64,000 bases of DNA, from NCBI GenBank assembly GCA_028282825.1, contig JANQGZ010000059.1:12281-76280 (forward strand), given 5' to 3'. This DNA comes from SAR324 cluster bacterium. Lineage in GTDB: Bacteria; SAR324; XYD2-FULL-50-16. Position numbers and translations under genes: made by a program. The notes below the pieces were generated by a model. It was not told where the DNA came from. It did no database searches and saw nothing but the letters and a program-made list of their open reading frames with translations. Each line of letters begins with the position of its first letter. Positions within the stretch are counted from its first letter, which is position 1. This document shows, one piece after another, positions 1 through 64,000 of the stretch.

Positions 1-666
1 CACGGCCTTTGGATGGATCAGTACTTTTCAAGTTATATTCAAAGAGATATTCAACGTTTGTTTCCACGCATTAATCCCCAAACATTTAGACTTTTTATTC
101 AGTCTCTTTCCTTTCATTCAGGTAATATTATTAATCAATCGGAAATCGCCAGAGCACTTGAAGTAAGTTCTGTAACAGCAAAGTCCTACCTTGAAATACT
201 TCATGATACTTTTGTTTGGAGAAATCTGCGTGTTTATGACAGAAACAAAATGAAAAAGGTCCAAAAATCACCAAAAGGATTTTTCCGTGACCAGGGCATT
301 CTCCATCACCTATTGAAGATACAGGATCTGGATAGCCTTTTAATTCATCCATCTGCTGGAACATCATTTGAAGCATTTATTCTCGAAGAGATAATTAGAG
401 GGTTTCAATGTTTAATGAAATCCGGAATTGAATATCACTATTACCGAACAAGAGATAAATCTGAAATTGATTTAATCATTGAAGCTCCTTTTGGCTTGAT
501 TCCCATAGAGGTGAAATTGGGGCACAAAATTACAAAAAGGAGTCTATTTGGTTTGAAGAATTTCTTATCAGATACCAGTGCTTCATTTGGAATCCTCATT
601 AACAATTCCCAAAAGATCGAACTCCTGGCTGACAATATAATCCAAATCCCGGCGATCTACTTTTAA
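1..666 (+). CDS. AAA+ ATPase, C-terminal DUF4143-type part (5' end outside window)
   Basis: The frame is open from base 1, with no stop before the listed Met at 13. Motifs seen: YIQRDI, an HTH-like SEIARALEVSSVTAKSYLEIL, and a PD-(D/E)xK-like core EIDLIIE...IPIEVK. That D-x12-E-x-K core has the same spacing in the paralogues at 2420-3754 and 14670-15983. Confidence 0.75.
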   Translation, partial: HGLWMDQYFSSYIQRDIQRLFPRINPQTFRLFIQSLSFHSGNIINQSEIARALEVSSVTAKSYLEILHDTFVWRNLRVYDRNKMKKVQKSPKGFFRDQGILHHLLKIQDLDSLLIHPSAGTSFEAFILEEIIRGFQCLMKSGIEYHYYRTRDKSEIDLIIEAPFGLIPIEVKLGHKITKRSLFGLKNFLSDTSASFGILINNSQKIELLADNIIQIPAIYF

Positions 667-696
667 GTTCCTTGATTTGAAGGACGGTTATCTCTA

Positions 697-737
697 CATT
701 TTAGATTTTAGATTTACAGGAGGAGTCGCTTTGCGAC
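697..737. repeat. Heptad-repeat/hairpin intergenic element, variant copy
   Basis: TTTTAGA occurs twice in tandem (699-712). It is followed by TTTACAGG and the hairpin GTCGC-TTT-GCGAC (725-737). A second palindrome, GGGGTC..GACCCC, follows at 745-760. The element sits just after the stop of the 1-666 CDS. Confidence 0.6.
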
Positions 738-779
738 GGATTTGGGGGTCGGTCGACCCCAGATCTTCAGGTCTGTGAC

Positions 780-1547
780 TTATTTTGTTGTGAATTTCAG
801 CAAAACGGCAGAAAAGACTAAACCCAGTATGGCAGGACCAAGAACTCCATTGTTAGCAATAATCAATATTCCAACCAGTATATTTTGGTTTTTAAATTGA
901 GAGAAATGCACCCACAATGAGTTGTAAATATATAAATTGACTATCAGAAGCAAACCGCATTCTAAAAAGAACATGCTATTCATCCATTTCCTGCTAAATA
1001 TGCTTTCAGCCTTTGAGATTGAGAGGATGGTTACTCCAAGAATCGTCCCGATTCCAATGAGCAAGTATTTAATCAGGGGACTTGGTTCTTCTGTCTTTTC
1101 GTCCTGTTCACTTTCCTCAAAAGCGTCATGTGCTGAACTAACCTTTGGAAGATGTTTGGGTACCAAAGCCTTGAGTCCTAAAATACTGCTACTGATTTCG
1201 ACTGCCCATCCTGTTTTTAACTTACCTGCCATCCAACCGGAAAGAGTCCCGCTTGGACACCCTTTGGAACCAATAATATCTTTTTCATCAAAACTCACTC
1301 GATACCATATTTCTCCGTTAAAAAGATTTAGCTCGTCATATGCTATGAATTTAGATCCAACACCAATTGAACAGATTACATTGCCAAGCTGATAAGACAA
1401 TGAAGAGGTTTTCGGAGGCCCTGTTCTCAATATTAAATTTCTGCCGGAAGGATTAATAATTTCACCGTGTTTTGGAAAGCCAACTCCCTTGGCTGAAGCC
1501 GGAATTGATAAGATAAAAATTAATACGAACAATAATCTCGCTAGCAT
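780..1547 (-). CDS. Hypothetical exported/membrane protein (N-terminal signal peptide, C-terminal TM helices, possible SH3b-like region)
   Basis: 255-aa ORF. The hydrophobic N-terminus MLARLLFVLIFILSIPASA looks like a signal peptide. GEIWYRVSF resembles a bacterial SH3 strand. There are three hydrophobic segments at the C-terminus. No specific family recognised. Confidence 0.5.
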   Translation of the reverse strand: MLARLLFVLIFILSIPASAKGVGFPKHGEIINPSGRNLILRTGPPKTSSLSYQLGNVICSIGVGSKFIAYDELNLFNGEIWYRVSFDEKDIIGSKGCPSGTLSGWMAGKLKTGWAVEISSSILGLKALVPKHLPKVSSAHDAFEESEQDEKTEEPSPLIKYLLIGIGTILGVTILSISKAESIFSRKWMNSMFFLECGLLLIVNLYIYNSLWVHFSQFKNQNILVGILIIANNGVLGPAILGLVFSAVLLKFTTK

Positions 1548-1650
1548 TTTGATTTTCCTTTTGTTTTGAGCCCAGCAATTAATAGGATAGAAATTGATTT
1601 TGCTTTGGCAGAGTACAAACTTTGGGTAAGAAAGTCAAAAGGTTAACAAC

Positions 1651-1695
1651 AGTTATCGGATTTTGGTTATCAGGTGCTTCGTGTTGCTTCGCAAC
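1651..1695. repeat. Heptad-repeat/hairpin intergenic element
   Basis: 7-nt periodic GTTATCG GATTTTG GTTATCA GGTGCTT, followed by the core hairpin GTTGC-TTC-GCAAC (1683-1695). Confidence 0.6.
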
Positions 1696-1728
1696 GATTA
1701 GAGGAAGATTGTGAATATATGTAGGCTG

Positions 1729-2396
1729 TTAAAGTAGTTTGGGTTTAAAAATGGGTAAAGGCTTCCAAGTAATGAATGGTTTTAGCCTTTGTTTATAGCG
1801 TCCGAGGTCATCGTAATAAATAACATCATAGACATCCTGTTCTTCGGGGAAACTCTGATTGGCTCGGTGCAGACTACGATAACCGGGCACAACGCCGATG
1901 TTATCCAAACCTAAAAGTCTTTTCCTGATACCTTCAGGATCATGTATTGAAATTGGCAGCTTTACTTTTTGAATGGCTAAAAACATTGAAACAGTTTCCT
2001 TCAGCCTGCTAATAGAATCTCCACACAATTCAATTATAAATGATTCTTTTTCCCATGAATTGGTCGGTAAACAGCAAGGTCGATGTTGAAATAGCCGGAT
2101 TCTACCAGCTTGATGAATTGACGACTCTTGTTCTTTCCTAGTTCTTTGTCAATTCTTCTGAATTCTATGAGTGATTCCCTGACCAAAGAGTTGGGGACGA
2201 TGCCAACTCTGCAATTTAGAGGATAGGATTCATGACTTTTTTTGTTTGCTTTGATCCAGTTTTTTCTTACCTCTTTAAACCAGTTAAGCATTGCTGTAAT
2301 CAGTGAGGGCCAAACTTTCTCAGGATCATCTCGACCCGTTTCATTCCAATTATACCCTCCTGAGTTTGTCGCTTCAATCTTACCAGAGCTAGTCAC
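1729..2396 (-). pseudogene. Gene of unknown function split by a frameshift in an A5 run (listed ORFs 2034-2396 and 1729-2028)
   Basis: The frame of the downstream ORF stays open upstream across the stop of the first ORF. On the coding strand, CAT GGG AAA AAG AAT CAT TTA TAA changes to ..GGG AAA AAA GAA TCA TTT ATA ATT GAA TTG TGT.. if one A is added. The run is T5 on the + strand at 2047-2051. The fused product is about 222 aa. The gene starts 23 nt after the ATPase stop on the same strand. Confidence 0.45.
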
Positions 2397-2419
2397 CTCC
2401 AGTGAGCAGTTTTTGCCAT

Positions 2420-3754
2420 TTAATAGATAGAATCCGGAATTGAAAGTTTTTCATCAAAACCTTCCATCGCCCAAAGGGGAATAGAAAGTAGTCCATGTTC
2501 AAAATCAAAGTCATTAAGAGACAATCTTACACTAAATGGAGATTCGTTTTCCTTGGTAAATTGTAGAAGACTTTTTAGTGTTCCGGCTTTTCCAGCTTTG
2601 ACTTCGATAGGAACAATCTGATTTTTATACTGATAGACATAGTCAATCTCAGCCAGGCTACCTTTTTTCATGCGATTCCAATAGTACAAGTCAGGTTCCT
2701 CAAACCAGTCGTGAAGAGTCATCATCTGTTGCCCTGCAAATTGTTCGGCCACTGCGCCACGATATACACTCAAAAGATTATTATCTTTGTAACCGTTTGA
2801 TGAGATCCCAAGAATCCGCTGCATAAGCCCAACATCCAAAAAAAGTACTTTAAACAAATTTTCTTTTCGGTAGACAGTAAATGGCAAGCCCTTACCTGAA
2901 GTTGCAAACACTCTTTTAACGATTCCAGCTTTTTCCAATAATACCAGTGCCTTTTTGATCGCTTCAGATTTAGAACTTTGGTCTACATTCACATATTTAA
3001 ATTTCTGCCCCACCATTGCAGGGGTAGTTTGGAAAACCCTTTCAATTAATTCCGAAGAGATACGGGATTTGTACTTTCCAAAATCCTGCCGATAGGTTTG
3101 AAGAATTGAAAGTTGCTCTCTTTTTACGAGTTCAATGTCTTCTTTTACGACCATGGCTTCAACAGCTCTAGGCATTCCGCCGCAGAAGCAGTAGTCGATC
3201 AATAGCTTCTCCAGTTTTTCCTGCAGAGATTTGTTGACTTTATTCCTGACTTTTAAAGTCACACAAAATTCCCTTAAATCCTCCATTTTGGAAGCGGTAA
3301 GAAACTCTCCGAATGTAAGAGGATGCATAAAAAGAAATTCAATTCTACCCACTGGCACCTTAAGAATCTGATCGTTGAGGACAAAATCAAGAAGTGATCC
3401 GGCACAAATGATATGTAACTCTGACATTTGTTCAAAAAAATATCTCAATGAAGTTATTGCATTTGGACAATCCTGAATCTCATCTAAAAACAATAGTGTC
3501 TTACCGGGAGTGATATTTTGGTTCAAGTTCAAGCTGATCAACTTAACAATTTCTTTTGGAACTAATGATTCAAAAACCAATTTTAATTCAGGCTGCTGCT
3601 CAAAATTAATCTCCACAAAAGACTCAAAGTGATTCATCCCTAAGTCTCTAACTACCCAGGTTTTACCTATTTGTCTGGCTCCACGAATTATCAACGGCTT
3701 TCTGGAATCAGCTTTTTTCCAGTCTACAAGAATGTTTGAAATATCCCTTTTCAT
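2420..3754 (-). CDS. AAA+ ATPase with C-terminal DUF4143-type PD-(D/E)xK-like domain
   Basis: Walker A RGARQIGKT and Walker B LLFLDEIQ are present, with AEIDYVYQYKNQIVPIEVKAGK at the C-terminus. I chose the start at MKRDISNILVDWKK (3754) by alignment with the paralogue start MKRTLEKLLLDWQK. The listed ORF extends to 3784. Confidence 0.85.
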   Translation of the reverse strand: MKRDISNILVDWKKADSRKPLIIRGARQIGKTWVVRDLGMNHFESFVEINFEQQPELKLVFESLVPKEIVKLISLNLNQNITPGKTLLFLDEIQDCPNAITSLRYFFEQMSELHIICAGSLLDFVLNDQILKVPVGRIEFLFMHPLTFGEFLTASKMEDLREFCVTLKVRNKVNKSLQEKLEKLLIDYCFCGGMPRAVEAMVVKEDIELVKREQLSILQTYRQDFGKYKSRISSELIERVFQTTPAMVGQKFKYVNVDQSSKSEAIKKALVLLEKAGIVKRVFATSGKGLPFTVYRKENLFKVLFLDVGLMQRILGISSNGYKDNNLLSVYRGAVAEQFAGQQMMTLHDWFEEPDLYYWNRMKKGSLAEIDYVYQYKNQIVPIEVKAGKAGTLKSLLQFTKENESPFSVRLSLNDFDFEHGLLSIPLWAMEGFDEKLSIPDSIY

Positions 3755-3851
3755 GACTTGGTCCTTAGATGACAAGTAAAACACTCGACTAAGTCGGCTT
3801 TTTTATGGGTTATTATGGCGATTAAGTCGGTTTTTTTCAAGGATGTTTTTA

Positions 3852-3905
3852 TATTTTAGATTGATGATTTTAGATCACTACATTTTAGATTATAGATTTT
3901 AGACC
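3852..3905. repeat. Run of TTTTAGA-type heptads (left half of an interrupted heptad/hairpin element)
   Basis: TTTTAGA occurs at 3854, 3868, 3883 and 3897, spaced 14-15 nt apart. The expected TTTACGGGTGG..GTTGCTTCGCAAC tail appears only at 4239-4271, after a 334-bp insertion. Confidence 0.55.
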
Positions 3906-4238
3906 TGAGTCTACTCCTAAAAGTTATTTAATGCTTAATTTGCGATTCAATTGAAATTGTGAATCCCTGTTATGCCGGACTTGATCCCACAAGCGTTTAA
4001 ATAAGGGTTTTTTGGAATGCAATTCAAACGGTAGGGCGGGGCTACGACCCCGCCAACAGGCGAGTTCCTTGGCGGCCACGTAGGGCCGCCCTACCGTTCG
4101 TTACCAGATATAATCAGAATTTTGCCTTATTTAAGCGCTTATGGGACTTGATCCGGCATCCGCGGGAACGTACAAAAAGAGTGGATTCCGGGTCAAGCCC
4201 GGAATGACTAATAAAAACACTTTTTGGAGCGGACTCAG
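3905..4238. mobile_element. MITE-like non-autonomous insertion with ~20-bp terminal inverted repeats
   Basis: The left end is CTGAGTCTACTCCTAAAAGT (3905-3924). The reverse complement of the right end (4219-4238) is CTGAGTCCGCTCCAAAAAGT, matching at 17 of 20 positions. The element has no ORF and consists of nested palindromes. It splits a heptad/hairpin element into two halves. I saw no clear target-site duplication. Confidence 0.45.
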
Positions 4239-4271
4239 ATCATAGATTTACGGGTGGCGTTGCTTCGCAAC
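4239..4271. repeat. Heptad-repeat/hairpin element, right half with core hairpin
   Basis: ATCATAGATTTACGGGTGGC, followed by GTTGC-TTC-GCAAC (4259-4271). Confidence 0.6.
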
Positions 4272-4502
4272 GGTGGTAAATTCTTTTAGATTGAAAATGC
4301 CTTTTGCTGAACAATGTAAATTTGAAGGTAGCATTCAGACATGCATAGTTACAGGTTCAGTCTCTACTGTCTATTTCCTTCAAATTGAGTTAAACAGGTA
4401 TACAGTGATGGGGTTTTCCGGATAACTGGACACTGTAGGCCCCCACAGCCAAAACGTCATCCTCTCCGACTACATCAATGCGATATCCAGGGTAATTGTT
4501 TA

Positions 4503-5687
4503 ATGGAAAATTCTTTCACTTTCCGACTGCAGATCATAGTGTTTGGGCTTGTATCAGTCGCATTTACCAATTTATATGTTACACAGCCTGTCCTTCCTGT
4601 CCTGCAACAAGAGTTCTCGGTGGATCTGGTTTTGGTGTCTTTGACAGTTTCATCGGTAATTCTGGGCATCACCCTATCCAATTTACCTTTTGGATTTCTT
4701 TCTGACCGACTGTCAGTTCATCCCATTATTTTAACAGGAGGCACGATAGTATCTATCGGGGGACTCGTTTGCGCATTCACAGGTGAGATGTGGATTTTAA
4801 TCAGTGCCCGATTTATCCAGGGTCTGTTTATCCCTTCCCTGACAACCTGTTTGGCCGCATATCTTGCCAAGACTCTCCCGATTGAACGGTTAAATGTGGT
4901 AATGGGATCTTATGTTTCGGCAACTGTACTTGGAGGGCTATCCGGTCGCTTGTTTGGTGGATGGATTCACCCCCCTTTGCACTGGCGTTACGCTTTTATA
5001 ACTGTCAGCATCCTCACATTTTTAACGACAATCATTGCAGTAAAGTGGTTACCCAAATATAGAATCAACTCCGGTGGAGTAAGAGACAATATTGGTTTCT
5101 TTCAAATCGTTACGCAGTGGAAATTGTTAAGAATTTTTCTTTGTGCCACGGGAAGCTTTGCTATTTTCTCATCAGTTTTCAACTATCTTCCCTATCGATT
5201 ATCAGAATCGCAATTTGGGTTTTCAACAGAAGTGACCACCCTTTTTTACCTGGTTTATGTGGTAGGTATCTTTATAGGTCCTATAACAGGTCGCGTGAGT
5301 AATCGATTTGGCAGCGGAAATACCTTGGTAGGCGGCAGCATCATACTTGCCTGTGCTTTGGTCATCCTTTATTTACCCTTCGTTGTTTCAGTTGTTATTG
5401 GTTTAATTCTCATTTGTGCAGGATTTTTCACAGTGCATTCCGCCGCAGTAGGCGCACTAAATCGAAAACTGAGTAGCGGGCAGGGGCGTGCAAATGCTTT
5501 ATACGTCTTGTTTTACTATATTGGTGGCTGGCTCGGAATAACCGGAGCCGGGTTAGCTTACAAGTGGGGTGGTTGGTCTACATTGATGCAGCTTACATTT
5601 GTGCTGGTGATTATTCCTTTTAGTGCAGGTTTAGGTGAGCGCAGATCAATCGACTTTGTCGATGATGTCCCGGGAAGAGTTCAATAA
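4503..5687 (+). CDS. MFS transporter
   Basis: 394 aa with about 12 hydrophobic segments. The loop motif GFLSDRLSVHP after TM2 is MFS-like. Confidence 0.8.
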   Translation: MENSFTFRLQIIVFGLVSVAFTNLYVTQPVLPVLQQEFSVDLVLVSLTVSSVILGITLSNLPFGFLSDRLSVHPIILTGGTIVSIGGLVCAFTGEMWILISARFIQGLFIPSLTTCLAAYLAKTLPIERLNVVMGSYVSATVLGGLSGRLFGGWIHPPLHWRYAFITVSILTFLTTIIAVKWLPKYRINSGGVRDNIGFFQIVTQWKLLRIFLCATGSFAIFSSVFNYLPYRLSESQFGFSTEVTTLFYLVYVVGIFIGPITGRVSNRFGSGNTLVGGSIILACALVILYLPFVVSVVIGLILICAGFFTVHSAAVGALNRKLSSGQGRANALYVLFYYIGGWLGITGAGLAYKWGGWSTLMQLTFVLVIIPFSAGLGERRSIDFVDDVPGRVQ

Positions 5688-5784
5688 CCAGGGGGCACTT
5701 GGGGCCAATAAAAGTTACAGCAACATCAATTTATAAACGCATATCGAAAAAATCAATAGAAGCAACTGGAACGATTGATTATTC

Positions 5785-5802
5785 TTATTGGACTTATTGG
5801 AC
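5785..5802 (+). promoter_or_regulatory. Abutting tandem 9-mers TTATTGGAC x2 upstream of pstS (possible regulator site)
   Basis: An exact direct repeat 68 nt upstream of the pstS start. It does not match the E. coli Pho-box consensus, so the assignment is speculative. Confidence 0.2.
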
Positions 5803-5869
5803 GGATAAAAAATACGATAATCGGATTCGCACGATATTTTGATTTTATAAACAGTTCAATGAGGTCGAT

Positions 5870-6700
5870 ATGATGAAATCGGTTATGGCAATTTTGTTGA
5901 TGGGATTCTGCTCTTTAGTACTGACAATTCCGGCTACGGCAGATGATCTTTCATCTTTTGATGGAGAATCGGGGACAGTAAAGATATCGGGAGGAACGGC
6001 ACATATCCCTGTGATGAAAGAAGCTGCCAAAAAAATTATGATGTACAATTCAGATATCCGGATCAGTATTGCTGGGGGCGGTTCCGGTGCCGGAATCAAG
6101 CAGGTCGGAGAGAAGCTGGTGGATATCGGAAACTCGGGAAGGAAACCCACAGCTGAAGAAATTTCGAGGTACAATCTGAAACTATTCAAATGGGCGGTTG
6201 ACGGGGTTGGGATTGTGATAAATCCGGAAAATCCGGTAACCGATCTGACTCAGCAACAGTTGAAAGATGTGTTTGCAGGTAAAATCGCCAATTGGTCCGA
6301 ACTTGGCTGGAAAAACAAAACAATCAATCTTTACACCAGGGATGCGGCCAGTGGAACCCGCTCCGTATTCTGGAAAAAGGCCTTGAAAAAAGGAGAGATC
6401 TCGTCGCACGCGAATTTTGTCGTTTCCAACGGCGCCATGAAAACTGCTGTGGCAGGAGACCCGTATGCGATCGGCTATGTTTCGGTAGGGCATATTGACC
6501 GAAGCGTGAAGCCGGTTATTCTTGATGGTGTGTTCCCCTCCCTCGAAAATGTAAAACAAGGCACATATAAAGTGGCAAGAGGGCTTTACAGCAATACCAG
6601 CAGCCAGCCAACGGGTCTGACCAAAAAGCTGATCGATTATTTATTCAGCCAATCGGCAAAAACCATTATCTCAAAAAAGGGATTCATTCCGGTTGATTGA
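5870..6700 (+). CDS. pstS: Phosphate ABC transporter substrate-binding protein (PstS family)
   Basis: Signal peptide present. The GGGSGAGIKQV...VDIGNSGR motif is typical of PstS-type binding proteins. The gene is followed by pstC, pstA and pstB. Confidence 0.8.
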   Translation: MMKSVMAILLMGFCSLVLTIPATADDLSSFDGESGTVKISGGTAHIPVMKEAAKKIMMYNSDIRISIAGGGSGAGIKQVGEKLVDIGNSGRKPTAEEISRYNLKLFKWAVDGVGIVINPENPVTDLTQQQLKDVFAGKIANWSELGWKNKTINLYTRDAASGTRSVFWKKALKKGEISSHANFVVSNGAMKTAVAGDPYAIGYVSVGHIDRSVKPVILDGVFPSLENVKQGTYKVARGLYSNTSSQPTGLTKKLIDYLFSQSAKTIISKKGFIPVD

Positions 6701-7554
6701 TGAAAGGCGAAAAACAGGTCCAGTCATTATTTTTTGCAACAGCGGTTTTAAGCGCCATCGTTACGCTGTTGATTTTTGTTTTTATGGTCGTTCTCGGATT
6801 CCCGCATGTTCAAAGCGGATCCTTTTTTAAGTTGCTGGTTAGTCCCTGGTCCCCGGACCAGGGGTTGTACGGCATATTCCCCATGATTGTCGGTACGACC
6901 TATATAGCGGCTCTTTCGACCTTGTTTGCCTTTTTTCTTAGTTTTGGAAGCGCTTCTTTCATCAGCGTCCTGGGCCCTGAAAAACCGGCCAACGTCATGA
7001 TGGGCGTTGTTCAATTTATGACCGGTATTCCCACGGTTGTTTATGGTTTTGTGGGTGTCTTTTTATTGGTACCCATTGTCCGGGAGTTGTTCGAAAGTGG
7101 TTCCGGCATGTGCATCCTTTCAGCTTCCGCTGTATTGGCACTTTTGGTCTCCCCAACCATGATCCTCATTTTCTGCGATCATTTCTCAAGCGTTCCCCGT
7201 AACTACATCAATGCTGTCGACGCTTTGGGCGGAACACCGGTGCAAAAGCTGCTGTACGTGATTTTACCGTCATCGTTCAGAGGGATGGTCACCGGGTTGA
7301 TTCTCGCTTTCGGAAGAGCCATGGGGGATACACTGGTGGCATTGATGATTGCCGGCAATGCAGTGGCTGTTCCCGATTCCGTGCTGGATTCGGCCAGAAC
7401 ACTGACCGCTCATATTGCCCTGGTTATTGCTGCAGATTTTGAAAGTCTTGAGTTTAAGACACTTTTTATTTGCGGGATTGTCTTGTACGGTTTTACAGCT
7501 CTCGGCATCATCGTTATCCGACTCTTAACTCAATCGAATGGAGGGCAACGATGA
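6697..7554 (+). CDS. pstC: Phosphate ABC transporter permease PstC
   Basis: 285-aa polytopic permease. It overlaps the pstS stop by 4 nt. The EAA-like loop AVDALGGTPVQKLLYVILP is present. Confidence 0.8.
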   Translation: MMKGEKQVQSLFFATAVLSAIVTLLIFVFMVVLGFPHVQSGSFFKLLVSPWSPDQGLYGIFPMIVGTTYIAALSTLFAFFLSFGSASFISVLGPEKPANVMMGVVQFMTGIPTVVYGFVGVFLLVPIVRELFESGSGMCILSASAVLALLVSPTMILIFCDHFSSVPRNYINAVDALGGTPVQKLLYVILPSSFRGMVTGLILAFGRAMGDTLVALMIAGNAVAVPDSVLDSARTLTAHIALVIAADFESLEFKTLFICGIVLYGFTALGIIVIRLLTQSNGGQR

Positions 7555-8435
7555 AAAGAAAACTGATCGATGGCGTGATATCTTTTTATTCATGGTTTTG
7601 CGTGTTGGCAATTGCGGGGGCGATGACGGCGATGCTTGGTTATCTGGTCGCAAACGGATTTCATACGCTGGGGAAAGAGCTTATTTTCGGCGAGGCGAAT
7701 CCGATCGCTGCGATATTGCTGCGTCAACCGGTATTTGATGGGTTGTTTCCTGCCATCGTCGGGACCTTGACACTCATTCTGCTGTCCGTGCTGCTGGCCA
7801 TCCCCCTGGGAATATTGGCCGGTATTTATTTGGCAGAGTTCAGCCGAGGCCCGGTCAAACAATTTTTTAATCTGCTGTTTGACATTCAGGCCGGCATTCC
7901 TTCAATCCTTATTGGATTGTTTGGGTTTTCCGTTGCCGTTTTTTTACATCGGGTATTTGAAGGCAGCATCTATCCCTGCTTGCTGATTTCGGCATGTTCT
8001 CTGGCTTTTCTGGTTCTGCCCTATATCATTCGCACGACCCAGGTTTCTCTGGAAACGCTTCCGGACAGTATCCGTTTAACCGCTCCGGCCCTGGGTGCCA
8101 CAAAGCTGCAGAATATTCTTTATGTGCTGTTGCCGCGCTCGATGAACGGAATCGTCAGCGGCATTGTTCTTTCCATCGGCCGTTGCGCTGAGGATACAGC
8201 GGTGATCATGTTGACCGGTGTCGTGGCGACAGCCGGGATACCCAAATCTTTGTTTGGAAGCTACGAAGCATTGCCGTTCTATATTTACTACATATCTTCA
8301 CAATACTCCGATCAGCAGGAACTGCAGAAAGGTTTTGGTGCTGCTTTGATCCTGCTGGCACTCTGCGGTATGCTTCTGGCCTTGGCGTTGCTGATAAAAA
8401 AGAGGTTCCGATCATCCGATTTTTCGATTTTGTAA
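7551..8435 (+). CDS. pstA: Phosphate ABC transporter permease PstA
   Basis: I chose the start at ATG 7551 (MKRKLIDGV), which overlaps the pstC stop as ATGA. The listed ORF start at 7470 lies inside pstC. The EAA-like loop APALGATKLQNILYVLLP is present. Confidence 0.8.
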   Translation: MKRKLIDGVISFYSWFCVLAIAGAMTAMLGYLVANGFHTLGKELIFGEANPIAAILLRQPVFDGLFPAIVGTLTLILLSVLLAIPLGILAGIYLAEFSRGPVKQFFNLLFDIQAGIPSILIGLFGFSVAVFLHRVFEGSIYPCLLISACSLAFLVLPYIIRTTQVSLETLPDSIRLTAPALGATKLQNILYVLLPRSMNGIVSGIVLSIGRCAEDTAVIMLTGVVATAGIPKSLFGSYEALPFYIYYISSQYSDQQELQKGFGAALILLALCGMLLALALLIKKRFRSSDFSIL

Positions 8436-8439
8436 TCCA

Positions 8440-9156
8440 TTGGCTTTTATGAATTTCACTCGCAGCAAAATAACTCTTGAAAATCTCTCCTTCCGGTATC
8501 ATGACCGGACAATTCTTAATGAAACGTCGTACTGCTTCCCTGAAAACTCCATCACAGCCATTGTCGGGCCTTCGGGGATTGGGAAATCCACCTCTTTAAT
8601 GCTGTTCAACCGCCTGTGGGAATCGATCCCGGGAACGAAAATGACAGGAAAGGTATCTGTTTTGTTGGATGGATCAATGACCGATATTTATGCCTCCTCC
8701 TGTTCACTGCCTTATTTACGCAAGAAAGTGGGGACCGTGTTTCAAGTTCCTAATCCGCTTCCAATGAGTATCTTCAAAAACGTGGCCTTTCCCTTAAAAT
8801 TGTCGGGAGAAAAAAACAAAGAGAAAATTCGCACTGAAGTGGAATCGGCTTTGAAAAGGTCCTTTCTTTGGGATGAAGTGAAGGATCGGTTGAATCGCAA
8901 CGCCCTGGAATTGTCCGGGGGGCAGCAGCAGCGCTTGTGCGTGGCCAGGGCCTTGATTTTAAATCCTGAAGTATTATTGCTGGATGAGCCAACCTCTTCT
9001 TTAGATAAAACCTCTGCTAAGATTATAGAAGACCTTTTAATTTCTCTCAAAGAAACATGTACCTTGCTTTTGGTCTCCCACTACCAGGAGCAAGTTCAAC
9101 GGGTAGCCGATCAGGCCTTGGAGTTGGCGGACAAAAAATTTTGCCCGATATCCTGA
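8440..9156 (+). CDS. pstB: Phosphate ABC transporter ATP-binding protein PstB
   Basis: Walker A GPSGIGKST, signature LSGGQQQRLCVARAL and Walker B LLLDEPTSSLD are all present. Confidence 0.85.
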   Translation: MAFMNFTRSKITLENLSFRYHDRTILNETSYCFPENSITAIVGPSGIGKSTSLMLFNRLWESIPGTKMTGKVSVLLDGSMTDIYASSCSLPYLRKKVGTVFQVPNPLPMSIFKNVAFPLKLSGEKNKEKIRTEVESALKRSFLWDEVKDRLNRNALELSGGQQQRLCVARALILNPEVLLLDEPTSSLDKTSAKIIEDLLISLKETCTLLLVSHYQEQVQRVADQALELADKKFCPIS

Positions 9157-9309
9157 GCATCAGCCGAGAGCACTGGGTTCAGGCTTGTGTAACACTATTC
9201 GCGCCCCTTTTTTCTGTCACGCACCAGTCCCTTTAACCAGGCTTTTCCTTAATTTATCGTGACTGGTTGCCCATTATTCAGGGTGAAACGTCTCACCCAA
9301 CTGAATGAA

Positions 9310-10164
9310 TTAATTTGGTAGCATAGAAGATATAGGCGATGATCTGAATTTGCGAATAACTTGTTTTTGCATGGGATCCAGTAGCAACCTCGTAATCCAA
9401 TTAAATGCATAAAGCCAAGTCAGTCGGGGATAACGGGGAACATTGATCAGTGAGGCATTCCCTTGAAGCTTTTTTAAGATCATACCAGCTGTTCTATCAA
9501 CATCGACAGGCTTAAAAACAAGTTCTTCTTTCAAATCACATAACTTACCGTTATACATCGTCTTGGAATTCAAGAAGTTTGTGTCTATATAACCAGGGCA
9601 TATCACCTTAACATCAACTCCATAATCACAAGCTTCGGCCCTCAGCGCCGCCGTATGATTGATAATGGCTGCCTTGGCAGCTCCATAAGGTGCATTGGTC
9701 GAATACGACGTCAATCCGGCTAAAGAGGCTATGTTGATTATCTGTCCGGAACCTTGCTTTCTCATTTGTGCGAGTGCCAGCAAAGAACCTTGTGCTGCAC
9801 CGAAGTAGTTAACGGAAAAGATCCTATTCCATAAAGACATATCAAAATCGTCAAGGCTGGAGTCAAGCTTGGCTAAATCAAGTGCTTCTCCGCGAACATT
9901 GTAACCTGCGCCGTTAATGAGAATATCCAAGCGACCATAGGTTGATACCACATTAAGTATGAGACTTTTGAAATGATGTTCCTTCGTCACATCCAAGTGG
10001 ACTTCCGAAAGCCGTTGAGACGTTGAAAGATCACCGTGTTTGCTGTTTTTGATATCAGCTGAAATTACAGTAGCTCCAAGGTCGATCAACCTGGTGGAAA
10101 GAGACAGACAAATTCCGGAAGCTGCTCCTGTGATCAGGACAATTTTGTCTTTAAAAGATTTCAT
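9310..10164 (-). CDS. SDR-family oxidoreductase
   Basis: TGAASGIC (TGxxxGxG) and the catalytic YGAAK are present. I chose the start at MKSFKDKIVLITG (10164), which is preceded by GAGGA. The listed ORF extends to 10182. Confidence 0.85.
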   Translation of the reverse strand: MKSFKDKIVLITGAASGICLSLSTRLIDLGATVISADIKNSKHGDLSTSQRLSEVHLDVTKEHHFKSLILNVVSTYGRLDILINGAGYNVRGEALDLAKLDSSLDDFDMSLWNRIFSVNYFGAAQGSLLALAQMRKQGSGQIINIASLAGLTSYSTNAPYGAAKAAIINHTAALRAEACDYGVDVKVICPGYIDTNFLNSKTMYNGKLCDLKEELVFKPVDVDRTAGMILKKLQGNASLINVPRYPRLTWLYAFNWITRLLLDPMQKQVIRKFRSSPISSMLPN

Positions 10165-11124
10165 GATTATTCCTCGTAACATTTTGTATTAGCTTGCCTA
10201 TTTAGCAAACTAAAGAATTGAAAAGATGCCAAAAGCTGACTCATCTAAGACGATGTTTTTGCGAGATGGTTTTAAGGTTTTATTGGCGTTTGCTTCAGTT
10301 TTTGTGCAGGAGGGTTTTAAAAATTTTAGAGGTTCAACTGTAAATGATGTTTTGAAACCTTTCATTTGACCCGTGAGCATAGTCGTTTGAGTTGACTAAT
10401 CATAACGTTGGTAAACCTATCACCCTCTATCATTGGCAAAAAATGATATCTTAATAAGCTTGAAATTATAAAAGAAACTACAATCATCAAGAAAAAAGTT
10501 GAGCAAGTTGATGCCACAAAAAAGGCCAAAGCTCATACAACCAGCAAGCATAATAGAGGAAAATTGAAAAAAATTGGGGATAGATAACAACACGTTACAC
10601 AAGAGCCTGAAGCGATGCAAGTATCACAAGCTATTAAAACCAAATACATACTGGCTTACGGTACCTGATACACATACGATTTGCAAGAATTATCGACAAT
10701 AATTACAAACAACAAGTCACGCTCTTGAAACACATATATATAGTAGGAATAAAAAATATCGGAACGGTTAAAAAAAGGCCAGGCACAACGAAAAGACTCT
10801 AAATTAACGACGTCCCCAACAACCCACAATCCCAAAACATTCAAATCTAACCCTACCCAAACCCATCGGGCCACCTTGCCCAATTCATCGCTCCCATGCT
10901 ATCAATACCCCTGATAAATTAGACGCAAAAACCGCTCAGGGAAAAAAACAACTTCGGGTTTCTCTCAGGATTTATGTCCCCGAAGAAACAAATTCCCGGG
11001 GTCCGATGGTTTGTGTCCGAATTTAAAACATAACCCCCAGACAAAACCCCCTCTCAGCCGGTTTATCAAATCGCTGAGAGATAATTAGTGTTAGGTTTGA
11101 AAAACAGAGGTTCCAGTATAGCAA

Positions 11125-11574
11125 ATGAAAGATGTAATCATTCGCAATGCAAAAACTGATGATGCTGCAGCAATCGCTGATCTTTCGAATCAACTTGGCT
11201 ATCAAAGTACAGTAGCTCAATCTGAAAAACGGTTGATTGAAGTGCTTAAATCAAGGGATCATGCTGTATTCTTAGCTTGTACGCAAGAAAATGAAGTAGT
11301 TGGATGGATTCATGCTTTTTTAGCATATCGCATTGAATCTGATTGTTTTGCAGAAATAGGGGGTCTTGTAGTTTCAAAGTCTTTTCGTAACAAAGGACTT
11401 GGAAAAAGTTTGATTGCTGCAGCAGAGGAATGGACTATTCAAAAGGGTATTAACAAGCTTCGTGTTCGTACTCAAACTCATAGAACAGACGCTTTAGCAT
11501 TTTATGAACAACTGGGATATTCAAAGATAAAGTTTCAACAAGTATTTGATAAGCCCTTGAAATCAAAAGCCTGA
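11125..11574 (+). CDS. GNAT-family N-acetyltransferase
   Basis: 149 aa. Motif A is present as FRNKGLGKSLIAAAEEW, and the C-terminus ALAFYEQLGY is typical. Confidence 0.85.
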   Translation: MKDVIIRNAKTDDAAAIADLSNQLGYQSTVAQSEKRLIEVLKSRDHAVFLACTQENEVVGWIHAFLAYRIESDCFAEIGGLVVSKSFRNKGLGKSLIAAAEEWTIQKGINKLRVRTQTHRTDALAFYEQLGYSKIKFQQVFDKPLKSKA

Positions 11575-11780
11575 CAAAGATTTGCAGTGAACCGCCAGTT
11601 GGCCTTCGATAAGGTTACATATCCAAATGTCCGACAAATCCTTTGCAAACACCAAAACCTTGCGCGCAGTCACTGAAACCAGGGATTAAGTCCCAAAAAG
11701 AATCCCAAATTTCAAACTGCTTCTTTTGTTTTGCTTGCGTATGCGCTAGCATCCGGAAAAAACTTCTTATTTTTAGATTA

Positions 11781-11890
11781 ATGTTAAAAGCCGTAATTGA
11801 TACAAACGTTATTGTTTCAGCGCTAAAAGTGGAGAACTGCTATTTGAGAAACTGCAGATTATGACACCTGACGAATTCATAAAGGAGAAA
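11781..11890 (+). pseudogene. Internally deleted PIN-domain toxin remnant
   Basis: MLKAVIDTNVIVSALK is a typical PIN-toxin N-terminus. After about 18 codons the reading runs into stops. A C-terminal-like piece, ..TPDEFIKEK, ends at the antitoxin start. Only about 110 nt remain where about 400 nt would be expected. Confidence 0.35.
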
Positions 11891-11892
11891 AT

Positions 11893-12117
11893 ATGGCAAC
11901 GATCACAGTAAGGCTTCCGGATGACACCCATAAAAGAATTAAAGAACTGGCAGCATCAAGAAATACAAGTATCAATAAGCTCTATGAAGAATTCACCATA
12001 ATGGCATTGACTGAATTTGACGCCGAAAACCGTTTTAAGGTTATGGCAAGCAAAGGTAACAAAAAACGAGGACTTGAGTTATTAAACAAACTTCAGCGTC
12101 ACTATGGCGATAACTAA
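11893..12117 (+). CDS. Ribbon-helix-helix (CopG/Arc-type) antitoxin
   Basis: ATITVRLPDDTHKRIKELAASRNTSINKLYEE shows the RHH pattern. The RBS AAGGAGAA lies upstream. The gene overlaps by 14 nt the start of a truncated PIN-like ORF. Confidence 0.65.
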   Translation: MATITVRLPDDTHKRIKELAASRNTSINKLYEEFTIMALTEFDAENRFKVMASKGNKKRGLELLNKLQRHYGDN

Positions 12118-12259
12118 TACTCCCGGCTTAGCAAATAACCGGAGCTTACGGCATATCGTCCTCGATACTGTCGAATTTATTGGTCTTGGCAAACATGTAT
12201 TTAACGCAAAGTCCGGTGCAGCCGCAGCTCGGTTTGGTATTGGCCTGCACTGGAAGTGA
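12104..12259 (+). pseudogene. Truncated VapC/PIN-like toxin N-terminus (51 codons)
   Basis: Unlisted ORF MAITNTPGLANNRSLRHIVLDTVEFIGLGKH... HIVLDT resembles the first acidic PIN motif. The reading then drifts into G+C-rich sequence and stops, consistent with truncation by the adjacent insert. Confidence 0.3.
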
Positions 12260-13046
12260 TGATGACCCAACGGAGTTACAGATGAATGAAGAAGATGCAC
12301 TGGCATTTATAAAGGCATTGGCTTACAGAGAAGTAGTGGAAGGCGCTGCGGTTGCCTCGTCTTCACGCAACATTATTGAGCTTTGCTACAACTCAGACCT
12401 CCAATGGCCCTGGCCCCGTGAATTCAAGTATCGACTGGAATACCTTGCAGTAGCTGAAGCATCCGAGGTCGCTTCGGTAATCAATCTTGAGCACGAGATC
12501 GTCGTGAATCTGTTTCATCAGGATTTGGCATCCCAGGAGGCAATTCTGCACGAGTCGGGTCTTACTCGTGCCTGGGTCAACCCCATTATGGGCCGTGATC
12601 TTGCACAGCCATGGCTGCGACCGGCTCCTTTAAATGCAAATGCTCGTGAAGTAACGTCCGGCAAAGATCGGAATCGCTTCAATTCCATCCCGGGAATATC
12701 GAATCAGTCTGACGTTACAGACGATCGCATCCACTACTTCTTTTTTGAAAACGACGTGCAAGTCATAGCGAAAGGTCAGCTTATCTACCTCGGGAAAGGA
12801 ACAGCTTACATTTCTGATCTGTTTACAGATCAGACCTTCCGGCGGCAGGGATGGTGCAGCGCGATGATGGCGGTATTAGAAGAGAAGGCCAGGTCACTAG
12901 GAGCAACTCGGGCGGTGCTTGCGCCTGGTTTGGAACAAATAGAACTCCAACTCTATGAGCGTTATGGCTACTCCCGCACGGCGGAGAGGACATTGCTAAT
13001 ACCCTCGGGGCAAAAAGATGGTGAAGCCATTTTCACTTCGGCATAG
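12180..13046 (+). CDS. GNAT-domain protein (start uncertain; ATG at 12282 is an alternative)
   Basis: The C-terminal half carries motif A FRRQGWCSAMMAVLEEKA and ends LYERYGY. The listed start is a TTG. The region is visibly more G+C-rich than its surroundings. Confidence 0.6.
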   Translation: MVLANMYLTQSPVQPQLGLVLACTGSDDDPTELQMNEEDALAFIKALAYREVVEGAAVASSSRNIIELCYNSDLQWPWPREFKYRLEYLAVAEASEVASVINLEHEIVVNLFHQDLASQEAILHESGLTRAWVNPIMGRDLAQPWLRPAPLNANAREVTSGKDRNRFNSIPGISNQSDVTDDRIHYFFFENDVQVIAKGQLIYLGKGTAYISDLFTDQTFRRQGWCSAMMAVLEEKARSLGATRAVLAPGLEQIELQLYERYGYSRTAERTLLIPSGQKDGEAIFTSA

Positions 13047-13103
13047 GTTGGTTTCCCTTGCCACCAATGCTAACACCGGCACAAACCAAATAAGAGGTGC
13101 TCA

Positions 13104-13547
13104 ATGAAATCTGAAATGACTCCAAACCTGAAAGAAAGACCAGATCACCTGACACTCGAAAAGCACATGAAAGCTAAGGCCGCCGATCTCTACAAGGCTT
13201 GGACAGAAGATTTTGATCTATGGTTTGCTCAACCAGGCGAACTCATTATGGCCCCCGAAATCGACAAACCTTTCTTTTTTTATAATCGACACGACTGGGG
13301 ACGGCATGCTCACTACGGAAGGTTTCTTGAGTTAGAACAGGACCGACTCATTGAAATGACCTGGTTAACCGGCAAGGGAGGTACTTTCGGTGCCGAAACC
13401 GTCATTAGAATCGAACTTATTCCTCAAGACCAGGGCACAATGTTCCGCATGACTCATTCGGGGTTCGATGACGAGAAAGCGGCGAAAGCTCACAAAGACA
13501 ATTGGCCACTGGCCCTTGACGAACTCGATCAAAAGCTCACTACCTAG
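13104..13547 (+). CDS. SRPBCC/AHSA1-like family protein
   Basis: 147 aa. LYKAWTEDFDLWFAQPGE and the length match the Aha1/START-like SRPBCC pattern. The RBS AAGAGG lies upstream. Confidence 0.7.
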   Translation: MKSEMTPNLKERPDHLTLEKHMKAKAADLYKAWTEDFDLWFAQPGELIMAPEIDKPFFFYNRHDWGRHAHYGRFLELEQDRLIEMTWLTGKGGTFGAETVIRIELIPQDQGTMFRMTHSGFDDEKAAKAHKDNWPLALDELDQKLTT

Positions 13548-13756
13548 CTTTGTCGCGATTAAGTGAAGACATGTTAGCATTGGAGGGGTGGTTGATTGCG
13601 GCAGCTCGGAAAGTAAAGAATACCATCTAACCTGTCAATCAAGTAGGACGGTGCACTGGGAGCATGGTTTTCGAGATTTGGGCAGTCTAGGAGGCAGGGG
13701 GTCATGGTGGTCCTGCCGGCTTCGTGCACCGCCTCTTATTTCTGTTGTTATATTGC

Positions 13757-14050
13757 CTAAAGGTGAGATTCAGCATCCATAGATTTATGCAATACACGGA
13801 TAACTTGAACAATACTTTTGGAGGTGGATTTGTAGAAGATTATGTGACAACCTTGTGGAAACTTTCTATAGCCTTTGCTGATGTAGTCACATTTAATACC
13901 AAGATTGGGATTTTCTGAAAGTTCGGTAAAGCAGTCATCAAGTTGTTTAAGATATACATTCCTTTGCTTGATACCCCATCTTTTTGCTGTGTAACGACCA
14001 ATTTCAATTAGATCTGATAGAGCTTTACCTGAGAGTTTATAAACAGGCAT
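13757..14050 (-). CDS. parE: Type II toxin ParE/RelE family
   Basis: 97 aa. LSGKALSDLIEIGRYTAKRWG...GYRKFPQGCHIIFYK...IVQVIRVLHKSMD follows the ParE pattern. Its start overlaps the parD stop. Confidence 0.85.
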   Translation of the reverse strand: MPVYKLSGKALSDLIEIGRYTAKRWGIKQRNVYLKQLDDCFTELSENPNLGIKCDYISKGYRKFPQGCHIIFYKSTSKSIVQVIRVLHKSMDAESHL

Positions 14051-14289
14051 TAAAGATTCTCTTTATCAAGAGTTTCAATTAATTTTTCGTAGGAGTACTC
14101 AACAAAACCACTTTTTTCTCCCTCTTCAAGTAGACTACGGAGGTTTTTTAGATTTGTTTCCCTATCTTCAAGCATTCTTAATCCAGCTCTTACAACCTCG
14201 CTAACAGAGCTATAGCGACCAGTTTCGATTAACTGAGCAATGAAAGAATCAAAATGATTGCCAAGCGTTATACTCGTATTTTTTGCCAT
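14050..14289 (-). CDS. parD: Type II antitoxin ParD
   Basis: 79 aa. ITLGNHFDSFIAQLIETGRYSSVSEVVRAGLRMLEDRE is typical of ParD/COG3609 antitoxins. Confidence 0.85.
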   Translation of the reverse strand: MAKNTSITLGNHFDSFIAQLIETGRYSSVSEVVRAGLRMLEDRETNLKNLRSLLEEGEKSGFVEYSYEKLIETLDKENL

Positions 14290-14420
14290 GTCGGCTCCTT
14301 AATTTAGAATTGTACCAATATTTGGTATCTTACAAAAAGATACTTTTTGAGTCAATTTCCCGATATCTGAATCGAAAGCACCATAATACTGTAAAAAGCC
14401 GCCCGGAATGACGCACCGTC

Positions 14421-14475
14421 ATTTTAGAGTTCAGTTTTATGATTTTAAATTTACAGGCAGGGTTGCTGCCCAACG
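14421..14475. repeat. Heptad-repeat/hairpin element, degenerate copy
   Basis: ATTTTAGAGTTCAGTTTTATGATTTTAAATTTACAGGCAGG, followed by GTTG-CTGCC-CAAC. It is preceded by the hairpin AATGACG-CAC-CGTCATT. Confidence 0.5.
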
Positions 14476-14669
14476 ACTACAAAACATCTTAGATTTTTGG
14501 ACTACGATTGTAATTGGCTGTCGAATCCTGCATGGTAAAACCTCTTTGAATTATACCCATAAACTACCCCAAACTACCTTGATTAATAACCAAAAATAGT
14601 CAATAATTACCCTGATTATTGTCCATTTCACTGCTATAACTAGCTAAAACGATTAACATTAGTCAAATA

Positions 14670-15983
14670 ATGAAAAGAACACTGGAAAAATTGTTGTTGG
14701 ATTGGCAAAAAGATCCGGATCACAAGCCAATTTTGTTAAGAGGGGCAAGACAAGTTGGAAAAAGCTATCTGGTTGATTCAGTGGGTCAGACTTTTGTTAG
14801 TTATGTGGCGATTAACTTTGATCTGGATGAAAGCTTTTCCAGGATATTTGAGCAAGACAGAAACCCGGAGAGAATAATAAGAGACTTGTCTCTTGCAACT
14901 GGAAAACGAATAAATCCCGGGAAAACACTTCTGTTTTTGGATGAAATTCAAGAATGTCCTAATGCAATCCGAGCATTGAGATACTTTTATGAAAAAATGC
15001 CAAAGCTTCACGTCATCGGTGCGGGTTCACTTGTTGATTTCACGTTAGAAAAAATTGGCATTCCAGTGGGCAGAGTTGAAATACTAAATCTGTATCCTAT
15101 GTCTTTTGCCGAGTTTCTTCAGGCAAAAGAAAAGGACCTTTTAATCGAGGAATTGGCGAGACACGATCCAGGAAAAGAACTGCCTGAAATTGCACATAAT
15201 CAATTACTAAGACTCTATTGGGAGTATATGGCTGTTGGAGGTATGCCTGAGGCAATAGCGAAATGGTTACAAACATCGGACATAAAAAAAGTGAAAAAAG
15301 TTCATCGTTCGTTAATATCAACCTATCAACAGGATTTCGCGAAATACACCAACAGGTTTCAAGAGAAGTATGTAGATTTGGTTTATTCTTCCGTACCAAG
15401 ACTTACCGGTAATAAATTTATCTTTGCATCAATCAACGCTGATCTTAAGGCTCGTGAATTAAGACCTGCACTTGAATTACTTCAAAAGGCTGCAGTAGTG
15501 CATGCTGTTACACACACTTCTTCAGGGGGAGTTCCTCTTGCCGGAGAAAGCAATCCTCTTTTTTTTAAAGCTATAATGTCTGACATCGGCTTGATGCAAA
15601 CAATGTTGAATGTTGATACAGGAAGATGGATTTTACAACAGGAGCAGGTAGCCACAAATTTTGGGGCAGTTGTTGAGGCTTTTGTTGGGCAGGAAATGTT
15701 GGCTTATGCACCAGCCGACCAAAAAAAGGAGCTTTTTTATTGGGCACGACAAAAAAGAGGCTCAACTGCAGAAGTAGATTATGTAACCGAAATAAAAGAC
15801 CAGGTTATTCCTATTGAGGTTAAAGCAGGCAAGTCATACGTTTTGAAAAGCATGGAACTCTTTCTCAATGAAAAACAACACTCACCTTACGGCATTCATT
15901 TTTCACCAAAAAACTTTGGTTTTAAAAGCAAAATCAGGCAATTCCCACTATACGCTGTTCGAAAAGCACTTGTTCAGGAATAG
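14670..15983 (+). CDS. AAA+ ATPase with C-terminal DUF4143-type PD-(D/E)xK-like domain
   Basis: Walker A RGARQVGKS, Walker B LLFLDEIQ, and AEVDYVTEIKDQVIPIEVKAGK. It is collinear with the 2420-3754 paralogue over its whole length. Confidence 0.85.
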   Translation: MKRTLEKLLLDWQKDPDHKPILLRGARQVGKSYLVDSVGQTFVSYVAINFDLDESFSRIFEQDRNPERIIRDLSLATGKRINPGKTLLFLDEIQECPNAIRALRYFYEKMPKLHVIGAGSLVDFTLEKIGIPVGRVEILNLYPMSFAEFLQAKEKDLLIEELARHDPGKELPEIAHNQLLRLYWEYMAVGGMPEAIAKWLQTSDIKKVKKVHRSLISTYQQDFAKYTNRFQEKYVDLVYSSVPRLTGNKFIFASINADLKARELRPALELLQKAAVVHAVTHTSSGGVPLAGESNPLFFKAIMSDIGLMQTMLNVDTGRWILQQEQVATNFGAVVEAFVGQEMLAYAPADQKKELFYWARQKRGSTAEVDYVTEIKDQVIPIEVKAGKSYVLKSMELFLNEKQHSPYGIHFSPKNFGFKSKIRQFPLYAVRKALVQE

Positions 15984-16000
15984 ACATGGCATTGCCAAGA

Positions 16001-16041
16001 GATTTTAGATCTTAGCTTTATGGGTGGTGTTGCTTCGCAAC
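16001..16041. repeat. Heptad-repeat/hairpin element
   Basis: GATTTTAGATCTTAGCTTTATGGGTGGT, followed by GTTGC-TTC-GCAAC (16029-16041). It lies between two convergent genes. Confidence 0.6.
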
Positions 16042-16056
16042 GTTCAATCAGGAGCT

Positions 16057-17214
16057 TCAGGATTTGTCCTGGTTCCTCACTTCAAGGGTGATTTTGTAAA
16101 GGATGGTCAGGATTAACATTCCGATTCCGTAAACTCCCAGCGTAATAAGGATTTCGCTGGCTGAAGGTACATACTTTACAACCCGGTGAAAAGGGTTGGG
16201 GGTAAAACCTCCAACCATCAACCCTAATCCTTTTTCTATCCAGGTACCTACAAACACTGCCAGACAACCAATAACCAAGAGCGGTGTCTTCTTTCGCAAG
16301 CTGGGAATGACCATTATTATTGCTGCGACTCCCAAAAGCGCCATCGAACTCCACATCCAGGGAACCATAATTGAACTCCCGTTCAAACCCTTGAACAAAT
16401 AGAGGAAATGATCCATATGAGAGGGGATTCCACTGTAGAAAACGACGAATACTTCGCAAAGTAAAAAGAATATATTTGCCAAAAGGGCATAAGCCACGAT
16501 AACAGCGATTGTCTGCAGAGTTCCCTTCCCTGCATCAAACCCGGTCAATTTTTTCAGCATCAGCGCCAACAGAATCAACAGGGCAGGACCGGACGAGAAA
16601 GCCGAGGCCAGGAACCTGGGGGCCAGAATAGCAGTCAACCAGTATCCGCGACCTGCTAGTCCGCAATAGAGAAAGGCGGTGGCCGTATGGATCGAGAACG
16701 CTGTTGGTATCGATAAATAGATAAGCCATTTTACCCACTTGGGTGGTTTTACACCCTTGCGGTCCGAACCTACCACGTTCCAGCCGATTACCAAATTCAT
16801 CACCAGGTAACCCATGATAACCAGTCCGTCCCAGAAAATCATGGCTGAGGGTGTCGGGTGCAGAAACGCGTTGAGAAATCGTTCCGGTTTACCCAGGTGC
16901 ACAAACAAGAATAGAAGACACATCATCAAGGCGGGGACCGCCAGGAATTCGCCAAGAATGGTGATTTTTGCGAATTTTTTCAAATCATGAAGGTAATACG
17001 GCAAAACCAACATGATACCCCCTGCCGCAACACCAACCAGAAAGTTGGATTGAGACGTGTAGATTCCCCAGGATACGTCACGACTCATTCCCGTTATTCC
17101 CAATCCATACACCAATTGTTTGTGATAAAAAAAGATCCCGATTCCTATGACACAGAATAAAAAACCGATCCATCCCCAGTATCTTCTGTCACCTTTTAGC
17201 GCAATTTCCAACAT
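16057..17214 (-). CDS. NrfD/PsrC-family polytopic membrane protein (quinone-interacting subunit type), no partner subunits nearby
   Basis: About 10 TM helices. The N-terminus ..YWGWIGFLF...GITGMSRDVSWGIYTSQSNFLVGVAAGG is typical of the NrfD family. I chose the start at MLEIALKG (17214), which is preceded by GAGGAGG. The listed ORF extends to 17235. Confidence 0.7.
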   Translation of the reverse strand: MLEIALKGDRRYWGWIGFLFCVIGIGIFFYHKQLVYGLGITGMSRDVSWGIYTSQSNFLVGVAAGGIMLVLPYYLHDLKKFAKITILGEFLAVPALMMCLLFLFVHLGKPERFLNAFLHPTPSAMIFWDGLVIMGYLVMNLVIGWNVVGSDRKGVKPPKWVKWLIYLSIPTAFSIHTATAFLYCGLAGRGYWLTAILAPRFLASAFSSGPALLILLALMLKKLTGFDAGKGTLQTIAVIVAYALLANIFFLLCEVFVVFYSGIPSHMDHFLYLFKGLNGSSIMVPWMWSSMALLGVAAIIMVIPSLRKKTPLLVIGCLAVFVGTWIEKGLGLMVGGFTPNPFHRVVKYVPSASEILITLGVYGIGMLILTILYKITLEVRNQDKS

Positions 17215-17286
17215 GAATACCTCCTCAAACCCCATGATTTCAATATTTAATTATAATGATCGCTTTCATTTAATGAACGTGATTTT

Positions 17287-17306
17287 TAAATGAACACGTT
17301 CATTTA
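17287..17306. promoter_or_regulatory. Perfect 20-bp palindrome TAAATGAACACGTTCATTTA, probable TetR operator upstream of the NrfD-like gene
   Basis: Perfect dyad located between the tetR stop (17360) and the NrfD-like start (17214). A second, smaller dyad TTCATT-T-AATGAA lies at 17265-17277. Confidence 0.5.
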
Positions 17307-17359
17307 TTTAGACTAAAAGGTCGTCAGGGAGTTGGCAAGCATTATCTGAAGGGTGAGTC

Positions 17360-18004
17360 TCAAACAGGCTGCTGAACGCTGATACCGTCGAGTGTCTGCT
17401 TGTTCATTTGCAGCAGCATATTCAGCATGTTCTTGAGATTAGGTGAGGGGTTTCTGAATTCAGTGACAAGGACCAGGAAATAGTGGGACCAGAATGAGGC
17501 AACGGCAATCTGGCTGTCTACAGTTGTCTTTACCTGTCCCTTTTTTTTCATGATTTCCAGTTTTTTTACAAAATGCTGCAGGAACAGGCCGATCTGAACG
17601 TCAAAGCGTTGGGTCCATTCGGATGATGACAGAACCAATTCGACAAGGAAGCTTTTTGTTAAATCAGGGTTTTTCATCCAGTAAGAGTAAAAATGTTTTG
17701 CACAGTGATTAAACTGATCATGGATGGGTTTTCGGGAAGGAATCGAGTCGATTGCTTTCCACATTTCGGCTTCCAGATCATTGTAGATAAGGTCGGCCAA
17801 CAGGGAAAATTTGTCTTTGAAATGGCTAAAAATGGTTCCGACAGCAATGCCTGCATCCGAAGCTATTCCCCTGATAGTGGTTTTTGAGTATCCGTTTTTT
17901 TCAAAGTGGTTAAGGGCAATTTTCAAAATCAGGTCGCGAGTATCTGATTTTTGTTTTTGCCTTCGTGTTCCAACCGGGTTCTTTTGAGCTCCAGGCATTA
18001 TCAT
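17360..18004 (-). CDS. TetR/AcrR-family transcriptional regulator
   Basis: The N-terminal HTH is RDLILKIALNHFEKNGYSKTTIRGIASDAGIAVGTIFSHFKDK. Confidence 0.85.
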   Translation of the reverse strand: MIMPGAQKNPVGTRRQKQKSDTRDLILKIALNHFEKNGYSKTTIRGIASDAGIAVGTIFSHFKDKFSLLADLIYNDLEAEMWKAIDSIPSRKPIHDQFNHCAKHFYSYWMKNPDLTKSFLVELVLSSSEWTQRFDVQIGLFLQHFVKKLEIMKKKGQVKTTVDSQIAVASFWSHYFLVLVTEFRNPSPNLKNMLNMLLQMNKQTLDGISVQQPV

Positions 18005-18172
18005 ATCTCCAGAATGACTTGTGTTTCTTGAGGTTTCTAATATTCCATCATTGAACAGGTTCGGTCAATGAACAGTCTAAACCCGGTGATAGCAGACCAC
18101 TTTCAATTAATCAGCACGATCACCACAACCTGATGACCATCGGTATCTTTCCTGGCCTGTTCTTAAAAAATC

Positions 18173-18202
18173 TTGAACGAATCGATTAAATACTTGTATA
18201 AT
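18173..18202 (+). promoter_or_regulatory. Sigma70-type promoter candidate for the MCP gene
   Basis: TTGAAC (18173-18178), an 18-nt spacer, then an extended -10 TGTATAAT (18195-18202). It lies about 155 nt upstream of the MCP start. Confidence 0.4.
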
Positions 18203-18359
18203 ATGCATTAGTGCTTGTAAGCGTTAGTGCTTTCTTAGGTAACCTTAACCGGCGTCTGTTGGAAAATACAATATTCATGGTATCGTTGAATTCCTTCAAA
18301 GAAATGACGAACATTCCGGTAGCCGATTCTTAAGACTCAACAAATTAAGGGAGACGTTA

Positions 18360-19994
18360 ATGACCATAAAGAAAAAAATGATACTAATGATAATCACATT
18401 AGTTGTCTTGATGTTAAGTTTTGGAATAGTTGAGAACTACGCTCTTCAAGCAGTATCATCAGTTTGGGCGGAATATCAGGAACAGTCGGTAAAAAGAAGA
18501 CTTTATTTATTCGAGGTTGAATCGCATTTCGGATACGGTGGATTCATTCATAATTTTAAGAACTATGTATTGAGGGGTCAGCCTAAATATATCGAACGGT
18601 TCAAAAAGAATGAAGAAGTGATGTTTAAGGCAATACGATCATTAGAAAACTTGAATCCTGACGAGAAAGAGCAAATTGCTATCAATAACATCAAGGATGT
18701 CGCTTCTCAATATGTTAATGCCATTAAGGTCGCCGAAAAAATGGTAAAAGAGGGTGCCACTTCGAACGAAATTGACAAAATCGTTAAAATCGACGATTCA
18801 CCGGCATTTGAAGCCTTTGACGTTATCGAAAAAAATGCGGTAACGGTTGAGGAATCCTTGAAAGCATCAATGACACAAACCCTAAAATACCTTGTGCTGT
18901 TTATAGCAATGGCATCATTAGGTATTATAATTTTCTTTGTCGTCTACATATTGATGCTTTTCCGATTTATTAAACGTTTGGAAACAATGAAACAATTCGC
19001 CAGCGAGATCGGTTCCGGAAATTTGGCCGCTCAATCCCATATTACCGGTAATGACGAACTGTCAAAAATCGCCGCTGACTTTGACAATATGGCTGCCAAT
19101 TTGAAAGAGATGTTTACCGATATCATGAAAAAAGCCGGTCAATTAAATTCCTCTTCCAATAAGCTGAGTGATATCTCTTCACAGCTCGCAGCCAGCGCAA
19201 ACGAGGTTTCAAATCATTCCAATACTGTAGCCGCGGCTGCTGAAGAAATGAGCGCAAACATGAACTCCGTAGCTGCTGCCACAGAGCAGGCATCAACAAA
19301 TCTAAACCTGGTGGCGACATCAGCAGGAGATATGAGCAGCACCATTGACGAAATTGCCCTAAACTCCGAAAAAGGTCGCACCATAACACAAAAAGCAGTG
19401 TCACAGGCAGCCAATGCATCGGATAAAGTAAGCCAATTGGGAAATGCAGCACTAGATATTGGCGCCGTGACAGAAACTATCAATGATATTTCCGAAAAAA
19501 CCGATCTCCTGGCGTTGAACGCTACTATCGAAGCAGCGCGAGCCGGAGATGCCGGTAAGGGATTTGCCGTAGTTGCAAGCGAGGTCAAGGATTTGGCTCG
19601 ACAATCAACGGTAGCCACGGGGGAGATCAAGAAAAGCATCACAGGCACTCAGGAATCGGCCAGCTTTACCGTTAAGGAGATAGAACAAATATCGACCATC
19701 ATTAACCAGGTCAATGAAATCGTTGTTATGATCGCGACCGCAGTTGAAGAGCAATCAATCACAACAAAAGAGATCGCCCAAAATGTGCTCCAGGCATCAG
19801 AAGGTACCAAGGAGATCAATGAAAACATCTCCACCAGTTCAACCGTAGCCCGGGAAATCGCCTCGGATATCGGAAAAGTTAATACAGCAGTCGGTGAAAT
19901 GGCAGATAACGGAGATCAGGTCAAAATTAACGCTGAGGATATTGCCAATCTCGCTCAAAAACTAAATGACATGATAGGTCGTTTCCGGGTCTAA
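18360..19994 (+). CDS. Methyl-accepting chemotaxis protein
   Basis: Two TM segments, a HAMP domain, and a conserved signalling hairpin ([42 protein letters not shown]). Confidence 0.9.
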
Positions 19995-20194
19995 ACTAAA
20001 ATCGGTTTGACATTACCGTTATGCTACCGTTATCTCCCCAGACGATGAACCCGTTGACCAGGCGATCTTTACTTATAAAACGTATCTGTTCAGCATACGT
20101 ACCCCTTGTCTGTTTACCACTAAGGGCACGAAGTTTTTCAATCATGGCTCTACACAGGAAGTTGAAAAAGATCATTCACCGATCGCTTGGGTTG

Positions 20195-21268
20195 TTATGA
20201 GGATCTCCAAGAATTTTCCCAATGCCTCACTTTATTCACGTTTTTAATCTCTTGGGAGAGTTGCTTCTTTTTCTTTTTACGTTCCAGCCGGCTTTCAAGA
20301 CAGGTTAGCTCGGTACGCATATCCAGGTAATTCTGGTAACACTCAAAATCCAGGGCGCCGTCCACCAGGAGCTGTTGAACCGCACAACCCGGTTCACCTT
20401 GGTGTGAACAGTCCCTGAATCGGCAGTTTCCCGCTGCCTCTTCAATCTCGCCAAAGATACCCTCCAATCCCTCTTTGGTTCCCCAGGGTTGCAATTCCCG
20501 CATACCGGGTGTATCGATAACCATCGCACCCCCCTTAAGGAAGAAGAGCTCCTTGTGCGTGGTGGTGTGACGGCCTCTGAGATCGGTCTCTCTCTGAAGA
20601 CCTGTGATTTGAACCTCCTTCCCCAAGAGAGCGTTTAAAAGAGCCGACTTTCCCACACCTGACGGACCGACAAAGGCGATGGTAGAGCCCGCAGCAAAAC
20701 TCATTACAAGATCTCGAATACCGTCTCCCCGCAGGGCACTTACAAGGAATACGGGGATTTTGCCGCTAATTGAACGTGTTTGATGCAGTGCCGCTTGCGG
20801 ATGGGTGCATAAATCGGCCTTGTTCAATACAATTATCGGCTGCACCCCGCCTTCTCTTGCCATGACCAGATAACGTTCGATACCCCGGAGGTTGAAGTTA
20901 CGCCCTCCATCAAGACCGCAAACAATGCCAAGCATATCAATGTTTGAGGCAACTACCTGTTCTTCAGTGCCTTTACCCGCAACTTTTCGGGAAAAAGCAG
21001 TTCTTCGTGGCAGCATCTCTTCTATTAATGCTCTACCGTCTTGCATCTTCAAGGCTACCCAGTCCCCAACCGTGGGATAATCCGACTTGCATGTAACCGT
21101 ATAGTGAAAACGGCCGGAGACTTCCACCTGTCGCAAACCATCTTCACAATATACCTGGTAAATGCGTCTTGATTCTTTCACTACACGGGCTTGCTTCAGG
21201 CCCTGTTCCTTTAAGCTCTCAAAGTTCTTTTCAAAAGACTTATTCCAACCGAGCTTGCTTAATTTCAT
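20195..21268 (-). CDS. rsgA: Ribosome small-subunit-dependent GTPase A
   Basis: Circularly permuted GTPase motifs VLNKADL and GPSGVGKSALLNAL. The C-terminal zinc motif is CRFRDCSHQGEPGCAV. Confidence 0.9.
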   Translation of the reverse strand: MKLSKLGWNKSFEKNFESLKEQGLKQARVVKESRRIYQVYCEDGLRQVEVSGRFHYTVTCKSDYPTVGDWVALKMQDGRALIEEMLPRRTAFSRKVAGKGTEEQVVASNIDMLGIVCGLDGGRNFNLRGIERYLVMAREGGVQPIIVLNKADLCTHPQAALHQTRSISGKIPVFLVSALRGDGIRDLVMSFAAGSTIAFVGPSGVGKSALLNALLGKEVQITGLQRETDLRGRHTTTHKELFFLKGGAMVIDTPGMRELQPWGTKEGLEGIFGEIEEAAGNCRFRDCSHQGEPGCAVQQLLVDGALDFECYQNYLDMRTELTCLESRLERKKKKKQLSQEIKNVNKVRHWENSWRSS

Positions 21269-21663
21269 TGCCCGTCTCCTGATATTGAACCCTTTCCCAG
21301 GGTATCGAATAGCATCTCTATCGGAAACGGCAGTCTGGTGATAGGCCGAACGGCTAGCGATAAAAGCAGTGTTTCGTTATCATCTCCGGCAATTCTATTG
21401 GTACGCATAAAACCGCAATTTTTGCAGCGATGAATTATCGACCAATCTTTCTTTGCCGGAGCCCAAATCCCTATAGGCTCCATCAGTCCCCGGCAACCCG
21501 AACGACGATCGCCTACGCGCATATCGACATGCAGGCTGAAGAGGCAGTGCGAACAATGATTGCGATGCAATGTCCCACTTTCTGGCGGCATCACCATGCA
21601 GCCACAATTTTCGCAGATGAAGGGTGTATTCTCTAAATGTAGATGTGTTTTTTTTCTGGACAT
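21265..21663 (-). CDS. RNHCP-domain protein
   Basis: FICENCGC...LHRNHCSHCLFSLHVD...GDRRSGCRGLM...HRCKNCG. I chose the start at MSRKK (21663), which is preceded by GGAGA. The gene overlaps the rsgA start by 4 nt. Confidence 0.7.
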   Translation of the reverse strand: MSRKKTHLHLENTPFICENCGCMVMPPESGTLHRNHCSHCLFSLHVDMRVGDRRSGCRGLMEPIGIWAPAKKDWSIIHRCKNCGFMRTNRIAGDDNETLLLSLAVRPITRLPFPIEMLFDTLGKGSISGDGQ

Positions 21664-22103
21664 ACCATTCTCCGTTGCGTGCGTAACTAGGCACACGAAT
21701 ACATGTATCATGAAGCGATCTTCATGATGAAAAACAAAAGAAAATCAGTATGGGATGTCCTGTTCTAACGGAAAGAAGAACGAAAAGATGTCTGTCCGGG
21801 GATGGAACTGTACCGAAGAGCTGAAATAGTTTTTAGCCCAGAAGTCAATTCCTAGAACAGGAACATCCTTCTCGCAAGAGTCAACATAAAAGACCTAAGT
21901 AAAAAATTGATTATCGTTTAAAAAGTAATTTTCTCATAAACTATAATTTTATTATTTTTAAACGATTTTCTGTCAAGAAGAAACCTAACAAACAGTGTAA
22001 TCCACTGAAAATATTATTTTTACTTTTTTTTGAATTTTCTGTTCCACTCCATCAATCACCAGATGGATTGCCTTATCAACGTGTTTGTAACAATCGGAGG
22101 AAC

Positions 22104-22136
22104 ATTTTAGATTTACTTGGTATGTTGCTTCGCAAT
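22104..22136. repeat. Heptad-repeat/hairpin element
   Basis: ATTTTAGATTTACTTGGTAT, followed by GTTGC-TTC-GCAAT (one mismatch in the stem). Confidence 0.55.
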
Positions 22137-22185
22137 TGTTTATAGGTTTTATTGATAGAGGGTTTGCCCCAGCTTTTTTTGGGAT

Positions 22186-22330
22186 GTTTACTACTCCATG
22201 TGCATTTCTATCAGTTCAGAAAGATCGGTGACCGAGGGTTGTTTTCCCAAATCCGGACACTTTCATGGCATCTTTAATGTTAACCAGGTAAAAGGGACAG
22301 GCCGTGACGATGGTGTTTGCACCGAAATTT
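22186..22330 (-). pseudogene. C-terminal fragment of a CCG-domain Fe-S oxidoreductase (HdrD/GlpC-like), frameshifted
   Basis: The minus-strand translation reads NFGANTIVTACPFYLVNIKDAMKVSGFGKTT. After a frame change it continues VTDLSELIEMHME-stop. The canonical ..TACPFC.. has Cys replaced by Tyr. A stop lies immediately upstream, and no N-terminal part is present. Confidence 0.35.
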
Positions 22331-22381
22331 TGTTTTCAGATTAATAACTCTTGGACAGGATTTAGCATCAAGATATTCAGC

Positions 22382-22410
22382 TTGACAAAATTTAGCTAGC
22401 TAAATACTTT
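22382..22410 (+). promoter_or_regulatory. Sigma70-type promoter with an embedded 16-bp perfect palindrome (probable MarR operator)
   Basis: TTGACA (22382-22387), a 17-nt spacer, then TACTTT (22405-22410). The spacer contains ATTTAGCTAGCTAAAT (22390-22405), a perfect dyad. The site lies 79 nt upstream of the marR-type gene. Confidence 0.45.
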
Positions 22411-22488
22411 AAAAACTAATCTTAAAAAAGCGAATGCCGAAAATCCAATCAGCCCGTTACGGGCGGCTATTTTAAACTGGAACACATA

Positions 22489-22920
22489 ATGTCGGATAAC
22501 AGTAGTGATAGATTGATATTCTTGATTTTAACGGCCCAGCATCTTTTGAAGAAGCGCCTGCAGGATGAATTTCGCAGGGAAGAGGTTCTGATCACGCCTT
22601 CACATACGGGCATTTTGTTTACTTTGGAAGAAAAAGGGCCGCAATCCATGAACGCTTTGAGCGAATCCCTGTTTATCAAAAACTCGACAGTGACCGGTCT
22701 GATCGACCGCTTGGAAAAAAACAGGCTGGTCAAGCGTAATTCCGTTGGAGGAGATCGTCGCGCGTGGAATATTTCCTTAACTGAAAAAGGGCTTGAAGAG
22801 CTCGACAAAGCTAGAAAAATCATCCGCAGAATCAATAACGAGATTAAGGAAGGGCATTCGGAAGCTGACATCCAAGGAATGAAGAACGTTCTGGGAACAT
22901 TTTTCAGTAAGTTTTCCTAG
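22489..22920 (+). CDS. MarR-family transcriptional regulator
   Basis: The winged-HTH pattern is present: ITPSHTGILFTLEEKGPQSMNALSESLFIKNSTVTGLIDRLEKNRLVKR...DRR. Confidence 0.85.
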   Translation: MSDNSSDRLIFLILTAQHLLKKRLQDEFRREEVLITPSHTGILFTLEEKGPQSMNALSESLFIKNSTVTGLIDRLEKNRLVKRNSVGGDRRAWNISLTEKGLEELDKARKIIRRINNEIKEGHSEADIQGMKNVLGTFFSKFS

Positions 22921-22972
22921 CATTTCTTCAAATCCCATTTTGATTGCTTTATCCCAAAAATAGGAAGTTCCC

Positions 22973-23935
22973 ATGACCATTAAACACAACCCTAAAGACA
23001 ATCTGCAATTAAGTAGCATCACAAATGATGTCCTCTTGATTCACCAGATCAAGCCTCCCGCTTATTTTTCCTGTTCGGACGGCCTGCTGATCCTGCCCAG
23101 GAAAGGTCGAAATTCCACGGCGATTGCTTTGGATATCAACATTGAACCGATATACATCGAGGCCCTGGTTAAGGAATTTGGCCCGGTCTCAGATTATGTG
23201 AGTACCCATGGACACATGGATCATATAGCCCATGTTCACGCCTGGGAGAATTTCGGTGCAACCATACATGCACCGGACAAAGAGGCTGAAACGCTGACCG
23301 ACCTCCAGGGGTTTTGCAATAGTTACAACTGGCAGAAGATGAATAATCCGGATGCCATTGAACAATTCGCAGAGTTAAATGGATATCAGCCCTGCAAAAA
23401 AGTGAAAGGTTTTAAACCCGAAACAACATTCCAGTTTGGTGAACTATCAATCGAAACCATTCCTTTGAACGGACATTCAGCAGGTCATACGGGCTTTTTC
23501 CTTCCTGCTGAAAAGGTTTTACATATCAGCTGCCTGGGTTTCGATAAACAGAACCCGGAAACCAATGGTTTCGGCCCCTGGTATGGATTCGAACAATGCT
23601 CTATTTCGCAATATGCCAGGGATATCAAAGATGCAGAGTCGTTATATCTAAAAAAAGCGGATTTTCTGACCTCATCGCATGGTTACATTATAGAAAAACC
23701 CGATGTTACTCCTTTTACATACATGAAACACAAGCTGGAGAAAAACCAGGGGATCGTTGATCAGGCTTTGAATGAATTGGATTCTAACCTGGCTATTGAT
23801 GAGATAGTGAATGAGTTGCTGAAACAAGACCTCTTTTTTCCGAAAGCAAAGATGAAAGGATTTCTATTTGATATTTACTCGTTTTGGGAATCCTGGATGA
23901 TCCGGCATCATATTAAACAAAAAAATGACCCTTGA
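22973..23935 (+). CDS. MBL-fold metallo-hydrolase
   Basis: The HxHxDH motif is present as STHGHMDHIAH, with a downstream His in NGHSAGH. Confidence 0.8.
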   Translation: MTIKHNPKDNLQLSSITNDVLLIHQIKPPAYFSCSDGLLILPRKGRNSTAIALDINIEPIYIEALVKEFGPVSDYVSTHGHMDHIAHVHAWENFGATIHAPDKEAETLTDLQGFCNSYNWQKMNNPDAIEQFAELNGYQPCKKVKGFKPETTFQFGELSIETIPLNGHSAGHTGFFLPAEKVLHISCLGFDKQNPETNGFGPWYGFEQCSISQYARDIKDAESLYLKKADFLTSSHGYIIEKPDVTPFTYMKHKLEKNQGIVDQALNELDSNLAIDEIVNELLKQDLFFPKAKMKGFLFDIYSFWESWMIRHHIKQKNDP

Positions 23936-23981
23936 GCATTTTAGATTTTTGATTTGAAGAATGTTTTTCTTATCTTCAGGT

Positions 23982-24872
23982 CTATTCAAGATATTGTCTG
24001 AATCCTTCCACCAGGGAGTCGAAGACTGCACGGCAAGGCGGATTGTTTCGAAGGTTTTCATGCATGGTGATCCAGGTTTCCAGCTGCAGAGAGAATTCAT
24101 CGGACAGAACCCGCACTAACCTGTTGTCGCGTTCAGCCAACCTTACCTGACAGACACCAATTCCAGCTCCGGCACGAATCAATGCCAATTGTGCAAGGTC
24201 ACTATCGCAACTAAATGCGAAATGTTCTCGTTCAAAACCGGGGGGCAGCATTTTAGTTACCTGGCGGATAAAATCGTTCGGCTTGTCAAAGCCGACTAGG
24301 GAGTGATGTTTCAATGACTGCATATGCCCCGGGCTACCGTTACTTTCAATATATGCTTTGCTTGCATGTAAACCCAGTTCAATTTGACCTATGCGTCGTA
24401 CAACCAGCTGGGTCTGTTTAGGTTGAAACATGCGGACGGCTATGTCGGCTTCCCTATGTAAAAGATCTTGTGGTCGATTGGAAAGGACCAGTTCCAGCTT
24501 AAGTTCAGGATGTTTGGTCCGCAGTTTGACGATTATTGACGGAAGTACCTCTACACCGATCACCTCACTGGCTGTAACACGGACTGTACCGCGTATCCCT
24601 TCACCTTGATTGGTCGCTGCTCGTTCTAGTACAGCCGCAGCATTGGCCATTTCTTCAGCGTAACCTCGCAGTGCCTCTGAGGCTTCGGTTGGCAACAGAC
24701 CTACCTGGGATCGTGTGAAAAGAGTAAGTTTAAGGGATTTTTCAAGTGCTGCAATATGACGCCCAACAGTAGGTTGCGTGGTACCGAGAGCACGAGCGGC
24801 AGCAGACAAGGAGCCTGTTTGCAGGACTGCCAGAAATGAGCGATAAAATTCCCAACCAATATGTTTAGTCAT
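23982..24872 (-). CDS. LysR-family transcriptional regulator
   Basis: The N-terminal HTH is FLAVLQTGSLSAAARALGTTQPTVGRHIAALE. The length of 296 aa fits the family. Confidence 0.9.
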   Translation of the reverse strand: MTKHIGWEFYRSFLAVLQTGSLSAAARALGTTQPTVGRHIAALEKSLKLTLFTRSQVGLLPTEASEALRGYAEEMANAAAVLERAATNQGEGIRGTVRVTASEVIGVEVLPSIIVKLRTKHPELKLELVLSNRPQDLLHREADIAVRMFQPKQTQLVVRRIGQIELGLHASKAYIESNGSPGHMQSLKHHSLVGFDKPNDFIRQVTKMLPPGFEREHFAFSCDSDLAQLALIRAGAGIGVCQVRLAERDNRLVRVLSDEFSLQLETWITMHENLRNNPPCRAVFDSLVEGFRQYLE

Positions 24873-24882
24873 ACGTAAATGT

Positions 24883-24898
24883 ATAGCTGATCAGCTAT
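24883..24898. promoter_or_regulatory. 16-bp perfect palindrome ATAGCTGATCAGCTAT in the divergent LysR promoter (LysR-box candidate)
   Basis: The dyad lies 11 nt upstream of the LysR start and about 70 nt upstream of the divergent epimerase-family gene. It fits the T-N11-A style of dyad. Confidence 0.5.
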
Positions 24899-24969
24899 TT
24901 TAGTCAATTGTGTTTAGCTGGGGTAAATAATAAATTAATTACATAACCCAAATAATCAAGGAGAAAAAA

Positions 24970-25938
24970 ATGAAAAAGCAACAAACAGTTTTGATTCTTG
25001 GCGCAACTGGCGGAATTGGTGGTGAAGTGGCCCGTCAACTTCGGGATGCCGATTGGACCGTAAGAGCAATGAAGCGCAATGCATCAACAGACGTTGAGCA
25101 GAAAGACGGCATAACCTGGTTGAAGGGTGATGCACTCAGGCAGGCAGACGTAGAAAAAGCAGCCGAAAAATGCAGCGTTATCGTCCATGCCGTCAACCCG
25201 CCCGGTTACAAAAATTGGCCCGGACTTGTTCTGCCAATGTTGGAAAACACGCTTGCAGCAGCAAAAAAAGCCGGTGCAACCATAGTGCTCCCTGGAACCG
25301 TTTACAATTACGGACCTGATGCCTTTCCGGTTTTATATGAGGATTCACCACAGCAACCGCAGACACAAAAAGGTGCTATTCGCGTAAAAATGGAGCAACG
25401 CCTGTTCAATTACTCGAAAAAAAGAAGCCGCGTCATCATAGTAAGGGCTGGTGATTTTTTTGGACCACGGGCAGGTAACAACTGGTTTTCCCAAGGTCTT
25501 ATCAAACCCGGTCGACCTGTTACCTCCATTAGCAATCCTGGCAGTCGCGGTATTGGCCATCAATGGTCTTATTTGCCTGATGTTGCCCGAGCGATGGTGC
25601 AACTATTGAAAAATCGCCACAAGCTTGAGTCGTTCGCTACTTTCCATTTAGGCAGTCACTGGGATGCTGACGGTACCCAAATGATAGAGGCTATTCGCAG
25701 TGTAGTTACCAGGCATTCCGGTAAAGCCCCAAAAACAGCGTCTTTCCCCTGGTGGCTGCTAAGACTGCTGGCACCATTTAACGAAACGCTACGTGAACTG
25801 ATGGAAATGCGGTATCTCTGGAAGGTACCGGTTCGAATGGACAATTCAAGGATAATCGCTGTTCTCGGCAAGGAACCGGTCACACCATTGATCGAAGCTG
25901 TTGAGGAAACATTAAAGGGGTTGAAATGCTTACCTTAG
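24970..25938 (+). CDS. NAD(P)-dependent epimerase/dehydratase-family (atypical SDR) protein
   Basis: Rossmann motif ILGATGGIGGEVARQL. 322 aa. Transcribed divergently from the LysR regulator. Confidence 0.8.
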   Translation: MKKQQTVLILGATGGIGGEVARQLRDADWTVRAMKRNASTDVEQKDGITWLKGDALRQADVEKAAEKCSVIVHAVNPPGYKNWPGLVLPMLENTLAAAKKAGATIVLPGTVYNYGPDAFPVLYEDSPQQPQTQKGAIRVKMEQRLFNYSKKRSRVIIVRAGDFFGPRAGNNWFSQGLIKPGRPVTSISNPGSRGIGHQWSYLPDVARAMVQLLKNRHKLESFATFHLGSHWDADGTQMIEAIRSVVTRHSGKAPKTASFPWWLLRLLAPFNETLRELMEMRYLWKVPVRMDNSRIIAVLGKEPVTPLIEAVEETLKGLKCLP

Positions 25939-25950
25939 TTTGGAAATTTG

Positions 25951-25996
25951 AGCTGTCGGCAATCAGCGGTTAGCTTACAAGGTGTTGCTTTGCAAG
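25951..25996. repeat. Heptad-repeat/hairpin element, variant
   Basis: Heptads GTCGGCA ATCAGCG GTTAGCT (25955-25975), followed by GGTGTTGC-TTT-GCAAG. Confidence 0.5.
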
Positions 25997-26164
25997 GTTC
26001 AAAAATTACATTGTTGTTTTTCGATTCTGTTGCTCAGGTGATGCGGTTATCAAGAGGTCTGTGGAATTTATAGTTATTACCGACAAACCTTGTATACCTT
26101 CGTGAAAAATTTGACAAGTGATTGTCAGTTTAACAGACTATGGTCATAGTGAATCACAAAAAAA

Positions 26165-26614
26165 ATGGGAAAAGCAAAATTGAAGCGCACACCTGCAGGG
26201 GATAAATTTACTGATCTGGTATTGGAGATTTTTAAACTTAACGGAAGCTTAAAAACTGCCGGGGATCAGTTGTCAAAGAACTTGGGGCTTACCAGTGCCA
26301 GATGGAAGGTATTGGGAGCTCTGGGTCAGGGACCTTTAACGGTGTCACAAATCGCCCGTAAAATGGGGCTGACGCGACAAAATGTGCAGCAACTGGTTAA
26401 CAACCTGGCTCAAAAAGAATTGGTATCCCTGAAAGAGAATCCCGATCATCAGACCGCCAAATTGATACAATTAAGCGAATCCGGACGAGACGTTTTAGAC
26501 CGGATTTCCCTGAAGCAAATTGAATGGGCCAATCGCATTTCTTCCGCACTCGAAACAAAGGAGCTGGAAACAACCTTAAAAACCTTGGTAGTGATTTCAA
26601 AGAGTCTGGATTAA
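26165..26614 (+). CDS. MarR-family transcriptional regulator
   Basis: LTSARWKVLGALGQGPLTVSQIARKMGLTRQNVQQLVNNLAQKELV. Dyads lie upstream: TTGACAAGTGATTGTCA at 26111-26127 and ACTATGGTCATAGT at 26137-26150. Confidence 0.8.
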   Translation: MGKAKLKRTPAGDKFTDLVLEIFKLNGSLKTAGDQLSKNLGLTSARWKVLGALGQGPLTVSQIARKMGLTRQNVQQLVNNLAQKELVSLKENPDHQTAKLIQLSESGRDVLDRISLKQIEWANRISSALETKELETTLKTLVVISKSLD

Positions 26615-26641
26615 TCCGCAGTTATTTCTTGAGGACAAGAT

Positions 26642-27478
26642 ATGGACACACAGTTTTTAGAATCGACAAAAGCCTTTATTGACCTTCTGGGACTTGATGA
26701 AGAGCCGTTAGGAGTGTTTTTCAGTGATGACAAACCTGATCCCGGTTTTGGTTTAAAACCTTCCGATATGCCAACACGGGAAAAAGAGGAAAAGAATGAA
26801 GTCGACTGGCATTCCGTTTTCTCAAGCTTTGGATGCATTATGGGCAACATTCGAAGAGGCAGGCGCAAAAACATCCCGGCTTATTTCTCCAAAGAACAAT
26901 TTGGTTGTGCTGGCGGCGCGTTTTGGCTGGGATTCCTCAAACCGCAAACGGAAACCATCATCCAATATGTTTCGACCGGCATTCCCGGTCAGATGGAAGG
27001 TGAGTTTTACTGCGATTCTCCTGATCACCTCAGAGAAATTTTCCAATACGTCGATCCGCCTGCGATCGAAAAAACCTATTGTATCTTCAAACCTCTTAGT
27101 CAGTTTGTGCATCAGGAAATGCCTGAGCTGGTAGTGTTTTTTACCCACCCGGAGGTTTTATCCGGATTGCATCAACTGGCAACGTTTGTTAGCAATGATC
27201 CCGAAGTGGTTGTGTCACCGTGGTCTGCCTCCTGCGGAAGCCTGGTTGGCTGGCCGAGGCATTACCTGGCAAAGGGACTCAACAAGGCTGTTTTAGGCGG
27301 TTGGGACCCTTCCGCCAGGAAGTATTTTCAAAAGGATGAGCTTTCATTCACAGTCCCGTTCAACATGTTTGAGGACATGGTCAATCGCCGTGAAGAATCT
27401 TTTCTCATGCATGAAACCTGGATGTCCGTGCGCGAACGAATCGAAAAGGAGAATGGAAACAAAGGGGAAGCCCAATAG
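26642..27478 (+). CDS. DUF169-like protein
   Basis: 278 aa. The FGCAGGAFWLGF motif and overall pattern are recalled from DUF169 (COG2043). It starts 27 nt after the marR-type gene, so it is probably co-transcribed. Confidence 0.55.
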   Translation: MDTQFLESTKAFIDLLGLDEEPLGVFFSDDKPDPGFGLKPSDMPTREKEEKNEVDWHSVFSSFGCIMGNIRRGRRKNIPAYFSKEQFGCAGGAFWLGFLKPQTETIIQYVSTGIPGQMEGEFYCDSPDHLREIFQYVDPPAIEKTYCIFKPLSQFVHQEMPELVVFFTHPEVLSGLHQLATFVSNDPEVVVSPWSASCGSLVGWPRHYLAKGLNKAVLGGWDPSARKYFQKDELSFTVPFNMFEDMVNRREESFLMHETWMSVRERIEKENGNKGEAQ

Positions 27479-27480
27479 TT

Positions 27481-27837
27481 TTAGTTTTTCATTTCCAGTT
27501 CTACGAACCGGCTGGTACTTAATAACATTGAATTGATTTTTTGACGGTGTTTTACCAGCCTTTCCGTAACATCAAGTTTTTCAGAATAGAACCTGATCCC
27601 ATAAACAAATCCTTTGGTTTTTTTCAGTTTAACTTTTACCTGACCTTTTAACCTGATCCTGTACTGCTCGACCTTAAATATAAGGAATACATCACTTTCT
27701 GTTTTAAGATTCAGAGTGCTTTTAATTGCAAAGCCACCCATTGATATATCGTGTAACATTCCACAAGCTGACAAATCGTGCTTTAAAACCGGAATATCAA
27801 CCGAATAACGTTCAAACTGTCTTCTTTCCTTGTCCAT
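27481..27837 (-). CDS. PilZ-domain protein
   Basis: Contains RRQFERYSV and DISMGGFAI, which match the PilZ motifs RxxxR and D/NxSxxG. Confidence 0.7.
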   Translation of the reverse strand: MDKERRQFERYSVDIPVLKHDLSACGMLHDISMGGFAIKSTLNLKTESDVFLIFKVEQYRIRLKGQVKVKLKKTKGFVYGIRFYSEKLDVTERLVKHRQKINSMLLSTSRFVELEMKN

Positions 27838-28208
27838 TATTGTGCCGTTAAAATATTTGTTGCATCTCTGCTGATCAGAAATCTCGATTGTTGATTATAC
27901 CGCGAAACAAATACCAGGGATTCTGATTCATTTGAAGCGGGGCAGACCAACAGGTTCGGTCAAATCAAAACCCGGTTCTCCTATGCACGGCCAATCGCTG
28001 ATCAGCCATTATATAGTACAATATCGATTAACGATAAATAAGTTTCTTTTCCGGTTTGAAAGCAAAATTTACAAAAAATTTATTTAAAGATTCCCGTGTT
28101 TTTCCCTTATGGACAGCAAGGGTTTTAATTGCTGCCTGAACAAAAACCAATTAAACCCATACCAATAGAAGCTTTAAAAGCAGCCTGGTACTTCGTTGTT
28201 TAGTGCTT

Positions 28209-28283
28209 TCAGCAATCAGCGATCAGCTCTCGGCCGGTTTTTGCCTGTAATTGTAATATATTAAGCTGAACGCTGACGGCTGA
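28209..28283. repeat. Inverted pair of heptad triplets
   Basis: TCAGCAA TCAGCGA TCAGCTC (28209-28229) faces AGCTGAA CGCTGAC GGCTGAC (28263-28283). The two arms are largely complementary. Confidence 0.55.
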
Positions 28284-28765
28284 CAGCACGTTAATCGTCA
28301 AGCTGAATCCGGGATCTGACACAAGGTTGGATAAGGGTTTAGCGATTTTCCGTTCAGGTACAAATTAGCTTTATAAAGCCTGCAATCTGAATTCTTAAAC
28401 TGAACAGGATTTGGAGCTATTTTACATAAATTTGACATCTTTTTTAGCTTATAGCTGGCAGTGGACAGCTTGCAATGTGTTGTTGCGCAACAATTTTGTA
28501 TCATACCGGATTCCCGATCGCGGCCTGGAATGACACCAATACATTTTGGATCTTTTAGAGGGGTATGTGTTGGGCTGGGAGAATAGTGATTACTTTGAAG
28601 AGTAAACAGATAGATTCCTGAAAAGAGGCAGGGGTACATCCGACCCCATTGGGTGGGGATTCCCACCGGAAGGTAAAAGATAGCTCAACTCCACCATTAT
28701 GAAGCCGCTCATTGAGGGGTTGTGGATTCAGCCAACAACTGATGGGCGGCTCAAGGAATTCACTC

Positions 28766-29068
28766 TTATTTCCTGACACATCTCTTTTTCTTTCGGCCAT
28801 CAATCAATTGCCAGGTGCATTCATGCGAGTAGTCGTCTACCTTATATACTGAACCATGGGTAGCTTTCAGAGGCTTTTTAGGTCTCGCTTTCGGCTTGGA
28901 ACTACAACTGGTTAGCAAAAATGCAGAAGCGATAAACATTGCAACCAATGAAATATAAAATCTAAGGAATCGTTCTGATACATCCTTTTGATAGTTGTTT
29001 AAAATTCTTTCTTTTTTCATCTGTTTTATCATCTGTAACTTTGGTTTCTTGAGGGAAGATTGATTCAA
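28766..29068 (-). CDS. Hypothetical small lipoprotein
   Basis: A lipobox-like LLTSC follows a hydrophobic stretch. The protein is basic. It lies downstream of trkH on the same strand. Start uncertain. Confidence 0.4.
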   Translation of the reverse strand: MNQSSLKKPKLQMIKQMKKERILNNYQKDVSERFLRFYISLVAMFIASAFLLTSCSSKPKARPKKPLKATHGSVYKVDDYSHECTWQLIDGRKKKRCVRK

Positions 29069-29311
29069 TTCGACAACTTTAGTGAGCTTTGGTTTCTATC
29101 GCTAAGGTGAATATTCTCGCTTTATCGTCATTAAATTTCAACTGCCTTTCCTACAAAAATTTAACGAGCTGAAATTTTTGGTCAAAGCGATATCCAGATG
29201 AGTAACATAACACCAAAGCTGGAAAATTCAGTCCGGCTAAAATCGGTCAGAGGTGAAATGTTGATCCCGAACTGCAGACCTGATTCTTACAGCTCGGCAT
29301 TTGAGCGAAGT

Positions 29312-30769
29312 TTATTTTCGCCAGAAAGAGGGGTAAAAAACGACCAGGGCTGAAAACATTTCAAGGCGCCCTACCATCATGTTCCAGGAAAGGAACCACT
29401 TTCCAATATCCGAAATATGAGCATAGTTTTGAGCCGGACCAATCGAACCGAATCCCGGTCCGATATTCATCAGTGTAGCAATGATAGCGCTCATGGCTGA
29501 GAAAAAATCCATATCATCGGACAAAACCATGAAGCAGCTTCCGCCAAAAATCAGGAAAATATTGACGATGAAATAGGAGATGGCTAGATCGATCATGGAG
29601 TAATCGATCAAACGACCATTCAGGCGGATAGACACGACAGATAAAGGCTGCAGGAAGATTCGTTTGATCGAAGCCACCATGTATTTCCAGATAATCACAT
29701 AGTGAACCACTTTGATACCACTGGTAGTTGATCCGGCACAGGCGCCAATAAAACAAACCACCCAAAGAAACATCTGGGCCGCCTGGGGCCATTGTTCATA
29801 GTCTGCAGTAGTAAAACCGGTCGTCGTCAGCAGCGACATCACTTGAAAAGTCGCGTATCTCACGGAATCGGCAAGACTATCATAGCTACCATTTCTCCAG
29901 AGAATCCATGATACCATTCCGCAGAAAAACAACAGAAATCCCACATACCAGCGGAATTCTGTGTTGATTTTCAATGATTTCCAGTCCCCTTTAAGCATCT
30001 GGTAAAACAGGACAAAGGTCATCCCGCCCAGAAACATAAAGACAATAATCACCCAATCGAAATAGGCACTGTTGTAATGTCCAATACTGGCATTCTTGGG
30101 CGAATAGCCGGAGGTAGATACAGTACCAAAGGCATGGCACATGGAATCAAAAATGGACATTCCGCCAGCACTCAACAGGATAATCTGAAGCAAATTCAAA
30201 GCCAGGTAAATCGCCCAAAGCCGAATCATCGCATCTCTATTACGCGGCGTGAATCTTTCCTTGGTTATTACTTGCCCCGGGCTGGATTCGGCCCTGAAGA
30301 TTCGCAGACCTCCCATTCCATGAGGCAGGAAAATGATCACCAGGGTCAAAAACCCCATTCCCCCCAGCAGGTGTGTCTGGCTGCGCCAGAAGAGCAATCC
30401 GTGAGGTACAACTTCAATATCTGTGAGAATGGTTGCCCCGCTGGTCGTATAGCCGGACATCATTTCGAAAAAGGCGTCAGTAAAAGAAAGACTGGTGTGA
30501 TGAATCATGTATGGCATTCCAGACACAGCGGAAACCATAATCCATCCGAAGACCGCAATAAAAATGCCGTCCTTGGTGTCAAGGTCATTGCTACGCCTGA
30601 AAAACCACCACAGTGGCAGACCCAATCCGATTGTGATCAAGGCGGAGATTGCAAGTGGGGATAAATCCCCTTCCTGATAGTAAAGTGAAACAAAAATGGG
30701 CAAGACCATGGAAAGACCGGTTAGGATCAGCAGCTTACCCAAAACGTTGGCAATCGAGGTGAAATGCAT
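29312..30769 (-). CDS. trkH: Potassium uptake protein TrkH
   Basis: 485-aa polytopic protein with repeated selectivity-filter-like TTSGAT, TSGYS, TTTGFT and STTSGIK segments. Confidence 0.9.
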   Translation of the reverse strand: MHFTSIANVLGKLLILTGLSMVLPIFVSLYYQEGDLSPLAISALITIGLGLPLWWFFRRSNDLDTKDGIFIAVFGWIMVSAVSGMPYMIHHTSLSFTDAFFEMMSGYTTSGATILTDIEVVPHGLLFWRSQTHLLGGMGFLTLVIIFLPHGMGGLRIFRAESSPGQVITKERFTPRNRDAMIRLWAIYLALNLLQIILLSAGGMSIFDSMCHAFGTVSTSGYSPKNASIGHYNSAYFDWVIIVFMFLGGMTFVLFYQMLKGDWKSLKINTEFRWYVGFLLFFCGMVSWILWRNGSYDSLADSVRYATFQVMSLLTTTGFTTADYEQWPQAAQMFLWVVCFIGACAGSTTSGIKVVHYVIIWKYMVASIKRIFLQPLSVVSIRLNGRLIDYSMIDLAISYFIVNIFLIFGGSCFMVLSDDMDFFSAMSAIIATLMNIGPGFGSIGPAQNYAHISDIGKWFLSWNMMVGRLEMFSALVVFYPSFWRK

Positions 30770-30956
30770 AGTCTGATTTTGGTTTTAAATAATCAAGTAT
30801 CGCGCCTTGTTGTATTGTTTTTTCCGATTACCGGCTACATGTGAAACTTCATTTTTGGCAGCGAATCCTGAAGTTAAGTCGGACAGCACCGGTATATTAA
30901 AACAGAAAAACAGTTATAAAAAGCAAAGCGAGTTATTTGGAGGTGTCCCAAGACAA

Positions 30957-32354
30957 TCAGTCTGAAAACAGTTTTTGCAGATCTTTCAACATCATAGAGC
31001 CGCATACGGCAATCGCTTTGTCCCCTTCCTTCAGATGAGTATCACCGACAGCGATTCTCCAGTTTCCATCTCGATAGATAGCACCAATTAGAATTTTTCC
31101 GTAATAAAAGGAATCCAGTTTTTGTAAAGGTGCTTTGCAGATCTGGGAACCCCTGGTGACGTTGAATTCCACAATATCCATGTCAAATCCGTGAAGATGA
31201 GCCACAGACAGCATTTTTCCCCGTCGTATGTATTTGATTATTTCGTTACCGGCCAGAATTTTTTTGTTCAATGCGATATCCAGTCCAATCGTTGAACTGA
31301 GAACAAGGTATTCCTCCTTATTCACCATGGCAATGGTCTTTGCCTGACTTTTTGGATTCTTTTTATTAATCAGATTTTTCGCCAACAGGCTGGTCATGAC
31401 ATTTGCTTCATCATCCTGGGTCGCAGTAATGAACGTGTCTATATCAGCCAATCCAGCCGTCTCCAGTACCTCCGCATCCGATCCGTCACCTTGCAATACT
31501 TCTGTATGTTCTAAAAAGAATGAAAGCTCTTTGGCGTCATAGTCGTTCCGCTCTATCAGCTTCACACGCACAGACTTACCCAGCAGTTGTGCCACTCGGG
31601 AACCAATCAGGCCTCCACCCAGAATCATCACCCGGTGGCGGTTGTGACGTTTGATACCGGTCAGATCCATTAATTGCGCCAGTGCCAGTTTATTGGCCAT
31701 GACCAGCACCTGATCATTTGGTTTTATGAAGTTGTTACCACCGGGAATGATCGTTTTCGTATCCCGTGCAATGGCTAAGACCCGAAAAAACATATCGCGA
31801 TATTCTTTCGAAATTTCAGTAAGTGTTTTGTTGGCCAAAGGCGAGGACTCGTGAATCCGGGTCGCCATCACTTGCATTTTTCCCTCGCCGATTTCAATGA
31901 TTTCGTTACCTGCCGTCCGTTTGACCAGGCGGACTATCTCCTGGGCAGCCAATTCTTCGGGGTGGATGATTAAATCGATCTTTAAATCCTCCATATTCAG
32001 AACTGATGCACCTGTACACAACTCCAAAGAACGAACCCGCGCGATTTTCCGGGGAATACCGAAACGATCGCCAATAATTGAGGAGAGGATATTGACTGCG
32101 TCATTGTCAGTCACTGCAATTAAGTAATCGATATTCCTGGCATTCGCTTCTTTCCAGCAATCGATGCTCATGGCGTCCCCCTGCAAAATTCTGGCATCAA
32201 TCGCTCCATCAGCATGACGGATTTTATTGTTGTCTTGCTCGATCACAGTAACTGCATACCCATCATGGGCAAGTCGTTTGGCCAGGTAAAGGCCAACCCC
32301 TCCAAGCCCAAGAATCAGGATGTTTTCACTTTTCTGTTTTTTCGTAATATTCAT
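30957..32354 (-). CDS. trkA: Potassium uptake protein TrkA (two RCK/NAD-binding repeats)
   Basis: Two Rossmann motifs, ILGLGGVGLYLA and ILGGGLIGSRVA. 465 aa. Located upstream of trkH. Confidence 0.9.
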   Translation of the reverse strand: MNITKKQKSENILILGLGGVGLYLAKRLAHDGYAVTVIEQDNNKIRHADGAIDARILQGDAMSIDCWKEANARNIDYLIAVTDNDAVNILSSIIGDRFGIPRKIARVRSLELCTGASVLNMEDLKIDLIIHPEELAAQEIVRLVKRTAGNEIIEIGEGKMQVMATRIHESSPLANKTLTEISKEYRDMFFRVLAIARDTKTIIPGGNNFIKPNDQVLVMANKLALAQLMDLTGIKRHNRHRVMILGGGLIGSRVAQLLGKSVRVKLIERNDYDAKELSFFLEHTEVLQGDGSDAEVLETAGLADIDTFITATQDDEANVMTSLLAKNLINKKNPKSQAKTIAMVNKEEYLVLSSTIGLDIALNKKILAGNEIIKYIRRGKMLSVAHLHGFDMDIVEFNVTRGSQICKAPLQKLDSFYYGKILIGAIYRDGNWRIAVGDTHLKEGDKAIAVCGSMMLKDLQKLFSD

Positions 32355-32540
32355 TTAACATTCAATGGATTAATTCAAACGAAACTGTTGGTGATATAAA
32401 AATCTCTCCTCACTAAAGATCTTATCTTAACTCAAGTTTCACATCTTCGAATTTAAGTATTATCTGTACCATAAAGAATTCACAAATTATACAGTCCGCA
32501 AAAGAGTTCAATTGTTTTAGACATTTGCAGAACGTTTCTA

Positions 32541-33434
32541 CTATTTTTCTGCAATCTGATCAATCAGCCATTGCTTAAAAAGAGCAATATCCGGCTTATC
32601 CGAGTACTCCACCGGATGAACAAAAAAGTAAGAGAAATTGGATTGTATTACCTTTTCAAATACGGGTACCAGGAGTCCTGCTTGAAGATCGCCTTCCACC
32701 AGGGATTGTCTTCCCAATACTATACCTTGCCCTGCAATCGCTGCCTGAACTGCAAAGTCGGCCTGGTTGAATTGTAACCCTCTGTTAAAATCCAGATGTT
32801 CGACTCCCATTTGTGTGGCCCAATGCAACCAATTGATATTACTTCCTTTAAATGTTTTTATGTCATGCAAAATCGGGTAGTTCTTAATCAATTCAGGATC
32901 TTTCAAAGGCAAATCCTGTTTAATCAAATCGGGACTGCAAACCGGAAAATAGACTTCCTCCATTAATGGCGTCACATTCAACCCCGGGTACACGCCCAGA
33001 CCAAACCGAATCGAGCAGTCGATCTGATCATCAAGAAAATCAACGATACTATTGCTGGTGTGGATTCTGATGCTCAATCTTGAATGCTTATTGTGGAAAT
33101 CGGCAATTCGTGGAATCAACCATTTAGTGGCAAACGAAGGCAGGGTCGAAACCGACAGTCGGCCTGAGCCTTCTGCAGAACGGATCACTTCAATTTGAGT
33201 CAGTATTTGCCTGAAAGCCGGTTGCACTGTTTTTAGTAGACGTTCCCCGTTCCACGTCAATTGTATCTGCCTGATTTTTCTTTCAAAAAGCTTAAAGCCC
33301 AATTCCTCTTCCAATTGACGAATCTGGACACTAACCGCTCCCTGGCTCAAATTAAGCTCTTTGGAAGCTTCTGTAAAACTCAGATGTTCGGCAACACGGA
33401 TAAATGTAGCCAATGCCTGGAGGTTTCGAATCAT
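32541..33434 (-). CDS. LysR-family transcriptional regulator
   Basis: HTH FIRVAEHLSFTEASKELNLSQGAVSVQIRQLE. 297 aa. Confidence 0.9.
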   Translation of the reverse strand: MIRNLQALATFIRVAEHLSFTEASKELNLSQGAVSVQIRQLEEELGFKLFERKIRQIQLTWNGERLLKTVQPAFRQILTQIEVIRSAEGSGRLSVSTLPSFATKWLIPRIADFHNKHSRLSIRIHTSNSIVDFLDDQIDCSIRFGLGVYPGLNVTPLMEEVYFPVCSPDLIKQDLPLKDPELIKNYPILHDIKTFKGSNINWLHWATQMGVEHLDFNRGLQFNQADFAVQAAIAGQGIVLGRQSLVEGDLQAGLLVPVFEKVIQSNFSYFFVHPVEYSDKPDIALFKQWLIDQIAEK

Positions 33435-33573
33435 CGTTATACATTAAAAATTTTTATTCATAAACCATAAAATAATTCGTTTGTCAGCTGATAGCAGGAG
33501 CGTGATACAATTTTAGCAACAAAGTATGGATCATATTATCTAAATCTTATCCTGATGTTGCAAGGAGGAAATC

Positions 33574-33741
33574 ATGAAACGTCCCGGCCTTTTAAAAAAA
33601 TCCTCAAAAGTATTCTCTATTTTCTATCAAAGATTTCACACCAGAAAAGCGTTGGCCCAATTGGATGACCGGCTCTTGAAAGATATCGGATTGAGCCGAA
33701 CCGATCAATATAATGAAATCAGAAAGCCTTTTTGGAGATAA
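33574..33741 (+). CDS. DUF1127-domain small protein (not in the ORF track, 55 aa)
   Basis: Translation: MKRPGLLKKSSKVFSIFYQRFHTRKALAQLDDRLLKDIGLSRTDQYNEIRKPFWR. The core L..LDDRLLKDIGLSR is the DUF1127 signature. The RBS AAGGAGGA lies 5 nt upstream. Transcribed divergently from the LysR gene. Confidence 0.7.
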   Translation: MKRPGLLKKSSKVFSIFYQRFHTRKALAQLDDRLLKDIGLSRTDQYNEIRKPFWR

Positions 33742-33750
33742 AAGCAGTTA

Positions 33751-33830
33751 TTGTTATAGCTATCTGTTATCGGTTGGTTTGGGTTGCTTCGCAACGGCTG
33801 GAAAAACCTTTAAGATTGTAGATTTAAAGA
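33751..33830. repeat. Heptad-repeat/hairpin element
   Basis: TTGTTAT AGCTATC TGTTATC GGTTGGT, then GTTGC-TTC-GCAAC (33783-33795), then TTTAAGATTGTAGATTTAAAG. Confidence 0.6.
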
Positions 33831-33925
33831 GGGGTAGTTTTCAGTTGCGTTGTTTTGCGCCCGTAAGCAATTCCTATTCGAACTGATTATTTGTTCAATA
33901 GTTTTCCTCTGAAACAACAGCAACT

Positions 33926-36688
33926 TTAACCAGTAGCTCTCAAGGCGCTGGCAATGGCGTTGATGGTTAGACGCAATTGGAAGAGGATTTCTTCAGATTC
34001 ATCTGATTGTTGTTGAGTGGAATTTCGCCATTTTTTTAGCAGGCCCACTTGTTTGAGGTGTAGCGGAAAAAGGGCCTCGCTCCTTAAACGATTGGAATAC
34101 AAATGAGCTTTTCTTCTGGTTTCAAAAGGGACTCGAAACGCACTGAACACTTTGTTTTTGGCGATTTCAAACTCTTTCAGGATTTTTTCCAGGATCTCGG
34201 AAAGAGCCGGGTCGTCATCTAGCAAAGAAGTGTAGAGCCTGATTACTTTTTCATCAGTTGCGGCCAGGCTGGTTTCCACATTGGAAAGCACATAGCGGAT
34301 CAACGTATCCTGGGGGACTGCTACCAGAAGTTTTTCATACAACTCCGGTTTTTCCTCCTCCATGTAACTCATTGCTGATCCCACACCAAACCAGCCTGTC
34401 AGGTTAAAACGTGCCTGGCCCCATGAGAATACCCAGGGAATCGCCCGCAGGTCTTCCAGGCTCCTTTTGCCGGTCCTTCGAGCCGGTCGCGATCCAATTT
34501 TGCATTGTTCAATGGCGTCTATAGGGGTTGCCTGGCTGAAAAAGCGAATAAAATGAGGATGATTAATCAACTGCATGTATTTTTCCCGGCTTTTTTCCGC
34601 TAATACTTCCAAAAACTCATGTTCGTTATTGTTTTGATGGGACAGTTGGTGATGCAGCGCTGTGGAGCCAGTGGTACAGGCTGTCAGCAATTCAAGATTA
34701 TAGGTGGCGTTAGTTTTATTTGCATATTTTTGTTGAATGGTTTCTCCCTGGACGGTCAATCTCATATCGCCATTGATCGACCCCTGGGGAAGTGTTTTGA
34801 CAAACCACTGGGTTGGTCCTGCCCCTCTGCTAATGGTTCCGCCTTTGCCATGGAAAAAACGAATTTGCACATCGTTTTCTTCTCCCACTGCGGTTAATTC
34901 AGTACCTGCTTTGAATAGATGCCATTGACTGGAGATGATCCCACCATCTTTGTTGCTATCGCTATAGCCAATCATTACCTGCTGCTGTTTCCTTTTCAGC
35001 TTGTAGAAATTCATCTGAAATTCCAAACTTCTCTGGGTAAAGGGATGTTGAAGATATGTTTCCAAAACTTCCGGACTTGATTCCAAATCCTCAATCGTTT
35101 CAAACAAAGGCACTACGTGAATCGGACAGACAATTCCCTGTTGGGTCTGCCGAATTAAACCAGCCTCCCTGGCAAACAGATAAACCATCAGCAAATCGGA
35201 TAGATTTCTGGTCATACTGACGATAAAAGAACCGATGGCATCAAATCCGAACTTCTCCGTAAAAAATGCTACTTCCCGGTAACAATTCAAGATTGCATCG
35301 GCTTCCGGTTCCAGTTTTGCCTTGGGTAGGGAAAAGGGACGTGGGGAGTTCAGCTCTCGATAGATAAAAGATAAGCGTTGATCTTCATTCCAATTTAAAA
35401 AGGCAGCACCATCCAGGGAGGCTGCATTCATTAATTGTGATAGTGCCAGTTCATGATATTGACTGTTTTGCCTGATATCAAGATGAGCCAGGTGAAAACC
35501 GAACGACTGCAGAATCCGTAAAACAGGGTTGATATCGCTATTTGCGATATCCGGCGCTCCAGCTTCCACAACAGCATCTTTTAATATCCGCAGATCTCCT
35601 GCCAGCTCATCGGCATTCCGGTAACTATAGGGGAGCGTTTCAAGCTTTGTTGCATGATCTCGTTTGACATCCAATGGCAGTTTATCAATTACCAGGTCCA
35701 AATACATTCGAAACGCCTGGCTTTTATCCTCTTTTGTGGCATCAACACCAGCTTGATTAAGCTCGTCAAACATCTGTTTATATCTTTGTTGAAAGGCTGG
35801 TGCGGTTTCATCAAGGTAATAGAAAAGGCTTAAATTTTTCTGCAATTTTCTGAGTTGCCTGCGAATAACGACCAATGCATTTAAGCGCAGGGTATAAAGA
35901 GTGTTTTTTGTAACTTCCGGTGTCACCAGGGGGTGTCCATCCCTGTCTCCACCAACCCAGTTGCCAAATGAAATTTTCGGCAGATTGTCGACATCTTCAA
36001 TCAATTTGGGATCAAATCCCATGGCATCCCAGGCAATGGCCAATCTTCTATCCAGGTTTAAAACCAGGTCAGGAAACACATTCATCAGATAATGAAGGAC
36101 ATTGGCAAGTTCGGAGCTGACATCCGGTTTGCGAATATGGACTTCACCGGATCGCCATAATCTTTCCAGCATCAACTCGATTTCGCGGCTTACCTCCCTG
36201 AGTTCCTGTTTGCTGTACATACTGTTTTCCCTTTTCACCAGCAGCAGGTACAACTCTCGATGCAGTTCCAGAACAGTAGGTTGTTTCGCTTCAGTAGGAT
36301 GAGCTGTCAGCACTGGTTCTACCCGGGTATTGGCAAGAGTTTCAACGATCTGTTCTACCCCGATGCCTGATTCTTCCATTCTTTTTAAATTATTCGCCCA
36401 CAGTCCATTGATACCGGTCAGTGATGTGTCTTCCATCCTGCGCCTGATCTGCACAACACCATTTTCCTCCGCGATATTCAGCAAATGAAAGCAGACCGTA
36501 TACAGATGAATGTGATCGGATGTCAATGATTCGATTTTGGCTTCTTTAGTCCCGTTAACCCAGGGAATGGCTTCAGCTAATCCCGGCTTGTCTGATCTTA
36601 GCAGTACATTTTTTAAACAACCCAAAAGAAATTCCAGATCCTGATAAGTCCTTCCCATGATCTCTTGCGTCTCTTTTAGAGTATTCAT
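33926..36688 (-). CDS. ppc: Phosphoenolpyruvate carboxylase
   Basis: 920 aa with the hallmark motifs VLTAHPTE, GYSDSNKDGG and FHGKGGTISRGAGP. Confidence 0.95.
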   Translation of the reverse strand: MNTLKETQEIMGRTYQDLEFLLGCLKNVLLRSDKPGLAEAIPWVNGTKEAKIESLTSDHIHLYTVCFHLLNIAEENGVVQIRRRMEDTSLTGINGLWANNLKRMEESGIGVEQIVETLANTRVEPVLTAHPTEAKQPTVLELHRELYLLLVKRENSMYSKQELREVSREIELMLERLWRSGEVHIRKPDVSSELANVLHYLMNVFPDLVLNLDRRLAIAWDAMGFDPKLIEDVDNLPKISFGNWVGGDRDGHPLVTPEVTKNTLYTLRLNALVVIRRQLRKLQKNLSLFYYLDETAPAFQQRYKQMFDELNQAGVDATKEDKSQAFRMYLDLVIDKLPLDVKRDHATKLETLPYSYRNADELAGDLRILKDAVVEAGAPDIANSDINPVLRILQSFGFHLAHLDIRQNSQYHELALSQLMNAASLDGAAFLNWNEDQRLSFIYRELNSPRPFSLPKAKLEPEADAILNCYREVAFFTEKFGFDAIGSFIVSMTRNLSDLLMVYLFAREAGLIRQTQQGIVCPIHVVPLFETIEDLESSPEVLETYLQHPFTQRSLEFQMNFYKLKRKQQQVMIGYSDSNKDGGIISSQWHLFKAGTELTAVGEENDVQIRFFHGKGGTISRGAGPTQWFVKTLPQGSINGDMRLTVQGETIQQKYANKTNATYNLELLTACTTGSTALHHQLSHQNNNEHEFLEVLAEKSREKYMQLINHPHFIRFFSQATPIDAIEQCKIGSRPARRTGKRSLEDLRAIPWVFSWGQARFNLTGWFGVGSAMSYMEEEKPELYEKLLVAVPQDTLIRYVLSNVETSLAATDEKVIRLYTSLLDDDPALSEILEKILKEFEIAKNKVFSAFRVPFETRRKAHLYSNRLRSEALFPLHLKQVGLLKKWRNSTQQQSDESEEILFQLRLTINAIASALRATG

Positions 36689-36903
36689 AGCTTCTCCTTT
36701 TGAGTGATGTTTATGCAGATACTTTGTGCAGGCGATACTATTTAATCAAGCACTTAACTGTATTATGGCTTCTCTTGGGGTATCAATGCAAATTGCAAAA
36801 TCGGATTTAAAGAAAACCCGGTATTGTAAGAATAAAGACGAAACGCTTCGTCAAGAAGCGGCGCAAAGAGAAGGGAAAAAGAAGGGAATCAGGAAACAGA
36901 ATC

Positions 36904-36932
36904 AAAAAAAGCCTCCCTGGGGAGGCTTTTTT
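36904..36932 (-). terminator. Rho-independent (bidirectional-looking) terminator after the csp gene
   Basis: A7, then GCCTCC-CTGG-GGAGGC, then T6. It lies 46 nt downstream of the csp stop. Confidence 0.7.
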
Positions 36933-36977
36933 ACATACCGGACTGGCTGATGGTATAGGTGTCCGGTGGGTAGATGA

Positions 36978-37178
36978 TTACATTACAGTAACGTTTGCAG
37001 CAGCAGGGCCTTTCTGGCCTTCTTCGATTTCAAATGAAACCCTGTCACCTTCTTGCAAGGATTTGAAACCAGAGCCGTTAATAGCGGAATGATGAACAAA
37101 CACATCCTTGCCACCGTCTCTCTCGATAAAACCAAATCCTTTGCTATCATTAAACCATTTAACTGTACCTTCAGTCAT
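36978..37178 (-). CDS. Cold-shock protein (CspA family)
   Basis: [33 protein letters not shown] contains the RNP1 and RNP2 motifs. Start at 37178; the listed ORF extends to 37211. Confidence 0.9.
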
Positions 37179-37685
37179 TGTGGATACTCCAAATAAAATA
37201 TTAAAAATCACTAACGTCCAGCATCCACTTAAACCTCAAATGGTACTTTCGATCAGAAAAAAACCGGTTCAAACCGGGCAAAACTTTCGAGTGTTGATAC
37301 TCAAAAAATCAGCATATCAAAAAAATCCAGGAATCCCCAGCTTTATTATTTCTTTATTGTAAGGCCTTGTGTTTAATCACTAAATCGTGTTTCAAGCTTA
37401 AATGGCCTCAATAGGATAGAGGATAGTTCGAAAAAAAACTGGGAGCTATACGTTAATTAAACACTTGTTGTTTTTAGCTATTGGTTGCAAAAAACCTGTA
37501 ATGATTTAGAATAAGGGTAACTTTATCCCCGGGATCCGCTTTGAGATGAAATTGTCGGATATTCCCGAGTTTTAGTGAAATGTCTCCTATCGGCAAAATA
37601 GTTTTAAAAATCTCTCAGGAGGAATCTTTTAACAGAAAATCAACCAAATGCAATTGGTTGAAAATCCATCATTAAAGGTCTTGCC

Positions 37686-38726
37686 ATGTATCGACGAGAG
37701 TTCTTCAAACGTGTCTGTCTGGCTGGAGTTCCATTTTTTTTGCCTGGTTTCGATTTTATTAAGGATTATAGTGATTACAAACTGATAGAGCCTGTAAAGA
37801 ATCAGAAATTTGCCAAGGTGGTGGAATACAGAGACCCCCTCTGTGTCAGTGCTGATTTCAGGATCAACGAAGAGAGGGCTTCTGAGCTGTTTAAGAAGGC
37901 CTTTTTGGAATTTACCGGTAAGTCCACCATACCGGAAGCAGCCAAAAGCCTTTTCCCTGACTTTCGAGAGGACCTGAGAGTATCGATAAAGATCAACACT
38001 GCTTCGGATACCATGACCTCACGAAGATTTATGGCTTACACAGTGGCTGACTGTCTGGTTCAGGCCGGGTTGAAACCCGACAATATCATTATTTGGGAAA
38101 GGGCCGAATCCACTTTGAATAGTTCCGGATATGATATTGTAGACGAGCCGGGCAAGATTAAAGTGGTCGCAACCGACACCAAGGGATATAAGTACGATGA
38201 AAGCCGATCGGAACAAGTACACGGCGTCCATGTCCATTTAACTACTATCCTGACTGAACATAGCGATTATCAAATAAACCTGGGTGTCATGAAACACCAC
38301 TGGTTTACAGGCGCTGCTGTTTGCCTCAAGAACCACTACGGCTCCATTCCTCTGTTGGATGCACCTTTTATTATCGGGCCATATGATGTCGCCAAGCTGC
38401 ATTTCAATGCTTGTGACCCTTATATGTCCGAATTGTTCGCCACCATCGAGGACAAGGTGCCCACTGTTCTTTTTATTTGTGATGGACTGCTGGCTGCATA
38501 CAACAATGGCCCCTTAGGTCCTCCACAGTGGGTACAAAACGAAATCATGCTAAGTAATGACCCTGTGGCAATCGACACACTGGCATTTTACAAAATTGAG
38601 AAAAAACGCAGAGATATCGGGCTCCCCCCTCTTTTGAACAAAGCTATGTTTTTACGAACGTCAGCACTGATGGAGCTTGGTACCAACAATCCTAATAACA
38701 TGGACATCATCAAAAAGGTCGTATGA
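37686..38726 (+). CDS. DUF362-like protein with Tat-like N-terminus
   Basis: MYRREFFKRVCLAGVPFFL resembles a twin-arginine signal. The body (RVSIKINTAS..., LKNHYGSIP) is recalled as DUF362-like. Confidence 0.55.
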   Translation: MYRREFFKRVCLAGVPFFLPGFDFIKDYSDYKLIEPVKNQKFAKVVEYRDPLCVSADFRINEERASELFKKAFLEFTGKSTIPEAAKSLFPDFREDLRVSIKINTASDTMTSRRFMAYTVADCLVQAGLKPDNIIIWERAESTLNSSGYDIVDEPGKIKVVATDTKGYKYDESRSEQVHGVHVHLTTILTEHSDYQINLGVMKHHWFTGAAVCLKNHYGSIPLLDAPFIIGPYDVAKLHFNACDPYMSELFATIEDKVPTVLFICDGLLAAYNNGPLGPPQWVQNEIMLSNDPVAIDTLAFYKIEKKRRDIGLPPLLNKAMFLRTSALMELGTNNPNNMDIIKKVV

Positions 38727-39349
38727 AAAAAACTGGCTTTATGGTCTACCTGGTCTTGATAAGCTTCTTATTCGTTGCTTCATGCAGCCCAACGATTCGA
38801 TTTGATGTGGATGGACCATCCAAAAAAGAGAAGAGGGTTTACCTTCAGGAAGTATCGGACAAGAGGCCTGTCAATGAGAGAGTAGGATACAAAATCTTTT
38901 ATGTGGACTCTATTTCCGATGAAGATTACCCGGAAGGGTTCGCAGCAGAATTTAGAATGGGTATACGCGACGCCCTGGAAGATTATTTTATCATCGTCAA
39001 AGATAAGTCTTCGGCAGATGTTGTTTTACACGTTGATGTCCACCATTTTTATGGTGAGTATTCTCAAACAGTTAAAACTGTTTTCTGGGAATACGGATCT
39101 GCCTTGCTGCTTTTTATTCCCAGGCTGCTGACAGACGCTATCCCTTATAATGAATTTGCCGGCAGAGTCGCCTTTGACATGAGTTTTGATTTTCAAAGGG
39201 GCAACCATATTCAAAAATCTATCGACGTGAAGGTAACAGATTCCGTAACCACATATATGAGAGGAAGCGCTGATACCGCATCGCGATTGAGTAACGCAGC
39301 CTCTCCGAAGCTAGATTCCGTCATGAAGGAAATCATGCATCAATTGTAA
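38723..39349 (+). CDS. Hypothetical lipoprotein
   Basis: Lipobox FVASC after a hydrophobic leader. A 4-nt overlap (ATGA) with the preceding gene suggests translational coupling. Confidence 0.55.
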   Translation: MKKTGFMVYLVLISFLFVASCSPTIRFDVDGPSKKEKRVYLQEVSDKRPVNERVGYKIFYVDSISDEDYPEGFAAEFRMGIRDALEDYFIIVKDKSSADVVLHVDVHHFYGEYSQTVKTVFWEYGSALLLFIPRLLTDAIPYNEFAGRVAFDMSFDFQRGNHIQKSIDVKVTDSVTTYMRGSADTASRLSNAASPKLDSVMKEIMHQL

Positions 39350-39546
39350 CTTACGTTTTACGGGTTTCTTGAAATGTTCCGATTTCACAGTCCGTACCGT
39401 GAAACAATTTACAGGCATGGCATAGTTGCCAGATATCGATTATCTGCAACCAGGATACTTTTGGAACATATTGTATTTGTGCCGGATCAAGACTGCAACT
39501 GGTGTGATCCAATCGGAGTGAGGTTTGCGGGCTTTGACAAGAGTCG

Positions 39547-40137
39547 TCAGCTCAAATCATTGAGAGATTTGTAGAAAGCGTAGTCCATTGCCCCGAAATC
39601 CAGGTTTACGATCCAGTAGACAGGATACCAGGTTTCGTACCTTAAACGCCGGATAAATATCTGAGTATGTTCCAGCTTCACCAGGCATTTTATAATTTGA
39701 TCGATAGTGAATTCTTTCCCCACCTTCTTTGAGTTTTCCCGAACAATCATCAACAGTTGTGAAATGCGTTCCGATTCGATTTCGTAAAACCCACCCGCTT
39801 TAAATTCCAGGCTGAGTGATTGGATAACAATGTGTTTGATTTCATTATCTAACAAGTTTGGCAAAGGAAGCTTTGCCCTGGTGCCATCATCCAAAACAGA
39901 ATCGTTTTGCCTTAAACAGATGGAATACGCCTGATCACGAAAAACAAACTCACTGAAATGATCTCTTTGCTCAAATTGTTTGTTAAGAAAAAAACAAGGT
40001 GTCGTTGCAAACAAGGGGAGTTGCAACAAAAAATCCTTGTATTCCCTGTTTGAAATACGCAAAAAGTTTGTTGAGGCGTAGCTCTGGGATATATGCGTCG
40101 GCAGCATATCTATTCGTGTCGGTGTTTCCATTTTCAT
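39547..40137 (-). CDS. Hypothetical protein, no confident family
   Basis: 196-aa ORF standing alone between long intergenic regions. See findings for a weak RepA-like pattern. Confidence 0.45.
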   Translation of the reverse strand: MKMETPTRIDMLPTHISQSYASTNFLRISNREYKDFLLQLPLFATTPCFFLNKQFEQRDHFSEFVFRDQAYSICLRQNDSVLDDGTRAKLPLPNLLDNEIKHIVIQSLSLEFKAGGFYEIESERISQLLMIVRENSKKVGKEFTIDQIIKCLVKLEHTQIFIRRLRYETWYPVYWIVNLDFGAMDYAFYKSLNDLS

Positions 40138-40722
40138 ATATCAGACCTGGTGTTTTTCCGATTCTTAGTGATGCGGTCGTATTAGCTTTCCACCGGCGAT
40201 TTCCACGCATCATTCATCATCTGTCACGGAATAGCGAACGTCCATGAAACTGCGGGGACAGATAGAATTCATTATCTATCAGTAAAACATAGGTTATTCA
40301 AGATTTTTTATTTTCATAGACTAGCTGCGATGAACGAATAAGCGAGTTTTGAAGGAAAATAGTATTACAGCTTTTAGCGAACATACCACTTACCGGCTTT
40401 CGGATTTTTCCAGAATCTTTTTTCCACACCGATTTCAACGGAATATGTCATTCAATAAATTATTGCGTTTTGAAGCCTAATCCGAATAAAATCAGGGTCA
40501 CTCTCTATATTTGGTGCATCGATCGCTTCTTTGGATGAAGCATTAATTGTTGCTTGGGGAATTTACAATTTGTATAACTCATGAATAAGAATTCAGAATA
40601 AATTAAAGACTCGTTTGGTCCATGATTAAATTTAACAAATAGCAACGCCTCAACCCAGTTTTCACCGAACTGAACCATATAAGCGTTCCCGGTGAATCTC
40701 CAAAGCGGAAAATCGCAAAGTT

Positions 40723-43700
40723 ATGGAAGACATTCCAGGAATAGAGCTTAAAGAGTGCATTTACGAAAGCCAGAGAGTGTCTATTTACAAGGGAGTTGAC
40801 CTCCAACAGTCACCTGTCATTGTCAAAATACCTGCGGCCTATACATTCGGTGCCGAATCGCTGGCCAGGCTCGAACGGGAATTTCAGCTGGGGAGTCAAA
40901 TTAACTCCCCGGGAATCATCAGAATGTATTCCCTGGAGTCTGTAGGGCACAACAAAGCCATAGTCATGGAAGATTTTGGAGGTATTTCTCTAAAAAAATA
41001 CCTGGCAATCACCAAACTTGGGCTTCACGAATTTCTGAACCTTTCTGTGGGCCTTTCAGATATACTGCACCAATTGCATCACTATCAGATCATCCATCGA
41101 GATATAAAACCGGCCAACATCCTGATCGATCCCGCAACTGGAGAACTTAAGCTGATTGACCTCAGTCTGGCTCGCAAACTATCGACTCGCTCCCATATCC
41201 CGTTTGTTCAGACAAAACTGGAAGGTTCGCTGGAATATTTACCTCCTGAGCAGACCGGTCGGGTTAACAGGTCAGTTGGTTTTCATTCCGATTTGTATTC
41301 ACTGGGAGCAACATTTTATGAAATGTTGTCCGGCCGGCCACCTTTTATAGCTGATGATCCGATAAGCCTGGTGCATGCTCATATTGCAAAAACCCCCGAC
41401 CCTATTCAGGCGGAGTTCGAGGTCCCTGAAATTGTTTCGGAAATTGTTCTGAAACTTTTATCTAAAATGGCTGAAGATCGTTACCAGGAGGCGGTTGGTT
41501 TAAAACACGACTTGGAAAAGTGCCAAATTATATTAAAAGATGAAAAAGAGCTGGTAGGTTTTGAGTTGGGTGAAAAAGACCTCCCAAGGCATTTCAGGAT
41601 TCCTGAAAAGATTTATGGCAGAGAAAAAGAGCTTTCCTGCCTGATCGATTCTTTTCTGGAAACAGTACAGGGGGACACACGCGTGATTTTTCTCACCGGA
41701 AGGGAAGGGATTGGAAAAGCCAAGCTGGCCGATGAGATGAAACGTTTAACCATGGAACAAAATGGCTATTTTGTCTCCGGCAGGTCGGAACAGTCCGCGA
41801 ATCCTGCTCCCTACAAAGTTCTCACCCGGGTTTTTGAGGACCTGATTCAACTGTTGTTGGCAGATTCACCACAAAAACTTGAGAGTCTGAAAAAAGTCCT
41901 AATAACCAGGTTAGGTAGCCAATTTTCTGACATCACAGGAATTATCCCCAGTATGGAACTGGTTTTGGGAAAAGCCACCGAACCTGTTCAACCCGAATCC
42001 CAGCGGAGTTCTCACAGGTTTATTCCCGGTATGATTGCATTTCTGCAATCTGTTGCCTCGCCAGACACCCCGCTGGTTATTTACCTGGAAGATATTCAAT
42101 GGATGTCCGAATCATCCAAAAAGCTTTTTGTGGAATTGCTCAAAGAACCAGGCTTATCCAATATTCTGTTTATTGGCTCATATAGGTCTACGGTTCCTGA
42201 AGCGACCGGGATTACCAGACTTATTGAGGAAGTCCGGCAAAGCCTCAATGATAGAATAACCGAACTGGAAATAGAGCCATTGCAGCTTTCGGACATCAAT
42301 CGTCTCTTGTCTGATATGCTTCATGTCGAAATGGCCGAAACCAAAGAACTGGCACAACTGGTCAAGCAAAAAACCAATGGTATTCCTTTCTTTATGATCG
42401 ACTATCTAAAACGGTTGGCGCATAAGGAATTGATCTATTTTGATAAGGAAAGACTAAAATGGAAATGGAAGATTAGTGACGCCAGAAGGCAGAAAGCTTC
42501 CATTAATGTAGTTGAATCCATGCTTGAGCAGTTTTCCGACCTTCCGGTATCAACAAGGGATTATTTAAGTGCTGCATCCTCTATGGGAAATTTTTTTGAA
42601 ACGGACCTGCTTTCCAAAGTGCTTGGTATTGAACCATCCGATCTGACCCCATTGATCAGAAAAGCGGCTGATTTAGGCTTGGTCAATCAGCTAGGAGAAA
42701 CCTTTGATAAAGACAATACCAATACCCTGTACCGATTCTCTCATCCTGATATCAGACAAGGCATCTACGAACAGATAGCTAGCGAAAAACAAGTTGATTT
42801 CCACCTTAAAACAGGCAGATTGCTTTTGGAGAGTCTGCCGGAAGAGCAGCAGGAAGAAAAGCTGTTCGACATAGTCAATCATTTTAACCTGGCCGGTGAA
42901 TTAATTAAAGAACCCGCTGAATTGGTGAGATTATCGAATTTAAACCTTCGAGCTTGCCAAAAAGCTCGTTCCTCCGCTGCCTTTGAATTCGCCTCCAAAT
43001 TCGCAGATAAGGGCCTTTCTTTCCTGCCTGCCGATCATTGGAAATACCATTATAAGTTATCCCTGCAACTATTCCGTGAAAAAGCGATTTCCGAATATGC
43101 TGCACAAAGGGATAAGTCGGCCTCCGCCATGTTTGAGGGCATTCTCGAAAACGCCCAATCGAAACTGGACAAGTTCGATGTTTATATGGATTGGATAAAG
43201 CAGTTGAAGTCCAGAAGCGATTATGCAACTGCTTCCCAAAGAGTATTGGAATGTCTTCGCACTATAGGTGTTGAAATTCCGGATTCCAAAACAGGCATGC
43301 AAGCTGCCCTGAAGGAGGAACAAAAGAAGATAAAAACGCTCCTGGAGGAAGTGCCCCTATCGGAACAGTTGAATCAATCGGCTATGACTGATCCCTGCCA
43401 GTTAGCTATTGTGAAAATTCTTGTTGAAGTTGGTATAGAATCACTTTTTATCAACGGAGATTTTTTCATGACTGCACTGCTGGGGGCAAAAGGCATTAAC
43501 TTGGTCCTGGAGAACGGACACAGCATTTACTCCTCCTATCTCCTTGCTTTTTTGGCAAACTCGATGGCATTTCGCAAACAGTATGCAATTGCGGAAGAAG
43601 CAGGGCAACTGGCATTAAACATTTCTCGTAATTATCCAAATCCATACGTCGATCGCAGAATGTATCTTGAGTATTCGGCTTTTGTCCAACCATTTAACAG

Positions 43701-46515
43701 GCATTTAAAACTCAACAAGGAACAACTTCAGACCCATTTCAAATCCGGTCTTGAGGAGGGAGATTTTGACAGCGCCAGCAATATTTTGTGGCACGAAATG
43801 CTAAACGATTTCATTATGGGGAAAAATGTTCAACAGATATATGGGGCAAACAAACAGCATTTGGACTACATTGGCCGATATAAACACCTTTCCAAACCGT
43901 TGCTGGGATTGTTTGAAGTGCATATCAAGTATTATGTCGAAACGGCTGAGAACAGGAATGCCGATCAAGGTGATTATTTCAGTTCAAAGCGTTTTAAATT
44001 GATCGCCAACAGTCCTTCCGGCGTCACTGTATACTATCTTTTGACATTGATGCAGCTGTACCTTACCGACCAACATGAGCAGATGGCCATTTACGCTAAA
44101 AAAACCATCGTTGACAAAGCCATCTTTGCCACCACCTGGGTTTACACCCACTATTCCCTGTTTTATTTTGGCATCGCATTGTTGAGAGATTACCGAACCG
44201 GAGCCTATACAAAACCGGAAGAATACGATTTTTATGATGTCATTGAGTTGATTCGCTCCGAATACAAAATATATTCAGGGGCATGCAGGGTCAATTTTGA
44301 AGCAGCTTATCTGATCATTGAAGCTGAGCATGCCAGAAACTGTGGAAATGATATATCCGCTATGAAGCTCTACAGTCAGGCCATTGAATCAGCTTATAAT
44401 GCAGGCTTTATCAGTTTTGAGGCGATTGCAAACGAACTGGCTGCCGAATTTTATCGTACGCTTGATATTAAGGAAGTCTGCGCAGTTCACATTGGAAAAG
44501 CCATTCAACTCTATAAACTGTGGGGTATGACTGAAAAAGTGGAATATCTGACCAAAGAGTTTGCCGACTTTCTGGTCCTCTGGAAACGGTCCCTGTCCTC
44601 ACGTCAGGACTCGGTAATTTCTCCCCACGGCAGTCAGACTCATGAATCACTGACAGAGCAGATTGATCTTAAGTCGATCATACAAGCCTCCCGGGTACTT
44701 TCCGGTGAAATGGTGCTGGATCGGCTGATTGAAAATCTTTTGAAGATTATGATTGAGAATTCCGGAGCCCAAAAAGGCGTTTTGATCATGCCCAGGGGTA
44801 ATGAACTGGTTATTGAGGCGGAAGGTTTAATGGAACTGGATAAGGTCCGTTACTTTCCTTCAACACCTTTGCTGGAATCCAAAATAGTCCCCCACTCGGT
44901 TATCGGGTATGTTCACAGAACATCTGCCACACTGGTATTGGATGATGTCTCCAAGGAGCATCACTATCAAAAAGATAGTTACATTCAAAATCGGCAACCT
45001 AAGTCGATTTTATGTATGCCGGTCATCCATTCTCAAAAACTGTTGGCTATTCTCTATTTCGAAAACTATCTCAGTACCGGAATCTTTTCACCTGAAAGAA
45101 TCAAAACTCTCGAAATACTGGCCTCGCAAGCTGCCATTTCAGTGGAAAACGCTTCGATATACAATGATCTTCTGAAAGAGGTCTCCGAAAGGAGACAAGC
45201 CGAGGAAAGCCTGAGAAGCAGCGAGAAAAAATATCGATTGGTTACGGAAAATACGAACATTGTTATCTGGACCATGAATCTCCGCGGGAAATTCACCTTC
45301 ATCAGTCCTTCCATCACCAGGCTGGTCGGCTATACTCCTGAAGAATTCGTTAAATTGAAATCAGCAGACTACCTTACTCCCGAATCAGAAAGGATGGCAA
45401 CCGAAGCCTTTTATGAAAGTGCTGACAACTTAAAAAGCGGAACTGAGCAAAGGCTAAATCTGCAATTGGAATGTATTCGCAAAGATGGAACCCGATTCTG
45501 GGGAGAGTTGCAAATGAAAAGTTCCGTATTTGGTGAAGAACCGGAGCCCAGTTATATAGGTGTATTACGCGATATAACCACACGCAAGAAGGCCGAAGAT
45601 GAACTGGCAAATTACAGAGAACACCTGGAAGAGCTGGTGGATGAGCGGTCCAAGCAATTGAAAAAGGCACAAAAGGAATTACTGGAAAAGGCTCATCGGG
45701 CTGGAATGGCTGATATTGCAGCTGATATCCTTCACAACATCGGAAACATCCTCAACAGTGCCCATGTTTCCATACAATCCCTGGAAAAGATGTCCTCTTC
45801 TTCAGGATTATCGGATCTTCAGAGGGCCAATCAATTGTTAGACGAAAACATGGATTCTCTGGAATCTTTTATTTTAGATGATCCCAAAGGAGTTTTACTG
45901 CTTAAATATTATGCCATGGTAGAAAAGGAGCTGAGTGAAGAATTCACGGGCTACTATGCAGATGTAAAAAGGCTGGGGGAAAAGTTGGAAATGATCTCCA
46001 CAGCCATCAACACCCAGAAGAATTACATAGGAATTGACTCGCAAAATGAAATGCTTGAACTTTCGCAGGTTGTAGAAGATATTCTTACCATACAAGCCGG
46101 ATTAATTGAAAGAAACGGTGTCCGGATAGTCAATCAGTTAAAACCCATGCAAAGTATTCCTATTCAAAAAGTCAAACTCATGCACATTTTAATCAGCATC
46201 ATTAATAACTCTGTGGATGCGATGATTGATCTGTCTCCGGAAAACAGACAAATTTTGGTGCAGGGAGAAGAAAGCGATGAATCGGTTATTCTTAGAATTT
46301 CTGACAAAGGAAGGGGAATTAAACAGGAAAACCTCACCAAAATCTTCACCCAGGGTTACACCACAAAAAGGGATAGCCAGGGGTTCGCACTCCACACCTG
46401 TGCTAACTATATGGCTGATATGAGAGGCTCAATCAATGCAGAGAGCAAAGGTATTGGCCAGGGAGCCACCTTTATCCTGACCTTCAAAAAACAGACTGAT
46501 TCTGCTCCGATATAA
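40723..46515 (+). CDS. Giant multidomain sensor: Ser/Thr kinase - AAA/STAND-type NTPase - helical repeats - GAF - PAS - histidine kinase (HstK-like architecture)
   Basis: Ser/Thr-kinase domain: catalytic loop HRDIKPANILID and LEYLPPEQ. NTPase domain: P-loop GREGIGKA and Walker B VIYLEDIQW. GAF: (..GAQKGVLIM..ILCMPV..LLAILYFEN). PAS: (NIVIWTMNLRGKFTFISPS). Histidine kinase: H-region MADIAADILHNIGNILNS, N-box IINNSVDAM, G1 SDKGRGI. Confidence 0.9.
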   Translation: MEDIPGIELKECIYESQRVSIYKGVDLQQSPVIVKIPAAYTFGAESLARLEREFQLGSQINSPGIIRMYSLESVGHNKAIVMEDFGGISLKKYLAITKLGLHEFLNLSVGLSDILHQLHHYQIIHRDIKPANILIDPATGELKLIDLSLARKLSTRSHIPFVQTKLEGSLEYLPPEQTGRVNRSVGFHSDLYSLGATFYEMLSGRPPFIADDPISLVHAHIAKTPDPIQAEFEVPEIVSEIVLKLLSKMAEDRYQEAVGLKHDLEKCQIILKDEKELVGFELGEKDLPRHFRIPEKIYGREKELSCLIDSFLETVQGDTRVIFLTGREGIGKAKLADEMKRLTMEQNGYFVSGRSEQSANPAPYKVLTRVFEDLIQLLLADSPQKLESLKKVLITRLGSQFSDITGIIPSMELVLGKATEPVQPESQRSSHRFIPGMIAFLQSVASPDTPLVIYLEDIQWMSESSKKLFVELLKEPGLSNILFIGSYRSTVPEATGITRLIEEVRQSLNDRITELEIEPLQLSDINRLLSDMLHVEMAETKELAQLVKQKTNGIPFFMIDYLKRLAHKELIYFDKERLKWKWKISDARRQKASINVVESMLEQFSDLPVSTRDYLSAASSMGNFFETDLLSKVLGIEPSDLTPLIRKAADLGLVNQLGETFDKDNTNTLYRFSHPDIRQGIYEQIASEKQVDFHLKTGRLLLESLPEEQQEEKLFDIVNHFNLAGELIKEPAELVRLSNLNLRACQKARSSAAFEFASKFADKGLSFLPADHWKYHYKLSLQLFREKAISEYAAQRDKSASAMFEGILENAQSKLDKFDVYMDWIKQLKSRSDYATASQRVLECLRTIGVEIPDSKTGMQAALKEEQKKIKTLLEEVPLSEQLNQSAMTDPCQLAIVKILVEVGIESLFINGDFFMTALLGAKGINLVLENGHSIYSSYLLAFLANSMAFRKQYAIAEEAGQLALNISRNYPNPYVDRRMYLEYSAFVQPFNRHLKLNKEQLQTHFKSGLEEGDFDSASNILWHEMLNDFIMGKNVQQIYGANKQHLDYIGRYKHLSKPLLGLFEVHIKYYVETAENRNADQGDYFSSKRFKLIANSPSGVTVYYLLTLMQLYLTDQHEQMAIYAKKTIVDKAIFATTWVYTHYSLFYFGIALLRDYRTGAYTKPEEYDFYDVIELIRSEYKIYSGACRVNFEAAYLIIEAEHARNCGNDISAMKLYSQAIESAYNAGFISFEAIANELAAEFYRTLDIKEVCAVHIGKAIQLYKLWGMTEKVEYLTKEFADFLVLWKRSLSSRQDSVISPHGSQTHESLTEQIDLKSIIQASRVLSGEMVLDRLIENLLKIMIENSGAQKGVLIMPRGNELVIEAEGLMELDKVRYFPSTPLLESKIVPHSVIGYVHRTSATLVLDDVSKEHHYQKDSYIQNRQPKSILCMPVIHSQKLLAILYFENYLSTGIFSPERIKTLEILASQAAISVENASIYNDLLKEVSERRQAEESLRSSEKKYRLVTENTNIVIWTMNLRGKFTFISPSITRLVGYTPEEFVKLKSADYLTPESERMATEAFYESADNLKSGTEQRLNLQLECIRKDGTRFWGELQMKSSVFGEEPEPSYIGVLRDITTRKKAEDELANYREHLEELVDERSKQLKKAQKELLEKAHRAGMADIAADILHNIGNILNSAHVSIQSLEKMSSSSGLSDLQRANQLLDENMDSLESFILDDPKGVLLLKYYAMVEKELSEEFTGYYADVKRLGEKLEMISTAINTQKNYIGIDSQNEMLELSQVVEDILTIQAGLIERNGVRIVNQLKPMQSIPIQKVKLMHILISIINNSVDAMIDLSPENRQILVQGEESDESVILRISDKGRGIKQENLTKIFTQGYTTKRDSQGFALHTCANYMADMRGSINAESKGIGQGATFILTFKKQTDSAPI

Positions 46516-46602
46516 CTTTCCCATTTCATCCCCAAGCAAACATAATCTCATTTGGTTAAGAGCATAATGAAAAGCTTACCTGGCTTTCCATTCAGCAAAA
46601 AC

Positions 46603-49600
46603 TTAAATATTTCTAAGGGGAGATAATCGACTGCCGTTGCGAGTCGCAATGATATCCAGTCGAAGTGGTAATTGTTCCTTGAGTTCAGCTACATGGGAGA
46701 TCACACCGATCATCCTTCCTGTTGACTGCAGGTCAACCAGTGTGCGAATTGCCAGATCGAGAGATTCCTGGTCCAGGCTGCCAAATCCTTCATCAATAAA
46801 CAGCGTATCTAACCTGATTCCACCAGCATAGCTTTGCACAACATCGGAAAGTCCAAGTGCCATTGAAAGGGCTGCCATAAAGCTTTCACCTCCGGAGAGT
46901 GTGGCAACGGGTCGAACTTTGCCCGAATAAGCGTCTTCAACCGCCAGATCCAGACCGGAAACCTTGCGCCGATCGATGCCTTCGTCTACGCGCAATAGTT
47001 GATACCGTCCCTTGCTCATGGCTTTCAAACGGTGACTTGCTTCGATCAGCACATCGTCCAGCAATACACTGAGAACAAATCGTTGAAGGCTGATCTTTTT
47101 ACCTGTCTGACCATTCGCAACATCACTTAACGTCCCAATTAAAGCATATTTGGATTCAAGAACCTTTTTGTCGAGCGCTGCTTTTTCCAGCCTTTCATTA
47201 GAGGCATTCAGTTGTGCATGGCGTTTGTCCAGGTCCTGCCAGATTTTTTCAACCTCGGCTTTCTCTGCTGCCAGCTTTTCCAGATTCTCTTCCAGTTGTT
47301 TCAAATCGGGTTTTTGTTTTCCCTCCAGTTCCTTTTTTTGATGGGCCAAAGCACCATTGGTGGAGGTGACCTGGGATTGATAGTTCTCCAACTCTTGTTT
47401 TATGTTTTTCATGACGGCTTCATCCAACAGGACCTTTTCAAACGCCTCTTCATCAGGAAAATTGCTTTTTTCCAAAGTCCGGCACCAGTTGGCTTCTGCC
47501 TGCTTTAACGCTTCGGAAGCTTTTTTATAAATATCATTCGCCGAGTCCAGAGAAGCAATGGCTGATTGTAACTCACCATGTTTTTCCTGATGGTTTTTTC
47601 GGATTCTATCAATTGCTTGCTCTTGTTTCTTGATCTCCTTTTTTTTTGTTGATAATGATTTCCGCAAAGCATCGGACTGTCTGAATTCCTCCGGTAACTC
47701 CTTCATTGCTGCATCCACCCGGGCTTTGATCCCGGCTATTTCCTCTTTTTTATCGGAATGCTCCTTTTTAATATCTTCCGTTTCTTTGCTGAGTTTCTGC
47801 TCCTCCTTTTTTTGATCAACCAGTTTGGATTCGAGCTCAGCTGCCTGCTTTTGCTGTTGTGTTAATGAGTGAACGGTCTCACTGAGCTCTTTTTGCTGTT
47901 TTTTAAGATCTTTAAGATCCATTTTGGCATAAGGTCCCAGTTTTTCTTCTGATGCCAGAACATCGCCTTGCAGGCTTTTTTCCTCCCCCAGCACCTGTTT
48001 GTAATCTTCTCGTGCTTTGATCAGTCTTTCAGTAACAGCTTGCTTGCTTTTCCTGGCCGATTCCAGCTCTTGTTGGGATGGTACATTATCTTCATTCTCA
48101 GCAGGTTTTGGATGATCTATGCTTCCGCAAACAGGGCAGGGTTGGTCCACTTCCAATTGGCCGGCCAGAATCGCTGCCTGTCCGTGATGCCATTTCAATT
48201 CCAACGTTTTGAGTTCATTTTCTTTCTTTTTATCCGTCTCAGCCAGTTGCTTGCCGTGCCGTTCTGCATTTAACAGATTTGCACGCAGATCTGTTAAGTT
48301 TGATCGTTTTGTTTCCAGCTCAAGCCTGGCAGTTACCTTACCTTCCAGCTCCTGCAAGGCAAGCTGCTGTTGGGAAAAAGAAGATAAGGATTGTTGCATC
48401 TGCCGTAACACCGATTCAGTTTGCTCCCTGAGCTTTGTTGTCTTATCCAATGCTTGCGCTGCCGATGCAACTTTGCTGACCAGATCATTTTCAGTCTGTA
48501 AAGCTTTTTCCAGACTCTTCTGAACGTTGGATAGGTTCGCCGCGCGATCTTCATAACCGGATAACTTGTTTAATTCCTGTTTGAGTATATCCAGCCCACC
48601 CTGCAGGGTATCCAGGTTTTTTAATTCTTGCTCGGCCTTAACCAGCTCAGTGCGTGCCTTTCCTTCAATTGACTTTGAGATTTCCCGGTTTTTAGCCGCT
48701 GATGAGTTTTCCGCTTGGCAGCGAGACAGTTCCTGCCGAACAGGCTTGATAATATTAGCTTTCTCAGATTGCTGCAAGTCATTGGATTTTTTTTCGATCC
48801 CTGGTTTTTGTTTTGTTAACTCTTCCAGTTTTTTGTTCGTTTCATCCAGTTGATCGAATTGCTCCACCAGGTTTTTTGCCGATTGCAAGTTTTTGCTGGC
48901 ATCCAGGAAAGCTTGATCCTTGGTTTTTTTGTTTTTTACTGCCTGCTGATATTTCGGAACTATTACCTTTAACTCCTTTTCCAGATCTGCTTTACTTTCC
49001 AACCCGACGGCTTCCAAATGGACTCGTATGGTTTTATTAAACTCTTCAACCTCAGCTTTGATTCCTGCCGAACGCTCCTTGAGGATTTCTTCCAGCCGCT
49101 TGTAAATCCGGGTCTGAAACAAGTTGCTGAATATCTGCTCCCGCTCTCCTGAATTGGCCATAAGCAATTGTCTGAATTTACCCTGGGGCAACACCATAAC
49201 CTGCCTGAACTGATCTGCATTCAGACCGGTCAGTTTTTCGATTTCTGCCGTGGCTTCTTTGACCTTGCTGGCAACAATCAGCTTCTGCTCACCGGATACC
49301 AGAATCTCAATCAATTCAGCCCTGGCCTTTTCCTCGGTGAAGCCTTCACCCCGGCTTTTAGGTCGTTGTTGTTCCGGAACTCTTTTAATTTTAAACGTTT
49401 TACCACCAAGCTCAAATTCGAGGACGACTTCCGTCAACACATCCGGCTCAGACAGATCACACCTCATCTGGTTGCCTTCACGTTCGTCTCCGGTACTCTT
49501 ACCGTATAGGGCAAAGCAGATTGCATCCAGGATTGTTGTTTTACCCGAGCCTGTCGGACCGTTGATCAGGAAGAGGGGATTTTCACCTAATTCCTTGAAT

Positions 49601-49662
49601 CGGATCTCCTCGGTTGAAGGATAAGGTCCAAACGCCGTCATTTTTATTTTAACAGGACGCAT
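46603..49662 (-). CDS. sbcC: SbcC-type SMC-like ATPase (exonuclease subunit)
   Basis: Walker A NGPTGSGKTT, a long coiled coil with the zinc hook CPVCGS, signature LSGGESFMAALSMAL and Walker B LFIDEGFGSLD. Confidence 0.9.
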   Translation of the reverse strand: MRPVKIKMTAFGPYPSTEEIRFKELGENPLFLINGPTGSGKTTILDAICFALYGKSTGDEREGNQMRCDLSEPDVLTEVVLEFELGGKTFKIKRVPEQQRPKSRGEGFTEEKARAELIEILVSGEQKLIVASKVKEATAEIEKLTGLNADQFRQVMVLPQGKFRQLLMANSGEREQIFSNLFQTRIYKRLEEILKERSAGIKAEVEEFNKTIRVHLEAVGLESKADLEKELKVIVPKYQQAVKNKKTKDQAFLDASKNLQSAKNLVEQFDQLDETNKKLEELTKQKPGIEKKSNDLQQSEKANIIKPVRQELSRCQAENSSAAKNREISKSIEGKARTELVKAEQELKNLDTLQGGLDILKQELNKLSGYEDRAANLSNVQKSLEKALQTENDLVSKVASAAQALDKTTKLREQTESVLRQMQQSLSSFSQQQLALQELEGKVTARLELETKRSNLTDLRANLLNAERHGKQLAETDKKKENELKTLELKWHHGQAAILAGQLEVDQPCPVCGSIDHPKPAENEDNVPSQQELESARKSKQAVTERLIKAREDYKQVLGEEKSLQGDVLASEEKLGPYAKMDLKDLKKQQKELSETVHSLTQQQKQAAELESKLVDQKKEEQKLSKETEDIKKEHSDKKEEIAGIKARVDAAMKELPEEFRQSDALRKSLSTKKKEIKKQEQAIDRIRKNHQEKHGELQSAIASLDSANDIYKKASEALKQAEANWCRTLEKSNFPDEEAFEKVLLDEAVMKNIKQELENYQSQVTSTNGALAHQKKELEGKQKPDLKQLEENLEKLAAEKAEVEKIWQDLDKRHAQLNASNERLEKAALDKKVLESKYALIGTLSDVANGQTGKKISLQRFVLSVLLDDVLIEASHRLKAMSKGRYQLLRVDEGIDRRKVSGLDLAVEDAYSGKVRPVATLSGGESFMAALSMALGLSDVVQSYAGGIRLDTLFIDEGFGSLDQESLDLAIRTLVDLQSTGRMIGVISHVAELKEQLPLRLDIIATRNGSRLSPLRNI

Positions 49663-49664
49663 GA

Positions 49665-50807
49665 TTAGGGCTCCTCCTTTTGATGAATCTCTTCCAGCGC
49701 TTTTTCAATTACCGATAATTGATCACTGTTCAAATCCTCGCCGCTGACCTGCTGAAAGAAATCCTTGAACATACTTAACTCACCTTTTTGCAAAAGCTCG
49801 CGCCGGGTTTTGTATGCCTCACCTCTTCCCATCAAACCGGGCCTTTCCAAGTGTAAGACATTTGGATACACTTCCCGTAACTTTTGCATGATATCCAGGA
49901 TTGCATGAGTATCCGTCAATCGGACCAGAAGATAGTCCTCCTTGCCGGTATCAGATGTTCCCTGGTGCAATATTTCTTCCAATGTGCCTTCCAGGATCCT
50001 GAGATCTTTTTTGGGCCTAAGCGGAATTTGCTCAATAGTACATGTGCCCTCATTATCGATCTCTACAATAGTCACGGCCTTTTTCTGGTTCTCCTCGGAG
50101 AAGGAATATTTCAGAATAGAACCTGAATAGCGAATAGATTCCTCATCTTTTTTTTGTGGACCATGTAAATGACCCAGGGCAGCGTAGTTGAAAATCCTGA
50201 AATGGTCGGCAGCAACCTTGTCCAATCCTCCCAGTGATAAAGGACGTTCCGATTCCGAAGGATCCCCGCCGTCCAAAAACAGGTGTCCCAGTGCTACATT
50301 GCGATCATGGGCTGAGATTTGGTCCTTGAGCCCGTCAATTAAAAACGCAATTGCCTCATCGTGAGTTGTGGTTTCTGACTGGTATGCATGTCGGACAACT
50401 GCCGGATCAACATAGGGAATAGCATGAAAAGCAACAGGACCATGTTGATCTTCCAGTACTATGGGCTTTGAGGCCAGGGGAAGAGAGCTGATAATATGCA
50501 ATCCGGAATCAGACATCTGGCGGGAACCAAACGCAAGCCTTTCCGCTCCATCGTGATTACCGGAAATGACGATTAGGGGTGTGTTTAAGTTCCTACAGAT
50601 CCTGTTAAATACATCATCTAAAAGTGCCACCGCACTGGCCGGGGGCACCGATCTGTCATACACATCCCCAGCCAACAGCATCACATCGATCTTTTGATCA
50701 GCAGCAATAGACACAATTTGATCCAAGATAAATGCCTGATCTTCCAACAAGGATACGTTGTGAAATTGCCGGCCTATATGCCAGTCGGAGGTGTGAAGCA
50801 AGCGCAT
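49665..50807 (-). CDS. sbcD: SbcD/Mre11-type nuclease
   Basis: Phosphoesterase motifs are present: MRLLHTSDWHIG, LLAGDVYD, SGNHD and GHLH. It lies directly upstream of sbcC. Confidence 0.9.
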   Translation of the reverse strand: MRLLHTSDWHIGRQFHNVSLLEDQAFILDQIVSIAADQKIDVMLLAGDVYDRSVPPASAVALLDDVFNRICRNLNTPLIVISGNHDGAERLAFGSRQMSDSGLHIISSLPLASKPIVLEDQHGPVAFHAIPYVDPAVVRHAYQSETTTHDEAIAFLIDGLKDQISAHDRNVALGHLFLDGGDPSESERPLSLGGLDKVAADHFRIFNYAALGHLHGPQKKDEESIRYSGSILKYSFSEENQKKAVTIVEIDNEGTCTIEQIPLRPKKDLRILEGTLEEILHQGTSDTGKEDYLLVRLTDTHAILDIMQKLREVYPNVLHLERPGLMGRGEAYKTRRELLQKGELSMFKDFFQQVSGEDLNSDQLSVIEKALEEIHQKEEP

Positions 50808-50988
50808 GATAAAATGAAACCAGGTGTTCTGTTCGGATATTTCTGAATTTAGAAGTGTTTCGATTCAGATGGCAATATAAATCATCCGGACAAGGATCGC
50901 AAGCAGGGTCGGATTATCGGGAGGGTAAGGTTTCGCCCAGGGCCTATCCGGAAAGAGGTTGAAGACAGGTGTTTAAAAATGATCACTT

Positions 50989-53145
50989 TCAATACTTTAA
51001 ACGTGCATAATAGGTTTTCCTGGAAGCTTCAATGGCTTGTTTTAAGGTAAAAATGTTTTTTGTTTCCAACAAGGGAATCATTTTTAAAAACAATTCCCCA
51101 GTGGTTAAGGCATCACCCAAGGCTGTGTGCCTGCCGATCACACGTATTCCCAGACGCTTGGCAATGGCTTCCAGATGATGTTTCTTTTGGGCCGGATTGA
51201 TAACAGCGGAAAGCAGCAAGGTATCCAATACCGGATTGGTAAATGAAATGCCCGTTGATCTTTCCTTCATTTGCAACATTTTCATGTCAAATGCCGCATT
51301 ATGCCCGATCAAGACAGTATCTCTGGCAAAGTTATAAAAATTGGGCAGGATGACTTTGATATCGGGCTGACCTTTCAGCATATCCGCTTTGATGCCATGG
51401 TATTTGATGGACTCTTTGGGAATGGATCTATGTGGATCAATCAACCTGTCAAACGATTCTTCCCTCAGCAGGCGGCCGTTTACAATCCTGAGGGCTCCTA
51501 TGGAAATAATCTCGTCTTCTTTGGGATTTAGACCGGTGGTTTCAGTATCAAATACAGTATAGGTGAGTTCGCTCAGCAGGCGGTCTTCCTCAAAATCGAG
51601 GATCTCAACCTGGTTAAAGATATCAAAATCATAAAACTCGGTTCGACTCTTAACAGAAATAGCCGTGTGGGGTCGATCGTTCGTAACAGGTTTTGATGTG
51701 ACTTTGGGAAACATCATACGAAGACATGGATACCCATCCGAGGTAACTTGAGGCCAAATTTCCGTATTATGTTGTCTCATGGTTTCTTTCAAAGTCAGGG
51801 GTATTGATGCTTCGCCAATTTCCATTCTCTGAAATACCCATTGATTCAAATCCTGTGGTGAAATAGAGGCCCCCTGCCAGGCAAGATCAAACATCACCGA
51901 TTTCCCGGACTGTTTAAATCTGCACTGAATCCATTCCGGTTCATTTTTTAAGACAAGTTTATGAAGTTGGAAAAGAACGGCATGCACAATAGAAAAGCTG
52001 TCGACATGAATCCATAGATTCTCATCGCCGGATTGGACCTCAATGGAGAGATCCAAATCTGACTGTGCCTTCTTTCTGATGATTTCCAACAGCTCATCAC
52101 ACTGAAAATCTTCCATGGGCCATTCCGATTTAGAGCCCAGGATGCTTTCAACTTCAGGGCAATCGATAACGCTCGACAGATTGTGGGTTTCATCCAATAT
52201 AATTCGCCTGAGTTTGGTCAATTCATCCGCTCCCATGTCGGGAAAGTCGATGATCGTTTCCATGGCTGCCCTGATGCCACTCATGGCAGAACGAATTGAG
52301 GTAATCAGTGAATCCAGGTATACCTCACGTTGATCCTCAACAACCATTCTCTGGGTGATATCTTTGACGATCAGCACAAAACCGAAGATTTCAAAGTCAT
52401 GGGCAATAATCGGGATTGCGTGAATATCGAGCATTCCACCACCATTTGTCGTATGGGCAAAATGATATCCCGATTGATCCTTCTCTTTTTCCAATCGGCT
52501 GGTCAGCTCATCAAAAACATGAACCACCTGTTTTTTATTCAAAATACCCAGAATTGATCGACCCAATCCGAGCGAGTCGGAAGGTATCCGGTTCCCCTGT
52601 TGATCGTCCGATTGATCGGCTAGTAATGACCTTGCCTTCTGGTTGTACAAGAGAATCTGCCAGTTTATGTTGCAGATTATGATTCCTTCAGGAAACCCGG
52701 AAATGACTGCTGCCAGACGGTTTTTCTCCTCTTCGGATTCGCGTTTGGCCTGTTGTATTGTTTTCTCTATCTCCTGTTCCGACAATTCAATACGATCTGC
52801 CATTTTATTGGTCATATCGACCAGGGATTCAAGTTCAGTGCTGCCTTCCAGGGAGATGCGATGAGACGAATTAACCGAAGTGACTATGGACAACTCCTCC
52901 ACAGTTCTTTTCAACGGCAGGACATAGGTGTTTAGAAATTGATCAAACGCCAGACCAAAGGCAAAAACAATTAAAACAAAGGCAATAAAAATGGGTCCGA
53001 TGTTGTCCTTGAAGATTTTTCCCAGCACCGTCTGCTCTTCCGGAGACAGGTTGAGCCAGAATTGGTAATAGATAACAGCCGCAATGATGCTGAGGATAAC
53101 AAAGGATATCAGTGCAAATAGCTGGTATTTGTTCTTGAGCAGCAT
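50989..53145 (-). CDS. Membrane HAMP-PAS sensor with a degenerate histidine-kinase-like core fused to a C-terminal DEDDh 3'-5' exonuclease (DnaQ/epsilon-like)
   Basis: - Two N-terminal TM helices.
- A HAMP-like segment: PLKRTVEEL...EGSTELESLVDMTNKMADRI.
- PAS: RLAAVISGFPEGIIICN...VKDITQR.
- A DHp-like helix, LDSLITSIRSAMSGIRAAMETI, with Thr/Ser where the phospho-His is expected.
- A CA-like block lacking the N and G boxes.
- Exo motifs VFDTETTG, GHNAAFDMKML and HTALGDAL. Confidence 0.8.
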   Translation of the reverse strand: MLLKNKYQLFALISFVILSIIAAVIYYQFWLNLSPEEQTVLGKIFKDNIGPIFIAFVLIVFAFGLAFDQFLNTYVLPLKRTVEELSIVTSVNSSHRISLEGSTELESLVDMTNKMADRIELSEQEIEKTIQQAKRESEEEKNRLAAVISGFPEGIIICNINWQILLYNQKARSLLADQSDDQQGNRIPSDSLGLGRSILGILNKKQVVHVFDELTSRLEKEKDQSGYHFAHTTNGGGMLDIHAIPIIAHDFEIFGFVLIVKDITQRMVVEDQREVYLDSLITSIRSAMSGIRAAMETIIDFPDMGADELTKLRRIILDETHNLSSVIDCPEVESILGSKSEWPMEDFQCDELLEIIRKKAQSDLDLSIEVQSGDENLWIHVDSFSIVHAVLFQLHKLVLKNEPEWIQCRFKQSGKSVMFDLAWQGASISPQDLNQWVFQRMEIGEASIPLTLKETMRQHNTEIWPQVTSDGYPCLRMMFPKVTSKPVTNDRPHTAISVKSRTEFYDFDIFNQVEILDFEEDRLLSELTYTVFDTETTGLNPKEDEIISIGALRIVNGRLLREESFDRLIDPHRSIPKESIKYHGIKADMLKGQPDIKVILPNFYNFARDTVLIGHNAAFDMKMLQMKERSTGISFTNPVLDTLLLSAVINPAQKKHHLEAIAKRLGIRVIGRHTALGDALTTGELFLKMIPLLETKNIFTLKQAIEASRKTYYARLKY

Positions 53146-53155
53146 ATCTACTGAC

Positions 53156-53521
53156 TTAATTGATCATTTCGTTGATTTTTTTGACTAGTTCTTTAGTGGA
53201 AAACGGTTTGATGATGTAGGCATCAGCCCCCATTGCCATGCCTTTCTCAATGTCCGAATCGCGGCTTTTTGCCGTGAGCAGAATAATTTTCATATCCTGC
53301 ATATCATATGCTGTGCGAAGAGTATGGCAGATCTCAAACCCGGTGATATCAGGTAGCATGATATCGAGCAAAACCAGATCCGGTCTGCTTTTGACCACAG
53401 ATTCAAGAACCTCCTTACCATTACGAGCGATCATTACTTCATAACCGCTCTGCTTCATCAGAAACTCCAGGGGCACCACTATGTTGGGTTCATCATCAAC
53501 TATCAGTATCTTTTTCGGCAT
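53156..53521 (-). CDS. Single-domain (receiver-only, CheY-like) response regulator
   Basis: MPKKILIVDDEPN...DLVLLDIMLPD...ILLTAKS...GADAYIIKPF. There is no output domain. I chose the start at 53521, preceded by AAGAGG. The stop lies 10 nt before the exonuclease-fusion start. Confidence 0.9.
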   Translation of the reverse strand: MPKKILIVDDEPNIVVPLEFLMKQSGYEVMIARNGKEVLESVVKSRPDLVLLDIMLPDITGFEICHTLRTAYDMQDMKIILLTAKSRDSDIEKGMAMGADAYIIKPFSTKELVKKINEMIN

Positions 53522-53595
53522 TTGAACCTCTTGGTAATGATTTACTTTCCTTTGCGCAAAGTGCACCTGGTTCAAATGAACCAGCCGGAATGGAT

Positions 53596-56352
53596 TTACA
53601 TGATGACATACTCAAATCGTTCAATCTCGACTCCCTTTTGATGTTTTGGAAGGGTGAAAGTAAATGTTGACCCTTTTTTAGGTTTACTCTCCACCCAGAT
53701 TTTGCCCCGGTGAGATTCAACTATCAGTTTACATATCGGAAGGCCCAGGCCACTTCCCGAATTGTTAGAATCAATCTGGCCTTTTAATTGGGTAAACCTC
53801 TCAAATACCAAACCCTTGTCTTTCGATTTAATCCCGATCCCATTGTCCTTGACCTCTACTTTCAAGTAATCTTTTTCTTCCGTCAAGGAGATTTGAATAC
53901 GCCCATTCTCGTTGTCACAAAATTTTACCGCGTTTGAAACCAGGTTGATTATCACCTGGATTATCCGGTCCCGATCCAACATCACCAGGGGAACTTCCTC
54001 CGGAGAGTGAACATCCAGGGCGATCTCTTTTCCTTCAATCAGCTGTCTGGTGGCATCTATGGCATCACCTATGATTTTTTTAATATTGGATAACTGCAAG
54101 TGCAGCACGGTTTTCTGGGAATCAAATTTCTGAATATCCAGCACCTGGTTGATCAGACGAGACAATCTCCGGGTTTCCTTGATAATAATGGCCGTAAACT
54201 CCGACTGTCTTTCTTCCTCAAGACCAGGGGTTTGATTCAAAATCTCAGCAAGAGCACGAATCGAAGTTAGTGGTGTGCGTAACTCATGGGTCACCGTAGA
54301 AATAAAATCATTCTTCAGCTTATCCAACTCCTTTAATTTCTCATTGGCTGATTTTAGTTCGGTAGTGGCTTTCTCCAGTTCAGACGACTTGGTTTCCAGT
54401 TCTTTACTATAGGCTATTGCCTGCTGGGTTTCGTCGAGCATTTTGATAATTTCATTGCTACTGAGTGGCTCCTTTTTAGCGATGGAATCCATCATCACCC
54501 TTGCGGTAGCCGATCCGATAGCGCCTGCCAGAAGTTTCTCAGCATAATTGACCAGATCGGTTTCTGCCTCAAGCAAATCTTCCCAATCGATGTTTCGGTT
54601 ATTTGCATAGGTTGTCAAAGCCCTGTCTGTCGCTTCTTCACCGATAAACCTGGCCAGCAGCGAACGCAGATCAAGGACACTGGCACCGGCAGTCTTCACA
54701 AAATGGGCATCGCGGGAATGATCGAATGCATCAACAAACAGGGTTGCCTGGCTGTATTCAAGAGGTGATGGTTTGCTGAACAAGGATATTCCCACATAAA
54801 AAGCAAAGTTGAACAGCAGGCTCCAAAACGCAGCATGGGAGATACTTTTAAATTCGGAAAATCCAAACAGTTGGTGTGGATTCAACCAGGACAGTCCGAA
54901 TGGACCTTCTGTCATGATGCTCAACGGGACCAAACCTGCCTGGGCCAGCGAAGGCAGAACCAGTGTGTAGGCCCAAACCAGAAACCCGACAGTTAAGCCG
55001 CCGAGCGCACCAATTCTGGTACCTCTTTTCCAAAAAATTCCCCCCAACATAGCCGGACCAAATTGAGCCACAGCAGTAAAAGAGGTCATTCCGATCGAAA
55101 CCAGGGGAGCATTTTTGGAAATGAAATGCACGTAGGTATATCCCAGCATCAGGACAAAAACGATGCTGGCCCTGCGAATCATCAAGATATGACGACTCAG
55201 ATCCTTTCTGACCGAAAGATCCCAAAAAGGAGAACGGAACAGAATAGGCATCACCAGTTCGTTGCAAATCATCGTTGAAAGGGCAATAGAAGAGACAATC
55301 ACCATGCTGGTGGCAGCTGACAAGCCCCCGATAAAGACAATCATGGCAATCAGCTTATGTCCCTCCGACAAAGGAAGTATCAATCCGAAATACTCCGACT
55401 CCATCTCTCTTCCCGGGAGACTCAGCAATCCCCCAAAGGCAATTGGAAGGACGAATATGTTTATAATCAGCAAATACAAGGGAAAGAGCCAGGTTGCCTT
55501 GTTCACATGCTCTTCATTAACATTTTCTACCGTCGACACTTGAAATTGCCTGGGTAAAAACATTATTGCCATCATTGAAATCACGGTCAGCCAGAGCCAT
55601 TCTGCAAATGCCCCTTGCGCTTCCGGCATAACAAATAAATGACCGTAACTGGATTCAGCCTGGTTGAAAATATCACCAAATCCGTTAAACATACCATATG
55701 TGACGAAGACTCCCAGAATCAGAAATGCCAGCAGCTTGACAATGGACTCGAACGCTATGGCCGCCACCACTCCTTCGTGTCGTTCTGTTGCATCCAGGTG
55801 CCTGGTTCCAAAAAGCAGGGCAAATGCGATTAAAACCAGGGTCACATAAAAGGCCGTGTCCCGTGGTACAAAAACATTGCCGGATAGTGCCGGGAAGTCT
55901 ATGTCGGGGTATTTGCTTACCACCAGGAAGCTTTCCGAAATGGCTTTTAGCTGCAGAGAGATATAAGGAACAATCCCAGCCACGGCTATGGTAGCGACCA
56001 GCCCCCCGAGCAGATTGCTCTTTCCGTAACGGGAGGAGATAAAATCAGCGATGGAGGTCAATCGGTGAGTCTTGCTGATGCGAATCATTTTGCGGAGAAT
56101 GATCCACCAGATACAAGCCATTAAGGTAGGCCCCAAATATATCGGCAGGTATCCGATACCGTCCCGAACGACAAACCCGATGTTGCCGTAGAATGTCCAG
56201 GCGGTGCAATAAACTGCCAGGGATAGTGAATAAACGTAGGGATTGCTGATTATACTTTTACCTGCATCCGCGCGTTTATCCCCGTAATAAGCAATGGCGA
56301 ACAACAGGCTGAGGTAACAAAACGCAGATAATAAAATGATCCAGCTTTCCAA
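53596..56352 (-). CDS. Sodium:solute-symporter-domain sensor histidine kinase (CbrA/CrbS-like architecture)
   Basis: The N-terminal ~500 aa is a polytopic SSS-type domain. Next come a helical linker resembling the STAC region and a coiled coil. The kinase core has H-box VTHELRTPLTSI, N-box NLVSNAVKF, G1 VKDNGIGI and G2 GSGLGLPICK. Confidence 0.9.
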   Translation of the reverse strand: MESWIILLSAFCYLSLLFAIAYYGDKRADAGKSIISNPYVYSLSLAVYCTAWTFYGNIGFVVRDGIGYLPIYLGPTLMACIWWIILRKMIRISKTHRLTSIADFISSRYGKSNLLGGLVATIAVAGIVPYISLQLKAISESFLVVSKYPDIDFPALSGNVFVPRDTAFYVTLVLIAFALLFGTRHLDATERHEGVVAAIAFESIVKLLAFLILGVFVTYGMFNGFGDIFNQAESSYGHLFVMPEAQGAFAEWLWLTVISMMAIMFLPRQFQVSTVENVNEEHVNKATWLFPLYLLIINIFVLPIAFGGLLSLPGREMESEYFGLILPLSEGHKLIAMIVFIGGLSAATSMVIVSSIALSTMICNELVMPILFRSPFWDLSVRKDLSRHILMIRRASIVFVLMLGYTYVHFISKNAPLVSIGMTSFTAVAQFGPAMLGGIFWKRGTRIGALGGLTVGFLVWAYTLVLPSLAQAGLVPLSIMTEGPFGLSWLNPHQLFGFSEFKSISHAAFWSLLFNFAFYVGISLFSKPSPLEYSQATLFVDAFDHSRDAHFVKTAGASVLDLRSLLARFIGEEATDRALTTYANNRNIDWEDLLEAETDLVNYAEKLLAGAIGSATARVMMDSIAKKEPLSSNEIIKMLDETQQAIAYSKELETKSSELEKATTELKSANEKLKELDKLKNDFISTVTHELRTPLTSIRALAEILNQTPGLEEERQSEFTAIIIKETRRLSRLINQVLDIQKFDSQKTVLHLQLSNIKKIIGDAIDATRQLIEGKEIALDVHSPEEVPLVMLDRDRIIQVIINLVSNAVKFCDNENGRIQISLTEEKDYLKVEVKDNGIGIKSKDKGLVFERFTQLKGQIDSNNSGSGLGLPICKLIVESHRGKIWVESKPKKGSTFTFTLPKHQKGVEIERFEYVIM

Positions 56353-56403
56353 ATCGGCTTTACTTATGAAGGTTAGAGGTTTAACTAAAGAGAAACCGGC
56401 ACA

Positions 56404-56634
56404 CTATTCGCTGTGAACATCGCTGTCTTCCTTTCGTTTTTGTCGCAGTTCCATCAACACTATCATCAGGCCGATGAATACAGCCCAGACAAAAAAAAGA
56501 TAGAGGTATAAAATCGGAATGCTGGCAATGGTTTTACTCAAATTCACCAGTGACAGGATCGGGTATTGCAGACCGGCCAGTCCGACAATAAATAAAAAGG
56601 TCAGTCGTTCAGCAAGATACGTGCGTGAAAGCAT
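56404..56634 (-). CDS. Small two-TM membrane protein upstream of the symporter-kinase
   Basis: 76 aa with two hydrophobic helices and a charged tail. It lies 51 nt upstream of the kinase on the same strand. Small membrane ORFs commonly precede SSS-family genes. Confidence 0.5.
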   Translation of the reverse strand: MLSRTYLAERLTFLFIVGLAGLQYPILSLVNLSKTIASIPILYLYLFFVWAVFIGLMIVLMELRQKRKEDSDVHSE

Positions 56635-56822
56635 TGAGAGCCCTGGTTGATAAATTAGTTACGTGATTCGGGGTTAAACAGCTTTTTTATTCGAAAATTC
56701 ATTGACCAAAGGCCGGGATTGCTGAAATCAGACCATATCCCAACCATAAAATCAACCGTATTTTAAAGTGCGTTGCTCGTTCGTTTATTCCAATAGATAC
56801 ACCAAAATCAAGCAATATTTAA

Positions 56823-56910
56823 GTGTCGTCCCTAAGGGACTTAAATGGTTAATGGAATGAATCACCAGCGGTTGACACCGCTGGCTACTTCTGTGCCATC
56901 CCTTCGGGAT
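56823..56910. repeat. Structured ~88-nt repeat, left arm of an inverted pair
   Basis: Three hairpins: GTCCC-TAA-GGGAC (56828-56840), CCAGCGG-TTGACA-CCGCTGG (56865-56884) and ATCCC-TTC-GGGAT (56898-56910). Confidence 0.6.
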
Positions 56911-57023
56911 TTAACCCATAGTCAATAATACTTCATAATTATCAATCACTTACTAATTCTAACGTTAGACATAAATACCAATTCCAAACATAGCTTCAAT
57001 CCAATGGCTTTGATTGATGACAA

Positions 57024-57109
57024 GCTCCATAGGAGCGACATATAGTAGCCAGTGGTGTAACCACTGGAACAATGCATCGCGCGGTTATAAAGTCCTGTAG
57101 GGACGACAC
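57024..57109. repeat. Structured ~86-nt repeat, right arm (reverse orientation)
   Basis: Three hairpins: GCTCC-ATA-GGAGC (57024-57036), CCAGTGG-TGTAA-CCACTGG (57049-57067) and GTCCT-GTA-GGGAC (57092-57104). It is homologous to the reverse complement of 56823-56910, with compensatory stem changes. Confidence 0.6.
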
Positions 57110-57283
57110 CATGGTGTTATCAACCCCTTCAGATTGACAAGCTATTCGAATTTTCCGGTGAACCTTTTTTCCAACTTGGATATCGACAATTATTGTGGCT
57201 TGCTTTAAGTTAGCGGGAAAAGATGGCCGGATATGCCGGTCTATCCGCCAAAGATAAATGCTTTAATCGTTTGCCAGAGGAGA

Positions 57284-57508
57284 ATGATGAAATTGGAACC
57301 CAAGGAAATCACCTGCCATCATTGCGGAGACTCTACCATGATAGAGAAAGATAGAGGCTGGTGCGAAAAATGTGGTCGCAGGATATTTTATGACCCCAAA
57401 GACCTGAAGCGCCACCAGTGGATGACCTATTATATGTATGCCGTGATTATTGGTGTTCTCGGGACAGGGTTTATACTCATCAGACGATTCTGGGATGCCT
57501 TTCAATAA
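57284..57508 (+). CDS. Small zinc-ribbon protein with a C-terminal TM helix
   Basis: MMKLEPKEITCHHCGDS...WCEKCGRRIF carries two CxxC pairs, followed by the hydrophobic YMYAVIIGVLGTGFILI. GAGGAG lies immediately upstream. Start uncertain; the listed ORF begins at 57233. Confidence 0.45.
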   Translation: MMKLEPKEITCHHCGDSTMIEKDRGWCEKCGRRIFYDPKDLKRHQWMTYYMYAVIIGVLGTGFILIRRFWDAFQ

Positions 57509-57538
57509 GCATCGATCTAATAATCTTCAGATCCACAG

Positions 57539-58036
57539 CTATTTCTTTCTTCTTTTCTTAGCACCTGACTTTTGCAGTGAATTTCTCGTTTTTGTACGTT
57601 CCCGTATAGCTTTTTGGTATTCCTTTGCCGCTTTTTCCGCCTTTGCTTGGGCTTCTTCTGCTCTGGCCTTGAAGTATGTTATGGTTTCTTTCTTCATCAA
57701 ATAATAGATCGAAGTCGAGAAAAGTAAAATGTTGATAAGCAGAACACCCACAATATTAAACTGTTTGGCTGCATAGAAAGAAACCACGAAATATACATAC
57801 CAGATGATCGCCCACCCTGTGAAAAACACACAGATAAAACGCCCCCACTTTTTTACGAAAATCAGTCCCATAAACAACATCATGGCTATGACCAAATGAG
57901 GATAAGGGAGTTCTTCCTTTAAAATGTACAAGTATGCAGTCATATAATGTGCAGCCCAGGCGACAAACACAAAGATAAACGAGCGTTGCACAGAGGAGGG
58001 TAACTCAATAAACTTCTCAAGCAATATTTTTAACAC
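57539..58036 (-). CDS. Hypothetical membrane protein with a lysine-rich C-terminal tail
   Basis: 165 aa with four hydrophobic segments, followed by KARAEEAQAKAEKAAKEYQKAIRERTKT...KKRRKK. Confidence 0.55.
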   Translation of the reverse strand: MLKILLEKFIELPSSVQRSFIFVFVAWAAHYMTAYLYILKEELPYPHLVIAMMLFMGLIFVKKWGRFICVFFTGWAIIWYVYFVVSFYAAKQFNIVGVLLINILLFSTSIYYLMKKETITYFKARAEEAQAKAEKAAKEYQKAIRERTKTRNSLQKSGAKKRRKK

Positions 58037-58284
58037 AAAGACTCCTTGTTAGAATTTGTGGGCTCAACATGAAACATTCAGGGATCAATCAGCCAAATCC
58101 TCTTTTAGTGGGAGATGACGCAATGTTAGGGAATCGGTTTTCTATTGTCAAGTTCTGTCCACACCCATTTTTGAGTGTCGTATAATACCTTCTCGTCAAC
58201 GAAATAGCTAATTCTTGACAAATGATCGCCGGTAATCGGCTATCTAATGCCATTAACTTAAGAAAAGTTGGCCAAGATGTCATT

Positions 58285-58341
58285 CTGAACGAAAGTGAAG
58301 AATTTCTCGAAGGTTCTGACAGATCCTTCACTTTCGTTCAG
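58285..58341. repeat. Long perfect hairpin (16-bp stem, 25-nt loop)
   Basis: CTGAACGAAAGTGAAG (58285-58300) pairs with CTTCACTTTCGTTCAG (58326-58341). The listed ORF 58089-58331 is read through this palindrome and is probably spurious. Confidence 0.6.
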
Positions 58342-58635
58342 GATAACAACCAATCACAGTCCCCTTAAGTTAAAGACATTTATCGGCTGTCAGCTATCGG
58401 TTTGTGGAACTGTTATTCAAAGCACCAATATTTTGTAACCAATTGGCTTATTTAGATTCCAATCTTTTTTGGGCAATTTTAATTCATCAGTTATCATTTA
58501 ATAAAATGACATTATAGAAAGCGGAGCTTTCACAAAAAACCGATAACCGATAACTCTAGTGGTCAATCAACATATGTTTCCAAGTACATTTATTAGTTAC
58601 TGATATTTAGACAGGTAGGAAGTACAAAAGGCAAA

Positions 58636-58712
58636 AATGCCATTGAAAGGGGCCATGTCTTTTAACGGATTTTTTGTAAACCCTTTAAAAGGACTTACCT
58701 TTCAATGGCATT
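58636..58712 (-). terminator. Large stem-loop with a U-run, candidate terminator of the acs-symporter transcript
   Basis: 15-bp perfect stem, AATGCCATTGAAAGG / CCTTTCAATGGCATT, with a 47-nt loop. On the minus strand the 3' arm runs into TTTTT. Confidence 0.4.
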
Positions 58713-58782
58713 ATATTTTAATGAATCCCATCCTGGTACCGAGCCGATCCAGGGATTCAATTTCAGGAATTAAAAAGCGTTG

Positions 58783-58869
58783 TTATCCCCAAACACCCCA
58801 AGTAAATGACCAAGTCAAAAGGATGCTAAAAGCGACAACACCAATCATCCACTTATCTTCAAGTTTCAT
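58783..58869 (-). CDS. 28-aa single-TM peptide ORF immediately downstream of the symporter (not in the ORF track)
   Basis: Translation: MKLEDKWMIGVVAFSILLTWSFTWGVWG. The RBS AAGGAG lies 8 nt upstream of the ATG. It starts 33 nt after the symporter stop on the same strand. Confidence 0.4.
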   Translation of the reverse strand: MKLEDKWMIGVVAFSILLTWSFTWGVWG

Positions 58870-58902
58870 AAATAGTCTCCTTAGTTAATCTACTGTTATT
58901 GG

Positions 58903-60678
58903 TTACGCTTCCTTGACCACGATCATTTGCTCGTTGTCTGCTCGCTCAATCTGTTTATCGTTGGTGGTTGACATTTCAGCCTTAAAGCAGAGAGCCCACA
59001 TCAGCACAATTCCAATAATCCACCAGACGATCTGCCAGGACCAGAGTGGAGGGAACCCGGCAAATGCAAACGCATTGTTACCCAAGAGACAAGCAGGACC
59101 GATAGCAAAAAAGTACCAGATTGGAACCAGAACTTTCATGGCAGTTCGCCATTTCTTTCCGGCTTCAGATGGTTCATCCACGCTGTCCAACCACTTTCGC
59201 ACTTCAAGTTGTCTGTCGATGGTTTCCTGTGAATCTTTAAGTCCAAGCCCTCTGCAGAGATAAGCGACTACAAGACCGGCAAAGAGCCCCCAGAACGCTG
59301 TGTGCATAGACAGTGGGTATCGATAGATAAAGTAGGTTACGAAACAGGCGGCAATGGCTGCGATCATACCCAATGTCGCCCCAATACTTGGAAACTTGAA
59401 TCCGTAATGTACCCCCAGCAACAGCAGGTACATAATGAAGCCAAAGGCGGTTGCGAAGCCTCCGATCATAACGATGGCACCTGATGCCGTTAAACTCACC
59501 ACAACTGCTGCTATGGTAATCAAGGTAGCAAATAAGCGGTTAACCCAGATCTGCTCGGCGTGACCGGCTTCCTGCTTCTTGACATAGCGCCAGTAAACAT
59601 CTCGCAGAATGATTGTTCCCCCGGTACCAATATAAGGTGCTGCCGTGGAATGCATCGCTGCAATCGCGCCCAGGAATACGATTCCCAGGACCGGACCCGG
59701 CAAGAATTTGGTCATCAGTTTTGGCACCACATCACCGGTTTCGCCAAATGTCATTTCCCCGGCCAGTTCAAGAATCTTTGCTCCCATTCCCTGGAATGCA
59801 GCAAAAAAGATCAAACAGATACCTACCACAAAGGTAGACATGAATACCTGTTGCCATGCCAGTGGTTTTGGACTCTTGATTCCGAAATTCCAAAGTGTAA
59901 ATGCCGGCGATGACTGAATACCCATCAGAGCGAACATATAGGTGAGAATCATCATCGCAGTCCAGCCCCCACCCAGGCCGAAGTTGATCAGGCCCGGAAC
60001 TTCCAGCAACTTAGGATCCATGGTTTTCAACTGGGCAGACATACCTGACCAGCCGCCGATCACATCGGATGTTACCACATAAAATCCCAGCAGCATGATA
60101 CCGCCTACCAGCAGCAAAAATTGGAGTACACCAACCCAGGTACTGGCTTTTAATCCACCGGTTACCACATAGAACCAAACAATGGCGGCCATGATGATGA
60201 TACCATAGGTCATAGGTACACCGGCAACCCATTGAAACAGAGCACCTGCGGCGATCAGCTGAATTCCGGAGTAGAAAATGGAATAGAGAAAAGCTGCCAG
60301 CACTGTCAGCCAGCGCACTGCCTCGTTGTTATAATAGTAAGCGAACATGTCACCCGGTGTGACAAATCCGTAGCGCTTACCCATTAGCCAGTTTCTCTTC
60401 GCAAAAAAGGCACCGGTAATAGGGATGGTCAGCACATAAAACGAAGCGAAGGCGTATGCGAGACCTGCACCGTGAATCAAACGCGGATGCCCGATAAAGG
60501 TCCATCCTGAAAAAGACGCTGCGGTAGCCGCCATCAAAAAAGCGATAAACGGAATGGAACGTCCTGCAATTCCGTATCCTGAGGCTGTTTTTTCTGTGAA
60601 ATAACCTCTCAGGCCCCACCAGAAAGCGTAAACAATGTAAAGACCTAAAAAAATGTAAACCCAAGTTTTTGGATCCAT
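58903..60678 (-). CDS. Sodium:solute symporter family permease
   Basis: 591 aa with about 14 TM helices. The SSS-type N-terminus is GYGIAGRSIPFIAFLMAATAASFSGWTFIG. It lies downstream of acs. Confidence 0.85.
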   Translation of the reverse strand: MDPKTWVYIFLGLYIVYAFWWGLRGYFTEKTASGYGIAGRSIPFIAFLMAATAASFSGWTFIGHPRLIHGAGLAYAFASFYVLTIPITGAFFAKRNWLMGKRYGFVTPGDMFAYYYNNEAVRWLTVLAAFLYSIFYSGIQLIAAGALFQWVAGVPMTYGIIIMAAIVWFYVVTGGLKASTWVGVLQFLLLVGGIMLLGFYVVTSDVIGGWSGMSAQLKTMDPKLLEVPGLINFGLGGGWTAMMILTYMFALMGIQSSPAFTLWNFGIKSPKPLAWQQVFMSTFVVGICLIFFAAFQGMGAKILELAGEMTFGETGDVVPKLMTKFLPGPVLGIVFLGAIAAMHSTAAPYIGTGGTIILRDVYWRYVKKQEAGHAEQIWVNRLFATLITIAAVVVSLTASGAIVMIGGFATAFGFIMYLLLLGVHYGFKFPSIGATLGMIAAIAACFVTYFIYRYPLSMHTAFWGLFAGLVVAYLCRGLGLKDSQETIDRQLEVRKWLDSVDEPSEAGKKWRTAMKVLVPIWYFFAIGPACLLGNNAFAFAGFPPLWSWQIVWWIIGIVLMWALCFKAEMSTTNDKQIERADNEQMIVVKEA

Positions 60679-60876
60679 AAAACATCTCCTTTATTAAATG
60701 ATCTAAAAGAAGTTAACAAAATCTTTAATAAAGCACGTAGGAAGTTCGGTTCGGTGTTAACAACCTTTTTGCTTCCCTATTTGCGGCAAACCAGCTCTTA
60801 ACACCGCAACTTCACGGGACAAAATCATTCGCTTGCCCCTGCTGCCGGACTAATGCCCGGCTGGTAGGTCGGGTTA

Positions 60877-62913
60877 TTAATCGGATTCGACCAGGTCCTT
60901 AATGGCATCAACCACATCAGGATTGGCAAGCGTCATTACATTGCCTACATCCCCCTTATTGGAAATCGCTCCCAGTACCCTTCGCATGATTTTGCCTGAC
61001 CGGGTCTTTGGCATGTCAGGGACAATCCAGACTCTTCTTGGTTTGGCGATTTTCCCAATTTCAGTGCAGACGGCATCTGAAATCTTTTGTGCGAGGTCAT
61101 TGGATGCTTCAAAACCCGGTTTTAAAGCAATATAGAGATCCGGTTCCTTACCCTTGATTTCATGGGCAACAGGAACTACCGCAGCTTCAGCGACCTCTTC
61201 AACAACGAGTGCGGCAGATTCGATCTCTTTCGTTCCCAGGCGATGTCCGGAAACGTTGATAACATCATCAATTCTTCCCAGGATTCTGAAATAGCCATCT
61301 TCAGCTTCCATGGCAGCATCACCCGTCAGATAGGGCCAATCTCTCCAATCCTTGCTCTTGGGATCATTGTTGTATCGGGCAAAATAAGTTTTGACAAACC
61401 TGTCACGATCCCCCCAGATGGTCTGGAATTGACCCGGCCATGGATTCTGGATACAAATATTACCGGCCCGCCCTTCACCACGCTTGATCTCTTTTCCTTC
61501 CTCATCAAAAATAATGGGATGAATTCCAGGCACGGCCGGTCCGGCACTTCCAGGCTTCATCGCTTTGATACCGGGCATGGTACTGCATAAAAAGCCTCCT
61601 GTTTCCGTCTGCCACCAGGTATCCACAATAGCTGCTTTGCCTTTTCCGACAACGTTGTAATACCATTTCCAAACTTCCGGCTCGATAGGTTCACCAACCG
61701 TAGTCATATGCTTGAACTTGAACTGGTATTTATTTGGTTCATCGGGCCCAATCTTTCTTAGTGCCCGAATGGCTGTTGGTGCGGTATGAAAAATATTGAT
61801 GTCCAACGCCTGGGCAATTCTCCAGGATCTGCCTGCATCCGGATAGGTAGGAACTCCTTCGTAGATTACTGTGGAAGCGCACAAGGACAACGGACCATAT
61901 ACAATGAAGGAATGGCCCGTTATCCAACCGATGTCTGCCATACACCAATACACATCCTCGGGATGAATATCCTGAACATATTTTGACATCGCTGTGACAT
62001 AAGCCAGGTAACCGCCTGTTCCATGCTGACACCCTTTGGGTTTACCGGTTGTTCCACTGGTATACATCAGAAACAGGGGATCTTCAGCTTTCATGGAAAC
62101 GGGTTCTACCCTGACTCCGTAAAACTCCTTCAACTTTTCATTGACAATAAAATCACGTCCGTCGACCAAGGGAGTGTCAGTTGACATTTTTCCGGGATAT
62201 CGTTGCCACACCAGAACTTTGTCAACCGTCTGACCTTCTTTTCTTGCCAGTGCACAAGCCTCATCGGCTGCTTGCTTGTGATTCAGCAATTTACCACTTC
62301 GGTAGTAGGCATCCATGGTTAGCAGGACCCTGCTTTGGGAATCCACAATTCTATCCGCACAGGCGCTGGCTGAAAATCCTCCGAATACCACGGAATGGAT
62401 AACACCGAGTCTGGCACAAGCCAGCATGGTTATTGGCAATTCAGCTGACATGGGCATGTGTATGGTTACCCTGTCACCGGTTTTCAATCCGGCAAAGTCC
62501 CTAAGCAGGGCGGCCATCTCATTAACCCGAACGTATAGTTCCTGGTAGGTAATGTGATCAATTCTTTCCTCCTCCAACTCAGGGACAAAATGGATCGCAG
62601 TTTTGTTCTTATTTTTTTCCAAATGTCTATCAATGCAATTATAGCTGGCATTTAGCCTGCCTCCAACAAACCACTTAAAACATGGAGCATCACTGGTATC
62701 CAAGGTCGTGTCCCAGTATTTATCCCAGCTCAACAGCTCGGCATACTCATTAAAACACTCCGGGAAATTATCCAGACTGAATCGCTCAAAAATGCTGCTA
62801 TCAGTCAAATTCGCCTGACCAATAAACTCTGATGAAGGATGGTAATATTCCTCTTCTCCCCAATGGACCGCAATTTGAGCTTCTGAGGTTTCAACAATGT
62901 TCTTTTCTGCCAT
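60877..62913 (-). CDS. acs: Acetyl-CoA synthetase (AMP-forming acyl-CoA ligase)
   Basis: The AMP-binding motif YTSGTTGKPKG is present, along with WWQTETGG, YLTGDAA and PKTRSGKIMRR. The Acs-type N-terminus is FKWFVGGRLNASYNCIDRHL. Confidence 0.9.
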   Translation of the reverse strand: MAEKNIVETSEAQIAVHWGEEEYYHPSSEFIGQANLTDSSIFERFSLDNFPECFNEYAELLSWDKYWDTTLDTSDAPCFKWFVGGRLNASYNCIDRHLEKNKNKTAIHFVPELEEERIDHITYQELYVRVNEMAALLRDFAGLKTGDRVTIHMPMSAELPITMLACARLGVIHSVVFGGFSASACADRIVDSQSRVLLTMDAYYRSGKLLNHKQAADEACALARKEGQTVDKVLVWQRYPGKMSTDTPLVDGRDFIVNEKLKEFYGVRVEPVSMKAEDPLFLMYTSGTTGKPKGCQHGTGGYLAYVTAMSKYVQDIHPEDVYWCMADIGWITGHSFIVYGPLSLCASTVIYEGVPTYPDAGRSWRIAQALDINIFHTAPTAIRALRKIGPDEPNKYQFKFKHMTTVGEPIEPEVWKWYYNVVGKGKAAIVDTWWQTETGGFLCSTMPGIKAMKPGSAGPAVPGIHPIIFDEEGKEIKRGEGRAGNICIQNPWPGQFQTIWGDRDRFVKTYFARYNNDPKSKDWRDWPYLTGDAAMEAEDGYFRILGRIDDVINVSGHRLGTKEIESAALVVEEVAEAAVVPVAHEIKGKEPDLYIALKPGFEASNDLAQKISDAVCTEIGKIAKPRRVWIVPDMPKTRSGKIMRRVLGAISNKGDVGNVMTLANPDVVDAIKDLVESD

Positions 62914-63119
62914 TTGTGTCTCCTAAAAACACGCCAATGCGATTGTTAAAGCGGTTTTGCCTGAATACCGCATGTTTAGATTTATTAGATTCCAGTTTGT
63001 ATCGCTGCCACAGTCGGTAATGAGAACCTCGCAGAAACCATCGTTAACTATCTTTGCATTGTTAAGGTTTGCAGCTAATGGCGATAGATTTGATGGTTAG
63101 TACATTTACTCGAAAACAA

Positions 63120-63155
63120 CCAACAGGCATACTGCCTGTTGGCCCGTTTTGTTTG
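63120..63155. terminator. Strong hairpin flanked by T-runs on both strands, about 210 nt upstream of acs
   Basis: CCAACAGGCA-TAC-TGCCTGTTGG has a 10-bp stem (63120-63142). It is followed by CCCGTTTTGTTTG on the + strand and by TTGTTTTCG on the - strand. Confidence 0.45.
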
Positions 63156-63570
63156 AGAGTTGAACAAGAACTCTCTATTGAGAACCACTCCGGCCGGCAT
63201 TATCGCCATTGAACCGGGAAAACTATGAAAACTGTACTGTCGCTTTATGGAGAAATAACTCCTGAAAGGCCAATATGACTCTCTAATTAATATAGAATTT
63301 GACCTTGAGAAAATTCTCTGAGGTCTGAGTATCATCAATTTTTGATCAGTGTCAAGTTTTTAACTTTTTATGAATTTTTTGTGATTAAGTTACTCAAAAA
63401 ATCCGGGCTAATTATTACCTATTGGGCCTTCATCATATTTATTAGATATGAATATTGCGGTCAGATTCCTAACAAAAGATTAGAAGGCAGGCAAACTAAT
63501 GGAATAAAATATCCTCTTTTAAATTAGTATTTTATAATGGATGCTATATTTTAGAGTCACACGATCAACT

Positions 63571-63874
63571 CGATATTCGGCACTCAAAATCAGTTCCTGG
63601 CTTTGCCAATATGTTTGTATTCTGAAGATTTGCATATTTTTTAATATGCTGTTTATATTGACTTTTATATATTTTACCATTTGATGAATTCAAAGATATT
63701 CGGCACAAAAATCATACAACCCCATTTTAACCAGGCTGGATTATTACACTGTTTTTATACGGCTTTATCGTCTTTTGTGGTTTAAAAAACCGATATTCGG
63801 AACACAATTTGTATTTTTTTGGAGTGACGGATGGTAAGTTATTAATTTTTAATAGCCAAGTCGATTTTCGGAAC
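63571..63874 (+). repeat. Four direct copies of a 12-13-nt motif (C)GATATTCGG(C/A)AC
   Basis: Copies lie at 63571-63583, 63695-63706, 63791-63803 and 63862-63874 (the last reads GATTTTCGGAAC). All are in the same orientation with an A/T-rich extension. Spacings are 123, 97 and 71 nt. A possible degenerate copy lies at 63451-63463. Confidence 0.6.
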
Positions 63875-64000
63875 ATTTTGTTGACATATTTGCATCAGAA
63901 ATGAGTAATTGTTGAAAACCACCGCCTTTTAAAAAACCCGCATTAATTAAATATTCCATTGCATTCTAAAAAGGGAATGCGATGCATGACGACATGTTTT

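Follow-up and report, generated by a model that had tools for sequence, protein, structure and literature searches.

In Caulobacter crescentus, the histidine pseudokinase DivL senses, through its kinase core, whether the single-domain response regulator DivK is phosphorylated (PMC4211667, bioRxiv 10.1101/812529). DivL has no enzymatic output domain and allosterically controls the kinase CckA. Another set of described systems, CbrA/CbrB, CrbS/CrbR (MxtR/ErdR) and RpuS/RpuR, combines a kinase with an SLC5 plus STAC N-terminus, a small membrane peptide encoded just upstream, and links to acs and monocarboxylate symporters (PMC13488458, PMC5715377, PMC9100948). The peptide CbrX has two membrane helices, is translationally coupled to CbrA and co-purifies with it (PMC13488458); PDB 10ED represents CbrXA SLC5-STAC as solved by cryo-EM. 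In Pseudomonas putida, the strongest MxtR/ErdR-dependent genes are PP_0353 (RNase_T) and PP_0354 (cNMP-CBS-nucleotidyltransferase), whose function is uncharacterised; their counterparts are Pflu5625 in P. fluorescens and an equivalent pair in Vibrio (PMC9927547; bioRxiv 10.64898/2026.09.07.749794; PMC5715377). Finally, the response regulator PorX acts on oligonucleotides through a PglZ phosphodiesterase output (PMC9757075).

Could a two-component pathway end in a nuclease rather than in a transcription factor? We analysed a 64,000-nucleotide stretch of SAR324 cluster bacterium DNA, here called the window. Four open reading frames, all on the minus strand, occupy 50989-56634, where the first-pass annotation had placed a four-gene unit. 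They encode small76, a 76-residue peptide (56404-56634); a 918-residue SLC5-STAC sensor histidine kinase with a TTG start (53596-56352); a stand-alone receiver, REC, of 121 residues (53156-53521); and exo718, a protein of 718 residues (50989-53145). The small76 gene lies 51 nt upstream of the kinase gene. The receiver gene begins with ATG and has a Shine-Dalgarno sequence, AAGAGG, ahead of it, and the exo718 ATG follows the receiver stop codon after the 10 nt reported earlier. Upstream on the same strand, again as annotated, are a 591-residue SSF-family symporter (58903-60678; Pfam SSF 2e-32), probably a monocarboxylate/acetate carrier, and acs, encoding acetyl-CoA synthetase (60877-62913; 785 bits with NCBIfam acetate--CoA ligase, which exceeds the cut-off). 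Such a symporter often neighbours the cassette: in Desulfobacterales loci, symporter homologues that are 66-73% identical (67-71% for full-length matches) adjoin acs and the receiver-exonuclease genes. No DNA-binding response regulator was found among the open reading frames scanned at 24970-62913; a LysR-type gene at 32541-33434 is the sole DNA-binding regulator in that scan. The genes sbcD and sbcC lie directly downstream of the cassette.

The kinase had been described as symporter-fused. Its N-terminus gave no match to Pfam SSF even at E=10, but residues 5-621 (54490-56340) matched 10ED with E=9e-68 in a single-sequence phmmer search, which covered chain A residues 10-588, and with 8e-91 in a profile search; therefore, the description is right despite the missing Pfam match. 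The kinase core (53641-54315) consists of HisKA (residues 680-745, 2e-18) and HATPase_c (793-904, 1.3e-30), and its translation contains the H box THELRTPLTSI, the N box NLVSNAVKF, the G1 motif DNGIGI and the G2 motif GSGLGL, all intact as previously read. Its best NCBIfam profiles are PnpS, WalK and PhoR. As a hybrid kinase, CrbS includes a receiver, and CbrA carries a PAS domain; the 918-residue kinase has neither. Further differences from the described transceptor systems are its PhoR/WalK-like core, a partner regulator that lacks a DNA-binding or sigma-54 domain, and an apparent target that would be a protein rather than a promoter.

Small76 is a conserved peptide with two transmembrane segments, and its sequence matched no PDB chain. 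For gene-linkage counts we used 80 species loci spanning four bacterial classes; in 38 of them a small76 homologue precedes the kinase, with the conserved motif G-Q/R-R-L...NYP...GIPLLY...W. Judged by position and topology, small76 is an analogue of CbrX, a point absent from the first-pass annotation. The receiver belongs to the OmpR/PhoB/YycF type by NCBIfam profiles. Response_reg (2.2e-29) is its sole Pfam domain, as expected of a regulator without an output domain, and the acidic pocket (DD at 9-10), the phospho-acceptor Asp (LLDIMLP), the Thr and the Lys are all present.

By sequence and structural model, exo718 is predicted to join a membrane-anchored histidine pseudokinase to a DEDDh 3'-5' exonuclease. 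The AlphaFold2 model, built from an alignment of 150 sequences (pLDDT 91.3, pTM 0.83), starts with TM1 (residues 2-32) and TM2/AS1 (49-90), continues through a helix (103-149), a PAS beta-sheet (154-262) and a helical hairpin (264-327), and closes with an alpha/beta domain (345-481) and the exonuclease (528-715). Together with the profile searches, it bears out the domain order proposed before. The two transmembrane helices (residues ~6-74; 52924-53130) are linked by an outer loop of ~15 residues, and a periplasmic sensor domain is absent. The HAMP domain of the earlier proposal stood in part: the helix, loop (91-102) and helix layout and the motif pattern (invariant N92, R96, G101, N113 and A116) of the two-helix linker and signalling helix (residues ~75-149; 52699-52923) agree with it, but exo718 has no Pfam HAMP match, and we call the region HAMP-like. 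The PAS domain (residues 152-265; 52351-52692) matches Pfam PAS_9 weakly, short of the gathering score at 21 bits and E=1.8e-4 to 3.7e-4, and contains an invariant GLGRS motif at 193-197. It is followed by a DHp-like hairpin (residues 266-328; 52162-52350) and a CA-like alpha/beta domain (residues 345-482; 51700-52113), which was modelled with pLDDT ~95 and matched the HK853, EnvZ and YycG cores in Foldseek. BLASTP aligned these two domains with the neighbouring kinase core at E=2e-4. The top Foldseek matches of the whole model were full-length WalK, VicK (HAMP-PAS-DHp-CA) and YF1, with E values of 2e-20 to 1e-12; the alignment with VicK 4i5s extends over 427 columns. The only kinase profile matched was PnpS, at residues 112-440.

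The kinase machinery of exo718 has been lost. Thr282 occupies the acceptor-His position, where none of the 84 homologues and only 3 of 150 more distant representatives have His, and column counts over the 84 show that the N-box Asn and the G1 and G2 motifs are absent; thus, the normal phospho-His and ATP lid are missing, as had been suspected. Nevertheless, the pseudo-DHp aligns without gaps to the DHp of its cognate kinase and retains R(H+3), R(H+10), E(H+14), P(H+20), F(H+30) and E(H+37), the first of which (R285) is present in 84/84. This conservation is consistent with a retained receiver-docking surface, and we propose that exo718 is a former WalK/PhoR-type kinase with a dead ATP site.

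The exonuclease domain (residues 528-718; 50992-51564) matches Pfam RNase_T (5e-37, residues 531-686) and PDB 2p1j (1.2e-30). It shares the fold of Pol III epsilon and PolC (2ido, 1j53, 2p1j, 9qrn), with about 31-34% identity and, in Foldseek, rmsd 1.6-2.1 A over 172-190 columns (1.6-1.8 A and TM 0.85-0.87 for 2ido); its Exo I, Exo II and Exo III motifs likewise carry D, E, D, H and D. In contrast to these enzymes, exo718 has neither a polymerase nor a theta/alpha-binding context, sits on a membrane tether behind a pseudokinase, and ends in an additional conserved tail, T-Y-Y-A-R-x-K-Y. Is the domain a nuclease at all? A role as a nucleotide- or protein-binding partner for the DUF294 nucleotidyltransferase, found at many of the loci, would have a parallel in Dechloromonas/Azonexus, where the gene after a second cNMP-CBS-DUF294 gene encodes a 222-residue exonuclease-like protein with replaced catalytic residues (DLN for DTE, AFL for AFD, RR..N for H....D). 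We regard this as improbable, however, because D533, E535, D620, H673 and D678 and the motifs FDTETTGL and HNAAFD are invariant in exo718 and its 83 homologues, a conservation that supports the complete DEDDh site recognised earlier, and because the window holds no DUF294 gene that could serve as the partner. The five residues are also kept in 116 of the 150 distant representatives, most of the remainder being truncated fragments.

The family is spread over Desulfobacterales, Rhodocyclales, Burkholderiales and Paracoccus, with at least 548 species. In 76/80 loci the exonuclease gene has the receiver gene immediately upstream in the same orientation, and the two often overlap, stop-to-start distances being mostly -19 to +13 nt. 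An SLC5-STAC kinase is present in 58 loci, so the synteny that had been in question is strongly conserved across genomes. A DUF294 nucleotidyltransferase is present in 53 loci and an acs homologue in 40. The DUF294 gene, which the first-pass annotation missed, is the usual fifth member of the cassette. In P. denitrificans PD1222, for example, DUF294, small peptide, SLC5-STAC kinase, REC and exonuclease follow one another with overlapping stops and starts. In those Desulfobacterales loci where the kinase gene is on the opposite strand, kilobases away, or absent from the 10-kb flanks, the receiver gene still stays beside the exonuclease gene; therefore, the receiver's tie to the exonuclease is closer than its tie to the kinase. 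Furthermore, the sensor/pseudokinase module has been fused independently to a DEDDy exonuclease (P0123) and, with the exonuclease domain deleted, to DUF294 (P0094), which shows that it is an input domain for these enzymes. We found no natural fusion of receiver and exonuclease.

Taken together, these data suggest a plausible signalling chain. The SLC5-STAC kinase and the CbrX-like peptide would sense a transported monocarboxylate; given the acs and symporter context, acetate or some related short-chain acid is the likeliest. The kinase would autophosphorylate and hand the phosphoryl group to the receiver, which would then dock on the His-less hairpin of exo718; the pseudokinase core would combine this signal with the input of its own HAMP-like/PAS module and switch the C-terminal 3'-5' exonuclease, at the membrane, on or off. 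The DUF294 nucleotidyltransferase would be its working partner in most genomes, and the window copy, since that gene is missing, would act alone. We consider the entire chain, from kinase through receiver and pseudokinase to a gated enzymatic output, about evenly poised between right and wrong. The enzyme's membrane tether and its pairing with a Pol-beta-type nucleotidyltransferase lead us to guess that its substrates are short oligonucleotides or the 3' ends of RNA and not chromosomal DNA. PorX would be similar in having an output that hydrolyses nucleotide phosphodiester bonds, but there the receiver and an enzyme of another fold form one protein, with no pseudokinase in between.

The best-supported mechanism for gating the nuclease, itself an inference, would be docking of the phosphorylated receiver on the dead DHp, by analogy with DivL and DivK. 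Both systems have a PAS-bearing, membrane-anchored kinase homologue whose DHp lacks the acceptor His, a receiver-only partner and a proposed flow of information from the phosphorylated regulator to a kinase-like core. Exo718 differs from DivL in its fused exonuclease, its erased ATP-binding motifs, its setting in carbon metabolism rather than the cell cycle, and a receiver interaction that is presumed. The HAMP-like/PAS input of exo718 could also regulate the nuclease without the receiver. Mutual information over 80 pairs (Neff 50) gave no interpretable contacts between receiver and exo718, and the real-kinase control was equally noisy. Similarity of matched versus shuffled DHp pairs was significant overall (p<0.001, alpha2) but weak inside clades, with z=1.3 (n=52) and z=2.5 (n=11), and the signal may reflect composition.

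Alternatively, the exo718 pseudokinase might modulate the two-component system instead of being its target, by binding or dephosphorylating the phosphorylated receiver or by forming heterodimers with the real kinase; the receiver would then be a phosphate sink or signal at a distance, and the exonuclease would be HAMP/PAS-controlled or constitutive. Exo718 and the kinase both lie in the membrane and have related DHp domains, exo718 carries its own sensor domains, and rare family members (P0066 and P0069) keep the His ('LTHD.R') beside a dead CA, which fits phosphoryl exchange with the receiver. The conserved R at H+3 and the frequent Ser or Thr at H+4 (33 and 7 of 84) recall the HisKA phosphatase motif, but Gly replaces the acidic H+1 residue in 61/84, and in 41/84 the H+4 position has Ala. 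Such a role also leaves unexplained the near-constant fusion to a 3'-5' exonuclease whose active site is invariant and the receivers kept beside exonucleases without a kinase. We therefore consider it unlikely.

Slightly less probable still is that the genes are only co-regulated, with exo718 an autonomous PAS/HAMP-gated nuclease of the acetate regulon, and the kinase and receiver signalling to some other target, such as an unlinked DNA-binding regulator, or the receiver charged by acetyl phosphate. A nearby kinase is missing from 22/80 loci and the receiver from 4/80, orphan copies exist (L003 and L072), and the analogous Pseudomonas exonuclease is a regulon member rather than a signalling partner. 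However, receiver-exonuclease adjacency in 76/80 loci and four classes, with overlapping or near-overlapping codons, is far tighter than regulon-level linkage, and a kinase-derived core that is catalytically lost yet strongly conserved points to a retained partner-binding role. A DNA-repair or anti-phage function, to which the adjacent sbcCD and a match to the PADLOC CRISPR-associated DEDDh model (1.2e-41) might hint, is very improbable, as the sbcCD adjacency recurs only in an 89%-identical relative and in 0/80 species loci, the PADLOC match reflects a generic domain without system-level partners, and the conserved neighbours (acs, symporters and the SLC5-STAC kinase) are metabolic.

The earlier statement that epsilon-like exonuclease genes sit near acs/actP proved correct, as PP_0353/PP_0354 show (PMC9927547; bioRxiv 10.64898/2026.09.07.749794). 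That pair shares with our cassette a DEDDh exonuclease and DUF294 partnership, an acetate-gene neighbourhood or co-regulation, and a position downstream of an SLC5-STAC kinase. The control of this pair by the same kinase family (CrbS/MxtR) in Pseudomonas is in keeping with the logic of a pathway that ends in a nuclease, though it is transcriptional; on the other hand, deletions of the analogues gave only mild phenotypes, and the window's want of DUF294 likewise counts against the proposed chain. The PP_0353-type enzymes are small and soluble and belong to another subfamily, whereas exo718 has its own signalling module. The acs-linked Vibrio exonuclease scores 366 bits with NCBIfam PRK09146, compared with 71 bits for exo718 (cut-off 266), to which it is 26% identical; this difference of subfamily was missed earlier.

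Our literature searches gave no functional description of the exo718 family, in agreement with the first-pass annotation. The cassette is thus a conserved, uncharacterised one that lies near acetate-utilisation genes in hundreds of bacterial species, and its make-up suggests two-component signalling with a nuclease, not a transcription factor, at its end.

Four genes on the reverse strand of the window form a compact cassette (50989-56634). The first, small76 (56404-56634), is a 76-aa ORF with two transmembrane (TM) helices that lies 51 nt upstream of a 918-aa histidine kinase (53596-56352). They are followed by REC (53156-53521), a 121-aa stand-alone receiver with AAGAGG before its ATG start, and by exo718 (50989-53145), a 718-aa protein whose ATG lies 10 nt past the REC stop, where the first-pass annotation had put it. 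Because of the 10-nt gap, REC and exo718 are out of frame and an in-frame read-through construct is impossible. A promoter and terminator scan of the region found nothing over the shuffled expectation, and the operon structure is therefore based on spacing and synteny only.

An AlphaFold model of exo718 from 12 sequences (pLDDT 67, pTM 0.32) was too weak for inter-domain claims and was replaced by one from 150 sequences (pLDDT 91.3, pTM 0.83). The second model begins with two TM helices joined by an outer loop of ~15 aa; next come a helix-loop-helix with a long signalling helix and, after a PAS fold, a helical hairpin and an alpha/beta domain. The best Foldseek matches were full-length WalK and VicK (HAMP-PAS-DHp-CA) and YF1, over 380-480 columns with E-values of 2e-20 to 1e-12; ThkA, HK853 and EnvZ were also in the top list, in keeping with a DHp-CA fold. 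The model and the sequence indicate that exo718, minus its C-terminal exonuclease, has a WalK/VicK-type kinase architecture. The order proposed earlier, TM-TM, HAMP, PAS, DHp-like, CA-like and DEDDh, stands for the TM helices, PAS, DHp, CA and exonuclease (model, Foldseek and BLASTP), but the HAMP profile gave no Pfam match in exo718 at E<=10. Residues 75-122 form the helix-loop-helix after TM2, and the protein aligns by Foldseek to the HAMP-containing VicK. BLASTP of exo718 against the neighbouring kinase core aligned the whole DHp and CA (E=2e-4), and the two DHp hairpins align without gaps. In tblastn, the real kinase core (DHp and CA) also matched the pseudokinase region of exonuclease genes at five other loci (L006, L017, L043, L046 and L070; E<1e-5), which is independent evidence, at the level of sequence, for homology of the two cores.

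The C-terminal 190 residues of exo718 make up a DEDDh exonuclease domain (Pfam RNase_T, 5e-37; PDB 2p1j, 1.2e-30) with an RNase H-like fold that superposes on the Pol III epsilon subunit 2ido with a TM score of 0.85-0.87 and an rmsd of 1.6-1.8 A in Foldseek. The kinase-like core is degenerate. In a set of 84 homologues, made up of the window, 3 close relatives and 80 species loci, none has His at the acceptor position. Glu is the commonest residue there (36), ahead of Lys, Gln, Arg, Asp and Thr; the window has Thr282. The Arg at H+3 is kept throughout. The N-box Asn, G1 DxGxG and G2 GxGLGL are all swapped for other conserved motifs (W-x-G; P-L-T-L). Thus, the first-pass reading of an acceptor His replaced by Thr/Ser, in a protein whose CA-like block has no Asn or Gly boxes, holds for the window, and the loss of the His and of the boxes extends to the whole set. 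An acceptor His is present in 3 of 150 distant representatives, in which the CA is still degenerate. These rare members (P0066, P0069 and P0106, the first two with the "LTHD.R" boxes LTHDSRRS and LTHDVRSA) may be evolutionary intermediates or phosphotransfer (HPt-like) proteins.

Residues 5-621 of the kinase align with residues 10-588 of PDB 10ED (E=9e-68), a cryo-EM structure in which the SLC5-STAC part of Pseudomonas CbrA is bound to the small peptide CbrX (PMC13488458), and the kinase therefore belongs to the SLC5/STAC "transceptor" kinases. A 17-sequence profile of its N-terminus matched 10ED with E=8e-91, in line with a 13-TM SLC5 transporter-like domain followed by the STAC four-helix domain. 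A Pfam search of the first 600 residues found nothing, SSF included, with the threshold relaxed to E=10, and hhalign of the N-terminus against the neighbouring SSF symporter gave a probability of 0.3. The core, of PhoR/WalK/PnpS type, matches HisKA (2e-18) and HATPase_c (1.3e-30), the only Pfam families in the protein, and its translation reads THELRTP, NLVSNAV, DNGIGI and GSGLGL, which supply the DHp His and the CA N, G1 and G2 motifs. An SSS-domain kinase with intact H, N and G boxes, as first annotated, agrees with both the 10ED match and these motifs. Peptides of the small76 type are conserved beside SLC5-STAC kinases. Small76 itself sits at the cbrX position and has no sequence similarity to PDB chains, 10ED (CbrX) included, so it is called, as a putative assignment, a positional analogue of CbrX only.

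REC is of the OmpR/PhoB/YycF receiver type and keeps all phosphorylation-site residues, with Asp52 as the phospho-acceptor. Response_reg (2.2e-29) is its sole Pfam domain, confirming a receiver without an output domain. The cognate regulator of such kinases is a transcription factor (NtrC-type CbrB, LuxR-type CrbR), whereas the regulator adjacent here is receiver-only. It had been remarked that no DNA-binding regulator is encoded nearby; indeed, no DNA-binding response regulator occurs among the ORFs scanned from 24970 to 62913, where a LysR-type gene (32541-33434) is the only DNA-binding regulator.

Could a dead kinase core serve as the receptor of this receiver? In the best-supported chain, the SLC5-STAC kinase would sense a monocarboxylate, probably acetate, and phosphorylate REC; REC~P would dock on the His-less DHp of exo718, and the exonuclease would thereby be switched. 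The docking step is drawn by analogy with DivL, in which a kinase core reads DivK~P (PMC4211667). The DHp-CA fold and the replaced acceptor His are common to DivL and exo718, and the adjacency of the REC and exonuclease genes in 76 of 80 loci hints indirectly that exo718 may bind REC~P through its DHp/CA core. A rival explanation is that the pseudokinase modulates the kinase/REC pair. Two comparisons touch on these partners. Mutual information with APC between REC and the pseudo-DHp (80 pairs, Neff 50) was dominated by one column, and the positive control, pairing REC with the real DHp (Neff 25), suffered from noise as well. The pseudo-DHp resembled its cognate real DHp more in matched than in shuffled pairs (alpha2, p<0.0002 overall), but largely between clades; within clades, z was 1.3 for the high-GC group and 2.5 for the low-GC group (n=11). 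This signal may be compositional, and we do not count it as evidence.

Synteny bears on the docking chain and on a second rival, that the linkage reflects co-regulation alone. The N-terminal 515 residues of exo718 alone retrieved 253 clusters at E<=1e-30 among 1.84 billion representatives, nearly all of them ~700-730 aa, and the architecture is therefore uniform. Database labels for the family are "PAS domain-containing protein", "DNA polymerase III subunit epsilon" and "3'-5' exonuclease". It is present in at least 548 species (one genome per species), and neighbours were counted in the best 80 loci of these, mostly labelled Desulfobacterales, Rhodocyclales (Zoogloea, Dechloromonas, Azonexus, Accumulibacter, Aromatoleum) or Burkholderiales, with a few MAGs labelled Chloroflexi/Anaerolineae, Spirochaetia or Thermoleophilia. 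In these 80 loci, the REC gene lies directly upstream on the same strand in 76, mostly -19 to +13 nt from the exonuclease gene; an SLC5-STAC kinase is present in 58 (upstream on the same strand in 50), a DUF294 nucleotidyltransferase in 53 (downstream on the same strand in 48) and acs in 40. The synteny of the three genes is thus conserved. REC and the exonuclease gene remain together at several Desulfobacterales loci where the kinase is missing, kilobases distant or encoded on the opposite strand; therefore, the exonuclease gene is the tightest partner of REC. A natural REC-exonuclease fusion was not found, the long ORFs being start-codon artefacts in high-GC genomes.

In a 55%-identical relative (L081), the order is acs, symporter, p162, small peptide, kinase, REC, exonuclease and, directly downstream, CBS-DUF294. 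Plasmid 1 of Paracoccus denitrificans PD1222 (NC_008688.1; L084, L086) carries two cassettes. The candidate loci of this strain bear the tags PDEN_RS25395-25415 and PDEN_RS22680-22695. Cassette A (31432-40293) consists of DUF294, small peptide, kinase, REC and exonuclease genes, all overlapping, without acs. Cassette B (624884-631784) is more divergent, with acs, DUF4212, SSS symporter, cNMP-CBS-DUF294, a 165-aa hypothetical protein, REC and a more degenerate exonuclease of 659 aa, and no kinase nearby. Cupriavidus necator N-1 also carries the cassette.

A third rival gives the exonuclease domain a non-catalytic role. On this point, D533, E535, D620, H673 and D678 are invariant in all 84 homologues, as are FDTETTGL, HNAAFD and the Exo III His and Asp (RH....D), providing Exo I (DxE), Exo II (D) and Exo III (Hx4D) and upholding the annotation of a complete DEDDh domain. 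DEDHD is kept in 116 of 150 representatives (50% clustering), most of the others being truncated fragments. Judged by its motifs, exo718 is a catalytically dead kinase joined to a predicted live nuclease.

Two variants carry the same module on other enzymes. P0123 (629 aa) has the sensor/pseudokinase module with a DEDDy exonuclease (Pfam DNA_pol_A_exo1, 1.6e-26) instead of DEDDh, and is, judging by its domains, a separate fusion event that involved another family of 3'-5' exonucleases. P0094 (L088 2313-4748) is an 811-aa soluble protein in which a HAMP-remnant/PAS/pseudokinase module is joined to DUF294 and DUF294_C; at its junction, LTELTYTV|LIRAI, the exonuclease domain is deleted exactly after LTYTV, at the start of Exo motif I. 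Neither REC nor a kinase is near P0094. The protein comes from one MAG contig, so it may have arisen by a genuine deletion-fusion or be an artefact of assembly. The variants underline the probable role of the sensor/pseudokinase module as an input domain for these enzymes. Separately, Dechloromonas-type loci hold both kinds of pair: exo719 with a short DUF294, then cNMP-CBS-DUF294 with an exonuclease-like protein. At the Dechloromonas locus L030 (12162-17942), the genes after exo719 encode a minimal DUF294 of 355 aa, a 651-aa cNMP-CBS-DUF294, an exonuclease-like protein of 222 aa whose catalytic residues are substituted (DLN, AFL, RR..N), and an SSF symporter, an arrangement also seen at L044, L051, L058, L061, L066, L069, L074, L076 and L080. 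Two nucleotidyltransferase/exonuclease-type pairs thus lie side by side at these loci, one apparently with a dead nuclease.

A repair or defence role for exo718 fares worst, since the adjacency of sbcD and sbcC, directly downstream in the window, is not conserved, and PADLOC gave generic domain matches only; we rejected both the functional link with sbcCD and the defence-system reading. Upstream of the cassette, likewise on the reverse strand, come a 165-aa membrane protein (57539-58036), an SSF-family symporter (58903-60678) and acetyl-CoA synthetase (60877-62913). The 165-aa protein is multi-TM, has a C-terminal tail rich in Lys/Arg and belongs to no Pfam family. Its homologues at L005, L016, L073, L081 and L082 are placed within or close to the acs-symporter section of the cluster, and it may also belong to the cassette. 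Within the cluster, the intergenic gap holds an opposite-strand 91-aa ORF (57233-57508, forward) with two zinc-ribbon-like CxxC pairs and then a TM helix. A marginal Rfam Acido-Lenti-1 sRNA match (56865-56911, forward; 38.7 bits against a gathering score of 37, E=8.5e-6), in the stretch of ~900 nt that separates small76 from the next genes, may be due to chance. A 1930-aa giant signalling protein (40723-46515, forward), with Ser/Thr kinase, AAA_16, GAF, PAS and HATPase_c domains in that order, is also beside sbcC in the 89%-identical relative (L082/L083). The window has no DUF294 homologue anywhere in its 64 kb, and this relative has no DUF294 in its cassette either. Just 181 nt (50808-50988) separate the exonuclease gene from sbcD in the window, and two ORFs of 242 and 449 aa without Pfam families lie between them in the relative (L082 12158-15015); the comparison points to a recent deletion or insertion at the site that DUF294 occupies in other genomes.

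Two-component outputs are almost always taken to be transcription, c-di-GMP turnover or chemotaxis. Our literature search found no description of a pseudokinase-DEDDh exonuclease fusion family, in line with the first-pass annotation, which knew of no functional description. We rate the exo718 system as building on known kinds, pseudokinase receptors and SLC5-STAC systems. In Pseudomonas putida, no genes depend more strongly on the SLC5-STAC system MxtR/ErdR (CrbS/R) than PP_0353, an RNase_T exonuclease, and PP_0354, a cNMP-CBS-nucleotidyltransferase, both with mild phenotypes and unknown function (PMC9927547; bioRxiv 10.64898/2026.09.07.749794; PMC5715377). We rejected orthology between the exo718 exonuclease domain and this acs-linked Vibrio/Pseudomonas exonuclease, which belongs to another NCBIfam subfamily (NF006602/PRK09146, PP_0353/VC0299-type). 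Exo718 scores 71.2 bits on that model against a cut-off of 266, whereas the Vibrio DUF294-adjacent exonuclease, 26% identical to exo718, scores 366; therefore, the exonuclease/DUF294 pairing is analogous, not orthologous. PP_0353/VC0299-type genes have an adjacent cNMP-CBS-DUF294 gene that the window does not, but DUF294 accompanies most of the best 80 exo718-family loci. One kinase family is physically wired to both enzyme types in Alpha-, Beta- and Deltaproteobacteria, and we take this as an argument that nuclease and nucleotidyltransferase together are a core part of short-chain-acid physiology and not bystanders.

We therefore put forward tentatively, as a reading that falls somewhat short of an even chance, a new class of two-component output in which REC~P docks on a dead histidine-kinase core and gates a membrane-tethered 3'-5' exonuclease, mostly teamed with DUF294. 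It would give post-transcriptional control of acetate/short-chain-acid metabolism via RNA 3' ends or oligonucleotides, and would be the protein-level counterpart of the Pseudomonas/Vibrio CrbS/R-to-exonuclease/DUF294 regulon. As to substrate, we speculate that RNA 3' ends or oligonucleotides are more attractive than chromosomal DNA because of the membrane tethering and the partnership with a Pol-beta-type nucleotidyltransferase. The complete cassettes of the tractable P. denitrificans PD1222 and C. necator N-1 make the proposal testable. The family has good prospects of answering a question that is still open in acetate signalling, namely what the weak-phenotype exonuclease and DUF294 genes at the top of CrbS/MxtR control do. 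If the proposal is true, a widespread pathway would end in a nuclease, with a pseudokinase as the receptor of a phospho-receiver, a new output logic that would extend the DivL principle past the Caulobacter cell cycle.
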